Shown here one piece after another: positions 1-61,665 of a DNA stretch of 61,665 bases. The DNA lies in the NCBI GenBank assembly GCA_002633005.1, contig NMRA01000456.1, positions 1 to 61,665 on the forward strand. The letters run 5' to 3'. How positions within the stretch are numbered: the stretch's first letter is position 1; every line of letters begins with the position of its first letter. The position numbers and the translations under genes are program-made. Under the pieces are notes generated by a model, which was not told where the DNA came from, ran no database searches, and was given only the letters and a program-made list of their open reading frames with translations. The stretch comes from Phoronis australis. Taxonomy: Eukaryota; Animalia; Phoronida.

Positions 1-1
1 T

Positions 2-3000
2 ACTCCGAGTTGTTTCATTTCGGAAGAGGAGGGTCATCTAGACAAAATGCTCAAGGCCGGCGTGATTACTCCGTCTATGAGTGAGTGGGCTGCGGCTCCG
101 GTTTTAATCAGAAAGAAAGCCGACGGTGCAGTCCGGTATTGCATCGACTACAGGAAGCTAAATCGGGTAACCAAAAAGGACTCCTGGCCTTTACCATTGA
201 TAGACGAGTGCATTGATTTACTTGCGGGTAATGTGTGGTTTAGCAAATTAGATGCTAATTCGGCATACTGGCAAATCAAAATACGCGAAGAAGACCGTAA
301 GAAAACGGCTTTCATAACTAAATATGGTCTTTTCGAGTTCAAGTCAATGCCTTTTGGGCTCTGTGGGGCTCCCTCAACCTTTTCACGGGCAATGAGTTTA
401 GTTCTGCGAGGGCTAAACTGGCACACAGTTCTTGCTTTTCTCGACGACATTTTGGTATTGGGTTCTAGTTTTGACGTGCATTTAAACAACCTGCGGGAGG
501 TTTTTGATCGTTTTAGGCAATACCAAATGAGATTGAAACCCAAGAAGTGTTCATTGTTTCAAAAACGCGTTGATTTCTTAGGACGATGGGTGGGCCCTGA
601 GGGGTTAGAAATGGGTCAAGATAATATTGACAAGGTAAAAACCTGGCCTGTTCCAAGAAGTAAAAAACAGTGTCAGAGTTTTCTTGGTTTCGCTAATTAT
701 CATCGTCTTTTTATCAAGGATTTTGCTCGCATTGCGGTGCCACTTTACGAAGTCACTGGGTCCTCTCCCTTTGCGTGGGGGGAGAAGCAGCAGTTAGCTT
801 TTGAAGAGCTTAAGGTGGTTTTAACATCGCCACCCGTGCTGTCGTTACCCAATAATTATGATGAATTTATCCTCGATTGTGACGCTTCTGATCTTGCGAT
901 TGGTGCTTGTTTGTCGCAAGTTCAGAAGGGTGAGGAAAAGGTTATCTCGTATTCGAGTTTTGCGTTGGTGGATGAGCAAAAGCGGTATTGCACGACTAGG
1001 AAGGAATTATTGGCTGTGGTCCGTTTTACTCATCAATATCGACATTATTTGCTGGGTCGGAATTTCCGCGTGCGGACGGATCATAACAGCTTAACATGGT
1101 TGTTGAATTTTAAATCTCCAAGTGGTCAGATAGCGCGTTGGATTCTGCAGCTGCAACAATTTCCGGGTATGAAGATAGAGTATCGGCCGGGTATAAAGCA
1201 TATTAATGCAGATGCACTTTCCCGTATTTCGGTAGATATTTGCAGCAACTATAAACTGGAAGTTTCTCCAGAACAGCTTCCCTGCGGGGGTTGAGTAAAA
1301 TGTCAAAAAGCTCATAATGACTGGTATAGTTTTTCACAAGAAGTGGATGATTCAACATCTCTTGGTAGCGTGGTGGTCACAAAAGTAGATAAATGTATTG
1401 GTACAGAGAGACAGGTAATTACGGCTTCTGTGGGAAGTCAAGAGCCGGATTTGTCTCGGTATATACCTGATGATCTAGCAGAGCAGGAATTTGGATTGGC
1501 TGTGGTTAATCCAAATCTTTCGAAGTCGAGTGATAGTGTTTTTGTGGAATCGGAATTTTGCGTTGTCAACAACAACTCGACCAGCTCAAACTCCTGCGGG
1601 TATTTTAATGAAGCTGAGTTGCCAATTAAACAAAAAGCTGATGTGGATTTGACTTTTGTTTTCAACTGGTTAAAGGAACAGGTAGTTCCTACAGAGCACG
1701 AATTATTCCTGTCTAGTCCGTCAGCAAAGTTTTACTGGATAAACAAAGATCGGTTTTATATTCAAGGTGATGTGTTGTTTTGGAAGTGTCCGGAGGATGA
1801 CCGAGGGTTAATGGTAATTCCTACATAATTAAAATCGGAGGTCCTGAAAATGTGTCATATCATACCATCGGCGGCCCATCAGGGTATTTTCCGGACTAAG
1901 TCAAAAATAAGGTTAAAATATTTCTGGTATGGTTTGACGAAAGATGTCAAGCATTTCATAGGTTCCTGTGGGGCCTGCAATCAGAACAAGCAGGGCAGTA
2001 GACGTGGTCGATTTCCGATGATTCGTTATCATGCTGGTGCGCCGATGGAACGGGTTCATGTGGATTTTCTGGGGCCATTACCTGTGACAAACCGCGGTAA
2101 TGAACATGTTTTAATGATCGTTGATCAGTTCACCAAATGGGTCGAGTGCATTCCGTTACCTTCCCAAACGGCTGAGGTCACAGCCCATGCGGCGGTCAAC
2201 GAGTTCTTCACACGGTTCGGATATCCGTTTCATATTTTTTCAGATCAGGGAAGGAATTTCGACAGCAAACTTTTTAAGTCGCTGTGCGACCTCCTGCACA
2301 TAAATAAGTCAAGAACAACTCCATACCGTCCGTCTGCGAATGGACAGGTAGAGCGATTTAATCGCACGCTCATGGACGCGGTGAGATGTTACGTGAGTGA
2401 TTATCAAGACGACTGGGATATGTTTATTCCGCAAATTGCTGGGGCAATTCGCTCATCAGTCAACCGACATACTGGTTTCTCTCCAAATATGATGATGTTG
2501 GGACGAGAAGTAAATCAGCCGATAGATCTTATATTTCCGGTGGTCACGTCAGTTAATAATCAACCATCTGGTGATTATGTCGGGAGACTTCAAGGGGCAA
2601 TAAGCAAGGCTCATGAAACGGCGCGTCAATTTCTTCAAACTAGTCAATCTTTGATGAAACGGGACTATGATCTTTCAGTGTTTAGGCGTGTGTTTCATCT
2701 GGGTGATCTTGTGTATATCTTTGACTCGGCAACCGTGAAAGGAAAATGTAAAAAATTATCTCCTCCGTGGAAGGGGCCGGGCATTATTACGGAAGTCTTA
2801 ACTCCAGCGTTGTACCGGGTAAGAGTTAAGAATTCAGTTTCGGTAGTTCATCATGACAGAATAAAATTATGTACAACGCAGTATACTGAATTGCCTGATT
2901 GGTTAAAAAGAGTCATTTCTGCTGGAAATGTCATCAACACCAATACCGGGAATAGGGATCCGGAACTTTTTTGCATTTGTCGCAAGCCCGATCACGGGGG

Positions 3001-3115
3001 GCTCATGATTCAGTGCGATTCGTGTGATGACTGGCTTCATGGGGAATGTGTTGATATTACCGCTACTGATGCAAGGGAAATTGACACTTATTGGTGTCCT
3101 CGGTGTAAGCCATAA
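2..3115 (+). pseudogene. pol: Gypsy pol (RT, RNase H, integrase, C-terminal PHD finger), interrupted by two in-frame stops
   Basis: ORFs 47-1294, 1343-1828 and 1850-3115 share one frame, open from base 2. Motifs: RT CIDYRKLN, MPFGL, FLDD; RNase H DCDAS, ELLAV, RTDH, NADALSR; IN HHCC (CHIIPSAAH..CGAC), D (HVDF), D (SDQG), E (QVERF), GPY/F-like WKGP. Stops TGA 1292-1294 and TAA 1826-1828. Confidence 0.95.
2969..3112 (+). other. PHD finger (C4HC3) fused to integrase C-terminus
   Basis: FCICRKPDHGGLMIQCDSCDDWLHGECVDITATDAREIDTYWCPRC. Confidence 0.93.
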
Positions 3116-3159
3116 CATCATTATGATGTAATAATTACATAACCATGTTTTCGTTGTAG

Positions 3160-4954
3160 ATGTCCAGTTCGCCTGTTTAGATGTTCGTTTGCGAACGAAC
3201 CCAGACCTTCCAATAGCGACCTTCAACGAAGGTGAGTCAGGGGCTGTTGAGATAGTCCCTATGGATGCAGAGTCAGTAGTGGGTAAGTCAACTGAATGCC
3301 AAGGTGAAGCGGATTGTACAGTTGCGGCTGTAGACGAAACACAGTCATCGATTAAAACGCCAGTTAGTCCTGCGGGAATCTCGGGGTCATCTAGTCAGAG
3401 TTCGGTAAGTTCTGCGGGTCTTCCATCTCCCTCCTTTTCGTGCCCGTTATGTCCTTTTACGGGGTCGGAGGCCGAGTTTCGGGCACACGCCCTATTACAT
3501 CTTCCGAAAATATTCAATATATCATCTATTCACATGCTCGCGTTTCCGGGGTTACAGCGTCGTCGCGCTTGGGCGATTCTTCGCCTGTTTTCTTACATAG
3601 AGGGTAGGGAATTGGTGTCCTACAGCGATTTGATGGATATGGGGGGGTTGATCGTGCGCAGTTTGCCATGTATACCATCTGTGTTGCTGGTGGACGAGGT
3701 TGCGATGTTCTTAATATGCCGTGTGATGGGATGGCCGATACCATCTCGTTTTATCGCACCGGATGGTCGCTTAGAGAATCCAGCATGTGTGTTCCTCTGG
3801 TACATTATTTTGGGGATGATGGCACGCGTGTCGGAGGCCCTTCGCTCTGAGTGGATCCGTTGGTGTGATGAAGAGTCCGCATCTACCGAAATGCAGGAAG
3901 TACCATTTATTCCTTTAGCGGCGCCACTGCATCAGACATCTACTGGGCTAGACGTTGCGTCGACTCCTACGAACGGACCGGTGAATGCACCGTTAACAAC
4001 GGGGCCTGTGACTACATCGTTCACCAGTTTTGCTCAGGTAGTTGCAGAGTGTTCGTCTAGGCCGGGGGGGCACCTACTGCGATTTCAACTCCACGCAAAG
4101 TAAAAGCGAATCCTCAGGCTTTGGACTCGCATTTCCACATTAATAGGTTATCTGTGGCCCATCGTGAGAAAACGGGCGTACGGACAGTGGACAGATGGCT
4201 GTCAGTACCAGAACTCCTGGCGGCGGATATAAGCAGGCAACCGACGGTGCCAGTGACCCTCTGTGGGGGGATCGTTGTTTTTTGCGATGCACATGACATC
4301 CGCATTGACCTGGGTGCCTATTTGAAGCAGCTTCCTGCAGGATGGAAGGCAGTCGTAGGCATCCATCCTAAACAGCTCTCCAAATTGGATTTCCGTGCGC
4401 GGGAAGTTATGTTGGGGTTGCTGTCAGAACCAAAGGTAGCAGGGCTTGGGGAAGTCGGATTGGAACAAGGTAGGGACGAGGTATGGCAGGCGCGTGCATT
4501 AGAAGATTTGATAATTCATTTTTGTCAGCTGGAAAAGAAAGAAACTGAATATCGTAGGAAGGTGTCAAGCATGATGTTCATTATGATTGGGGTTTTGCTA
4601 CACTCCGTGAGATTTTGCGGCGTCATGCTCCGCAGAGTATTCGTATGCACCTACACACCTCTGTTGGAAATACAAATGTCGTGCGCGACTTCTGTGAAGA
4701 ATTTCCTTCGTTATTTTGGCTTTTCAGGTTTGATATGCAGGTACAACCGCTTGCAGGTTGCAGCGTTAGACACGGTTCCTCTGCAGCGGTTGTTGTTGGA
4801 AACCGATTCCCCTCACCTTCCGGTAAATACTAATCCTAATTACCCTCAGTTTATAGGGGAGGTCGCGGAAGTTGTGGCAAAGCTAAGGGGGGTGTCCACT
4901 GAGGTGGTTCTGGACGAGAGCGTTCGTAATGGACGAAGCTTATACCGATTATAG
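3160..4954 (+). pseudogene. Accessory ORF2: C2H2-like zinc finger, unknown domain and TatD-family nuclease (frameshifted copy)
   Basis: CPLCPFTGSEAEFRAHALLH near 3441-3500. TatD motifs DSHFH, VGIHPK, GLGEVGL, MHLH (alternate frame, ~4561-4710), YFGFSG, LLLETDSP. ORFs 3189-4103 and 4121-4954 join if the G7 run at 4064-4070 is G8. Confidence 0.85.
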
Positions 4955-5495
4955 AGGGGCTTGAGGGTGGTATATGAGATATTATAGAAATAGTTTTTTT
5001 TCCCTTTCTGTTTTTTATATATATATATATATTTTTTTTTTGTTTATGCCTCTTTATTTTATATTTAGGGGCATTTCCGTCTCGTCTGTTCGGACTTCTT
5101 GTGGATTATATTAGTTGTTTCTTTTTTGTTTTTTGTTGTTTTTGTGTATTAAGTTCTTACTTGAGAGTAAGGGGATGGGTTTTTGGTGGTTTTTTGTGTT
5201 TTTTCCTTTTCGTTGAGTGCCCTTTTCTTTTTAGAGTCAATAGGTTTTGTTTTTAGTCATTGTTCTTCAGGCCACTATGTTTAGGATAATTTTCTTTTGG
5301 GAGGGACGGTTTAGTTGTAAAGTGCTACTAACGTCACATCAAATGTAATTTTTTTTCTTTTTTTCATTAAGTTATTTTATTTTTTCTTTCTTTCTGCGAA
5401 ACTAATGGATGTTTCTTTTGGTTACATTTGGTACGACTGTTGGTCTTCTAACATTTGTTTGGGGGTATTAGGATTAAGTTAGGCATATTCTTTTT

Positions 5496-5509
5496 AGGAA
5501 GGGGGGGAG
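5496..5509 (+). promoter_or_regulatory. Polypurine tract (plus-strand primer)
   Basis: AGGAAGGGGGGGAG immediately followed by TGTCGTG. Confidence 0.88.
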
Positions 5510-6156
5510 TGTCGTGAACGTGTATTCTCTCGTTGTGTGGCGTCATGTGGTGTTGTCTTTGTTCGTCTCTGTGTGTGTGTGGTGTTGACATAGTGAGCCA
5601 GTGATAGGTCACGTGACTCTGGGCACGAGGGGGAATCGGGGAGTCTATGAAAGGGTGTGGACCTAGATAGACGTTCTGGAGAGTGTAACTAGAAGCGCTC
5701 TTACAAGTGTGACACTGATGGCAAGCCCGGACAAGAAGTTGGGTAAGTTGGCTGTCTCTGAGGAATTATAGGCCGCGTTACTATAACATCAACCTCGAGG
5801 GTCTGTGCAGGAGACTAGAGACTAGTTATTGGGAAATCCGAAATCCCATTGGACGACCCGCAGTAGCGAACATTGTTTCCAGGCATTGGTCGTTTCATGA
5901 ACCGTAGCGACACTTAGCGGGCGTGTGCTCCGAAGAAAATAAACATGGTCGGTGGACTTGTGACTGGTTTCCCGCTGTGCGTTATCATAAGATTGCTCCG
6001 GTTTATTAACGTATGAAGACTGCTGTACTATACCGTGCGTTGTGTGCTATGTTTACTGTCATGGAACAATGCAGATGAACAGATGACGCTATCTGTCTAT
6101 CACTCTAACCCCGGCGTACCCAGGACCAAGGTCAAGGAGTGAATATTACTCTGACA
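5510..6156 (+). repeat. 3' LTR of the Gypsy element
   Basis: Starts TGTC after the PPT and ends GACA at 6156 (4-bp inverted termini); AATAAA at 5938-5943. Right end not confirmable without the 5' LTR. Confidence 0.72.
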
Positions 6157-6490
6157 TCTATGCTTTCTATGTTGTGAACTAGTATAAAAGCTTATTATGT
6201 CCTTGGACCTAAAATCTTGGCTCCCTGGATATTATGGTTCTTAACTTTTAGTGCTGTTGAGTGAATATCTTCCCATAATGTGTTTCATGCTTTGACAAAT
6301 CAGTTGTGTTCTTTCAATAGCCTACTCGGTGATTGTCAGTGAATTATCCTAGTGGCATGACCTCTGACTTGGATCCGTGGCTGATTTGATCTGCTTGCTT
6401 CTTCATACTTCAAGTCGTTATTATGCCTGGACATAACTGCACTATACTTGTTTTGTGCCTGCATCTCTGATCGTTTGTGATTGGACCCTA

Positions 6491-6853
6491 CACGGGTGAG
6501 AAACAACATGACCGCGGTCCTCTTAAATCGGACCGCCTCACCCAAAACAGGACCTCCGGGGATCAAATGGGATCGTGGCGCCAGGACTGACGCACCTAAA
6601 AACATGACCGCCCCACCACAAAACAGGACCGCCGGGGACTGAACATCATATGATGACCGCCGGGGATTGAAACCGCATATTGTCCGGCGGTCATCATATG
6701 ATGTTCAGTCCTGTTTTGTGGTGGGGCGGTCATGTTTTTAGGTGCATCAGTCCCATTTTCTGGTGCGACGGTCCCATTTGATCCCCGGAGGTCCTGTTTT
6801 GGGTGAGTCAGTGTGATTTAGAGGACCGGCGGTCATGTTGTTTCTCACCCGTG
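6491..6853. mobile_element. Foldback MITE (CAC...GTG termini, possibly EnSpm/CACTA-type)
   Basis: CACGGGTGAGAAACAACATGACCG ... CGGTCATGTTGTTTCTCACCCGTG; ~170-bp arms nearly self-complementary; repeated GACCGCCGGGGA sub-motif. Confidence 0.85.
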
Positions 6854-8013
6854 CATTAGATACTGGAGATTTGATCTTGTACATTACATAGACTTCTACG
6901 CACTATGTACGTCTGGTAACTGCAGGGATTCACAAGACATGACAGTTCCAGTCGTTTTTTAACCAGCGCCCTTTATAGGCCTGCAATACACTGACTAGTC
7001 TACCATTATGCACAAGCCATGTTCTTATGTTTTCAGCTTTTGGGGCCTTTTTATCAGATATCATCACCTTTTTGGTCACATGCCACTGAATGTCCTGTTT
7101 TGACCCTCATTTCAGTGCTCATGTCTTTGTAAAACTCTTGCAGTTTTTACTTACAGCATCATTTTCACAAAGTCATCCATCTAGTCGGCTGTCGACCAGT
7201 TGCAAACCGAAGGGATGTTTTTCAAGAAAATTTTTATAGCATGGCACTGTGTATTACAAGAATGCTTATTATTTGATTTAAAACTAGGTGTTAGTTAATT
7301 CTGCATTACCTAACTTCAATTTGAATGATGTAAACGTAACTTAGGTAGTTAGTTAGTGTGTGAATTAAGATTTCTAGTTTTATATGGCCAAGCTGTGCTG
7401 TAACATGCGTTTAAGGCCATCAATGCATCAAATCTACTTATTTTCTGCCTACTGTATTTTATCATTGTTTCTACCTCATTTTACTTTTACTTTGTTGTCA
7501 TGGAACATAACTCCATACCGTCCAAATATCAAAACCCGAGAAATTCGGTAAACAACTACCTTTTTTCTGTGCTTACCAAAACACTTCTCTTGTCATTAAC
7601 ATTTTTAGCCTTGTTTACTCGCAGCATATTGTATGACCAAGGGACACAAGGGGTCAGGAGTTGACATTGAAATGTTATCTCATTGATGCTCGCACTACTG
7701 AAGTGGCATACAACGCGAAAAACAGACTAAATTGCATAATTCAAAGTGGTTCTCTGCGCCAGAAACTGAAGTTAAACTGTGCACCAGGTATTTTTACCCT
7801 TTGTTCCGTGCAAATTTTAAATTTCTGTACTTATCAAGGCATTTTTCGTTTAGTTTGAAATACCGAAAACCGATGTGTAAACTCCTCATCGATTTTTCTC
7901 CCAAAAGGCAAAGCAGTCTCCTTATTTGGTATGATAAGACATAGATGCTGGTAGCAAATTTCCCATAATGAAAATGTGACCTTTGTTAAATGGAAATGTT
8001 TAGGAGGGTAATT

Positions 8014-8023
8014 CACGCACATG

Positions 8024-8070
<47 letters not shown>

Positions 8071-8108
8071 ATATGTGTATGTATGTATGTATATATATGT
8101 GTGTGTGT
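8014..8108. repeat. (CA)n microsatellite followed by TG/TA-rich simple repeat
   Basis: Directly visible. Confidence 0.95.
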
Positions 8109-9149
8109 TTATTCCATACGCGTTGAATCTGTCGAGGGAAATACGGCCATGTTTTCCGTATTCACCTCCCGCACTACTTCATCAACAGTGACCTCTGACA
8201 TTGAAGGTTCAAAAGGTAGGTCATTGTGGACTCGACGGCGTTGGCCGGTTAGATCATCAAACTTTCGGAGAATAGCTTAAAATAATACAATTGTAGCAGT
8301 GTAAATACCACTCGATATGCAACCAGGTNACATCTGGAACAGGACTGTTCATTATATGACACTTCTGTCTCAGCTTTCAGTTTCTATATATTATATCGTC
8401 TGCAACTCAGGCACCGATTCTTCGCCGATATCAAACATTGTTGTCACTGGCCATGACAGCACCCGATACTATCGGCGACAGTATTACACGAGCAGCAACG
8501 ACGACCGTCCCAGCAACACGTGAACCATCCATGCTACAGAATCCGTAGCCAGCCAGCTACGTGTAGGCCTAGCTGTATCAACAGACTGTCGTATATTTAG
8601 TATACAGCTATGTACCAAGGCTACAGAATCCGTAGAAATGCGACAATCTACCTGCAACAACGCTACAACAGGCATATTCGCCGGAGCTGTCATCAACGGT
8701 GGCACTTTTAACATCTTCGTGAAAACAGACGACGTGTAGGCTACGCGCTCCGGTCAATGACCTAGTACAGCTACTCGATGAGGATTTTACATGCTCACCC
8801 AGGGGGTGCTCACACTTTTTATCAATTTCAAGTAATAAATCGTTACATTTACTACTGTTTTCTTTTACTATAGTTAGCAACATAACGCGCACGTGCAAAC
8901 AACAGGTTGTGAATAGCCACGTAAACAGTCAGGGTGAAGTATTTATAAAATGCCAAAAGAAAACAACAGAAACTCACGAATTCGATACGTGTGGGATAAA
9001 TACAAAACGTACCTCGAGTGGCGTACATGAAATAATATCCCACGAGACATTATTCCGCCTATCGACCAAGACCGAAGTTTCGCAACGATCTGTTTAAAAA
9101 GTATTTCATGTTTTACGAGTTTACACGTTACAAGCCTCTCTCAATTAAG

Positions 9150-9870
9150 GTGTTAAAAACATTCTCTGATATAGCCAGTAAAATTGTCAACTATACGCTG
9201 AGAAACATCGCACACATACGAACTCTAATTGTTCGTCAACACACATACATCAGTGAACATTTCGGCAGGCTGTGTCGCCTCATTCGATCAGTAGGCCTAA
9301 TTTTTCAAAAAAGTACAAATAATTTCAAAATTCACTTCCATACCTACAAAGCTGGAATGATTTACACCAGAGCCCAGAAACATCAATCGAATTTAAACAA
9401 TAGTCAGCGGCCTACGTGTATTTGGCAAACATTTGCCACAAACATAAGCTTCAAACCGATGCCAATCACACAAGGTATGTGAGACTAAAAGGCTTAATCA
9501 ACTTGGCTGTTACCAGTTTCGAGGAGATACATCTAAGGGCGCAAAAAAACAAAACTGCTACTAGGAGGCCCCACAGTAATTGAAGTCGGAAAACGGTCAG
9601 TCAACCGTCCTCTTCACACTAAGAACATATAAGACAATTTTCACAATCATCCTTAGAGTGGTTTTGCTGAACACAATGAACGCCAAAAACAAACTAGAAA
9701 ACAGTAAAAATGGCCACCAGATGGCGCAAAGTACGTCGAATCCGTCTGAAAACAAGACAATGTCGTGGTTTCTTTAACAGAAAGCTATTTACCAAAGTTT
9801 CACCAAAAATTCGTCGAGGAACTTCAGAAAAACAGAGGAAAACGGGGAAAATGAAATTGCCACTAGGGCT
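9150..9870 (-). mobile_element. Fragment of DINE-1/Helentron-like (HINE) interspersed repeat
   Basis: Shares blocks (AATCATCCTTAGAGTGGTT, CCGTCCTCTTCA, GGCCACCAGATGGCGCAAA) with copies at 24.5-25.4 kb and 29.6-29.9 kb; ends approximate. Confidence 0.55.
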
Positions 9871-11134
9871 CATAAAAAATGAAATTATGAAAGTAATAGT
9901 GACCTAAGACACCACAGAACTTGGCCCATCCAAAGTCTGTTTTTTTCAGTATTTCACACGAGAAACTGTCTATGGTCAGACAGGAACGGTTTCAGTTTCG
10001 GCACTCAGCCTGGGAGGACTGACATTGACCAAAGCTACAACATGTAACCAGAATTCAAATGCTTCAGCGCTCTTGTTCCGCGTGTTGACTCAGTGTTCAC
10101 CTGGGGATCAAATCCGGAAACCATGCATATACGTGCCCTTTGGGAATTTTCGTAAGCTCCGAGTTATAGCGAGTGTGGGGCAAGTAGTCATTGAAGTAAT
10201 TTGCTTAAACACCTTAATACTAAAAATCAGCGTAGGCTACTTTTATCTCTTCAATGGCACGGCATGCCTCGCTGGTTCCCTGCGTCAGTGCTTAGCCCAG
10301 CCAGCTACCGCCCCAACTAGCGGCACGCAGGGAACCAGCGAGCACGGCATGCAAGAATTTTGTGTTAAGCCAGCATCATCAAAAATTGGCTACCATCGTA
10401 GCACCAAAGTTGAATTTCTTTAATATTTTGAAGTACTAGTAGTAAACTCGTGATTGTATAACAACATACTTTCAAAATCTGTTGACCACGAACGCAAAAC
10501 CTAGATATTCATGATCACGAAGGCGCCGCGTTCTCTTGCTCCGTAAATGCACTTGAAATCGTGATTTTTCACGGCGATCGCCGTATGATTTTCTCCCACG
10601 AAAATTCTGTTTCTTTATTCTATTAGCTACAAAAGCGTTTCTGGAATTTTTTTTTTGTTTAGCCAGAGAGCTCGGCTATCAAAATCGCCGACTGAAGAGC
10701 CTTTTCTTCAAGGAATATGGACATCTATACTGTGATATCTCGGTGAAAAAACAAGATTTTTAGAACAAAAACGCAGTCACGTGTCAACGAGCATTTGATG
10801 ATGTGAACATCAGATTCTGTGATCATAGAGGATTTTAAAAATATATAGTTTTATGGGTTTACAATTAATACTTAAATTCATAGTAATTGGATCCTTGGTC
10901 ACCATGGAAGATATCCAATTACCGTACTTCAAGATAAAAATTATAATTGGCCAAGTTCAAAAAATCATTTTTAAGAAAAAGCCCTAATTGTAAACATGCA
11001 TTGCATTGTGAATTAATCAGAACTACCTTATTCTCTCAAAACCAGGCCTGTGTCTGGTCTACATTGGGCTTACCTCCATTTGTACTAAGATAAGGTTAAG
11101 ATCGACTTATTCCTCACAGCAACTTTTGACACAT

Positions 11135-11140
11135 TTTATT
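11135..11140 (-). promoter_or_regulatory. Candidate polyadenylation signal of ELMO
   Basis: AATAAA on the minus strand ~1.27 kb after the ELMO stop codon. Confidence 0.35.
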
Positions 11141-12404
11141 GTATGATAAGATGATTACTCAAAAAGAACTACATTAAATTTGCAGGTGAAAGTTGTGAAC
11201 CTCCAACTGGAATGAATCAAGCTTCCGGTAATGACTTCTCAGTGAAGCAATCCTAGAATTCCATTCAAGCTATAGTACTATCGTGTATGTTGCAGAATTA
11301 AAGAATAAAAACAAGGTATTGCAACCAAACCATGAACCAAAAATGTGGCTTTCAAAGATGGCAATGCAATGGCTTTTGATGTCCAGTATTGCAGAAAACT
11401 AGTCTGTGCCAGGGTCTGCTCTGGCACAAAACATTTTAATGGAAATATTTCCTAAGCTCATGCACATGGTTCCAGAACATTCACTACTAAAGCTATAACA
11501 CTTGCTCCAGTTGATATCATTGCATCACTACACACCGCATCTAAAATTCCAGGCATTACCTGAAAAACAAATGTAATTTCTCAATGCTATTATGAAACCA
11601 GAGCTCATGGTGGTGTTTTTAAAAATTCATTTGATACATTTGCACAGCATTTTAATTACATAAGCGGGAAACGAGAATAAAAGACGAGATATTTACATTT
11701 TACAAAAACTGTCTCTCAATTTCAAGTATTTACTACTTGCACACTTTGATGGCGCTGCGAAAATGACTGTTATGCATTGTTTTGGACAAAACGCCTCATT
11801 CTAGCATCAATTTCAATAACATAAACCTAAAAGCACACCTTTTCCAAAACATGCAGAACCATTGCAGTTTGGAGACAACACCTCGTTTTCAATCATAATG
11901 GCAAATTCGTGGATGTAGTGAATAGACAAGTCATGAACTGAAAAAACCACACATAATAATATATACATGTACACATGCAGCAAATTATTGAGCTATTTCA
12001 AGATGGAGCAATACAAATCAGAAACAAAAACTCACCAGCCAGCAACACTGATTTAAGGACAGAAAGTAGAGATATTTGGAAAAATATAATAACTTATTAT
12101 AATTCCAAACATTATTTTGCTTTCTGCAAGTTCATATTACTTTCCTACTACATCCAAACCTAACTTAAGAGGCCTTAACTACGAGACATCCTTGCAATAA
12201 GAAGTCACAATTGTGCCACATTTCAAATTGTCTTCCCTGCGTATAGGTACCTTTAAATACAGTTTACTACAGATTTTCAAAAACAAGTTACTGATTTTTA
12301 ATTGAAATACAGCATACATTCCCAAGATACAGAAAAGTTGGTAATAACTTCACACAGCATTGTACTATGCCTTCCAGAGATGCCTATGAATTCTGCTGAA
12401 CAGA

Positions 12405-12554
12405 CTATGGTGTGCAGAAATTGTAGTTGTCTGGCTCAGCTGGTATTTCAGGCGGCTGTTCAGGTATTGTAATTCCCTCGATGTCCAACAGTCGGAGCTT
12501 TATCTCCATACTAAGCAGTGTATCAAGGTCTGTTTCTGTCAACTTACTGGTCAT
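12405..12554 (-). CDS. ELMO: ELMO last coding exon
   Basis: [49 protein letters not shown]; AG acceptor. Confidence 0.93.
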
Positions 12555-15500
12555 CTAGAAATACACAACAATCATGTAAATCTAATGTGCATTTAGGCTA
12601 GAAGTTTTGGAGCATAGTAAGGAATGCTAAGGTAACACGAATTATACGTCATAGCTGACAGGTACATAAATTGTGTTACTTATATCTGTGTTGAAGGAGA
12701 TTGACTGAGGACCAGTGGCGGATTTAGAGGGGGGCCAAGGGGGCCATGGCCCCCCCTAAACTCTCCCATATTCCATTTTCCAGTTCGGGGGTGCACCGTC
12801 TGACGGGCAAAATCCTGGCTAATACTCTGCCCTGGCCACCCCTAAATAAAAATCCTGGATCCCCCCCTGAGGACCCAAGCACCCCACTAAAGATGCTCCT
12901 CAATCGTGTGAAATGTGAGCTGTGTACCACATTCTGGACGATTAAGTGAATACATGTTCACAAAGAAATGTTGCATATTAAAACACCAAGAAAGAGGATA
13001 TACGATGAATTGAAACATTAAACCGGGTCTGATCAATTTTAAACAAAGTTAATTAATGGACTGTAGCATTTATGTCTTTTCAAAAAGTAAAATATATCAA
13101 AAAAGAATGGTACATTTGCAGCATATGGCCAAATATTGTTTGTTCAAACAACAAAAACGCCAAATCAGTTTTCTAAAATATTTCATTTTCTTTTAATGCA
13201 ACATTTGATTTTTGTAATAAAAATCCTATACGTCCCATTTTCTGATAGCCCTCATGCAAGATTGGAACATTTTTTTTAAAAACCCAAAAGTATTTTATAG
13301 AACAGTGCATAAAGCAGGGTGTTACAAAGTTTACCAAATTTGGACATTTTTCTAGGGTCCTACATAATCTTACTTCCTTGTACTTGGCTTGTCTCAATAC
13401 CTTTTCCTTGTTGATAATAAGGCCTAGCACTGTCAGGGTTTACAAACGCTAGCTTGTGATAACATAGCATAATACAACCATAACATCACAAGAGGAGTGC
13501 GCCATTTTTTGATGACTGGACCAGGGCTGAATTGCACAAAAATTGGCAACCAGTGCAATCGAATTCAAGTCAATGGGTATTCATTAGGCAATTGATAACA
13601 AGTATTGACAAGGAAATAACTGGTCACATTGTTCTCTTTGTGCATGGGAAATCCCATAAGTTGCACAAGCAACTATATATAACCAAATAAAGAAACAAAA
13701 GAATGGACTGTTGAGCACCAAATATAGACATTCATGAATGGAAACTAAATACAGACATGCAAGAACAGAAATTGATAACCAAATATAGACATGCAAGAAT
13801 TGAACCTGACACAAACGGCATAATATTTCATGGCCTATGGTACATTTGTGTTTCCAAATTAGACAACACAAACTACATAGAGGTATTGCTGCAGAGATTT
13901 CTTAAAATTTGGTATAAAACTAAAAAATGGCCAGTTTGTAAGAAAATCTCAAAGGCTGAATTCTATTTTTAAAATTGTATAAAATAACCAGTTTATCAGA
14001 AAATCTGAAGCCTATGTAACGCGTCATAAGAGACTTAGTTCAAATTTTGTAGAGAAAATCGTACACCTAAGGTTCCTGAAAGACTGCGAATGTGCAACCT
14101 TCGGATAAAATATGAGACCAGGCATCGGCTGAAATGGGAGAAATGTGACCGTGGATAAAAGATTTTTTTCTGGTAACAAGAAATCGATACATCAGGAAAG
14201 TCTTTGGCTATTTCAAACACATTTTTCAGTAAACTGTAAACTTGGTCCCCACCACTTTCACAAAACCGCAGTCAAATCTGAAGTCCAGTGTAAAGACTGT
14301 ATGACTCACAATTACACTGTGACAGCGAAATGAAACCAAGCTTTGCAATCAGATACAAAGGTAGTTAAGGCAGAGGAATCGTGTGAAAACAGAAACAATC
14401 GTGATCGGTCTCGGCAAGCTCGGGTGTGTACACATAAATGATTTGTGCTCAACCTAATGGATGATCAATTACCCTTTGAGCATACCAATGTTTGTACAAT
14501 AACCCCATGAAGGGAGAACAGAGATACCTTTCATCGAGGTTTTTCTTCAGGTCTTTATATTTATGGTTAAACATAAAAGCAACATGGTGTCAAGAAGTGG
14601 GTGAAGTAGAAATGCTTGTTAAAGACTCAGTTCCACCTGCACCAATGTGTTTGTGGTTCAGTGGTGAAGTCTATGTGTTACAAATCAATTCCCAAAACAT
14701 TCCTTTCATGGTTTCAATTTGACATTGCCAAAACAGTAGTGAAACTCATGACTAAGTATTGACTCCAGAATATTGATGGCTGGTGAGATTGAACTAATTA
14801 AAGAAAACATCCGATAATATGACCTAAACAAAGACGGTCCGCAGACATGATGAGGACTAAGACAACTTACTTTATTGCCCAGTAACGCATCAATACCATA
14901 ATGGGGACTTAAAGCCTATCTTCAATGGTAGCACCTGTAAATTTGGTTCCTACAGTATTTTAAGAGCATCGCTCTGAACCCACTAGTGCCATAAATTGCC
15001 AAATGTAACGAACTGTTAGGCGTATTGGCTTGCTTTTGTGTACGTCACCGCGAGAATCACCTTTTAATTCAAATGGCTGCGAATATCATCCTCTCACAAC
15101 AGATTCTATTCAGACACCTATTCAATACCATCTTTTGTTCTTCGTGCTGGATCTCGCGGTGACGCAGCATGGCACGAAAAGGCAGCTTCACGTATCATTT
15201 GACAGGCTTACATTTGCGTGATAGAACTCGTATTTTCATATTTTACTTAAGCTTTGCTAGGACTATCTGGTTAGCCCAATTCATCTAAAATAACAAAATT
15301 CCGTTGAAGTTAGGCTTTAAGGGCCTTTCACACTAANNNNNNNNNNNNNNNNNNNNNNNNNNNNNNNNNNNNNNNNNNNNNNNNNNNNNNNNNNNNNNNN
15401 NNNNNNNNNNNNNNNNNNNNNNNNNNNNNNNNNNNNNNNNNNNNNNNNNNNNNNNNNNNNNNNNNNNNNNNNNNNNNNNNNNNNNNNNNNNNNNNNNNNN

Positions 15501-18500
15501 NNNNNNNNNNNNNNNNNNNNNNNNNNNNNNNNNNNNNNNNNNNNNNNNNNNNNNNNNNNNNNNNNNNNNNNNNNNNNNNNNNNNNNNNNNNNNNNNNNNN
15601 NNNNNNNNNNNNNNNNNNNNNNNNNNNNNNNNNNNNNNNNNNNNNNNNNNNNNNNNNNNNNNNNNNNNNNNNNNNNNNNNNNNNNNNNNNNNNNNNNNNN
15701 NNNNNNNNNNNNNNNNNNNNNNNNNNNNNNNNNNNNNNNNNNNNNGTTGTCGAATTGGTCTGAAAGAAGTTGTCATCTATTACGACACTGAAAGAAATAC
15801 ACTCGTAATATTTCACAATCTACGTTAGTCATACTCTTGTCAGTAGGAAAACATCTGCCAATAATCTTAATGATCCTTGTTTGGCATTTAGAAAGGACAA
15901 TACCGAAAACAATCTTCAAAAATGGTCATTAGTTGGCACAGACTATGTCTAATGCATTTGAAAATAGAAAAGTGTCGACTCATCAAGAAATTTGTTTGCT
16001 AAATTTCATAAAATTCTGTCAAGGAACTTTAACTACAGATAAATGCAAAAAACAGTCAATAATAGGGGATACTGCCGTATCGTCGTTGTCATTCGTTGTT
16101 ACAGTAATAGTAAAACAGTCGAGAGTAAAAATCACTAATTTCTAATCAAGTTAATTAACAGAAGACTACTTTAACAGTAAGTGATCTAAGTCAAAATCTA
16201 GCATTTTGACCCAAAACGCAGATCTATTGCTCCCTTAATTATTTACTGAACTACAAATCCTGAACTCACATTTGTGCGGCAGCTGTTCAATAGCCGGCTG
16301 TTCGTTTTCAGTGCATTCACCATAATGGAACACCTTGTGATTGTGAGAGAGCCGGCAATAGAAGAACTTATCTGTTCAAGAGAAACAAGCAGCATACCAT
16401 TAGACAGGTAGTGCAGGTATCAACTTACAGTGATCCAAAGGCAAGTGGCTTCATTATGACTTTTACATAGACTATAGACCTTTTCTGTGCATTAGGCAGG
16501 ATATGTCACAAGCAATCTGGGCTTATGAACAATTCCAGGTTAGAATATGAACCTCACAATGAAGAAAGCAATACTCTATGACATTACAGACAGTTCTCCC
16601 AAATAACACATGAAAGGTTTCAAGTACTAAGGGCTTCTCATTTTTCACAAACTGCAATTCTGATGTCGTGCTGCATTTCTATTCTTACAAAATCAACTGA
16701 TTTCTTTTCAGATAACCCCCTGCAGAGTACAGATAGATCATTAGGTACATTGTGTCAAATGCAAGCACATGTGCTCCTTTTGCAATGAAAAGAAAAATGG
16801 AGTCTATGAGACAAGAAGCCAACTGTTTTATGTAAAGGAACAAGTTGCTTTTTTCGTGCTCTGTTGTTTTACTTGACAACAATACGCTGAAAATGTCACT
16901 AGCTCAATGCAAAGTTTCCTTCCAAGTGATCGTGTTTAACAATTTAAAACATCCAATTAAAGGGACGTTATTGGCGTGATTTTCAGTCTCAGTGTGGAAT
17001 CACAACTGCAACCCCTGCAGCTACAGAATAATGCTCTGCTGGCAGAGCCATATCCCAACCAATGAATGGCAGAGTACTTCAAGCATAATTAACTGGTAAA
17101 TACAACGGCCTTGATGTCAGTGATTGTCAGTCAGATAATGACAAGAATTGGTGATTAGTAATTATACCACGACAAAATCACAACAGACTTTGTTGTTATT
17201 TGTAGCTCTGGTCAATGCAAAGCTAATAACTTCAAGCAATCCATCTCATCCAACAATAAACCCACAAATGCATTTTCTAGTCGTAAAACCGATAATGTCT
17301 CTTTAAATACACCTTGTTGGGAAATTTTTCCCGATTTCACTTCTGATGACCTCTCACTACAATGTGCAGTACAGGGCCTAGAGCACGTTCTAAAAACTTC
17401 AGTTCACATTCCAGTCTTAGATATTCATAATTCATAGTGGGTAATAAAACAATTATCTTCCCAGCCAGGGCCTTTGTTAAGCTGTGTTTAGTTCCACAGT
17501 CCAACTTGGAGAGTTGCATGTCTAAGACCAGGGTTCACAGAGAACTACTTTCACTGACTTTGCATGTCAATTTTAATTTTGCGTGAACGGCATGATTTAC
17601 AACCGTCGGCAAAATTCTAAGCCACTATGGGACTAGATACACCCTCCAACCCAAAATGAATTGATTTTACATCATTATGCACCCGGTAAAGGTGATTTTA
17701 TCTACAAAATTCTACTTCAACTTTCAGTAAAATATTACCTTTACGCGACTTCTTTTCAATAAAACGGCATCCCTCCACGAGGTGATTTAAACGTTGTTGC
17801 TTTATGATGTCCATGATCTCGGGTTTGATAAGCTCTCGGAGTTCTCTAAAATGAAAACACAATCGTTGTCAACACATCAAAAATAACAAGTAAGGTGAAA
17901 CAGAGAATGAAATACAGCAAGCACTGGACAATTAACTTTAGAATGTTTTACATTGTTTTTAAGCCAAACAGCAGTTTGCTTTCAGAAAGCCCTGTCCGCT
18001 GAAGGACGTTAAGCCAGAGACTCCCACTTCTTAGTTACACGACTGTTTTGGTCTGAGGTTCCCAATACCCTCATGGTTGGTTTGGTCTGAGATTTCCACT
18101 ACTAACAGGATTGGTTTGGTTTCGTCTGAGATACCCAATACGCTCGCGGCTGGTGTGCCCTAAGATGCCCACTAATTACGTAATTGCTATGGCCTGATTT
18201 GGCCTGAAACTCTCAGTACTTACATGATAGGTTTGGCCTGAGACAAACAGTGCTTATATGATTGGTTTAGCCCGAGACAATTACAGTACTTATATGATTG
18301 GTTTGGCCTGAGACAAGCAGTGTTTATATGATTGGTTTAGCCCGAGACAATTACAGTACTTATATGATTGGTTTGGCCTGAGACAAGCAGTGTTTATATG
18401 ATTGGTTTAGCCCGAGACAATTACAGTACTTATATGATTGGTTTGGCCTGAGACAAACAGTACTTAATGATAGGTGTGGCCTGAGATTCCCAGTACTTAC

Positions 18501-21500
18501 ATGATTGGTTTGGCCTGAGACTCCCACTCCTCCTTGTGCTGCCGCTCCTGCTGCCAGATGTTAGTGATCTCTGAGAATGTGAGATGTGTTAACTTCTTCC
18601 TGAACAAGTCAAATGTACTAGGCAGGGTATCCAAGGCTCGAATGATCTGTTCTCGCACAACGTTAAGTACCTAAACACATAAGAAATAAATGTTGATGAC
18701 TCCAGACAGTGCTGAGCACATAAGCATGTGAGCTGAGATATATGACTCCAGGCTGGGAGAGACGGTGTTGAGCACCTAAATATGAGTTGAGATAAACGAC
18801 TCCAGACTGCATGACGGAGCGCCTAAACATATGAGCCGAGATATATGACTCTAGGCTGTGAGAGAGTTGAGCGCTTGAATATGTGAGCTGAGATATGGAT
18901 CTCGCTAAATGTTGATATATCTGATATAAAACAGTTTTTAATAGAATGACTTCAGGCTCCCTTTCTTTGAAGAACCATACCAGTGTCAGGCCCAGACTGA
19001 CCATACAGTACCTTAGGGAAATCTTCAGCAGAAGCTCTCATTTCCTTCCACGTTTTATGAAGTAGCTGAATGCAGACGCAGTAGAACTCCTCAAAAGGCT
19101 TGTCACATGTGAAGAACATTGGGAAGTATGTCTCATCCTCCTCTTTGGCTGTGTAAAGTAACAGTCAGAAAAGTCTCAACATTGCAGGTTATCTAGCACA
19201 AACAACTATATTCAATAATCGCAGAAGATTCTAATACTATCATCCTGTAGAGGGCATTCTAATAAAGAAGTATTGTTCATTCATTGTAAAAAACTACGGA
19301 CTCATAATGAAGAGTTAGCATCTGCAGGAGGACTATAATTATTACTTTTCTTCTGCCAATTGGCATGCTTTGTTATCTACAATAAATTCCTGCCAGCCAG
19401 TGGGAACTTTTTCGCTGTCTCAAATGAGTTAGTCCACTCTTACATCAGGGAGTGTACGATCATTTGTGTCCTTAAAACTACTTTGAAGTGGTGATATAGT
19501 TACATAATTTCTAAAATGTTTTGGTCTATTTACATCAACTTCCAGCCTATTTACATTGCCGACATTTCAGCCGATCACTTCTCCGGCCATCTTCGATGTC
19601 TAAGCATCACAAATGCTCCAGGAAAACCTGAATTTTTTCATAGGTAGTATACATAAAGTCAAGCATTTTTACAAAAGAAAGAACTTTTTGAAATGATTTT
19701 TGGCCCATCATGACATTGCAAGTATTTAACTAGCAATCTAGAGGATAGCACAGCGTCTGTGATTCAGAACTTCTGCAAAGCGAATTTGTCATATGATTAA
19801 AAAAGACTGTAAACAGTCTGATTCAAATAATACTTTCAAGCTTATTGTTAAAAAGTGACTGCAATTTACTAAACCCATTCTTACACCTTACCTATCTTAA
19901 TTACATCATTTTCATATTATAACTGTAAATATTCTATTTAGTATCATCTCTTTATTTATTTCATCTCTCTTAAGTCAAATTTTCATCATCCTTCATCTTT
20001 TATATATTATCTAAATTTTCAATTGTTTCTTTGTTACATGTATTTAATTATTGTTTTACAACTTGTTGTTGAGGGTCCTCTTGGAAAGCAGTGATGTCAC
20101 TGAAGAGGCCACCCTTATTTTAAATATTGCAATAAATAAATATAGCATTGTGTTCTTATCTCAAACACTTTGTCTGGCCACTGATACATGACACAACTTG
20201 GGTGTACTAAGCAAAGTCCTTAAGATAAGAACACAATACTAAACATATTTCATGGCAAATTCAAGGATACTCGTCTGATTGGAGAACTACCAAACATATC
20301 ACTAAAAATCCATTGATACCTAGACAAAAATGAACTCTTATAAAACAACGAGGATGCAATATTCAGTTTAGTTGTAAGTAACACTTCAAAAATACAAACT
20401 CTACATGATGACAGGCAAAGCTTCATATTATTACACTTCTTTATATAAAGCTTCAAATTATTAAATCTCCAAGCACCACAGGTAGTATCATTATCAATGC
20501 TGGTCACTGAAGTCTCACAGGTTGCTGCAACACATTTCCGTACATGATAACATTAATCTGCCCCCAAACTACCCTTGCCCTTAGAAAAGACAACCAAGTG
20601 CTACACTTACGGACTGAGCCGACTTTGAGAATGTCGCACATCATGGTGGTCAGTGCCACACTGGCCTTGCTGAATGGACAGTCATGCTGATCGGCTCGAC
20701 AGGAGCTCTCCAACACAATCTGATTAAAAGACAAAACAGAGTGCTTCACACAAACTTCAGTAAAATTTTATTTTTTTGTACAAAAACTGATACCTATTCG
20801 AAAAAAACAAGTTCATCCTAAAACATAATTGTTAACCACAGACAAGATGCCAGACGAAAATAGAAATATTCAATGTACAACAGCACTTCTCACTTTCTTT
20901 ATATACTAAGAAATTATTACTTCCCAAGTCGCATAATACAAAACACCAAGACCCATCGTCACCAGTCCCCCTCAAAACAAACCTTAGTAAAAGTTTCGCC
21001 GTGATGCGTGGCAAAATAATGCATGGTGTCGAGCGCCAACATCCCTGGAGGAGTTTTCACAAAATCTTCAAGCGGATTGGTTGTGTTCTGCAAAGTAGCA
21101 TGTTAGGTGTATAGCAACACAGGACAAGCTCAGTAGGACTTAGTCTGGCTCAGTTGGAACAACAGTCAAATCAATGTTGATCAGAATGAGAGATGAGAAA
21201 GTAATTCTTGGGAAAGCACAGAAGTGCATACAAATAAAAGCCTGAACCCCTTGCCATGGGAAAACTGTTGTAACTTTTTAACAGAAAACGGCCACTGCTC
21301 TTCATGAATGTTTTTGGAAGGAAAATGTATGAAACCGATAATTAAATTAAACTTTTCAGAAAAAACATACTTATTTAGTACAACAAATAATACTTTGAGA
21401 TTTTCTAAAAAAAAACATAAATAACTACTAACTTAAAGTATAATAAAGTCTCCTGGCATTGCAGAACTGCCGGTTCCTTCTTCTAAGGATTGGAAAAACC

Positions 21501-24500
21501 AGCAGGGGAAATAATTGTACCGGTTGCCCAGAAGACGGAAATAGTACTGTTTCACACCAGGACTTGACCCAAGTATTTGACAGAGCACATGTCCCAGTTT
21601 ATCATACCTCTACACCCACTTATATCACAGAACACATGTCCCAGTTCATCATACCTCTACACTCACCTATATCACAGAGTCATGCAACAGTTCATCATAC
21701 CTCAATACCCACCTATACCACAGAGCACATGTCCCAGTTCATCATACCTCTACACCCACCTATATCACAGAGCACATGCAAAAGTTCATCATACCTCTAC
21801 ATCTACGTATACTACAGAACATAACCAACAGTTCATCATACCTCAAAACCCAGCTTCTTCCAATACTTCTGGTTCTGTTGGTTCTGTCTTTTCTGTGGTT
21901 GGTCCTCTTGCTCACTGTCAAACGCTACCTTCCTCAGTTCAAAGAGAACTTTCACTGCAGTCTACAGAAAGAAATTGTCAATGGCCAGTTACAAAAGAAG
22001 CTCTTTTTTGATACATTGAATTTATAATTTATTATCAGCAGAGCTGAAGGTGTATTGGAGACAACAATTAGGTTACATGTCAGAACATGACAGATGAAGT
22101 CCAACAGCATTTTAAACATTATGTTTCAAAATTTTCAGTAATTTATTGTTCTACCACAAGAACGTCCTGCCAGAAATACAGCACAACTGACCTGGTCCTG
22201 TGAACTATATCGGGTCAACATTCTCTCTTCTAGCAGTCCAAACAACAAGGTTTGCAGTGCGTACAGTTGATGAGCCATCTCAGAGCCAACGGATGAACTC
22301 ACGATGTTCTACAAGGCCAATTGTCAATCATAACTAAAAGGCTATCTGAGAATCGTACCCATAACTTTGTGTACATAATATACAAGGGTGTAAACTTCAA
22401 ATAAAACAGTGAAAAGCAGAAATAATGTGCACGCAGATGACATTAAACATATCATCGTGTCAAATGCAAGAATACCAAAAAGCACATCATAACAGTATAC
22501 ATATCATAGATTGTGTCTTTTGCCAGAATATGGAAAAGCAGACAACACTATACATATTATGACTCGTCTGTCTTCTGCAACAGGGAAAAGCAGATGATAT
22601 TACAAATATTGTATGGCAGATAACAATGGCAAGGCAAAAAACATCAAAGCACATCATAGATTGTGTCTCATTTTTTAAGTGCTCATGTCACTTTTACATT
22701 TACCGCATATGCATGGATTTAGGTGCGTGTGCTTTCATGAGAAGTACAGATTCCATGTATGTGCTTATATGAGAAGCACCGAATTACATGCGTGTGCTAA
22801 CATGAAAAGCACGAAATTGCTTGTAAGTGCATATGAGAAGCACAGAATTATGTACATGTGCTTATATGAAAAGCATGAAATTATGCGTGATATGTGCTTA
22901 TATGAGAAGCATTCAATTACATGCATGTGCTAATATGAAAATCACAGAATTAGGTTTATGTGCTTATTTGAGAACCACTGAATTAGGTGTACGGGGAGCA
23001 TATGTTAAAATGTGAACACTTGAGCAACAAACCTAGGACCAAGCATTACAAAATGGTAGACTACATGTTGACAAGTAATGATTCAACACTAACTATTTAA
23101 CTGCACAAGAAATGGTAAGACACACAAAAATATACCTTAATATACAAGGGCCAAACGCCCGAGTCTAGAAGTTAAACATAGGCGTATGTGCCTAATGTAT
23201 GAACCACTAAGTAAGAATGTTTGGAAAAAATGCTCTATTTTGGACGTAGGCACAAGTGTGTATAGTAAGTAAGTGCATGTATATGGCAACAATGTTTGTT
23301 AAGGTTTCAGACTTTAGGCAAATATCCTGTCTTCACAGTCCAAAAATATGAGTGACAAATGGGTCATTAATACCAGCCACAACAGGGAGCAGGAACATTA
23401 GAGAACACTTAACCGCACAACAGGTACTTACTTGCAGGATGATGTTACGGACAGATTTTGTCTGCAGCCTATCAGCAATGACCTGAAAGATTGAAATGAA
23501 AGCAAATTTGACATTGGAGGCAATCAAGACAAAGTTTTAAAACCAATGTATAAGCCATGCACATGGTTGTATTAAGTCAATATCTCGCAGCATTCAGTTA
23601 TCCAAACTTTTTCGAATTGTGACAATTTTTAAACTCTACATTTTGTAACACTTTTCTTCTACTTTTCAAGTGCAAGCAAGATTAGTTGTTCAAATCTTTT
23701 CCCAACATTAACTGTGCAATTTAATTATAAATTCATGTACTTGCCTTCTTTTGTTCAAGACTCGCTTTCATGAACATCGCATTGATCAGGGCAACAGCAC
23801 ACTTCTGTATCTCTGGATTTGGTCTGCAATTTCCAAAGTCAGGCATGAAAAAAGTTACGGCACCAAGATAGCAGACATTGTCGCCTATATGACATAAAGA
23901 CTGTTTTTATTATGTTACCCTTCAACAGTGCCTTTAGGCAGCGCACTCCCACAATCCTTTGTGTTTTCAAGTACTTATTTAGTGGAAATAATTGCATTCA
24001 ACAGTGAAAATGCAGATTGAAACAGAGTTAAAAACGCTTAATTAACTCAGAGCATATCTTGGCAATAGTCATATATAACCTGCCCACATTTTGAGAACCA
24101 GTTTGATGTCCATAACTCAATTGAGCAAACAGGTTCTCAAAATGCGGGCCTGTTATATCCGACTACCACCCCCATGTCTTTGAATGATAATTGTTAAGCG
24201 ATATGAAGGTCCAACATCTCTAAGATTAACGCTCACAGGGGTAAAATTCTCGGCTTGGAAACAATGTGACTGATACTCCAGCATATACAAGATCAACACC
24301 TAATGTAACAAAACACCATTCATATCAAATGGGCTCACATAAACTGAACTTGATCAATACCTATTGTTTGTTGGTTCATCTTCTAAAAAAATTCATAGAT
24401 TTTCATTGTAAAGACGGGATACTAAATTAAAAAAAATGTGCTTCTAATTTTACAGTTTACACAAAATTATGCAAAGCAAAAATGCCATTTTTCATACAAA

Positions 24501-27500
24501 ATAGCAACATTATTTACCAACAAGAGCAATGCAGAGTGTTGAAATGCTCCCACGAATGCACCGCAAATGGTGTGCTTCCAGGGGTGTTTATTTCTATCAT
24601 AAAAATGACCACTAGATGGCGCAAAATAGATCAAATCCATCCAAAAACAGGAATATGCCATCACTTTTCAAATAGAAAGCTACTTATAAAATTTTATAAA
24701 AATCCATACAGGAACTTCAAAGACACAAAGGTAAATGTAAAAAACTAAAATTGACACTAAGGGACACACCGCTAGCCAGATCCGTCTGAAAGTCGCCGTC
24801 GTCCGTTGTCAACTCCATATAAATATACTAGCTAAATTTAGTAAAGATCCTGCAGAGTGTTTAGAAGATACAGCCATGGGTGCAAAAACAAGCAAAACTG
24901 CCACTAGTAGGCGCCACAGTAGTCGAAGTCATCAGAAAATCATCGTCAGCCGTCCTCTTCAAAGAAAGAAAATAAATGCCAATTTTTATAATCATCCTTA
25001 GAGTGGTTCGGCTGATAGATGGTGGACGCCAAAAAACGGACTCAAAAACAGCAAACATTGCCACTAGGTGGCGCAAAATACCTAGAATCAGTCCGGAAAT
25101 GGGAGGATCTCACTAATAGATGCCTATAGGTCAAATTTCATGAAAATCTGTCGAGGGCCTTTGAAGATACAGAGGTAAATGTAAAAATGTAACATTGCCA
25201 CTAGAGGCACACCGGTAGTTGGATCCATCCGTTGGATCCATCCGTTGGATCCATGCTCACGCCATCCCATTCATGAAGGAAACACGTGTTCAAAATTTCG
25301 TGATTATACAAAAGATTTTGGATATAGAGCAGCGGACATCAGACGCCGGACAGATGGGCCTACAGATATGATGGCATAATGCGTCCATATAATAATGTGG
25401 GAGCACACAAATGACACGAGCACATGTCAATTGGATTGTACAACTTACACCTCAAGTGAGAAGATTAACATTATCAGCCAGTCACAAAAACTGCAGATAC
25501 AAGGTCTCTGGTATTTACTTAGTATACAAAGGAGCACGGTCACATTACATGGACCATGAAATGAGATTGTCCGCAACACAACAATATAATTCATCAAATT
25601 GATTTTCGTCCATTTTTAAAGGCTGAGTAAATATTAATAAAATGTTAATTTATTATGCATTTGTTTCACCATAACTGCACAATACAAACAAGGCTGACGA
25701 TGGAGACGATGCTTATTTTTATTCAGAAACTGGACAAAATAAGATTGTCCAGCAAATTATGCGCTATGAAAACTGTTGGTCAGAGTGCATGACTCACACG
25801 GTCAGGTGCTGCACAAGACTGTCAGGTGACACTTCCTGTTCTACCAGAGTCTTGGTTGAACTTTGCAGTACAATCGACTCGAGGATCTCCAATGACGACT
25901 GGAGAGCTATAGGATCGATATCAGCCAATTTCTTTTTGTTGTTTATCACATAGCTGGACACCTACAAGAAACGAGTCAAATTTATCTTTAAACCAGGGCA
26001 ATGTCCTTGTAAAAGACTCAGGGGTTCAATTTGTACTTGCTGGCTTCCCTCGCCTTCTTAAATGCACAGTTTATTTAAAAAACTATCAGTCTAATATGGC
26101 GGTGAACAAGCACATGGAATGCAAAGCATGCCGTTAAATTACAACTTTAAAGCAATCTCATCGGTGACAATTCTCTTCAAGTATATCTTTAATTAAATTC
26201 CATTAACAAAGTTCTTGTTCAAGGAAAATGTGGACATTTACTGATGAAAAATTCTATGGCACCAGTGGACACATGTCTACTTTCAGACTCAACCAGCAAA
26301 GTTAAGTTAACTTTCCATGATTTCAGACTCATTTGGGCTTTAAATGGAGTGAGTTGGTGCAAGACAAATCTTAAGTGTTGTCTGCTCTTATTCCAATGAT
26401 CTTGTGTGATACCTACTGTTTTGATAAACTGGGACTCCAGTACATCCCACGACACTATCCCATGATCCATCAGCTCAACAAATGCCTTGAGTAGATATGC
26501 AAGAGACTCGCCAGAACTGCAAGTAGAGAGCCACACATTAAAAGTGTATTAAATATCGCAAAAATGAAAACAAGTAGGCACAAATCTCACACAGAAGCCT
26601 GGTCATCTCCAATGTCTTGTGACTGAGAGAATGGTAGCGTTGGACCTGGTTAACACATAGGTACTGAACACACTGAACGCACAATTAATCACCACCACTA
26701 ACTATTAAGACTGCATAAGCCAAGATATATATTAAGTTGTTCTTTAATGAATATCCGGAGTTATTGAATGCACCCACATAATCCTATGTTTAAGATCTCG
26801 AAGATTGAGACGTTAAAACAGAGTAATATTGATGACTGCCATCCAAGCGATGAGAATATCTAAATATACAAATTGCAAGGCGGTTCTTGTCTTTCTGTTG
26901 CTCTATTGCAACGACTGTGTAAAACGGTACCTACTAATACAACAGGTGGCACTATCAGTCACCAGCCCCATGTGATCAGCAAACGGTACCCACCTCAACC
27001 AAGAGCTTTGCCGCTAATGTGTGGGCTTCAAACAATGACGTCACGTGGTGCTTTACCGATCACTGGATTACTGTATCTTTTAATACTAAGCCACAATCTC
27101 AAGAATGTTATAAGGGATCACTTTTTGTTTGGATGATAGAACAATGAAAACAAAATGTCAGAATCTTCAGACTTTCTTGATGATGCTAAACTGCGACCAA
27201 TGCAACAGCTAAATTAGTGTTGATACAGTGTGCATTTTTGATTACCCGTAATATGCCAGGTGTCATTCGCATTAAATCCCTGTCCTATGGCATTAACTTA
27301 CTCATGATATATGCTTCAAACAAATTGGTAAACAGTTCCGCTTCTAACACTGACATCATTTTTGATTGTGTGGTAAAAAGAATAAAATTTCTGTACTACC
27401 ATCCAAGTTAACTACAAATCTGCTTTGAAAAAAAACATGCCATGACCAAACCCTACAGAACTACACTGAAGAAAATGTGTGAAATCCAAGTTAAGTTTGG

Positions 27501-30500
27501 GATTGGTGTCTGTAACGAATCATCATCAGCATAATCACATTCACAAGCAAGGCCTCTGTGTTTGTAGTTTACCTTTGCAACAACTACTCACGTCTCTGTC
27601 TAATATATACAAGCATCACAACCTGCCAGCAGTAAAGTGCTTGGTCGAGTGTGTACCTTTTGCAAGTGATCAGTAGAAACGACATAGTGCAATTCTCCCA
27701 TTTGAAACATGAGAATAAAGAAAGTAACAATACTCCAATGTACAGAAATTGAGGTTTCTCTTATGCACGTCAATACATTGTGTTAAGTTTGTCAAAAATG
27801 TAATATGCCGCATCACAAAAGAATTGACAGCTGTATTAAATGACAGCTAACAAGTGTCAATTGTAAGGAAACCCCAAACATTTTCCTACGAATGGGCACT
27901 GCCTAATATTGTTTGCTTGTCGATTCATTCCGTCAGTAAGTATACTCACTACTTGTTTGTCTCCACCATGGAAATCAACATATTCATGCCGCTCTTGTTA
28001 ATGAACTCTGTAGCAAATGTTATGTCAGACGAGAACTTGGACAACTGTTTGAAGGCGGCTGCTTTTTCCTGCAGTGTACCTGTGCTCAGTTGTTGGATGA
28101 TAGTGTCGACAGTTTTAAGCTGAAATAGAAGTGTATAAATAAGTCAAATAAGTTGGAAGCAAATCGAGTGCATATAAAGAAGTTCAACAACCCACAACTT
28201 GAAACAAAGAAAGAAACTCAGAGAGACTGACAAGCCAACAAATTCCACACACGAGTTCCATTTATAGTACAGATATTGTGGAAAATTAGAGAACTGATCT
28301 GGCCTTGAATGCTTCCCCCTACCCCCCCCCCCCTGAGACAATATTGATACAAAATATCATTTGCTCTTCAAACACATGAAAACTACAAAATGGTTGCGAT
28401 AATGGTTGTTCGCTTAAGTTGTACACCCATTATGAGACTCCTATGTCAAAAAATAGAGTAATGCAAAGCGTTGCTATATGTCCACTGGGTGCACCGCATG
28501 CAGTACAGATACAAGAAATAACTGTATATTTTAAACATTCTCACTAGAGGGAGCACTACCAGTAAACTTAATATAGCCTCCAAGGGGAGCAAAGCAAGTT
28601 CACCAAAAACTTAACTCCATGAACATTGATAAATTAATTTGGTAGATACCACGGNNNNNNNNNNNNNNNNNNNNNNNNNNNNNNNNNNNNNNNNNNNNNN
28701 NNNNNNNNNNNNNNNNNNNNNNNNNNNNNNNNNNNNNNNNNNNNNNNNNNNNNNNNNNNNNNNNNNNNNNNNNNNNNNNNNNNNNNNNNNNNNNNNNNNN
28801 NNNNNNNNNNNNNNNNNNNNNNNNNNNNNNNNNNNNNNNNNNNNNNNNNNNNNNNNNNNNNNNNNNNNNNNNNNNNNNNNNNNNNNNNNNNNNNNNNNNN
28901 NNNNNNNNNNNNNNNNNNNNNNNNNNNNNNNNNNNNNNNNNNNNNNNNNNNNNNNNNNNNNNNNNNNNNNNNNNNNNNNNNNNNNNNNNNNNNNNNNNNN
29001 NNNNNNNNNNNNNNNNNNNNNNNNNNNNNNNNNNNNNNNNNNNNNNNNNNNNNNNNNNNNNNNNNNNNNNNNNNNNNNNNNNNNNNNNNNNNNNNNNNNN
29101 NNNNNNNNNNNNNNNNNNNNNNNNNNNNNNNNNNNNNNNNNNNNNNNNNNNNNNNNNNNNNNNNNNNNNNNNNNNNNNNNNNNNNNNNNNNNNNNNNNNN
29201 NNNNNNNNNNNNNNNNNNNNNNNNNNNNNNNNNNNNNNNNNNNNNNNNNNNNNNNNNNNNNNNNNNNNNNNNNNNNNNNNNNNNNNNNNNNNNNNNNNNN
29301 NNNNNNNNNNNNNNNNNNNNNNNNNNNNNNNNNNNNNNNNNNNNNNNNNNNNNNNNNNNNNNNNNNNNNNNNNNNNNNNNNNNNNNNNNNNNNNNNNNNN
29401 NNNNNNNNNNNNNNNNNNNNNNNNNNNNNNNNNNNNNNNNNNNNNNNNNNNNNNNNNNNNNNNNNNNNNNNNNNNNNNNNNNNNNNNNNNNNNNNNNNNN
29501 NNNNNNNNNNNNNNNNNNNNNNNNNNNNNNNNNNNNNNNNNNNNNNNNNNNNNNNTAAAAATGGCCACTAGGTGGCGCAAACTATGTCGAATCCATCCGA
29601 AAACGGCAGGATAGCGTCATCTCACTACTAGGTGCCTACATACCAAATTTCATGAAAATCCGTTCAGGACTTTTGAAGATACAAAGGTAAGCGTAAAAAA
29701 CTAAAATTGCCACTAGGGGGCACACCGGTAGTCGGATCCGTCCGAAAGTTCGCACATGCCGTCCCATTCATGAATGGAACATATGTGCCAAATTTCATGA
29801 ACGTATGTCAAAGGGTTTTGGAGATAGAGCAGCGGACGCCGGACGCCGGACGCCGGACGGACGCCGCCCGGACGGACGGACGGACGGACGGACGGACGGA
29901 CAGAGATGACGGCATAATGCGTCCACATATAAATATGTGGGCGCATAAAAACATTAAAGCATACCATAGATTGTGTCTCATTTTTTAAGTGCTCATGTCA
30001 CTTTTACATTTACTGTATATGCATGGATTTAGGTGCGTGTGCTTTTATGAGAAGTACAAATTTCATGTATGTGCTTATATGAGACGCACCGAATTACATG
30101 CATGTGCTAATATGAAAATCACAAAATTGCTTGCAAGTGCATATGAGAAGCACGGAATTATGTACAAGTGCTTACATGAAAAGCATGAAATTATGTGTAT
30201 GTGCTTATATGAGAAGCACGGAATTACATGCATGTGCTAATATGAAAATCACATAATTAGGTCTATGTGCTTATTTGAGAACCACTGAATTAGGTGTACG
30301 GGGAGCATATGTTAAAACGTGAACACTTGAGCAACAAACCTAGGACCAAGCATTACAAAATGGTAGACTACATGTTGACAAGTAATGACTCAACACTAAC
30401 TAGTATTTAAATGCACAAAAAATGGTAAGACACACAAAAATATACCTTACTATACAAGGGCCAGACGCCTGAGTCTAGAAGTTAAACATAGGCGTATGTG

Positions 30501-33500
30501 CCTATGTATGAGCCACTAAGTAAAAATGTTTGGAAAAAAACGCTCTATTTTGGACGTAGGCACAAGTGTGTATAGTAAGTAAGTGCATGTATATGGCAAC
30601 AATGTTCATTAAGTTTTCAGACTTTAGGCAAATATCCTGTCTTCACAGTCCAAAAATATGAGTTACAAATGGGTCATTAATACCAGCCACAACAGGGAGC
30701 AGGAACATTAGAGAACACTTAACCGCACAACAGGCACTTACTTGCAGGATGATGTTACGGACAGATTTTGTCTGCAGCCTATCAGCAATGACCTGAAAGA
30801 TTGAAATGAAAGCAAATTTGAAATTGGAGGCACTTACGACAAAGTTTTAAAACCAGTGTATAAGTATGGTTGTATTAATTCAATATCTCACAGCATTCAG
30901 TTATCCAAACTTTTTTTCGAATTGTGACAGTTTTTAAACTCTATATTTTATAACACTTTTCTTCCACTTTTCAAGTGCAAGCAAAATTAGTTGTTCAAAT
31001 CTTTTCCCAACATTTACTATGCAATTTAATTATAAATTCATGTACTTGCCTTCTTTTGTTCAAGACTCGCTTTCATGAACATCGCATTGATCAGGGCAAC
31101 AGCACACTTCTGTATCTCTGGATTTGGTCTGCAATTTCCAATGTCAGGCATGAAAAAAGTTACGGCACCAAGATAGCAGACATTGTCGCCTATATGACAT
31201 AAAGACTGTTTTTATTATGTTACCATTATCCTTCACAAGTGCCTTTAGGCAGCGCACTCCCACAATCCTTTGTGTTTTCAAGTACTTATTTAGTGGAAAT
31301 AATTGCATTCAACAGTGAAAATGCAGATTGAAACAGAGTTAAAAACGCTTAAATAACTCAGAGCATATCTTGGCAATAGTCATATATAACCTGCCCACAT
31401 TTTGAGAACCAGTTTGATGTCCATAACTCAGTTGAGCAAACAGGTTCTCAAAATGCGGGCCTGTTATATCCGACTATCACCCCCATGTCTTTGAATGATA
31501 ATTGTTAAGCGATCTGAAGGTCTAACACCTCTAAGATTAACGCTCACAGGGGTAACATTCTCGGCTTGGAAACAATGTGACTGATAGTCCAGCATATACA
31601 AGATCACCACCTAATGTAACAAAACACCATTCATATCAAATGTGCTCACATAAACTGAACTTGGTCAATACCTATTGTTTGTTGGTTCATCTTCTAAAAA
31701 AATTCATAGATTTTCATTTGTAAAGACGGGATACTAAATTCAAAAAAAATGTGCTTCTAATTATACAGTTTACACAACATTATGCAAAGCAAAAATGCCA
31801 TTTTTCATACAAAATAGAAACATTATTTACCAACAAGAGCAATGCAGAGCGTTGAAATGCCCCCACGAATGCACCGCAAATGGTGTGCTTCTAGGGGTGT
31901 TTATTTCTATCATAAAAATGACCACTAGATGGCGCAAAATAGATCAAATCCATCCAAAAACAGGAACATGCCATTACTTTTCAAATAGAAAGCTACTTAT
32001 AAAATTTTATAAAAATCCATTAAGGAACTTCAAAGACACAAAGGTAAATGTAAAAAACTAAAATTGACACTAAGGGACACACCGCTAGCCAGATCCGTCT
32101 GAAAGTCGCCGTCGTCCGTTGTCAACTCCATATAAATATACTAGCTAAATTTAGTAAAGATCCTGCTGAGTGTTTAGGAGATACAGCCATGGGCGCAAAA
32201 ACAAACAAAACTGCCACTAGTAGGCGCCACAGTAGTCGAAGTCATCAGAAAATCATCGTCAGCCGTCCTCTTCAAAGAAAGAAAATAAATGCCAGTTTTT
32301 ATAATCATCCTTAGAGTGGTTCGGCTGATAGATGGTGGACGCCAAAAAACGGACTCAAAAACATTGCCACTAGGTGGCGCAAAATACCTAGAATCCGTCC
32401 GGAAATGGGAGGATCTCACTAATAGATGCCTATAGGTCAAATTTTATGAAAATCTGTCAAGGGCCTTTGAAGATACAGAGGTAAATGTAAAAATGTAACA
32501 TTGCCACTAGGGGCACACCGGTAGTTGGATCCATTCGTTGGATCCATGCTCACGCCATCCCATTCATGAAGGAAACACGTGTTCAAAATTTCGTGATTAT
32601 ACAAAAGATTTTGGATATAGAGCAGCGGACATCAGACGCCGGACAGATGGGCCTACAGATATGATGGCATAATGCGTCCACCTATTATGTGGGCGCATAC
32701 AAGTGACACAAGCACATGTCAATTGGATTGTACAACTTACACCTCAAGTGAGAAGGTTAATATTCTCAGCCAGTCATAAAAAGCAGATACAAGGTCTCTG
32801 GTATTTACTTAGTATACAAAGGAGCACGGTCACATTACATGGACCATGAAATGAGATTGTCCGCAACACAACAATGTAATTCATCAAATTGATTTTCTTC
32901 CATTTTTAAAGGCTGTCAAGTAAATATTAATAAAATGTTAATTTATTATGCATTTGTTTCACCATAACTGCACAATACAAACAAAACTGACGATGGAGAC
33001 GATGCTTATTTTTATTCAGAAACTGGACAAAATAAGATTGTCCAGCAAATTATGTGCTATGAAAACTGTTGGTCAGCGTGCATGACTCACACGGTCAGGT
33101 GCTGCACAAGGCTGTCAGGTGACACTTCCTGTTCTACCAGAGTCTTGGTTGAACTTTGCAGTACAATCGACTCGAGGATCTCCAATGACGACTGGAGAGC
33201 TATGGGATCGATATCAGCCAATTTCTTTTTGTTGTTAATCACATAGCTGGACACCTGCAAGAAACGAGTCAAATTTATCTTTAAACCAGGGCAATGTCCT
33301 TGTAAAAGAGGCAGGGGTTCCATTTGTACTTGCTGGCTTGCTTCGCCTTTTTAAATGCACAGTTTATTTAAAAAACTATCAGTCTAATATGGCGGTGAAC
33401 AAGCACATGGAATCCAAAGCATGCCAATAAATTACAACTTTAAAGCAGTCTCATCTGTGACGATTCTCTTCAAGTTCTCTTCAAAGTTCTTGTTCAAGGA

Positions 33501-36500
33501 AAATGTGGACATTTACCGATGAAAAATTCTATGGCACCAGTGGACACACGTCTACTTTCAGATTCAACCAGCAAAAAAAGTTAAGTTAACTTTCCATGAT
33601 TTCAGACTCATTTGGGCTTTAAATGGAGTGAGTTGGTGCAAGACAAATCTTAAGTGTCGTCTGCTCCTATTCCAATGATCTCGTGTGATACCTACTGTTT
33701 TGATAAACTGGGACTCCAGTACATCCCACGACACTATCCCATGATCCATCAGCTCAACAAATGCCTTGAGTAGATATGCAAGAGACTCGCCAGAACTGCA
33801 AGTAAAGAGCCACACATTAAAAATGTAAAAAATATCGCAAAAATGAAAACCAGTAGGCACAAATCTTGTACAGTAGCCTGGTCATCTCCAATGTCTTGTG
33901 AGTGAGAGAATAGTATTGTTGGATCTTGTTAATACATAGGTATGGAACGCACTAAATGCACAAACTATCACCACCCTTTATTAAGACTGCATAAGCCAAG
34001 ATATATACAAATTTGTTTATTTTTAGTGAATGTCCGAAGTTACTGAATGCACCCACATAATCCTATGTTTAAGACCAAGCGACGAGAATATTTAAATATA
34101 CAAATTGCAAGACAGTTCTTGTCCTTCTGTTGCTCTATTGCAATGACTGTGAAAACGGTACCTACTAATACAACAGGTGGCACTATCAGTCACCAGTCCC
34201 ATGTGATCAGCAAACGGTACCCACCTCAACCAAGAGCTTTGCCGCTAATGTGTGGGCTTCACACAATGACATCACGTGGTGCTTTACCGCTCACTGGATT
34301 ATTGTATTTTTTAATACTAAGCCACAATCTCAAGGATGTTAAAAGTGATCACTTTTTGTTTGGAGGATAGAACAATGAAAACAAAATGTCAGAATCTTCA
34401 GACTTTCTTGATGATGCTAAACTGCGACCAATGCAACAGCTTAATTAATGTTGATATAGTGCGTATTTTTGAACACCGGTAATATGTCAGGTGTTATTCG
34501 CATTAAATCCCTGTGCTATGGCATTAACTTACTCATAATATATGCTTCAAACAAATTGGTAAACATTTCCGCTTCTAACACTGACATCATTTTTGATTGT
34601 GTGGTAAAAAGAATAAATTTCTGTACTACCATCCAAGTTAACTACAAATCTGTTTAGAAAAAAAAACATGCCATGACCAAACCCTACAGAACTACACTGA
34701 AGAAAATGTGTGAAATCCAAGTTAAGTTTGGGATCGGTGTCTGTAACGAATCATCATCAGCATAATCACATTCACAAGCAAGGCCTCTGTGTTTGTAGTT
34801 TACCTTTGCAACAACTACTCACGTCTCTGTCTAATATATACCACCTGCCAGCAGTAAAGTGCTTGGTCGAGTGGGTACCTTTTGCAATTGATCAGTAGAC
34901 ACGACATAGTGCAATTCTCCCCATTTAAAACATGAGAATAAAGAAAGTAACAATACTCCAACGTACAGAAATTGAGGTTTCTCTTATGCACGTCAATACA
35001 TTGTGTTAAGTTTGTCAAAAATGTAATGTGCCGCATCACAAAAGAATTGACAGCTGTATTAAATGACAGCTAACAAGTGTCAATTGTAAGGAAACCGCTT
35101 CACCTTGTGTCCTATACTCCACTGCGTTGATGAACTGTTTTGGGCAAATTAATGATAAACATTTTCCTACGAATGGGCACTGCCTAATATTGTTTGCTTG
35201 TCGATTCATTCCGTCAGTAAGTATACTCACTACTTGTTTGTCTCCACCATGGAAATCAACATATTCATGCCGCTCTTGTTAATGAACTCAGTAGCAAATG
35301 TTATGTCAGACGAGAACTTGGACAACTGTTTGAAGGCGGCTGCTTTTTCCTGCAATGTACCTGTGCTCAGTTGTTGGATGATAGTGTCGACAGTTTTAAG
35401 CTGAAATAGAAGTGTATAAATAAGTCAAATAAGTCGGAAGCAAATCGAGTGCATATAAAGAAGTTCAACAACCCACAACTTAAAACAAAGAAACTCAGAG
35501 AGACTGACAAGCCAACAAATTCCACATATGAGTTCCATTTATAGTACAGATATTGTGGCAAATTAGAGAACTGATCTGGCCTTCCGCAAACCTTGNACTT
35601 CAAACACATGAAAACTACAAAATGGTTGCGATAACGGTTGTTCGCTTAAGTTGTACACCCATTATGAGACTCCTATGTCAAAAAATAGAGTAATGCAAAG
35701 CGTTGCTATATGTCCACTGGGTGCACCGCATGTAGTACAGATACAAGCAATAACTGTATATTTTAAACATTCTCACTAGAGGGAGCACTACCAGTAAACT
35801 TAATATAGACTCCAAGGGGAGCAAAGCAAGTTCACCAAAAACTTAACTCCATGAACATTGATAAATTAATTTGGTAGATACCACGGTTAAAGTAAAAACG
35901 TGCAATTGCCACTATAAACTGCGGCACTATTGGCATTTGTCCGAAAATTAAGGGGTGACACCTTATCTGCAGGTGTTTAATTTCACAAGAAGCCCTCAAG
36001 GGATGTGTCATAGATGTTTGGATGCTACTGGGGGTATTGGCAAGTTTCACATGGTTTATAGAACGAGAGTTCTAGTGCGGACAAACTTAAAGAAGTGCCA
36101 GTCAATCCATAATTTGGACAATCGTATATTTCAAATTTTATGAAGATCCTTCACGGACTCGGTAAACATTGAAGTCAAAATGCAAAGAAAACTAAAATTC
36201 TCACATTTGGCAATGCCACATTGGCCATATCCATCCCATAACTGATGCCAGCTGTGCATTCTTCAATAGGAACAAGTAGCCAAATTTCATGAACAACCAT
36301 CAAGGGACTTAATAGATGCTGGGGCAAGTTCAAAAAACAAAATTGCCACTTTGGGTCCCATAGAAGTCAGATCTATCCAAAAATCAATGGCAGCAATGTA
36401 CATCTCGATAGGATCATATCTGTTAAATTTCACATATCATCAAAGAATTTGGCAGGTAATGGGGCAGATGTCTGCATATCAAAAGCAACCATGCTTTCCT

Positions 36501-39500
36501 AAATAGGATCACATCAATTATAATTAAACTTAATAAAGATACGTCAAAGGAGATAGGTAGACATTGAGGCAGACACAAACAACACCAAAATAGCCACCAG
36601 ATGGCATCACAGTAGTTGGCCACTAGTTTTTGTGGGTGCATAATAAAAAAGAACAAGAATAACATGTACAACTGATGATGAGAAGAAATGTGACACAGAC
36701 TGTGAGAGTTTATGAACTCTGAACTCTGAACTCTGAAGTCAAATTACTCACTGGGGAAGACGTCAACTTCAAAATATCACCATTATCAATCTCAAAGCGG
36801 TTCTGAAATGAAAAATAAAATTCAAAAAGCAACCAGAACAGAACAAATTGCAAGAGTTAAGTGAAATCTTTAGTAAGGGCAAAATGTATCGTTAGATTTT
36901 TAGAACCATTACTCATTACAGGAAAAGATAACAATGGACTCTCATTTCATTTGGTATACAATCAAAATCTATTTTTTGTAGTATGTCCATGCCGAGTCTT
37001 TCAATATTTTTATACAAGAATAAAAGGCGGGAAATTAGAAAGACGAAATAACCCATGTTTCTGGCTACTTCTATTTGACAATCAAATTTTAATGTGCGGA
37101 AAATTTATATTTAAAATCTATCACTTAGGCTATTTTTTAGAGCAAAAACTGATCTGTTAGGTCAGGTGATGAATTCCATTTCTGACGTGTACCTCTCAAA
37201 ATAAGAGAACTCAGATTGGGTGTTTTATTATACGCTGTCACGTTAGCCATTATGGGTGAAACTATAAGAAAAAACGCACCCTTTCTGTGATGTATTTGTC
37301 TCCCTTTGTGTCACAGAACTGAAGAGCATAGTCTTCCGGGGTGGCCAGCTGCCATCTAAAATATCAATTCTTATTAAACTTATATCTAGGTATATAAAAA
37401 GTGACAGTGATGATAAACATCATGTCAGTAAACATTTTACATAATGTACCCAGTTAGTGTTTTAACGCCCACGATTAAGATATATATAATTATAGCAATC
37501 GTACAATATAGTTCAGTAGCAGCCCTTCATTGACACAAAATAGGTACGATTGTACTTCTTACTAGTAAGATAGATTAATATTTACTAGCTCATTCTTTCT
37601 ACGCAATTTCTTATCTTACGGCCTGCAATTGTATACCAACTCTCCTAGAGAAATTACGTACAAACAAGCTAAAAGCAGTTGCAATATTTCAAGACCACAT
37701 GCCTACTGTGTGCTACATTCACACTTTGCTTGTATTTATTATTCCTCTGTTTATTTTTAATTACTTCCATCACGTTCATTTTACGTATTCCCTGAGGATA
37801 AGACACGCCATCTCGAAGTATAGCGACTATTTTAACTTGTTTGTCCATAATGTCTCTTGGTGACTTGCTGCACAACTGCACGCCAGAAGATACTAGGAGA
37901 TTGTATTGAGAATACGAGCCAGTATATATTAAGCTGTCTGTTGAAAAGTACATCCGTGCCTTCAATCAATTCTGATAGCAAAATTAGCAAACAATTCAAG
38001 AGAAAAACTTGCATACAAATCAAAGAAACATCAATTTAACTTACTTATCGCACACTGTCCTTATTATAGCTGCAAGAGGCATGGTCTGAAATGAACGAAA
38101 AAAAATGACTTTAACACAGGAAATTGTCTTCACGTCAACTTTCAATGGTGGCTTTATTTATTGAACATCGACAGGCAGGTTTGTAACTATATAATCTGTC
38201 CAAGTCATAAAATAACCCTTGTTACTGATTATATTCCGCCACTAAGCTAAGAACCTGATGCTGGTGTTTTAGTACTACTTTAGTTTTTATCAGTTATTGT
38301 GAACAATGCTCATACACTGGTACGAGTACTTTTGCAATAGATATCATGCTATTATTATTGCTGTTGTTAATGTTAGTGTTATTACATGTACAATCATGCA
38401 CTTTACAACCAAAAGAACATTTAGAAAACAGAATACAATTTGTGAGATTCAAAACTGGGAAAATTATGTGCCACCTCATACTGGTCGAACACAATATCTT
38501 CACCCTCTGACAACCCAATATCACCTCCTGCAAACACTCAGTTTTTATGGATCCAGCATCTTTGGGTGTTTTCCATTTAAGTTTTTTAGCATTCACTTCT
38601 GTAACTATACAGTTGCCATGAAAATAGGACTGTTATGCTTTGTCAATGAGGTCGCGTGCTCAACTTATTACGTGTTTATATGAAGCAAGGATATTTCTGG
38701 ACTGTGTCTTTGTGCCATTCGTGAAAAACAATTTTAACTGCCTTTTAAAAATGGCGCTAGTACATTGCAGCAGGTTACACTTTTCCAAAAAAACAAGATT
38801 CTAGTCAACTTACAGTCAGTCGGGTAAAGCATGACTCTGTTCTTATTTCAATTGCCCTTGGGGTTTCTGTTTATATGTTACCACTTTCATTGTACAAATT
38901 TGTTGAAAAAGGCACAGGTTCAGACTTGGTCAGGGATATACCTGATATAGAACCACTTTTTCTAAAATCTGATAGCAATTGATCTTTACAGCTAATGCTT
39001 TCAAGAATGACACCTGGACACCAAGGCAGTGTGCCTTATTTTATCCTATCCACCATCAGGCTCACAGAATCTACACCGCTTTACAGATTTAAGACATCTA
39101 AACTGAACAACGCAGGCTACCTGCATGACCCGTATCAACGGTAAGGCATTTCAGAGGAGAGGTGCAGCAAGCTCAAATGCCTGCTTTTCACCACATGGTT
39201 TAATGCCAGGATTCTGACAGAGTGTCACAACACAGTCAACTCGGGAAAATGCACAGGAGCTAATGAGCAGAGGCACTTGAAAATGACAGCAGTATTTTGA
39301 AGTCCATTGAAAACTAGCTTGCATGAGAGTAAGAACCAATCATCCACTGGAACAAGCGTAATGCAGATGGTGTATCTCACTCACCTGGTTCATATGCATC
39401 ATGATTGGTAGCTCACCATCCATAGTGATGGCTATTCTTTTGATGTTGGTGTCCTTATCAGGCATTATGATGTTCAGCCCAGGGTGATGGTGCTCCGACA

Positions 39501-40338
39501 TTGTGAAAGCTGGAATGGGCACGTTAAGTCTTTAGAAGCCCATGAAACCACATGTCCACATGTCTCAGTCAGACACTTTTAGACTTTTCAGTTGAAATTC
39601 GAATCAGAATTAGCAATGCCAAGCCAACAAAATAAATATTTGTTTTAAGACTTCTATTTTTCACTTTTGAATGGCATTCAATCCAAACAAATTTTTGCTA
39701 GAAGTGTTAACTCGCCTTATTTCTTAAAAAATAGAACTGTCTCCCCACTGATAGAAGACCAATGCAGATTGTTGAAATGCACCCAGGGTGTGCCTCTGCG
39801 GGTGCTTTTAGTGTCATAAAAATGGCCATTAGATGGTGCAGAATCCGTCAAGTCTGGGAAGGGAAGGTGATGTTGTTTCTAATACAAAATTGTTTGCCAA
39901 ATTTCATGAAAATATGCCACGGAACTCAGAAGATACAGAGGCAAACACATCAAAGGCATTAAAACAGACACGGGACAGTGAAATTGGTTCATGAATTGCA
40001 GTCATTTTGAATTGAAGGGAACTGCTCTACTCTGTTTTCACCGATTATTGGATGGGGAATATTGTGAGGAATATGCAGTGAGTGCAGTAATAAAAAGGCG
40101 TCTCTTAATTAATTGCCTCCTGGCAATTAGTCTTTCGTCGATTGGTTAGAATACTTGAGTTTGACACACAGATTACCGGACGGGTTCAAATCATGGAGCA
40201 AGCTGATTTTCACCATAATACAATAACTCAATAACATGTCGTTTGCCATAAAAACCATTCCCGAATTGAACTCCAAAACATTCTTCATACTATAGTCCGG
40301 TTACCTATTTTCGTCAGGCTCCAAAGTTCGTCCGCCAT
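12405..40338 (-). CDS. ELMO: ELMO/CED-12 engulfment and cell motility protein gene (multi-exon, whole span)
   Basis: Hand-spliced exons match ELMO motifs ([49 protein letters not shown]) with consistent intron phases. About 70 aa of the PH domain not found, probably in gap 15337-15745. Five exons present twice. Confidence 0.95.
12713..12869. mobile_element. Short hAT-like MITE
   Basis: CAGTGGCGGAT ... ATCCCCCCCTG termini; direct repeat (CTG)AGGAC on both sides. Confidence 0.65.
13680..13800. repeat. Degenerate ~30-bp tandem repeat
   Basis: Recurrent ACCAAATATAGACATGCAAGAA-like units. Confidence 0.55.
16270..16371 (-). CDS. ELMO: ELMO exon (start of PH domain)
   Basis: [34 protein letters not shown]; AG/GT. 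Confidence 0.9.
17739..17845 (-). CDS. ELMO: ELMO exon
   Basis: [35 protein letters not shown]; AG/GT. Confidence 0.92.
18015..18525. repeat. 34/36-bp minisatellite derived from an ELMO exon end plus splice donor
   Basis: Units CAGTACTTA(C/T)ATGATTGGTTTGGCCTGAGAC at 18248, 18284, 18318, 18354, 18388, 18424, 18458, 18491, degenerating leftwards. Confidence 0.9.
18501..18670 (-). CDS. ELMO: ELMO exon
   Basis: [56 protein letters not shown]; AG/GT. Confidence 0.92.
18666..18900. repeat. Degenerate ~50-60-bp tandem repeat overlapping an ELMO splice acceptor
   Basis: Units resembling GCACCTAAA(C)ATATGAGCTGAGATATATGACTCCAGGCTG. Confidence 0.7.
19012..19148 (-). CDS. ELMO: ELMO exon (ELMO domain)
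   Basis: [45 protein letters not shown]; AG/GT. Confidence 0.93.
20611..20719 (-). CDS. ELMO: ELMO exon
   Basis: [36 protein letters not shown]; AG/GT. Confidence 0.93.
20983..21087 (-). CDS. ELMO: ELMO exon
   Basis: [35 protein letters not shown]; AG/GT. Confidence 0.93.
21580..21845. repeat. 47-bp minisatellite containing an ELMO splice donor
   Basis: CATACCTC at 21603, 21650, 21696, 21743, 21790, 21837. Confidence 0.9.
21842..21961 (-). CDS. ELMO: ELMO exon
   Basis: [40 protein letters not shown]; AG/GT. Confidence 0.92.
22192..22308 (-). CDS. ELMO: ELMO exon
   Basis: [39 protein letters not shown]; AG/GT. Confidence 0.92.
22720..22990. repeat. ~30-bp minisatellite (also at ~30030-30300)
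   Basis: Units like ATGTGCTTATATGAGAAGCACAGAATTAC. Confidence 0.85.
23432..23482 (-). CDS. ELMO: ELMO exon (copy A)
   Basis: [17 protein letters not shown]. Confidence 0.88.
23745..23823 (-). CDS. ELMO: ELMO exon (copy A), GC donor
   Basis: [26 protein letters not shown] followed by GCAAGT. Confidence 0.88.
24065..24166. mobile_element. Small palindromic MITE (also at ~31375-31478)
   Basis: TAGTC..TATAAC..GCCCACATTTTGAGAACC ... GGTTCTCAAAATGCGGGC..GTTATA..GACTA. Confidence 0.6.
24520..25410 (-). mobile_element. DINE-1/Helentron-like (HINE) repeat (duplicate at ~31830-32700)
   Basis: Internal degenerate repeats with CCACTAG cores and terminal hairpin ATGCGTCCA..TGTGGG. Confidence 0.65.
25798..25961 (-). 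CDS. ELMO: ELMO exon (copy A)
   Basis: [54 protein letters not shown]. Confidence 0.88.
26417..26516 (-). CDS. ELMO: ELMO exon (copy A)
   Basis: [33 protein letters not shown]. Confidence 0.92.
27950..28119 (-). CDS. ELMO: ELMO exon (copy A)
   Basis: [56 protein letters not shown]. Confidence 0.9.
29556..29950 (-). mobile_element. Relatively young DINE-1/Helentron-like (HINE) copy
   Basis: On the minus strand TTTTATGCGCCCAC..GTGGACGCAT terminal hairpin followed by (GTCC)n microsatellite; absent at the matching site of copy A (A-run near 22636). Confidence 0.72.
30742..30792 (-). CDS. ELMO: ELMO exon (copy B)
   Basis: [17 protein letters not shown]. Confidence 0.88.
31050..31128 (-). CDS. 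ELMO: ELMO exon (copy B), GC donor
   Basis: [26 protein letters not shown] followed by GCAAGT. Confidence 0.88.
33091..33254 (-). CDS. ELMO: ELMO exon (copy B)
   Basis: [33 protein letters not shown]...QHLT. Confidence 0.9.
33696..33795 (-). CDS. ELMO: ELMO exon (copy B)
   Basis: [33 protein letters not shown]. Confidence 0.92.
35231..35400 (-). CDS. ELMO: ELMO exon (copy B)
   Basis: [13 protein letters not shown]...[25 protein letters not shown]. Confidence 0.9.
36752..36802 (-). CDS. ELMO: ELMO exon
   Basis: [17 protein letters not shown]; AG/GT. Confidence 0.9.
37280..37355 (-). CDS. ELMO: ELMO exon
   Basis: [25 protein letters not shown]; AG/GT. Confidence 0.9.
38045..38085 (-). CDS. 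ELMO: ELMO exon
   Basis: [13 protein letters not shown](K); AG/GT. Confidence 0.88.
39385..39509 (-). CDS. ELMO: ELMO N-terminal exon
   Basis: [39 protein letters not shown] then GTGAGT; ATGs at 39501 and 39465; likely acceptor AG at 39510-39511. Confidence 0.85.
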
Positions 40339-40342
40339 CTTG
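40305..40342 (-). promoter_or_regulatory. Putative ELMO first exon / TSS region with YY1 motif
   Basis: CAAGATGGCGG (YY1-type) on the minus strand in a CpG-richer patch; AG|GTAACC donor at 40305; ATG at 40338 splices in frame to the next exon. Confidence 0.55.
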
Positions 40343-42889
40343 TTTCGCGTGCAGCGCAACCACGCGGGACTTAGCGTTCCAATTTGGAGTGCTCGTCTGC
40401 ACGTTAGGTACTAACTTATCGGAAGAGACACGTATCAAAGTAATGAGACAAAAATCGGTGAGTTTACCGATTGTTTTTTAAAACCACTTAAAAATCAGTA
40501 GATTTTACTAATACACTTTTTTGTGCGTTTTCAGAAGATGTTTTCGAATTTAAATTTTCTTCCGACGGGACACAAAACATGATCCAGGGTTTGTTTATGC
40601 AATGTATCTGTTTGTCCCAGGCACTAGTAGGATCTAGAAGGCCAAAGGAAAAATCCGCAGACAAATGCGATACGCTGGGTTCTTAACATTTTTGCCTCAC
40701 GTTCACCATTAAACTGCATTGAAATGTTGTCCAATTGGCTTTTATTGGAAACCACAGTGCAGAGCTCAACATCAAAACTTCAAATCGAGTTTATGTCAAT
40801 AAAAACAGGCTGTTGCAATTTTCATTACTTCGTTGGCCTTTTTCTGCATGTTTCTCAGTTTTTACAAAAGGGGGCAGCATATGACGAACTTAGGTGTCAC
40901 AATAAAATGGCTGCCGAAGGCAGTGCACATTTGAAATAACTCGGCACAAATTAAAGAAAACTTCCGAATCGATGAATGCGGTATATCTGTGAGAGTTAAA
41001 TCGAATCCTATTCAGATCATAACTTTGAAGTGGAATAATTCGGTGAGTACAACAGCAAGTCGGTTTTATGCTTAGGCGGACGAACATTGGGTTCCCCAGT
41101 ATACTTTGCGAGACCGGTGGCGCTATCTTAGCGAATGGTTACGAGCTGGAACAACACAATCAATACTGACCGTGGCATGGCATGGGCATGTGGATTTCTC
41201 TACCCCAGTCTACAGTCAGATGTAATTTCAGTGACTAATTTATGAACTAGTAACGTGAACGTACATAAAGACAGGTGATCACTGGAAGTAAATGGTTCGC
41301 TTTCACCACCTAGTCGTCACACCCAGGGCAATACCGTAGCTGGCCTTGTGAAATGTACCAAGTGAAATGAAGTTATCGAAGAATGAGTAACCGCCGATCT
41401 GATGAAAGGCCCGAAACTGAAAGTTATCAGATTATAAGACAAACAACAGAATTTCCTGTGCTCTAATTAACTTGGATGAAAATTTGGATGAGGTTGCACA
41501 ACAAAAGCACAACTTACACGAGCAGAATCAGGAAGTATAATAACACTCGAATTCTTCCTCACGCGGCCACTTCCGTCTTCAATGATAGTGTTGTATCCGA
41601 TGTTAACGAGTGCACCGTCTTGAGGTAGCGCACGATCCCCGTGACATAAGTTTTATACAACAGATAAGTAGGAATGTATGCTTTATGATTTTTACTCATA
41701 AATATAATCTACATTACATTTCACGCATTACAAGTTCATTTGCGGCTCTCTAGGTCCAAACTAAGCTGGGCTGATTACATGATCCGACTGTCGTACACTA
41801 TGTCAAATACTGTGCCGTGTCAAGAGACAGCTGCGGAAGTTCGAATCCTATCGAAAGGCCGAAGTTACCGTTTCGCTCTGGTGAAGCCCAATGAACCTTT
41901 TAGAGGTGGTAAATGTGGAGTATCAAAAATTTTTGACAAATGAAATGATAACTAGTATGCAAACACACAAACTCAATTGGATCGTGCAGTTTGGGATGAA
42001 TGCCCTATAAGATACTGATAAAGCCTAGTCATCTCTTTTATTTGATGAGACCGGAGGCGCTCCCACGTCCGACGGCCTGACATTAGTCCGGCGTAGCCGC
42101 CCTGTGGTTGCAGTTAATTGAGTCTGGTCAATGGGCCCATTTCAGATTTGAAGCAAAAATGTCAAAAATTAAAACGGATCATAGGTCCTGTAAACAGGCC
42201 GTGCGGCCGCTAACTTGAAGTTCTCGGTACTAACCTTCTTGGATTCGCATTCTTTTCAGTGGGCAGTTATATCTGACTTAGTAATACTTTTAAGTATTAC
42301 AAAAAAGCACAATTAAAATTGTGCTTTTTTGTTTCACTGCGTTCACAAATTGTTATTTAGTCTCATGACTCTTGTGGACCTCAAATAATTGTTACCATGC
42401 TGAGATCAGTGACCGTGACAAATTTTGTACCCCGGAGTTATTGTGCGCCACAATGCCGGGGCCGTGAAGGCCGGGCTTGTTTTCACAGCGCCAAAAACTA
42501 GAATTGCCTGAGGAAACAATATTTTTAAGGAAAAAGTTTATCCTCTGTAGCTGCGGACCATGGCCAGGACTTAATTACCTGAAGGTGTTGCCCTCTTTTA
42601 ACTTCTATACTCAAAATTAATGCGAAATCCCAGCCGTCTTCGCTCATATCACGTTGGATGTTCAATGCACAAATGAATGTACGTTTGCGTGAAGAGTTCG
42701 AAAAACATCATGCGGCAAGCTGTTTTATGGGCGGCGCAGCGTTGAAAAAGTGGAGAGCCTAAACTCCCTCAGCCCCCCTGTGGTGCACCGCCTATAGACC
42801 ATGTCCGGCGTAGCACTGAAAAAAGTGGGGGCTATAGCCACCCCCCCCCCCTCCCCCCAGCATCCCTGGTGCGCCACCGACCATGTGTT

Positions 42890-43090
42890 TGGTAAAGGCC
42901 CGAACGACAGTGAGCAGGCCGCTCAGGGTAGGCTCATTGCACTAGCCACCTGCAACCACTTCACGCTTACAAAGCTGAGGATTTAGAAACTTGACAAAAG
43001 GGTCTAGCAATGGGCCCTCAGATGGGACTCGAACACCCGACGACCACGAATGGAGGAAGCGGACATTCATCCCACCACGCCACACCGCGT
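42890..43090 (-). mobile_element. tRNA-derived SINE head
   Basis: Pol III A box TGGCGTGGTGG (43072-43082) and B box GTTCGAGTCC (43025-43034) on the minus strand; no proper cloverleaf. Confidence 0.5.
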
Positions 43091-44357
43091 GAAAAAATGA
43101 GTATTAGGACTTGGCTTCCTGGTCCAATACAACATTTTAATGAGGAATTCTCAGCTCTTAGCGCTGTTGCTCTTGAAATATAGAGCGTCAACCATGCTTT
43201 CCAATTTACAGGGATCGCGTAAACTAACGACTCTTGTATTGTCTTTTTCGGTCAAATTTCGATGAACAACATTTCAGTCTGAGTAGTGTTCACAGATTCT
43301 TTCACTATCGTGTAGACCTGCGTGTCACCCCGTTCCAGAGCTTGTTCTTTGCGAATTATCAACTGAAATCGGAAAACTGAATAGCATCCGACAGATTTTG
43401 TTCCCAGTCCCCGACCCTGTATATCCTTACACTACAGCTACCCCCACCTTCCGATTAGCTAAAACCGACTCTCACAGCGCCACTTTCACGCGGGGCATAC
43501 AGAGATGAACAACACGCAGAAATACGTGGATAGGCATCAGTTTGTGTGCCTTGGCTTGGACTTTTATCGTATAATTCTACAAATGATACGGGAATGAGAC
43601 AGAAAAGAATGAATCATTTTGTTGTTTGATTTGTCATTTTGTAATTTTGCGTGCGACAAAAACAAATTTCTTGTAGAATCTAGGCTCTAGGCTATCGAGT
43701 TAGTCTGTTCTCATGTTAGCGGCAACCCGAGCCACAAGGCATTTCTCAATATAGTACGGAGCTGCATTTCACAACATTAGCTAATGGGAATGTTTTCAAA
43801 ACTTTTCTTTTTCATTCATTTGGAATGTTCGAATGTTACTTAGTTCTCTTATCAATTATAAACCATGTTGCATGACCCACAGTGTTACATCACCTACGTC
43901 GCTGGGAGCGTAGTTAAAACGCGGTACAATGACTGCCGTTATGAGGTGATGTTGCGATGACCAGAGCTGGGAGCCTTGGACCAACACAACATTGGCCTTC
44001 TTACCCACTCCCCATAACAAACNCAAACACATCCTCCGTTTTAGGTAGGTGCATACAATACCAATTTTAGAACTACACCTGCAAATTATTGCAAACAATG
44101 TCAATATGATCATCAGTAAATAAAATTTTTATTCTGCCTCATCATTTTCCTAAAAAGTCGAATCTTAAAAAGTCATTGTTCACTTGATATAGATTGGATT
44201 GAGCCTCCAAATGTCACGCAACGTGAAGGCCGCAGACTCAATTGAAGAGTAGATGTTCTGAGCAACGGTCAATTCTATCTGGATTCTGGTATTGAATTTT
44301 CGACAAGTTCTTCGTTGTGAAGTCAAAGTTCATGTTGCCGTCAAACGGAGCTCTACG

Positions 44358-44507
44358 TCAACATGGCGACTGTGTTGTGACTGTAGAGTTGTCTGTCTGC
44401 ACCCAGTTAGGCATGTCACCCAAGCCCAACAGAGCATAACCCCACGTGTTCAGAGTCAGTTGTAGGCAAAGTATGCAGACAAAATTCATTAAAACCCCAG
44501 CTTTCAC
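44358..44507 (-). CDS. SLC13: SLC13 last coding exon
   Basis: [49 protein letters not shown]. Confidence 0.9.
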   Translation of the reverse strand: MKAGVLMNFVCILCLQLTLNTWGYALLGLGDMPNWVQTDNSTVTTQSPC

Positions 44508-47500
44508 CTAAAAAAGGAGAGTGTTCGAGTATAAACATCAAAACATGTTACAACATTTTCCGAGAAGAGTTTAAAACATGAGCATAAAGTACATAATGTA
44601 ACTGGTCGATGCATGCACCCATACGTGTACGTGCGTGGGTTGCGTTTGCAAATGAAGAGCTTCATTTAAAAAGTTCTGTCTTCAGTAAAAGTTTCCGCTG
44701 TATCAAGGTCACGTTGTCCGATGTAATTTGCCAATCTAATGTACATCATGTTTTTCAGTTGTTTTAAGTTACCATAATAAAGTGTTTTAACAAAACGTTT
44801 TAGAATTTGACAGATACATATTTCATTGACGACACGACTTTGATCTGTTTTTACTAGTTTAATCTAAGTTCTTTCAAACTCTCTAAATAGAGATCTTGGA
44901 CCTGTTCCAAGAAACTGACTTAAGTTCATTTTTGACTTAAGTGTAAGATTTGTCTTAACTTCCATACTTTGAAATTTCCACATCCAGTAAGATAGTTAAA
45001 ATTAGGACAAAACTTTTATCAAAAACTTAATTCAAATTTAAGACCTCTTTCTTGAAACGGTCCTGAGACAAATTTAAGTTTTATCATAAAAAAAACTAAA
45101 ATTTAAGATTTGTCTTAGCTAAGTCAGTTTTGTTGGAACGGGCCCCTTGTCTTTACATCACAACAGTGCATTAAAAATCCAAACGACATCAGTAGGTATC
45201 ATATTTTAAAAAGCGATATTTTGGAGACACGTATCTCATCTTCAGGCTACTATTTACAACTAGTTCCCAGTGAAACGCACATCAGAATTGTCATTTTAAA
45301 ACATTTGGGAAAAATCAAATATTTTCATAATTTAAGACTAGTGGACTGTATTTTAACAATGTTTAGCACAAAAACGCAAAAACTGCTAAGTCACCAACAG
45401 CGTAATTCCAAAAGGTCACCCTAACTTGTCCTAGCACGGCTAAAACGAGCATACCATGTCTAGCACTCGGAAGATTTCCATAGGCAAATACAATGGCATT
45501 AGGCGGTGTAGCTACAGGCAACATGAAGGCAAATGACGATGAGATGGTTGCCGCAACCATGAACATCAACGGGTTAACATCCATAGCAATCGCCTGAAAT
45601 AGAACACAAATGGACACAGGCAACATCTAAAAGGTAGACCAGAGGAAAGGAGGTACCGCACAGTTAGAATGAAACCGCGGCCAAAATTTTTGAGATAGGC
45701 CACGTTTGGCGGCAGTTTCGAGGTAAGGTACGCATCGCGATTAGGTTCAGTGGATCTGGTTTACTTGTGGTTTTGAATATGTGAATCAGAAAAGTCCACT
45801 AGTTTGGTTGTAGATTTCCTTTATTCAAAATGGCGGCTCCTTTTAGCAATGCTGTGTTGCAGTTCATTTAATGAAGAATCTGCTGCGTTTTCAAGTAGCC
45901 CTCAAACAACTTAGAATTGCAAAAAAATCTGATAGGTGGCACCTCTTTTGAGCCACATGTGTGGAATCTGTAGTAAATTCGTTTTTCCAGTCTAGTTTTG
46001 GCTTGTTTCGAGCATTGGCGAGGAAGAAGTGGTTTTGGGCTTAAAAGTGCCAATTTTGCGTTTTTGTCGCATTTTTTCTGATCCCGTTTTTCTGTTCGAT
46101 GAAAGTGAACGGGCCAAAAATATGAGACAGAATTAAGTTGCCGTGGTGATATGCAGCGCTTTCGATGTCAAATGACTCGCAACTTAAAGCATTTTGTTCA
46201 TGGAGTTTTTGACAGAATAGAGGAACGGCAAGGTGGAAAATCCAGGTAAAACCCAATGAGAACTGCTCCGTGCTCCCAAAGCAGTTATTGCCTGAAGCAG
46301 GACTGCAACATCAGAAGCAACAGTATTAGTAGTGGTAGTGGTAGTGATATGCCAACTGTGGTTGCAGAACACTAATCCTACACCCAGAGTTGCGACCAAG
46401 GTGCTGTGTTTATGTAAAATTTAAACATTACAGCAATATGCTTTACACTTAATTTGACAAAAAGCCCACAATGACAAGTAAAAGGAAACTAACTCTTAGT
46501 TAATCGTTTTGAAGATTTCAGTCAAAAATCGCTCTATCGCCTGCATATGTTTAACTAGTAACCTCGCCTTCTTTCCCCTAGCGAAAGAAAACATTACTAC
46601 CCTAAAGCACATCCGCAATGTGCATAACAAAGAACATCTTGTAGTTCGTGGAGGTCGGTATTTTCCCCACAACCGTCGATTCACTCGCCTGGCATGAAGC
46701 GTTAGTCACGCTGGCAGATTTAGGAATTAAGATTATGAACTCTAATCAAAATTCATCAAGGTTGGCGAGGATCACAGAACTGTTTGGTCAAGATTCCTGT
46801 GAATTTCAGGTAGTTCACAGGCTTGAACTGGATAAGTATCCCTGGATCACCCGCCGCAATAGCCGGTTCACGAACTGTCGGCCATAACATTTGGTTGTTG
46901 GCTTAAAGCGCACCAGAGGCAGTAGCTGTGGTCGTGGAAGTAGATTACACACAAGAGCAGCGGACGCAGTGCATGACGCAGTTGCCGCTTGCATACGAGG
47001 AAGCACGGACTTCTGAGCTATTCAGAAGTACGACGAATATTATAAAAACCTCAAAAAATCAGCAATTTATTCCACCATAGTACATAATCTGTGATTCCAC
47101 CGACTTACCACCTCAGCCACTATAGGAAGGAATACCGTGGTAGTAGATATGTTACTGGTAAACTCTGTAATGCCAGCCACCAAGAAACTGATCACCATCA
47201 ATACAGCCCAGACTGGTGCTACGGACAGCACCGTTAACTTCTGTCCAAGCCACGCAGAAAGTCCCGATTTCTGAAACGGTGTACCGACAAAACTGAATAA
47301 AGACTACAAGACTGCACGACATATCGAAATAACGTTTTTGTCTAGTAAGTATGACACATGTTTGTATTTCATTTAAGTGACACAGGTGCCCCGATCGAGA
47401 GTAGAACCACTGGAACATTGTATAAATACACAACAACGTAAATTGATCTCCTGTCGCATCATGGCTTATAAGTTGTCGTGAAAACAACAGCAACAAAATG

Positions 47501-50500
47501 CCAATAAAAGAATTGTACATTAAAAATTTTCTTCGTTCTAAAGCTGACGAATAAAATTTCCAAGAATTTTCAAATCATTATCTAACATGTGCGAGAGGAA
47601 GGTCTCGCAGAACTCCGACCAAAAAACCCGGGAAGAACGGGCCAAATGCCGTTTAGACATATCAAATATACGTACTTTTGTGTAACATATCTTTGTTTCT
47701 AAATAGCTCTTAAAGAACGCACGTTACGATCTTAAACAACCAACAGGGGTGGCCACGGTAGTCGAATTGGCCCCAAAATCAATAAATGTACATTTTAGTG
47801 TGTCACATTTAATATCACGATTCTGCCAAAACGGTTTACGAGAAAACCGAAGGACAAGTAAGAGTAACGACGGAAGGGAGGACTACGGAATTGATACTGC
47901 CTATGTGAGATCACATTTTTGTGGATGTAAAAATGTAATAATAAGCTTCACTGACAACTAGTCCCCAATAGCTTTCTCCATGTAACGACGAAATTTAATT
48001 TTGGGACCTCCTGTTATTGCACTTCCCCAAAGTCGGCCTTACAGACAAATTTTCCGGAAAACACTCACCACTGTTTCGTTTTATTTACTCTGTTTTGTCC
48101 CAGATACAAAATACAGAGTCTGAGAAAAGACTCGGTGTTTTACAATTGATAGCAGTTTCAGCATAAGCACAACCTGTTTCCGGAAACAACTTCCTGTGCC
48201 GGCATTTTTGTCCTATATTCCTTTTCTATGATATCCGTGGAACTGCCCAGGCAGCATTTTCCTTACCGGAAATGTCTATGACGCATGAATTTGCTTGTAA
48301 CCTCATTCTTCTACCAATCCACGTAGTGCGGCATAATGACAAGGACTGCACGTGAATATTAAAAGATCATGCACCCCAACAGACATTAAACTAACTTTAA
48401 AAGGGTGATCTCGAAATATAATGTCTGATGCTTAGGCCTACTAATTTTACTACCCCCTGACCCCCGCTTTCGTGCGGAATTTTGCGGAGCCGCTCCGTCG
48501 CCCAATCACTGGGTTCCTACACCCATTCAAACCTGTGCAGCATCGGCTAAAGCGAAACCTCCTCCCAACAGAAATATTACATCCCAGGCTAACTTCTGCT
48601 GAACTTTCTTCCATGTCAATAAAGCAGGCACTGGTCCTGACTTGCTGTTATCTGTAAAGTGAAAGAAAGGACACCAGGACGATGTGCAAGGCGTGGCGGT
48701 GGACAGTGGTAGAGCTCTTGGCTTTCCATTTGGGGCCATTGCAAACACTGATTCAAGCTACACTCAACTCTAAGGTCAGAACGAGTACCAGGACGTGAAG
48801 GGAAGAGATGTAGACTGAAGAATAATAATTGTGCTGACTGTATCATTTGTCAAAGGGCAGCATGTAGTCGGAGTATTAATAATGCGAAGTGTTCAGAAAC
48901 AAAGTTGCCAAGTTGGTGCATCCGGCTTATTGTATAGGATTTTCCAAACAATGCTTGTTAAGAGTTTAACATTTGGACTTTAAAATAAAACGTTCAAGAG
49001 TAAATTTGTTTCGTCGTTCCTTACATTCAACTCACCGTTTCGGGCACGACAGCAGAAAAAATTTGGTCTCTGTGACGGGAATATGAAGAGCGCGAAGACA
49101 ATGAGCATGCCTGTGGCCGCATCAGTCACGTATCTAAAGGAGCAGGATGACCTGTATTTAGCACAGGATTGTAAGACTGCACTCAGTGTTTAGAATATTT
49201 CAATTGTTTTGAATATCATAATAAATTTTAATCATTTGGGCTATTATCGTCGACAACAACGAGCATCAAAAATGTTAGTATCACAGCCAGGCTGGATAGT
49301 TGCAAGAGAAATAACTAGCCACGTGATACTCACTAACCGTAACAACGAATGAGTACACCGTAACTCTGCCCAAACACCTCTCTTGTTGGCGAAATTTTTT
49401 CCCCAAACGAACGATGGTTAATATTCTCCGATGGTATATCTTTGCTTTGTATCGTTATCCTTTTAAAAACATATGCAAGGGACGACTGAAACGAAACTGT
49501 CAGGTTTACCCGTCTTCTAGTAATGCCGACCATCCATCAATGAACTCCGGTTTTCTGGTCAACCACAGCAAAGCGAGTGCCGTAAAGTGCACTAATACTG
49601 CTATTTCAGCAAACCTATAATGACAAATTCATTGTTTGTGTAGGCAAGTCACCAAACAGTAAAGTTACTGCACATTACAGGGGCGCACCCAGGGGGGGGG
49701 CTCGGGGGGCTCGAACGAGCTCCCCAATTTGGCAAATTGGGCAAAAAGGTCCGACACAGTGAAACAAAATGTCCAAGTAAACGAGACAGAAGTCCACAAC
49801 AGCAATGGGAAGTCGGCGCGGATACACATTTCATGGGCCCAAACCTAGTGGGTCCGTTTTTTTAGTCCTCGTTGATTTCAGTAAAAGGTCAGCATATCGA
49901 AAAAATTCGAGCCCCCTATATTTTAGGCTGGGTGCGCGCATGTCATTACCACGCCTCTGCTTTTTGCAGAACCATTTATGCCAGAGCGTCGCTTCAGTAG
50001 GCGTATAACACACGTGACCTGCAATCCAAGGGTTTGCTTCATGAGAACAGGGTAGAGCTCAGTTGCTGTGTTGCGGTTAGAAAAATCTAGCCAAAATTAC
50101 GTGTTCTCATTTAAAATACACTGCAATATATCACGTAATCTCGCGAAGTCTTGCTTTTTAGTGAGGTCCCAACTTAAGTTCCTAGCATTACTGAACTGTA
50201 ACCTGGCTCAAGAGCGTAAAACCAAATTTATGTCGCAAGTCTTCCGTCACATTCATTACACACACGCTAGGTACTAAAAATTTGTGACATGATTGTTGAC
50301 ATTATATCCTTTTGTTCCAGCATGCGTCACCTTGTCCCTCAGTCACAAAGTTGAAAAATGCATTATTAACATTACAAGGTGACTCCTAGTCAAAGAACCT
50401 TCCTGTGCTCTGCAGGATTCATGATTCATCGCTTTTGTGGCCCGAAATTCAATTTTTTGCCTATGTCATTTTAATAAGAATAAGTCATTTTAAATAATAA

Positions 50501-53500
50501 GCTGTTAAATAAATGTAAACTGCACAAAACATTCGTTGGTTGGCGATAACCCTTCCAGGTCAATAGTACTTGATGCTTATATCTTAAAACAGTAGCGTGG
50601 TAGTGACTACTGAAGTAAAAGAACTATAAGTTAGGCATATATTCCAAACTTTCCAGATACACAACAGTCTGCCCTTACGTCCACGATCCCAGTTTTTCAT
50701 ATTCTTTTCTAATAACTTTGTTAGCAGTGTTGTCTTTGGTAGTCTTTTTCTTGTCACAGCAATTGAAAACACTCCTGGAATATTTAATAAAAAATGTATT
50801 AGGATGAATAACGACAGCAACAATGACAATCTGTTAATGAAAAAGGGATCAGAATTTGTTGCAACTAGAAAATTTAAAATACTCAGGCCGGGCTTGGGTT
50901 TAATCTCTGATCGAAACTTGACTCTAGAAAACTGGCCAGTTGTAAGGTATGCAGTGCTGTAGTGGTAAAAGTAGAGGTAAGTAGGCGCCCAGAGCCCACC
51001 GTATCACCTTGAGCACTGAACGTAACTTACAGTGCGTAGGCGCTACGTTCAAATGTCAAAAGGTGGTTGGCTGCGCCTACGTGAGCCTACGCCCCACTAC
51101 ATCACTGATGGTAAGCTTCGAGTAAACTGATTGGTTAAGTTTGGAGTCTGTGTCTGGTAATGAGACGAATCTGAGTTCGTAGATTTGACCATGGGCCCGG
51201 AGTTTCAGCAAGTTTGTAATATTTAGGTAAAAATCATTGGAGTAGAGGAAGCTCCCGTATTACATGTATATTGCATTTTCTCGAACGACGTCGCTCTAGT
51301 CTGTTAGCGATTGGCTTACGTAGTAAATGATGCATATAGTTCAACATTGCGACCTGTGCTCGCAGCTATGAGATAATAACCTAACGTGGAACAAACTAAG
51401 GACGAACTGCACTCGTTCTGTCAAGTTGTTCCGGAACTCGTTCCACGAGAAAAGGTTGGAACTAGAGTAAGCTATAACAACGAAGAGTAGGTATAGAGCT
51501 ACAATCACACTATGCAACAATTGTATAGTGCTGTACCTCAAAGCGACGAAGATTTTTATTTGAATGCAACGGAGTAACTTTCCTACCTCCATCCAAGAAA
51601 GAACACTTGTAACCAAACCCAGCAGATGACTAGACATAGGATCATGTTGGGGAAGGCCATTAACATCCAAGAGGCAAATGTGACCCCTGACTTCTCACGT
51701 GACATGCTGAAAATAATATGATCGCAGGTACGGGGTAAATGAATGTCTACCTATCGATCGGCGTATCCCATTTTGATTTGAAGGCGCAAAGTTGTTTGAA
51801 AACAATTACAAGAAAACATACGTATACCTACAGGTGTACACAGGTACAGAGCTAGACTAAAATAAAATGTTCTCTGGAAAGTTCAGTGTCATTCCAACTG
51901 TACTAAGTAGTAGTGTCAGAATCTAATGTAACATTTTTTAGAGAAGGCAAAACCAGTGCCTCTGAACAACTGTCCCCATAATCATTTGAAATTTCGTCTC
52001 AAAAGTTAAAATATATCTTCTTCAGATTTTTTCTAACCATCTAACAGCGATGAAAGTTGATCATTCTTCACAAAAAAATCGTCCTGTGGGTCGTTAATCG
52101 AGTATTTCCCCCACTTTCTTCAACAAACCCCCAGTCTCACTCTCAAGGAGCCAACTACACATTTTCTAAGGGCATAATACCAGCGTAGGCCCTTACTCCA
52201 AACATCCTACAAGCAGTAGTAGACTCTGTCAGGCTGTCACACTTCTGCGTATCCTAATTCCTTACGAGATGCATGCGTAGTTGTACGTGCAATACGCACC
52301 TTTTTGCTGCCGGCATGCGCACATTAAGGCCCAGTGCGCCGCATACTTTGGTATGTACAAAACTACATTGCATACACTGTTGCGCAGGTCATAAGCTGAA
52401 TCGGCCCTGCATCGGTAGAGCGAGGTACTAGAACGCTATGTTTTCGTGAGGATAAGCAGGTCATACGCGAAAGTCAAATCGGCTAGTCCCTACTTGAAAC
52501 TAGTTAAATGCCACTCACACTATAACAAATTTCTTTAAAAGATTAAATTTGCGTTTATCAAAAAAGAGTTTTATACAGTACTTCTCTGGGTTCTGCAGTG
52601 ATATTTTTCAAACAATAGAGTGGCATTTAAAATAAACCACGTAGCCTTATGAGTTTGGCTTTTGGAACCACACAGATCAATGACAAAATGAAGTATTAAA
52701 GAAGGGAACATAGGGGAAACAACATAGGCCTACACTAGTAAGACTACACAAGAATTCACATCAGTTTGGAACAGGCAGAACATATAATACAGCTCCTGGA
52801 TGTCTAATACCATGTAATTTTCATGCTTCAAGCCCAGGGTAAGGTTGGAAAGGGATTGACTGCCTTACTTGTCAACAATTCCTTTGAAAACCATGTTAGG
52901 CCCAGTCCCGGTCAGCGTTGCAGTGCCACCTATGTTTGCAGAGTAACATATGCATATGGTCAGCCCTTTCACGAGTCGCTTGAAAGAATCCGGATGTTGC
53001 TTCAATCCACTGTTTTCCACTTCAGCAGAGCAATCTTCGTAGTTTTCAAATTCTTCACAAACAGACACTCGATATGAATCATTTCTGAAAAGATAGTTTG
53101 AATTATTATTGAATGGGATGTGACTTTATTAAAACTGCAATCTCTGGACATATTGGGTGATAAGCTTGTGAACGGCGAAGGCGTACAGGCGATGATAATG
53201 TATTGCAAGTGCTCAATCCATTTACATTTTTATTGATGAAATAAAACACAAAAAAACAGTATGTATGGAAACAGTTGCCTGTGAGTAATAGATTGGATAT
53301 CAATACACTGACAAAACTGAAATCATCCGCATTTCATTTTGTTTTTATTTTTTGTCATAAATATGCAAATTATGGGACATCTGTTCAAAAAAGTTGTGAT
53401 CTTGGAAAACGTGACAGTCTATTAGTCTCTGTTTCAAAAACTCCCCCTGATGGAGATTCCCTGAAGGTTTGGAAACAGCTGCTTGTTAGTTCTGATTTGG

Positions 53501-56500
53501 ATTAAAAGTTAACGAATAAATGTAACATTGTGGATTGAACACACGAGAGTTTAAAGAACACAAAATCACGGGAAGGAGTTAACAGTCCAGCATAATAGAC
53601 ATGAACCAGACTAACTGGATGAGTGGACGCAGACTCTCAGAATTCAGTAACGTAGACAAGTTTAAAAATGATTAAGAAGTTTTCGAATTTTGATAAATCT
53701 CGATAACTTTTATGCCCGATCCTGGTTCAGGTACAAATCAGTGATCCCTGGCGTTCGGAAATAACACGGCGATGCAGATAGTGTGTAAAATACCAAAGAC
53801 CTACTAAGTCCTAATCGAGAAGCCCAATTGTCCAAAAGTTAACAGGACTGGCTTCGAACGTTCGAAAAATATCAAAATGTTACTTTTAACATAAAATATT
53901 TCCATCGGTTTTGAGCTTGACTATTTAGGAGGTTTGCCATTTTGAACCGTTACATCATTGATGCCTGTTTGCAAAATCCACGTTACCGCAAACGAGACTG
54001 GCTTTAGGGCCGCGATAACACGTGTCGATGTTGACAACAGATATTTTTTATTTGACAAACGATATCTATTCAAAGAAAGAAAATCAGGTGACACTCATTA
54101 AGGACATTCCTTTCAGGGCAGATAGGCATGGGTCCCTCATACATCGTACTGCATTAGGAGAAGGCCTGATATCACTTCTACTTAACGTTTATGCTTAAAG
54201 AGTAAAATCTCACCTCTTACTTATCTCAGATGAGGAAGGCGTTGAAACACCAGCAATTCTATCATCCCTGCTTTCGTCAAGATCTACCAGAGCTGAAGAT
54301 GAGCGCGTAGTGCTGGCCATCCCGTTCTCATGCGTAGACGTAGTGACGTCTGATGGAAGACATTATTAAAATTTCCTGAACATGAATTGACGTGGCAAGT
54401 TAACAACGTCTTTTTTGGTCTTAGGCACTTATTTTTATGATTACGTTTTCGCATAACCATTCGGTAAGGCAATTGCCAGCAGAAAAATTGTTAACCTACG
54501 TGGCATGTACTCGTTTCTCTAAGAAGTGACGGCAAAAATAGACTCGCAAATAACAAAAAATGGTGACGCATAATACGTCTAATCCGTTCGAAAATAGAAA
54601 AGGTGTTGTCGTTTACTCAATAGGAACTTTTTGTATAAAATTCATGAAATTCTGTTACAGAACTCCCAAGATAGAGAGGTAAACGTAAAAATGCCAATAG
54701 GAGACACAGCGGTAGTAAGATCTGCCAGAGTGTCGTCGTCATTTGTTGAGTCACGTTCATAGAAAAGGACTTGCTCAAATTTCACAAAGATCCTGTAAGG
54801 GGATAAAAAGATACAGCTGCTGACGCACAAACAAAATTCCCACTAGGAGGCACCAAAGTAGCCATACCAATCCAAAAATCAACATCAGTACTTGGTCTTC
54901 TCAGCAGGTACAGCGGCCGACGCCAAATGAAAATGGTGGCGCAGAATACACCAAGTACGTCCAAAAACGAAGGCACATCGTCATTTCCACAACAGGGACC
55001 TATTTGTCAAATTTCGTGAAAATCTATCAAGCAAAGTAAGCCGGATATAGAGGCAAACGTTAACGTAAAAAACAAGTAATAACATTGTCATCAGAGGACA
55101 CAGCGGAAGTCCGATCAGTCCGAAACTCGTCGTCTGTCGTCGGCGCCATACCAAAGATTTGGCCATACACACATCTGCCAAATCTCATTCTGCAGGTGGT
55201 TTATGAGATACAGCAGAGGATGCCGGAAGGACGTAACTACGCCCGCCAGACACCCAGACAGAGATGACGACCTGAATATGCAACTACACATCCGTCAACG
55301 AACGGGTGGGATGAGCCAACCGATTTCGGTGCACTGAGAAAGCGCAACCACCCAGTAGGCTCTCTTGCAGACTGAGTCCGCGTTCTTAGACACCCATCAC
55401 CGTATATTTCATAAACACGAGAAGTGATTGCGAAAGACTAAACTATGTACCGGGATTTCCCGTAAGCCCAACCCAATGAAACGCCCAATGGTCGTTTATT
55501 CAGAAAATTATGCGAAGCGTTAAGTATGCGTGGCGTTAATTATGATAACACAGTTTTAAGTAAAATATGTTAAAGTCGACAAAACTAAGACTCCGTTTAA
55601 AATCCCCTGAAAGAGCCAATTGGTGACGCTGATGACGGAGAGAGAGACGTCCTGAAATTGACTGGTAGTAACAAACTAGGAGAAGTTGACGATATTCTAC
55701 AGGAAGTTATCCAACCGTCAGATATCGCTGGGTTCGCTGATGCGGCTGATGGTATCGAGAAAGTCCTGAAATCCAAAAGTAAAAGCGTTGTAGGTCACCA
55801 TTTTAAAGGCGCCACCAAATCGACCGAGTCTACAGTTTCGGAGGAAGTTTACCACATTTCCACAGACAAAGATGAATTGGTGAAGAAGAATGTCCATAAA
55901 AAGACGGATTTACAAGAGTTGCAGGCAAGTCAAATCCCTTCTAGTACACCCGAGGAAAAAAGTTGTATCGAAGTACGAAATATTGAGGAAATTCCTGCTG
56001 ACGCCAAACCTTCTGATATACATGGGTTGCCTTACGGTGCAACTTTTTTCTCTGTTGAAACCATCCACCGTAGCTCTGCATGTATGATAGATACTGGAGG
56101 GAGAGAAGTCGATAATCTGGAAAGTAGAAACAAGCCAGGCGAAGTCACTCGCTTGTCAAGTATTGCTCAGTTCGCTGATAATGATGATAGTGAGGGAAAA
56201 GTCATGAAATCCGAAAGTAAATCCGTTGGAAGTGGCCACTTACACGACATCACACTGTCTGATTTGACTGAGCCCACAGTTTCCTGTGCGATTGGGGAAA
56301 CTCTTAAACAGGACACATGACGCTCCGCATCTGAGACTGTCTTCAACAAATCAGGCAGCGTCGAAGGTATCAGCCCAGAAGATGCAAATCTGCAAAGCTT
56401 CGCCAAGTTGTCCCTAGATGCAATTTCTTTTCATACTGCAAATCTTTTAGAGTACACGTTTATAGCTGAAGCTTACCAGAAGGACAAAATAAAATTTCAC

Positions 56501-59382
56501 AGCACTGATCTGCCGAACAACCGTGAAGATATGCGACTAGACGACGTCAAGAATTCTAGTGACACCACCTGGCCTTACAATCACATTTCGTTTGCGACGT
56601 TGCATTTTACAAAGAATATTGAAATGCCTGTAATCAGTAAGGATGAGATTAATGTCACAAATCCTCAAGCTAAGAACGAGCCAGGGGAAGTTGAGGATGC
56701 TCACCTAGAGGACCTCAGATCGTCTCCTTTTGCAGCGTTGCCTCAGTATGATTTTTGTTTTGCTGGTGGGGATTATTCAATGGACACTGAATACGACGGT
56801 AAAACTAAAACAAGATTGCAAATTAGCAACAAGCCATACATAATTGATGGCATTTCTTCAGAAGACGACAAGACGTTTGTGGATGTGCCTCTCGATGCCG
56901 TTTCTTCTGATTCAGAGGACACCCACAGAATTATCGGTGATTTTACAGATAAATCAAATATTGTAAAACGCGAAGGACTTTTCAAGCGTTTGAAATCACG
57001 ATTCAGACGGAATCGTCACGTGGTCAAGGTCTGTGCTACTTCCTCTTTGCAGGCGCAAAGTCTTGCCTCACGATGGCGGTATTTGATGTGTTGTAGTGCT
57101 TCTGAAGACGACAACACCTACGTCAGATTGTACGACTGACGGTTACGGACTGAAGTACAAGCTCAATCTTGAGCGCCTTTTTAGCACATTTAACGTTTTT
57201 ATTATAAAATACGCTGCACATCCGTGTATGTTTTGCAACCAACAAGTCTGTGCTGTGCACACATATTGAATGTAAATTGCACGAGGACAGGCAAAATAAA
57301 TGAAAGAGCGGCAGCAAAGTTTATTTTAAGTGTGCTTAAGCTGAAAGTGCGTTGAAGGCTCTCTAACTCAGAGTTTAATGAGACACTTCTCTCTTACCGC
57401 TTATTTAGACTAATGCCACGTGACAGATTACACAGTCATCTAGACACTTCATGTCAAGGTGAAAACTGACCAGTTGAGGCATATCATTCGGAATTTTGGG
57501 TCAGTAAAAAGAATGCCAAAATTGTCCGTTTTTTAAAGGCACGCATAAAGCATTCTCGACGTTATAGAGCTTAGTAGACAGCACACTAACTCGGGGCAGT
57601 TGGAATATCCGGTGGCGTCAAAATTCCGAAATTTCATTCAACGCATATTCATAAACGACCCGGATTTAACTATCGTGTTTACTTATTGTCCACAAAGTAT
57701 GAGCGGAAAATAATCTTATTAAATCGTCGATAATAGCGAGGCAAGTCCCCAATATTGCATCACTGCTATTTCGCGTTATTATTAACTTTTTCAAAAATTG
57801 TATCATTTCATGCTAACAGAAGATGTAATCTAAACCCCTTGTGGTGGTACAAACTACACGTAATTGTCCCAGCGAGGCGAAGAGGATGTTGAAGTCAGAT
57901 TATTAGAGTTTAATACGTAGTTTCAGGTCTTTCATCTTTGGATTGTATAATTGGGTAGGAATTATCCCTTTATTAACAAAGCAGCTTAGAAAGTGAAACG
58001 ACTTACAAAAAGGTTCAACATATCGTTCTAAAATTGATGGTATTGTCCAACCTCGATGGTATAAGGTGATCCCTTTTTCTATCGTGGTACGGAAAAGCGT
58101 TTGATACTGCGTTCACACGTTGTCCGATCAGCAAAAAGGTCGCATGTTTGATCCGCTTTCCGAATACTTGAAATTTCACTTGTGAACACCTTTCTAACGT
58201 CTCGCGTGTTTTCTTATCGTCCGACACCTGATCAGACGTCAGATTGGCCTTGTTGTCGTGAGAACCTTGCTGTTTTAAGGCGTCAAAACCTATAGTTGTT
58301 TATACATACTAATTTTAAATCATCCATTCGAAATTAATTGACATGTGCAAACCGGCCACCTAGTTTCTCGAAGGCTGGCCGTTCTCATTAGATGCACAAC
58401 CAGAGGATTTATGTTGCATATCCCCATTGGGTCGTTGTCTTTACACTGTCAAAGGTATGACTGATCACCAAAAACATCGAAACAATAGACCTTTGAAGTG
58501 TCTTTCAAGCACCTAATCGACTGAAGGTGTTGAATTCTACAAATTTAGACTTTTAGCTTGATTATGAACACCAAACAAAATAAATCGAATCCTACTGTTT
58601 GGATAATTCACTTTTCCAATAACAGTTGCAAGAAACAAAACGACGGGAGGGTAACGTAGACTATTGAGAAATTGCCACCTGCATAGATAACCACCCAATG
58701 AAATGCGAGCTCTTACTATCGTCTTCTGTCGTCTGCACGTTGTGCTTTTCTAGTTCATCAATTACAGCCTGGGCTATTGGTACCATCATCGCTGTTGTTG
58801 CCGTGTTGCTGATCCACATGCTAAGGAAAGCTGTGACGCCCATGAAACCAAACAACAGCCTGTAACGGAAATCGCACAAGTTCACGCAAGAAAACCTCGT
58901 AAGATCTCGTGGTGCATTGCAATATCTCACGAAGACTTGTGTGCCTTGCGTTTTAGCAAGTTTCTTGTATTTACGGAACGTAGCCACGTGGTACAGATCC
59001 ACAAGACTGGGGAAGGCGGTGACGTGAAGCGTAAGAGCAAACTGAGTTTGGAAACAAAATATGAAAACTTTTCACTTTTAAGAGTCTAAGGACGATTCGT
59101 TCGAGATATAAGAGTGCAAAATAGGATTTGAACACTTTAACGTGAACTCTGCCTCCATGGTCTTTCTCTTGAAATTAAAAAAGAACTAAATTTGGTCAAT
59201 CGATGCTACTTTTCGGCCTGACAGGTGTTATTATTTGAATACATCCGTATCAAAATGACAACTTACCATTTTGGCTGAGATCCGACTAACATAAGAACTC
59301 TTAAAGCGATGCGTTTATGCAAATTACAGTCTTCGATAGCCACAGCAACCATCAAACCAGCCATGAACAACACATTAGCATC
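44358..59382 (-). CDS. SLC13: SLC13 (DASS) Na+/di-tricarboxylate or sulfate cotransporter gene, 5' end outside window
   Basis: Twelve hand-spliced exons with consistent phases. Motifs [70 protein letters not shown]. One 1-bp frameshift near 45470. Confidence 0.95.
44898..45145. mobile_element. PIF/Harbinger-like MITE
   Basis: GGACCTGTTCCAAGAAACTGACTT ... AAGTCAGTTTTGTTGGAACGGGCCC; CTT on both sides. Confidence 0.6.
45455..45593 (-). CDS. SLC13: SLC13 exon (139 bp, apparent +1 frameshift)
   Basis: [41 protein letters not shown], then RVLDM in the shifted frame. Confidence 0.9.
47109..47270 (-). CDS. SLC13: SLC13 exon
   Basis: [12 protein letters not shown]...[23 protein letters not shown]. 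Confidence 0.92.
48533..48651 (-). CDS. SLC13: SLC13 exon
   Basis: [39 protein letters not shown]. Confidence 0.92.
49036..49133 (-). CDS. SLC13: SLC13 exon
   Basis: [32 protein letters not shown]. Confidence 0.9.
49510..49614 (-). CDS. SLC13: SLC13 exon
   Basis: [34 protein letters not shown]. Confidence 0.9.
50679..50774 (-). CDS. SLC13: SLC13 exon
   Basis: [31 protein letters not shown]. Confidence 0.85.
50952..51107. mobile_element. hAT-like MITE
   Basis: TIRs CAGTGCTGTAGTGG / CCACTACATCACTG; imperfect 8-bp flanks AAGGTATG / ATGGTAAG. Confidence 0.65.
51587..51706 (-). CDS. SLC13: SLC13 exon
   Basis: [39 protein letters not shown]. Confidence 0.9.
52869..53084 (-). CDS. SLC13: SLC13 exon
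   Basis: ...[33 protein letters not shown]. Confidence 0.92.
54214..54292 (-). CDS. SLC13: SLC13 small loop exon (tentative)
   Basis: [25 protein letters not shown]; AG/GT; supplies the phase 1 to phase 2 change needed between flanking exons. Confidence 0.65.
54530..55290 (-). mobile_element. Older DINE-1/Helentron-like (HINE) copy
   Basis: Same blocks as 24.5-25.4 kb (AATTTCATGAAA, GATAGAGAGGTAAACGTAAAA, CCACTAGGAGGCAC, CAGAGATGACG); related fragments at ~35.8-36.65, 39.75-39.96 and 47.7-47.95 kb. Confidence 0.55.
55601..57139 (+). pseudogene. Intronless orphan ORF (~510 codons, one in-frame TGA), antisense within an SLC13 intron
   Basis: ORFs 55658-56320 and 56408-57139 are in the same frame with only TGA 56318-56320 between them; AATAAA at 57295-57300. 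Confidence 0.6.
58717..58859 (-). CDS. SLC13: SLC13 exon (first SNT motif)
   Basis: [47 protein letters not shown]. Confidence 0.93.
59267..59382 (-). CDS. SLC13: SLC13 exon
   Basis: [38 protein letters not shown]. Confidence 0.93.
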
Positions 59383-61047
59383 CTGTGTGAGGGGATAAAA
59401 TATCAAACCTAAATCACGAGCAAAGTTAGACTATCTGACAAAGCTTTGCCCGAATATAGGAGTACGAGAATTACGCCCCCCCCCCCGCTCGGTATCGCCA
59501 CCATNCCAAGCACAGTTTTGGTAATTTTTTATCTAAAATTAGTAGCGCAAACATGAGTCTCAAACAGGGCTAAGAGCTTATTTTCTTCCCAATCAGAATT
59601 TAATCGTTGACCAAAACTAGACATCATAGATTGCTGTAATGTCTAGGTACAACATGACATTAACAAAAAGTAACCAGTGGCATTGCAATCCTGGGGCGCA
59701 CTGTTAAAAATCTTGGCACTTTTGTTTAAATATAATGTTTACTTTACATTCATCAATTCAGAAAACAAGATGAGTTTCGTCAGTCGAAAGATGCCACTAA
59801 AATGTCTTAACTTTCATCCCTGTTTGTGTTTGCCTTATTTTACCATGAAGTTTGTTTTAATGTGGGCAGGATTTCCGCGGAAACCTCACCACTTATGGCG
59901 GCAGTTGAGTGAGTACTCATAATGCATGAGTCAGTTGTCACTCACTACGGCGGCCATTTTAGGTGGTGGTACACCGCCAAAATAAAAATTCAACTACAAC
60001 TTCATAATAAATTCAGCTAAGTTTGGAAAAACTTGGATTTGTTTGGGCTTAAGTTCTGATAGAACTAATTTATGTTTCATGGGATTTTTAAGAACAGTTT
60101 CAAAAATACACATGGGCAACAAAAATATCCAGTCGAAGAAAAGAACCTGAAAAGGTGACCCTAATGGAATTAACGATCAGCTTGACGCCCATTGAAATGA
60201 TTTATATGTCGTTCGGTCTTTGTTTTCAGTTTTGCTCAAGTGAAATCATGGCGGAGCCTGGAGTTTTCCTCCATGACTATGTGAGACCGTGAGATGATTC
60301 CTCGGAAAAACCCAGCGGAGTGACTGTGATAAAAAAATGTACTCCATGCTGCCAAAAAACTGTTAAAAACACATGAAGAGGTATCGTTCGTTACGGGTCG
60401 GTATATATAGCCAGAAAAACTGAAGGGACCCTTTCATGCGCTTTTTGTTTAAACACGTGCCCATTCCCCCGGGACGGCAACAGAATTTGGTTGCTACAAC
60501 AGGCAACTTATTCCCACAGGACGCTTTGAATTGTCACGTAACATATGCCTAGTGCCGCCAATTTGCGCGCTGCAGTTGTTCGCCTTCACAGTTCCGCCAA
60601 TGCTTCTTGGTGACGAAAATTTTTATCTTGACACGAAGTGTGGGAATTTTGGTCTTTATTATGTGTTCCATTCTGTCAGTTCAGGCTGTGCAATTAGTAG
60701 TCGGCTACTGCAGATGGAAAATTGACTTTTCTCTCTCATGTGCTGTGTCAGGAAACTTTTAATTTATAGTTATTAAAATGTCAAGGTGTTTTGTACCGAG
60801 TTAGAGCAGTGGGGCTGATAACTGTATTGGAATGTGTTTATATCCTGTCATTACATATTATTCTATCCTGTTGTTGTTTATGGTTTAGTGGTTCCTGTTT
60901 TGTAGTCAGTACTCTATTAGTCATATATTCCTAGAACCTATAGACTTCCTGTACATTTCTGTATATATTCTATTATTTGTTGATATCAATACACTTTTAG
61001 TTCGACAGCCAACTGGGCACAATCTTTGTTTTACTCACGACTTTTCA

Positions 61048-61065
61048 TGGTAGCAGAGCAAGGTT
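61048..61065 (+). promoter_or_regulatory. Primer binding site for initiator tRNA-Met
   Basis: TGGTAGCAGAGCAAGGTT, complementary to the 3' end of an invertebrate-type tRNA-iMet. Confidence 0.9.
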
Positions 61066-61068
61066 GAA

Positions 61069-61665
61069 ATGTCTTCAACTGTTAGCTACAAGAACCCACC
61101 TAGGTTTGGGGAAAACTATCAGGAGTGGAAGCAAGAGATAGAACTGTGGAAGAGGGTAACTGATTTACCTTGTGAAAAACAGGGCCTAGCGGTGAGTTTA
61201 ACTCTCACAGGGAGAGCGAGGGAAACTGCACTGCAACTGGAGGCCAAGGACCTAGAGAAAAAAGACGGTCTAATAACACTAGTGGGAGAACTAGACAAGA
61301 TCTATCTTAAGGAGAGCAAGGACTATGCTTATGAAGCATACAAAAATTTTGACACCTTTATGCGTAAGGACGGTCAGCCAATTAGTGATTTTATTTGTGA
61401 CTTTGACGGCTTAAATAAGAAGTGTCACAAATATGACATGTTTTTGCCGGATGCTGTTCTAGCATTCAAGCTTCTGGATGGGGCAAATCTCAGCAAAACA
61501 GAGAAACAAATGACACTGACGGCGTGTACGGACTTAACGTATGAAAGTATGAAATCGGCACTTCGGCGAATTTTCGGAACGTATGATATTAAAAGTGAGG
61601 CGTCGGAGGGCGTTGCGATAAAAGATGAAGTCCTCTATGGGAAGTGGAGGAGAGCTCCACAGACA
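61069..61665 (+). CDS. gag: Copia (GalEa-like) gag, open to window end
   Basis: MSSTVSYKNPPRFGENYQEWKQEIELWKRVT...KQGLAVSLTL...LPDAVLAFKLL...YESMKSALRRIFG; 199 codons without a stop (absent from the ORF track because it is unterminated). Confidence 0.85.
   Translation, partial: MSSTVSYKNPPRFGENYQEWKQEIELWKRVTDLPCEKQGLAVSLTLTGRARETALQLEAKDLEKKDGLITLVGELDKIYLKESKDYAYEAYKNFDTFMRKDGQPISDFICDFDGLNKKCHKYDMFLPDAVLAFKLLDGANLSKTEKQMTLTACTDLTYESMKSALRRIFGTYDIKSEASEGVAIKDEVLYGKWRRAPQT

Follow-up and report, generated by a model that had tools for sequence, protein, structure and literature searches.

The window analysed here, a stretch of 61,665 nt of Phoronis australis DNA, carries at positions 1–6156 a decayed Ty3/Gypsy retrotransposon, represented by its 3' part. 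In order along the element we found reverse transcriptase and RNase H, an integrase with a terminal PHD finger, a third gene (ORF3), a polypurine tract and the 3' LTR (Table 1). Gag, protease and the 5' LTR fall to the left of the first base, and the element is known from its 3' part only. A second copy of the LTR was not found within the window.

Table 1. Features of the retrotransposon copy at positions 1–6156 and the evidence for each
Feature	Position	Strand	Basis and remarks
pol, reverse transcriptase and RNase H	2..1291	+	Pfam; left end truncated by the edge of the window
pol, linker from RNase H to integrase	1295..1828	+	Reading frame; matches no Pfam family
pol, integrase: H2C2 zinc domain, rve core, SH3-like C-terminal part	1829..3115	+	Pfam; closes at the pol stop
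PHD finger, C-terminus of integrase, CXXC1/PHF2/BPTF/Spp1 type	2972..3106	+	Pfam; PDB
Splice acceptor: pyrimidine run, AG at 3158–3159	3145..3159	+	RNA joint; exon from 3160
ORF3, env position, ~598 codons	3160..4954	+	Frames, motif search, tblastn; 3 frame shifts
Second splice donor GTGAGT	3232..3237	+	RNA reads; ends 72-base exon 3160–3231
Family-specific domain: C2H2 zinc-finger motif, then helical bundle	3423..3860	+	tblastn of intact relatives; no Pfam family
TatD domain, group II (HxH)	4118..4951	+	Pfam; PDB; column check
Polypurine tract	5496..5509	+	Sequence; initial AG (5496–5497) doubles as acceptor in 2 reads
3' LTR, TG...CA	5510..6156	+	Sequence, read flanks, DNA joints; TATA-like site 5646, AATAAA 5938
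ATG 5718, 8-codon leader, splice donor GTAAGT (5743–5748)	5718..5748	+	Frame, RNA joint

The pol gene and the borders of the element

Reverse transcriptase and RNase H were recognised by Pfam with E-values of 4.6e-32 (RVT_1) and 5.6e-32 (RT_RNaseH). The best PDB match of the reverse transcriptase is the enzyme of Ty3 (E 1.6e-76), and those of caulimovirus (1.7e-47) and retroviruses rank behind. The integrase frame (1829–3112) matches Integrase_H2C2 (E 6.4e-15), rve (E 3.8e-13) and, more weakly, SH3_Tf2-1. Two in-frame stops, at 1292–1294 and 1826–1828, interrupt pol in the present copy. A first-pass annotation had described a PHD-finger integrase, and this is borne out by a Pfam PHD match (E 1.5e-10) alongside Integrase_H2C2 and rve. 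The best PDB matches of the finger are CXXC1 (E 9.4e-14), PHF2, BPTF, Spp1, PHF8 and DIDO1, which we take to be the class of readers of H3K4me3, a mark of active chromatin. A chromovirus was rejected, since the integrase ends in a PHD finger and no chromodomain family is among the Pfam matches listed. In chromoviruses the integrase likewise ends in a histone-reader fold (PMC3601003); that reader, however, is a chromodomain, whereas the PHD finger of the present element is closest to readers of H3K4me3.

At the other end, the polypurine tract adjoins an LTR bounded by TG...CA, as in Ty3/Gypsy elements. RNA reads of three runs (5, 8 and 9 reads) have foreign flanks that stop at 5510, and DNA contigs from four runs rejoin the last 21 bases before 6156.

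The third gene and its message

Between the pol stop and the polypurine tract an ORF of about 590 codons had been reported. Its placement was correct, but it is not one open frame: the ~598 codons use three frames, with shifts near 4061–4103, 4544–4567 and 4709, and sibling contigs from RNA and DNA runs carry indels across these places. The TatD nuclease domain claimed for this slot was confirmed by TatD_DNase (PF01026) in frame 4061–4951, with E 6.1e-20 and a score of 72 bits (cut-off 27); the PDB match of the domain is YcfH (E 5.2e-09). All the TatD motifs quoted earlier are present, and what had been called a scrambled LHxR motif lies at the second frame shift, where the present copy is shorter than the sibling contigs. 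Five of the six metal ligands are readable in this copy in a check of alignment columns. An env gene was rejected because ORF3 encodes a TatD protein and 61 of 62 long relatives have no membrane segment, a single one reaching a hydropathy of 2.0. When comparing the present copy with its sibling contigs, the 19 differences listed for the TatD part are distributed over codon positions 1/2/3 as 5/9/5, and the 29 listed for pol as 5/7/17. At this short range, the differences listed for the TatD part show no sign of selection.

RNA reads connect an LTR donor of GT type to an AG acceptor just after pol, with the joint at 5741/5742 to 3159/3160. This joint was found in three reads with two starts in RNA run X8 and in one contig of RNA run X5; the lists of joints for four DNA runs do not contain it. 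ATG 5718 is the sole open one among the three LTR ATGs upstream of the donor; ORF3 has the same phase (1) at 3160, so that this ATG is in frame. We infer that the joint derives from the 5' LTR, whose copy of the leader and donor is the likely start of the ORF3 message. An identical joint would result if the 3' LTR were back-spliced to give a circular RNA. Sense-direction reads of run X8 extend over 3039–4340, with none on pol in this direction. At the second donor 40 reads (run X6) and 23 reads (run X7) depart at 3232, and two reads link this donor to 5498. In X6 and X7 far more reads exit ORF3 after these 72 bases than run on into it, and the TatD part is covered by a few reads, in these two runs only. 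Altogether, ORF3 is likely expressed as an env-like spliced subgenomic RNA (three reads and one contig, with a circular RNA as the alternative).

ORF3 had also been called intronless. This holds for the gene body, which has no host-type introns, but not for its expression, which proceeds via the spliced LTR leader. An assembly chimera was rejected, as overlapping DNA contigs tile pol through the 3' UTR. The same continuity, together with splicing from the element's own LTR, led us to reject a neighboring host TATDN gene; the TatD domain is cargo of the element, as first supposed.

In the insect errantiviruses gypsy, ZAM and Beagle, Env is made from a subgenomic RNA whose splicing attaches a short peptide encoded upstream (10.1101/2023.08.03.551782). 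Phoronis ORF3 similarly follows pol and is joined by splicing to a short leader. In contrast to errantivirus env it has no signal peptide, membrane anchor or fusogen, and both leader and donor are located inside the LTR. Closer in content are Juno and Vesta, LTR retrotransposons of bdelloid rotifers, in which ORF3 encodes a DEDDy exonuclease or a GDSL esterase and such ORF3s are typically expressed from spliced messages (PMC5408684). Both systems have an enzymatic, non-envelope ORF3 after pol, and the 3'-5' exonuclease type of the rotifers has intact catalytic residues (PMC5408684). The Phoronis protein, however, is a TatD TIM barrel and not a DEDDy enzyme, it is joined to an unnamed C2H2/helical domain, the integrase ends in a PHD finger, and relatives of ORF3 occur in bivalves and sea urchins. 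TatD goes unmentioned in the rotifer paper (PMC5408684).

Relatives of ORF3

A HMMER search of the representatives of 50%-identity clusters returned 161 relatives at E<=1e-10, while word-index searches queried by the present copy gave no longer relative and one of similar length. PF01026 was matched by 116 of the 118 relatives scanned. All six metal ligands are kept in 106 of 114 full-length top hits, and a His before an invariant Pro in 140 of 143; the latter is likely the counterpart of His77 of TATDN1, which positions the phosphate (PMC10085689). The motif [FYN][CS][DE]P occurs in 121 of 150 top hits versus none of 173 prokaryotic or viral TatDs. Median pairwise identity among 52 sampled TatD domains is 35%. 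The upstream C2H2/helical domain was detected by profile in 57 of 61 long top hits and is modelled at pLDDT ~95 in relative P0003; it corresponds to no family in Pfam or NCBIfam, and its best Atlas match (0.86) is a lead only. NLS-like basic patterns were counted in 24 of 44 N-terminal tails versus 14.4 in shuffles, with 0 of 200 shuffles as high.

For the predicted structures of the natural relatives P0004 and P0003 the best 16 Foldseek matches listed are all TatD proteins, as are the best 9 VIA matches. Against TatD/YcfH the models gave Z 29.8 and rmsd 2.5 with 246 aligned. As modelled in these relatives, the TatD domain has a TIM-barrel amidohydrolase fold, with TatD structures as its nearest neighbors. 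The fold, HxH and the six ligands are shared with the group II TatD proteins YcfH, YjjV, TATDN2 and TATDN3 (PF01026), and the long N-terminal extension with NLS-like patterns resembles that described for TATDN2 (PMC10085689, PMC10711561). Unlike these proteins the ORF3 family is probably element-borne, is multicopy, forms its own clade, and has the above motif and the extra upstream domain.

In Dreissena we found 47 members that share >=90% identity, and 5 contigs there carry one and the same 866-aa sequence; Mya has 13 loci, seven of which are 824 aa long at ~98% identity. The clusters of Mya arenaria and Dreissena polymorpha include XP_052761473.1 and XP_052213422.1. Dispersed copies of 98–100% identity occupy many chromosomes, and many are fragments. 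Because of the 161 relatives, the intact metal sites and these dispersed near-identical copies, ORF3 is to be regarded as conserved cargo. A one-off capture, considered in the first-pass annotation, fails against a large family with one architecture.

The relatives in bivalves and sea urchins are likely borne by similar Gypsy elements, and may share the pairing of PHD finger and TatD. None of the 118 relatives scanned has a gene model that also encodes RT, integrase or a PHD finger. A metagenome scan with the present copy gave genomic context for 0 of 97 candidates. Scans with the family alignment yielded 80, 14 and 80 loci at 22–45% identity, and none of these 174, which we used as outgroup only, matched RT, integrase or the upstream domain of the present element. 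Viral contigs scanned with relative P0105, the integrase and a motif pattern gave no match, and a plasmid scan returned bacterial TatD only.

A tree was built by a quick method from 53 of the 115 full-length domains of the family and 33 of the 132 from prokaryotes or viruses, mostly drawn at random. In it a 97% branch separates the family from these 33 TatDs and from one rotifer protein. Within the family this tree, which was made without vertebrate or mollusc TATDN2, includes two sea-urchin proteins that carry the TATDN2 label. The family profile matches YcfH (1.1e-41) better than human TATDN3 (8e-17) and TATDN1 (2e-16).

Possible roles of the nuclease

We propose that the third gene, a zinc-finger/helical domain followed by TatD and expressed env-like from an LTR leader, would in its intact form encode a nuclear accessory 3'-5' nuclease. 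The enzyme would clear RNA:DNA hybrids and loose single-stranded ends that arise as the element is transcribed, reverse-transcribed and integrated, while the PHD finger would read H3K4me3 and tether integration to active chromatin. RNA:DNA hybrids are common in active chromatin. We hold this proposal as a whole tentatively, at slightly under an even chance. Human TATDN2 acts on R-loops by degrading their RNA strand (PMC10711561), an activity that the ORF3 protein may share by analogy; its family profile, as noted, sits nearer to bacterial YcfH than to human TATDN3 and TATDN1.

The chemistry would overlap, but target and purpose would differ, if the nuclease acted against host defence by degrading small RNAs or the precursors of these, or else stray cDNA and hybrids that would set off silencing or the innate sensing of nucleic acids. 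The separate message and soluble protein would suit such a role, as would an active site that stays fixed amid fast divergence. RNA as well as single-stranded DNA are substrates of TatD enzymes (PMC10085689), and for the unrelated 3'-5' exonucleases that fill the same slot in rotifer elements a link to silencing has been raised (PMC5408684). We regard this role as possible but on the unlikely side.

A message of its own and N-terminal tails with NLS-like patterns make it less likely that the nuclease trims cDNA inside the particle. A packaged enzyme might also proofread, or mend abasic sites and blocked 3' ends before integration, comparable to the dUTPases of retroelements. TatD enzymes do show AP-endonuclease and 3'-exonuclease activity (PMC10085689), and a binding site for Gag or nucleic acid could reside in the conserved C2H2/helical domain. 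ORF3, however, lies outside Gag-Pol, so that packaging requires a separate signal, cleavage of abasic sites in the element's own cDNA would require a ligase, and the long basic low-complexity tails fit a nuclear protein. We consider repair in the particle improbable.

A family made up mostly of host TATDN-like genes or of cargo of other mobile elements, with only the present lineage having placed one in Gypsy, appears very doubtful. The relatives are known here from their proteins, and the two sea-urchin members annotated TATDN2 are listed at a single locus apiece and have no upstream domain, but the dispersal of nearly identical and often fragmentary copies over many chromosomes argues against this, as does the one layout shared by more than 100 clusters below 50% identity. 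A neutral passenger, i.e. a captured host message carried without benefit, is already largely refuted and scarcely credible: the present copy is broken and its listed differences from siblings lack a third-position bias, but the LTR splice is dedicated and in frame and six ligands persist in most proteins despite ~35% identity.

In the published literature searched we found no description of TatD paired with a Gypsy or other LTR retroelement, and the main text of a survey of mollusc LTR elements (PMC6238403) contains neither TatD nor PHD; Repbase, Dfam, GyDB and supplements lay outside the search and may already list the RT-IN-PHD-TatD layout. The closest published case are the DEDDy-exonuclease ORF3s of the rotifer elements; nuclease ORF3s were otherwise not found in the literature searched. 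A bolder reading, which we consider speculative and rather unlikely in its entirety, is that of an undescribed old Gypsy clade across molluscs and echinoderms. Its H3K4me3-reading integrase would be combined with a TATDN2-like nuclease, activated by the LTR splice, that strips hybrid RNA and keeps the element transcribed and unseen. Such a clade would be the source of many invertebrate "TATDN2/YcfH-like" genes, one of them domesticated in sea urchins.

A second, unrelated nuclease fold occupies the env slot and is conserved across more than 100 divergent clusters. This suggests a recurrent benefit to LTR elements of encoding a 3'-5' nuclease, a question that can be tested with the intact natural proteins found in Mya and Dreissena. 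The family also adds an unnamed folded zinc domain to those known, and its mobile copies inflate the counts of TatD genes in invertebrate genomes.

Element layout and the third gene

At its left end (1–6156) the window holds the 3' portion of a Ty3/Gypsy LTR retrotransposon; gag and the 5' LTR fall outside the window. The solved structure closest to its reverse transcriptase (RT) is that of Ty3 (E 1.6e-76), and the pol frame is interrupted by stops at 1292 and 1826. Both LTR edges are supported, since foreign flanks run up to 5510 in reads of three RNA runs and contigs from four DNA runs, all from a single sample, come back together over the final 21 LTR bases. Overlapping DNA contigs tile pol into the third gene, ORF3 (one contig covers 1035–3308), and also TatD into the 3' UTR (4835–5464), which rules out an assembly chimera as source of this layout. 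The first-pass annotation had placed a TatD region inside a Gypsy element after a PHD-ended integrase, and this is confirmed by Pfam domains, LTR edges and tiling contigs.

Features of the window and their coordinates
Feature	Position	Strand	Remarks
RT and RNase H	2–1291	+	pol frame; followed by a linker, then integrase in the same frame
Integrase with H2C2, rve and SH3-like parts, PHD finger at end	1829–3115	+	same pol frame
Splice acceptor (pyrimidine run, AG)	AG ends at 3159	+	just past pol; from read joint
Polypurine tract	5496–5509	+	directly before LTR
3' LTR	5510–6156	+	TG start at 5510, CA end at 6156; from sequence
Splice donor GTAAGT	5743	+	in LTR; from read joint
Long nested inverted repeat, MITE-like	6491–6853		94-base and 46-base arms; just right of LTR
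Dispersed short repeat, families D1, D16, D20	9543–54869		up to 14 copies
Tandem duplication	22637–35886		period about 7.3 kb, 93–99% identity, N gap 28655–29555; may be an assembly duplicate
Open frames of 204, 239 and 272 codons	61054–61665 and 55601–57136		no Pfam match above cut-off

The last open frame (61054–61665) extends past the window end and presumably resembles the start of another retroelement gag.

ORF3 runs from the pol stop to the 3' UTR and comprises about 598 codons spread over three frames. Intact natural relatives match it at 3423–3860, 4118–4951 and 4561–4746, each in a different frame, and ORF3 is therefore one gene with frame shifts (near 4061–4103, 4544–4567 and 4709). 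Indels in sibling DNA contigs, representing other loci or alleles, overlie these shifts, and their net lengths are consistent with an unbroken frame in the sibling copies. The gene of ~590 codons described earlier is thus present, but not as a single open frame in this copy. The LHxR motif, previously called scrambled, is indeed missing here, its place coinciding with the second frame shift. The C-terminal part is a TatD domain (Pfam E 6.1e-20; match to YcfH E 5.2e-09).

Transcription and splicing of ORF3

Sequencing runs X5–X8 were mapped on window positions 1–6500. A joint leading from 5741/5742 back to 3159/3160 was found in X8, in 3 reads with 2 starts and 58 bases on the shorter side. A single contig from X5, which is only presumed to be an RNA run, shows it too; it was absent among the joints listed for DNA runs. 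Three LTR ATGs precede the donor, but only the one at 5718 is open, in a phase equal to that of ORF3. The simplest reading would be a subgenomic ORF3 message starting in the 5' LTR outside the window and adding an 8-codon leader, comparable to the spliced env message of errantiviruses (10.1101/2023.08.03.551782). A back-splice from the 3' LTR, resulting in a circular RNA, would yield the identical joint. On the reading as a subgenomic message ORF3, first taken to be intronless, would be spliced from an LTR leader. Sense reads of X8 reach a depth of 1–3 over 3039–4340 and zero on pol, small numbers from a library of unrecorded strandedness.

A second donor at 3232 ends a 72-base exon (3160–3231). 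Reads exit there to sequence beyond 1–6500 (40 in X6, 23 in X7), 2 reads join it to the AG at 5497, and nuclease-skipping forms outnumber nuclease-keeping forms in both runs. The exon may belong to a chimeric transcript with host sequence, or its use may be a regulated way of bypassing the nuclease. Molecules ending at 3162 were also seen (10 in X6, 5 in X7). Within the LTR (5426–5859) reads run in both directions, in X6 and X7 mostly opposite to the ORF3 reads, and DNA depth is several times that of the element interior, likely owing to many solo or related LTRs.

A family of TatD proteins and its origin

A HMMER search against 1.84 billion representatives gave 1571 matches at E≤0.001, the weaker ones probably including ordinary TatDs, and 161 at E≤1e-10. 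The top 150 mostly carry a C-terminal TatD after a long N-terminal part. An upstream-domain profile built from this copy matched 57 of the 61 top relatives in which 200 or more residues precede TatD, and none of 3892 control ORFs. In this domain the Cys, Cys, His and His are conserved at 81–88%. The model confidently predicts a small zinc-finger-like start followed by a helical bundle, and a disordered linker connects the domain with TatD. All six metal ligands are kept in 106 of the 114 top matches spanning them, at a median pairwise identity of 35%, and TatD structures are the best structural match of two modelled natural relatives. Architecture variants (P0040, P0162, P0060, P0021) feature an RRM, a weak CCHC knuckle, extra C2H2 fingers or a sulfatase; the sulfatase fusion, in a Pinctada gene model, is probably a merged annotation.

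A tree built by a quick method has a 97% branch with 53 family rows, this copy among them, on one side and 33 prokaryotic or viral TatDs plus a single rotifer protein on the other. Two proteins filed in NCBI under a Sedimenticola MAG on short contigs (P0012, P0023) group with this animal element, so that host DNA in that bin is likely. Animal-named members among 21 proteins examined are assigned to Dreissena, Mya, Pinctada and Lytechinus. At ≥90% identity the Dreissena cluster counts 47 members, among them several fragments and one 866-aa sequence found on 5 contigs. In the Mya cluster, 13 loci are spread over about ten contigs of chromosome size, and seven of these loci encode proteins of 824 aa that are about 98% identical. 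Such young, scattered and partly broken copies would be the trace expected of an active element. Among 118 relatives scanned, no gene model also contains RT, integrase or PHD, which is expected of a separate ORF but no proof. Three Lytechinus proteins annotated as TATDN2 (P0103, P0161, P0178) branch from well within the family; they have no upstream domain, and one metal His is replaced by Gln. They share about 90% identity across two species, each is listed at a single locus, and they are possibly a domesticated gene. A 'TATDN2' drawn among transposon-like genes of the giant squid Hox cluster (figure legend, PMC6962438) may be a mobile copy.

The HxH motif marks group II TatDs, which include YcfH, TATDN2 and TATDN3 (PMC10085689), and the family is assigned to this group because it carries the motif. 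The family profile gives YcfH a much higher score than TATDN3 or TATDN1; the matches include no solved structure of TATDN2. NLS-like patterns occur in 24 of 44 N-terminal tails versus a shuffled mean of 14.4, and TATDN2 is described as having a similarly long tail with such patterns. Vertebrate TATDN2 carries a Cys-Asp-Pro motif similar to one in the family. Capture from host TATDN2 is the likely source of the nuclease; a bacterial source is the alternative.

The TatD-carrying Gypsy layout is real. Rotifer LTR elements have been described with enzymatic ORF3s, among them DEDDy 3'-5' exonucleases, and the abstract, opening and passages covered of that paper (PMC5408684) hold no TatD mention. 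TatD is likewise absent from the main text of a mollusc LTR survey and from that of a 2026 preprint on captured methyltransferases. No published description linking TatD or TATDN2 with retroelements was found in a search of literature listings, whose scope stopped short of subscription journals, supplements, Repbase, Dfam and GyDB.

Possible roles of the PHD finger and the nuclease

CXXC1, PHF2, BPTF, Spp1, PHF8 and DIDO1, the closest solved relatives of the integrase PHD, have PHDs that read H3K4me3, and the aromatic, Met and Trp positions are kept in the element. By analogy with chromovirus integrases (PMC3601003), the PHD is likely to act as an integration tether, in this element to active chromatin.

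The ORF3 protein is soluble and produced separately from Gag-Pol; it is likely nuclear and has an intact two-metal site. TatD enzymes are described as AP endonucleases and as 3'-5' exonucleases that act on single strands (PMC10085689), and TATDN2 as removing R-loop RNA (PMC10711561). Because of these properties we favour, at somewhat under even odds, the proposal that ORF3 could be an accessory nuclease clearing the hybrids and loose ends that the element generates. A role in countering silencing or sensing is less likely, and cDNA repair inside the particle is less likely again. It is improbable that the family is mostly non-Gypsy. At least 19 differences in the TatD part separate this copy from sibling contigs; those listed fall 5/9/5 on codon positions, which counts against selection at short range and fits decay of this copy. 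A passenger gene is very improbable, and ORF3 is very probably selected cargo of this element lineage.

Follow-up and report, generated by a model that had tools for sequence, protein, structure and literature searches.

Errantiviruses carry a third open reading frame (ORF) behind pol, which is expressed from a singly spliced RNA without gag-pol. In HTLV-1, BLV and the foamy viruses, the major splice donor is located in the R region of the long terminal repeat (LTR), upstream of the primer-binding site, and in the avian sarcoma/leukosis viruses (RSV/RCAS) the 5′ exon of the env mRNA contributes a start codon and a few codons that are spliced in frame. The env of Drosophila gypsy is likewise said, in work ascribed to Pelisson et al. 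in 1994, to be expressed from a singly spliced subgenomic RNA. Enzymes have also been captured in this position: PMC5408684 presents the non-env ORF3s of the bdelloid rotifer elements Juno and Vesta (a DEDDy exonuclease and a GDSL esterase) as expressed from spliced messages. A splice donor of the retroviral type named above is listed in a figure legend of PMC7828637. For the extra genes of LTR retrotransposons, expression in the manner of env is usually taken for granted rather than shown. No link between TatD nucleases and Gypsy elements was found in the literature searched; PMC5408686 and PMC5840709 mention TatD in unrelated contexts, and nothing on splicing was found in PMC13524379.

The window analyzed here, the 61,665 nt of contig NMRA01000456.1 from Phoronis australis, opens inside a dead Ty3/gypsy element, in whose 3′ part (1 to ~5987) a reverse transcriptase (RT), RNase H, integrase and PHD finger are followed by ORF2 (an orphan N-terminal part plus a TatD nuclease) and a 3′ LTR. 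The pol remnant (2–3115, + strand) is truncated by the window start, which falls inside the RT; the 5′ LTR, primer-binding site and gag are beyond the window. Pfam matched RVT_1 (4.6e-32), RT_RNaseH, Integrase_H2C2 and rve in that order in a single frame, with a C-terminal PHD finger behind them, and this succession of RT, RNase H and integrase is the pol domain order of a Ty3/gypsy (Metaviridae) element. Two in-frame stops (TGA 1292–1294 and TAA 1826–1828) precede the pol stop at TAA 3113–3115. Because of these two stops, and because the ORF2 frame is broken at 4061–4103 and ~4540–4710, the window copy cannot make the ORF2 protein. DNA read depth suggests ~2–3 internal copies; no second copy of the element or of its LTR was found within the window. 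In the related loci L008, L009 and L018 the LTR is followed by gag and by sites that start with TGG.

The 3′ LTR occupies 5510–5987 (+ strand), with a well-supported start and an end somewhere in 5945–5990. It begins with TGTCGTGAACG (TGTCGTG) right after a polypurine tract (AGGAAGGGGGGGAG, 5496–5509, + strand), and not near position 5000: reads split into differing flanks before 5510, and the same polypurine signature stands ahead of the LTR start in 15 relatives. DNA contig depth over 5522–5863 is 5–15 times that of the internal part and is at flank level after ~5978; neither the LTR 3′ end nor a target-site duplication was found in the window, which holds a single (3′) LTR. Within the repeat, on the + strand, lies a mini-exon whose coding part (5718–5742; ATG GCA AGC CCG GAC AAG AAG TTG G, with the ATG at 5718–5720) encodes MASPDKKL plus one base and is followed by a phase-1 5′ splice site, GTAAGT (5743–5748), 234 nt from the LTR start. 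Read without splicing, the same ATG, which has a weak context (C at −3), opens a 17-codon upstream ORF that ends at TAG 5769–5771. A putative TATA-like sequence, TATGAAAG (5646–5653, + strand), itself includes an ATG at 5647, and the only AATAAA in 5510–6100 (5938–5943, + strand) is a predicted poly(A) signal that would put the donor inside R. The TGGCTG directly after the donor would, if it were a primer-binding site, end the LTR at 5748; this reading was rejected, as DNA depth stays at LTR level to ~5863. An exact 23-mer spanning the mini-exon and donor had no match in metagenome and viral contigs.

The partner of this donor is a 3′ splice site (3137–3159, + strand) just behind the pol stop, comprising a predicted branch-point-like ACATAAC, a pyrimidine-rich stretch (10/16 pyrimidines) and AG at 3158–3159. 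The exon opens at 3160, and the final G of the mini-exon joined to AT gives the codon GAT in the ORF2 frame. The mini-exon, donor, TATA-like sequence, acceptor and first ATG of ORF2 all lie where the original prediction had placed them. Among 20000 simulated LTR-sized sequences, 4917 contained any GTRAGT and 1362 an open ATG..GTRAGT mini-exon in the required phase. As a chance motif is thus fairly frequent, and the acceptor passes only the laxest of four filters, the sequence alone is weak evidence; it is the RNA junction that lifts the arrangement above chance.

Reads running from ...AAGAAGTTGG into ATGTCCAGTTC..., named in the original prediction as its test, were found in two runs from the same species, X8 and X5. 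The joint is reported as 5741→3159; one letter at it is ambiguous, and the position is equivalent to 5742|3160, with canonical GT/AG sites. X8 provides three stranded junction reads with two start places and the first mate on the − strand, one of which spans the joint with 58 letters or more to either side and so extends at least that far upstream of the donor. These reads represent + strand RNA, because first-mate-on-minus reads in X6, a strictly stranded run from the same study (21.1 versus 0 over 3128–3241), carry the + strand GT donor. X5, from a different study, contributes one junction contig (depth 22.7), in which 19 LTR letters are followed by 3159–3373 with no mismatches, reaching 214 nt into ORF2. 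Its status as RNA is a program's guess, with which its behavior agrees: depth is 0 over pol (1–2484) and 96–192 over 4969–5589, where the DNA run X1 is even. Support for the junction, which comes from short reads and contigs, is thin at three reads and one contig. In the DNA runs X1 and X2, whose contigs cover all bins of the stretch, no contig among the matches listed carries the junction, although contigs can miss rare forms. A junction between a donor near the 5′ end and an acceptor between pol and the 3′ ORF, absent from DNA contigs, is what env-type subgenomic splicing produces.

The X8 coverage follows the same pattern. Sense depth is 0 in 2900–3127, at the end of pol, which is silent, and from the acceptor to 4267 runs at 3.2, 4.5, 2.6, 1.1, 2.7, 2.7, 1.7, 1.8, 2.3 and 1.0; coverage that starts at the acceptor and is missing from the pol end is the profile of a subgenomic RNA. 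It ends at 4267 and resumes in the LTR, and no read shows TatD as part of this RNA. The LTR bin with exon 1 has a depth of 9.35, against 5.0 and 5.2 in the adjoining bins, a doubling that agrees with a linear RNA carrying this exon at each of its ends. No accumulation of 5′ ends was reported for the LTR.

Relatives of the element were compared in a set of 80 related loci from metagenome contigs, 23 of which contain TatD. A strict filter finds an acceptor-like site between −3 and +100 of the pol stop in 12 of 38 loci (7.7% expected, P 1.8e-5), and the lax filter that the window site passes finds one in 30 of 38 (P 2e-8). Of 14 LTRs, nine have a GTRAG at an offset of 130–250 nt from their start (17.5% expected, P 1.3e-4), a span that was picked after five cases had been seen; the donor offset in L018 is 233 nt, compared with 234 in the window LTR. 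An LTR-internal donor with an acceptor just after pol thus appears to be the rule in the wider clade. Of the conservation that had been anticipated, the positions of donor and acceptor are kept in kind in relatives; the phase is not kept clade-wide. A blastn search of 3100–6000 against the 80 loci gave no alignment, and hence no DNA-level sister copies, and conservation within the family rests on the matches listed in the read and contig layout tables.

The N-terminal part of ORF2 (3160–4100, + strand) is one open frame, which opens stop-to-stop at 3135 and has its first in-frame ATG at 3261, with none in between. It contains a zinc-finger-like CxxC...HxxxxH motif (3441–3500) and a conserved helical domain (~3430–3890). 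No Pfam family matched 3135–4103, protein searches with the N-part (including its first 120 residues) gave no match, and the ESM Atlas yielded no usable match for it or for the middle part of L011. A single-sequence fold was useless (pLDDT 39.4); a nine-sequence fold reached pLDDT 71.4, with residues ~10–165 at 75–95, and Foldseek against the PDB with the predicted fold returned nothing better than E 1.0. A sister contig (X2, depth 6.3 of 16.4) has two extra letters behind 3202, which shift the frame there.

The most serious alternative accepts the splice and takes the in-frame LTR ATG as coincidence, with ORF2 starting at 3261 or being a decaying gene without its original start. The conserved peptide motif CLDVRLRTNPDLPIATFNEG at 3174–3233 bears directly on this, as it lies upstream of 3261. 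It matches the ORF2 of L001 with 60% identity over 20 residues (E 2e-6), collinear with a second match (E 3e-7), and the same class of motif is present in L003, L004, L008, L010, L012, L022 and L036. The comparison indicates, indirectly, that 3174–3233 belongs to the coding sequence, which must then start at an ATG further upstream. Two out-of-frame ATGs (3160 and 3181) also stand between the acceptor and 3261, and the LTR ATG at 5718 is present on the spliced RNA, where it is the first AUG for any transcription start downstream of 5647. In favor of coincidence, an ATG of ORF2's own stands 1–10 nt after the acceptor in 12 of the 15 relatives examined; the window has one at the same place, 3160, now out of frame and stopping after six codons, which may be the vestige of a lost start. 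Once a donor is present, an open in-phase ATG accompanies it by chance with a probability of ~0.28 (about 28% of the simulated LTRs with a donor, 1362/4917), and the low internal copy number and broken frames described above would suit decay. On balance we regard coincidence as unlikely. The relatives' own start codons indicate that an LTR-supplied ATG is particular to the window element's family rather than clade-wide, a family that lacks ~100–140 residues found at the N-terminus in its relatives and that likely starts from the LTR ATG. A common origin of the LTR peptide MASPDKKL and the relatives' ORF2 N-termini (MAS..SPKR.W) was set aside, the similarity being too short.

In the window the acceptor comes before the donor, and the identity of the LTRs makes junction reads look alike whether the donor used is that of the 5′ or the 3′ repeat; back-splicing from the 3′ LTR donor to the upstream acceptor at 3160 within one copy would yield a 2583-nt circular RNA. 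This reading is improbable. X8 sense reads continue past the donor (5750–5863 at 5.2) and the exon-1 bin has about twice the depth of its neighbors, the donor would have to act within a terminal exon ~200 nt before the only AATAAA, and the layout of a donor in the LTR and an acceptor after pol is kept in relatives, as expected of forward splicing.

The first 73 nt behind the acceptor (3160–3232, + strand) can be read either as a second exon or as the start of the ORF2 body. They are followed by an internal donor, GTGAGT (3233–3238, + strand), on which other transcripts draw heavily: it is joined to sequence outside the window in 40 X6 and 23 X7 reads, and to ~5500 in two X7 reads. The foreign sequence at this donor and eight other loose ends were not located within the window, and the acceptor and 3233 donor gave no DNA-level alignment with L001. 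In X6 and X7 the sole sense signal is 3162–3232, spliced at 3233 to foreign sequence, and ORF2 itself is uncovered; patterns other than LTR-ORF2 splicing therefore dominate in these samples. Ten X6 and five X7 molecules have an RNA 5′ end at exactly 3162, with no loose letters before it, and the AT-rich TAATAATTA lies ~30 nt upstream, both as expected if an internal promoter just upstream of the acceptor drove most ORF2 expression and the LTR splice were a minor by-product. The 3162 transcripts, however, exit the element at 3233 (X6 depth is 0 from 3242), whereas the run that does cover ORF2, X8, has junction reads at the acceptor, and an RNA started in this way would open with two short out-of-frame ORFs; we consider such a promoter quite improbable as the main source of ORF2 RNA. 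The junction reads might instead have been transcribed, without splicing, from a genomic copy that lacks gag-pol, a retrotransposed spliced RNA. This is extremely unlikely: no joined contig stands among the matches listed for the two DNA runs whose contigs cover every bin (contigs drop rare variants, so this is no proof), and the same splice would have been needed to make that copy.

The prediction that ORF2 is reached through a spliced mRNA that skips gag-pol is thus borne out by the 5742|3160 joint, the X8 profile and the layout in relatives, and we think it probable that sister copies make this RNA and that it is translated in frame from the LTR ATG at 5718. Transcription would start in R of a 5′ LTR with exactly the sequence of the 3′ repeat, and the intron would comprise the rest of the 5′ LTR, the primer-binding site, gag and pol. 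Ribosomes would start at the first AUG, 5718, which on unspliced genomic RNA would open only the 17-codon upstream ORF. The predicted product is an ORF2 protein with a zinc-finger/helical domain and a TatD nuclease, and the mRNA would end at the poly(A) signal of the 3′ LTR.

The C-terminal part of ORF2 (4061–4954, + strand; stop TAG 4952–4954) matches TatD_DNase (PF01026) with 72.1 bits, against a Pfam gathering cut-off of 27, and has YcfH/TatD as its relatives in the PDB (E 5e-9). Its frame differs from that of the N-part, which it overlaps at 4061–4103, and its middle (~4540–4710) is again out of frame. Profile positions 2–117 and 171–252 are in frame, the middle being lost to the frame change, and the window copy lacks an uninterrupted TatD_DNase domain with metal-binding motifs. 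Seven of seven complete relatives cover profile positions 1–253 or nearly so. Alignment of L018 with YcfH (1yix) holds at all five of the metal-binding motifs, which we take to be DxHxH, GE.GLD, H.R, H.F.G and ETDxP. The domain is accordingly a predicted metal-dependent nuclease. No envelope or fusion-glycoprotein family was found by Pfam in the third ORF, where TatD_DNase (4061–4954) is the only match in the window, and envelope-type families are absent by Pfam also from the seven complete relatives. A T-rich 3′ untranslated region (4955–5495, + strand) with strong X5 coverage follows ORF2 and is found in sister copies as well.

Set beside the described systems, the locus is a new variant of env-type subgenomic splicing. 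As in gypsy and the errantiviruses, a Ty3/gypsy element has a third ORF behind pol that is reached by splicing out gag-pol, but here this ORF has no envelope-type Pfam family and ends in TatD, and the integrase ends in a PHD finger. The resemblance to the avian sarcoma/leukosis env mRNA lies in the start codon and few codons contributed by the 5′ exon; in those viruses, however, the shared ATG belongs to gag and follows the primer-binding site, whereas here both ATG and donor are inside the LTR, the ATG opens a 17-codon upstream ORF on the unspliced RNA, and the cargo is a nuclease fusion. Juno and Vesta are likewise LTR retrotransposons with a captured enzymatic third ORF, a nuclease included; the window element differs in that its nuclease has the TatD amidohydrolase fold and in having a mapped junction and an LTR-borne start codon. 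With HTLV-1, BLV and the foamy viruses it shares a donor within the repeat, hence at both ends of every transcript, although these are complex vertebrate retroviruses and no membership among them is implied. A broader reading, which we offer tentatively as possible but doubtful, is that a widespread Gypsy clade uses LTR-donor splicing to express a zinc-finger/TatD accessory gene, that the present family lost the gene's original start and, by way of the splice, co-opted that of an R-region upstream ORF, and that the 73-nt second exon with its own donor would give rise to isoforms, as in complex retroviruses.

The junction was predicted from sequence alone and then found at single-base precision in public RNA data, and its layout of a donor in the LTR and an acceptor after pol recurs in a diverse clade with a full TatD nuclease. 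The elements offer a handle on what role an enzyme of a DNase family has for a retroelement, and on how a start codon in the repeat may be reused, as an upstream ORF on the genomic RNA and as the start of a gene on the spliced RNA. They also carry a warning for annotation: such TatD genes are genes of mobile elements, not of the host.

The element at the left end of the window lies on the + strand and begins with a pol frame (2–3115) that is truncated by the window start, carries in-frame stops at 1292–1294 and 1826–1828, and matches the Pfam RVT_1, RNase H, integrase zinc-binding, integrase core and, at its C-terminus, PHD-finger domains. The PHD finger (2972–3112, Pfam PHD 1.5e-10) forms the integrase end, the place where chromoviruses carry a chromodomain. 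Behind the pol stop (TAA, 3113–3115), the N-terminal part of ORF2 occupies a frame that opens at 3135 and ends at 4103, with no Pfam family matched; the C-terminal TatD_DNase domain (4061–4954, Pfam, 72.1 bits) stands in another frame, with only profile positions 2–117 and 171–252 in frame. Because of the pol stops and the broken ORF2/TatD frames, this copy of the element is dead. DNA contigs and RNA reads contain sister copies whose ORF2 departs from that of the window by small indels, so the ORF2 frame breaks may be private to the window copy. A T-rich 3′ region (4955–5495) and a polypurine tract (5496–5509) precede the LTR, which starts at 5510: immediately upstream of this point, both the DNA contigs and the reads from three RNA runs split into different flanks. 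DNA depth is ~65–190 over the internal part, 1336, 468 and 1740 over 5522–5863, and ~55 past 5978. The 3′ end of the LTR lies somewhere in 5945–5990; no second LTR was found by a search of the whole window.

About 500 nt past the LTR lies a foldback, MITE-like element (6483–6855) of nested inverted repeats, with arms of 94 nt (86% complementary), 46 nt (98%) and 28 nt (100%). Another LTR retroelement starts within 61046–61665, where TGGTAGCAGAGC resembles a primer-binding site for initiator tRNA-Met, and the gag-like open frame that follows, running off the window, has no Pfam match. A direct duplication of ~6 kb (22634–28654 and 29943–35886, 94–99% identical), with an N gap at about 28.65–29.55 kb between the copies, could be genuine or a product of misassembly. 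The − strand open frame at 58661–59071 matches CitMHS and Na_sulph_symp transporters and probably represents a single exon of a host gene for a sodium-coupled carboxylate/sulfate transporter.

The original prediction held that an LTR mini-exon (5718–5742, donor GTAAGT at 5743–5748) is spliced in frame to ORF2 at an acceptor AG (3158–3159), skipping gag-pol; all of its sequence strings are present in the window where it had placed them. Taken alone, the mini-exon motif is not rare, since an open ATG..GTRAGT in the needed phase arose in 1362/20000 simulated LTR-sized sequences, and the pyrimidine richness of the window acceptor is only moderate. Four RNA data sets of the species (X5–X8) were mapped onto window positions 1–6200, and a second mapping added two DNA runs. 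The RNA joint runs from 5741 to 3159, a back-jump of 2583 with one letter fitting either side, and thus equals 5742/3160 with GT/AG borders. This is the predicted junction, and it was recovered in three reads of X8 with two start places (one read with at least 58 letters per side) and, from a different study, in one 236-nt contig of X5 (depth 22.7), in which 19 LTR letters are followed by 3159–3373 with 0 mismatches. It was seen again in X8 in the second mapping and in no contig of the two DNA runs.

The libraries of the study that includes X6 and X8 are stranded, as X6 gives 21.1 vs 0 over 3128–3241, judged on X6 reads with a GT donor on the + strand, whose orientation the junction reads share. 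The sense depth of X8 is 0 over 2900–3127 and 1–4.5 from the acceptor to 4267; therefore, in this data set, the sense RNA entering ORF2 is essentially all spliced and pol is silent. The LTR bin with exon 1 has a depth of 9.35 vs 5.0 and 5.2 in its neighbours, a ~2x excess as expected if a linear RNA carries the exon at each of its ends. X5, which is tentatively taken to be RNA, has a depth of 0 over pol and 96–192 over 4969–5589, where DNA run X1 is even, and its profile is RNA-like and 3′-biased.

Other transcripts of the element were also detected. The internal-part sense signal of X6 and X7 is confined to 3162–3232, a 71-nt piece with sharp molecule starts at 3162 (10 in X6, 5 in X7), and 40 X6 and 23 X7 reads exit at a GTGAGT donor (3233) to sequence absent from the window; a second joint, in two X7 reads, links 3232 to about 5500, just upstream of the LTR. 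The 73-nt piece thus behaves like an exon in other RNAs as well, possibly RNAs of another copy that starts internally; the RNA over 3162–3238 could reflect an internal start or one more isoform, or be a chimeric host transcript. In X6, − strand reads cover LTR positions 5510–5800 at 14–15x depth, differ consistently at 5603, 5641, 5662–5664, 5674, 5704 and 5762, and exit the LTR at 5793; a diverged LTR copy elsewhere is transcribed antisense.

A search with the integrase-PHD part returned 80 loci from metagenome contigs (26–75% identity). As none resembles the window at the DNA level, they are other families of one clade. TatD matches occur in 23 of them, 21 behind integrase and two in permuted contigs. 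In three contigs (L008, L009 and L011) the two ends are identical over 99 nt, so each is a complete Gypsy-TatD element assembled in circularly permuted form through a single collapsed LTR; all three keep intact frames for gag, pol and ORF2. Seven complete relative ORF2s measure 690–1085 aa, and each ends in a full or almost full C-terminal TatD that covers the profile from its start to position 209–253 of 253, with nothing known found besides TatD. The TatD of locus L018 can be aligned with E. coli YcfH at each of the five metal-site motifs. The ORF2 C-terminal part is a TatD-family hydrolase. The N-terminal part contains a CxxC...HxxxxH motif together with a helical domain shared by nine sequences, a conserved stretch of ~150 residues (window 3430–3890 on the + strand; aligned parts of L001, L002, L008–L012 and L018) that combines a zinc-knuckle-like hairpin with helices. 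A confident AlphaFold model from the nine-sequence alignment has a pLDDT of 71.4 overall and 75–95 in the domain, which matched no Pfam family and, by Foldseek of the predicted fold, nothing in the PDB.

The tblastn match extends to at least residue 400 of the integrase-PHD query in at least 38/80 loci, the filter that defined the set searched for acceptors from −3 to +100 around the pol stop. A strict acceptor-like site is present in 12/38 loci vs 7.7% expected (P 1.8e-5); requiring at least 10, 11 or 13 of 16 pyrimidines gives 30/38 (P 2e-8), 22/38 (P 1.7e-7) and 8/38 (P 6e-6), respectively, and the window acceptor passes the 10/16 filter only. The window and 15 loci share a signature in which TGTxGT comes after a G-rich purine tract. 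L045 was excluded as too short; of the other 14 loci, whose LTR sequence reaches 260 nt or more, nine have a GTRAG 130–250 nt from the LTR start vs 17.5% expected, with a P of 1.3e-4 that is optimistic because the span was chosen after five cases had been viewed; the donor offset is 233 in L018 and 234 in the window. Together, these enrichments argue that the layout of the original prediction, with a donor in the LTR and an acceptor after pol, is a clade feature, predicted from sequence in the relatives.

Among 15 relatives (the 12 strict-filter passers plus L008, L009 and L011, picked by eye), 12 have an ORF2-opening ATG 1–10 nt behind the acceptor, the exceptions being L002, L009 and L018, so the LTR-borne ATG is not general in the clade. 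In the window, the ATG at 3160, directly after the acceptor, lies out of frame and meets a stop after six codons, a second (3181) is also out of frame, and the first in-frame ATG is at 3261. Upstream of it, 3174–3233 encodes CLDVRLRTNPDLPIATFNEG, which is 60% identical over 20 aa (E 2e-6) to the ORF2 of L001, the locus that matches the N-terminal part of the window ORF2; a second, collinear match (E 3e-7) spans 160 alignment columns at 25%. CLDVRLRTNPDLPIATFNEG belongs to the motif D-[IYVM]-R-L-[RK]-x-[ND]-P, which lies 102–149 residues after the initial Met of seven relatives and is found in part in L012. Because this peptide motif recurs, 3174–3233 is coding and reachable only from upstream, where the sole candidate start on the spliced RNA is the LTR ATG, present in one or more junction reads. 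If the RNA is left unspliced, this ATG begins an upstream ORF of 17 codons. ORF2 starts with MAS... in L004, L011, L012, L020, L022 and L044, several continuing SPKR(S/G)W, and the window offers MASPDKKL in the mini-exon (5718–5741) and MSSSPV at the out-of-frame ATG 3160; these stretches are too short to separate homology from chance. A rival reading, that ORF2 is merely decaying and the in-phase LTR ATG is luck, draws on the simulation, in which the right phase arises by chance at about 0.28. We infer that the window's family has lost its first ~100–140 ORF2 codons and has come to rely on the ATG of the LTR.

A search of open-access main texts found no paper on TatD with Gypsy and integrase, and pairing TatD with 'LTR retrotransposon' gave unrelated content only. 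For avian retroviruses, env-type splicing in which the 5′ exon supplies the start codon is textbook knowledge (PMC8220723), and spliced ORF3 messages are stated as a rule for LTR retrotransposons (PMC5408684). The window's family would resemble the avian env mRNA in taking its start codon from the 5′ exon. What is new is a TatD cargo whose splice junction has been mapped, a donor and an ATG that both lie within the LTR, and a layout that, as predicted in the relatives, would be clade-wide.
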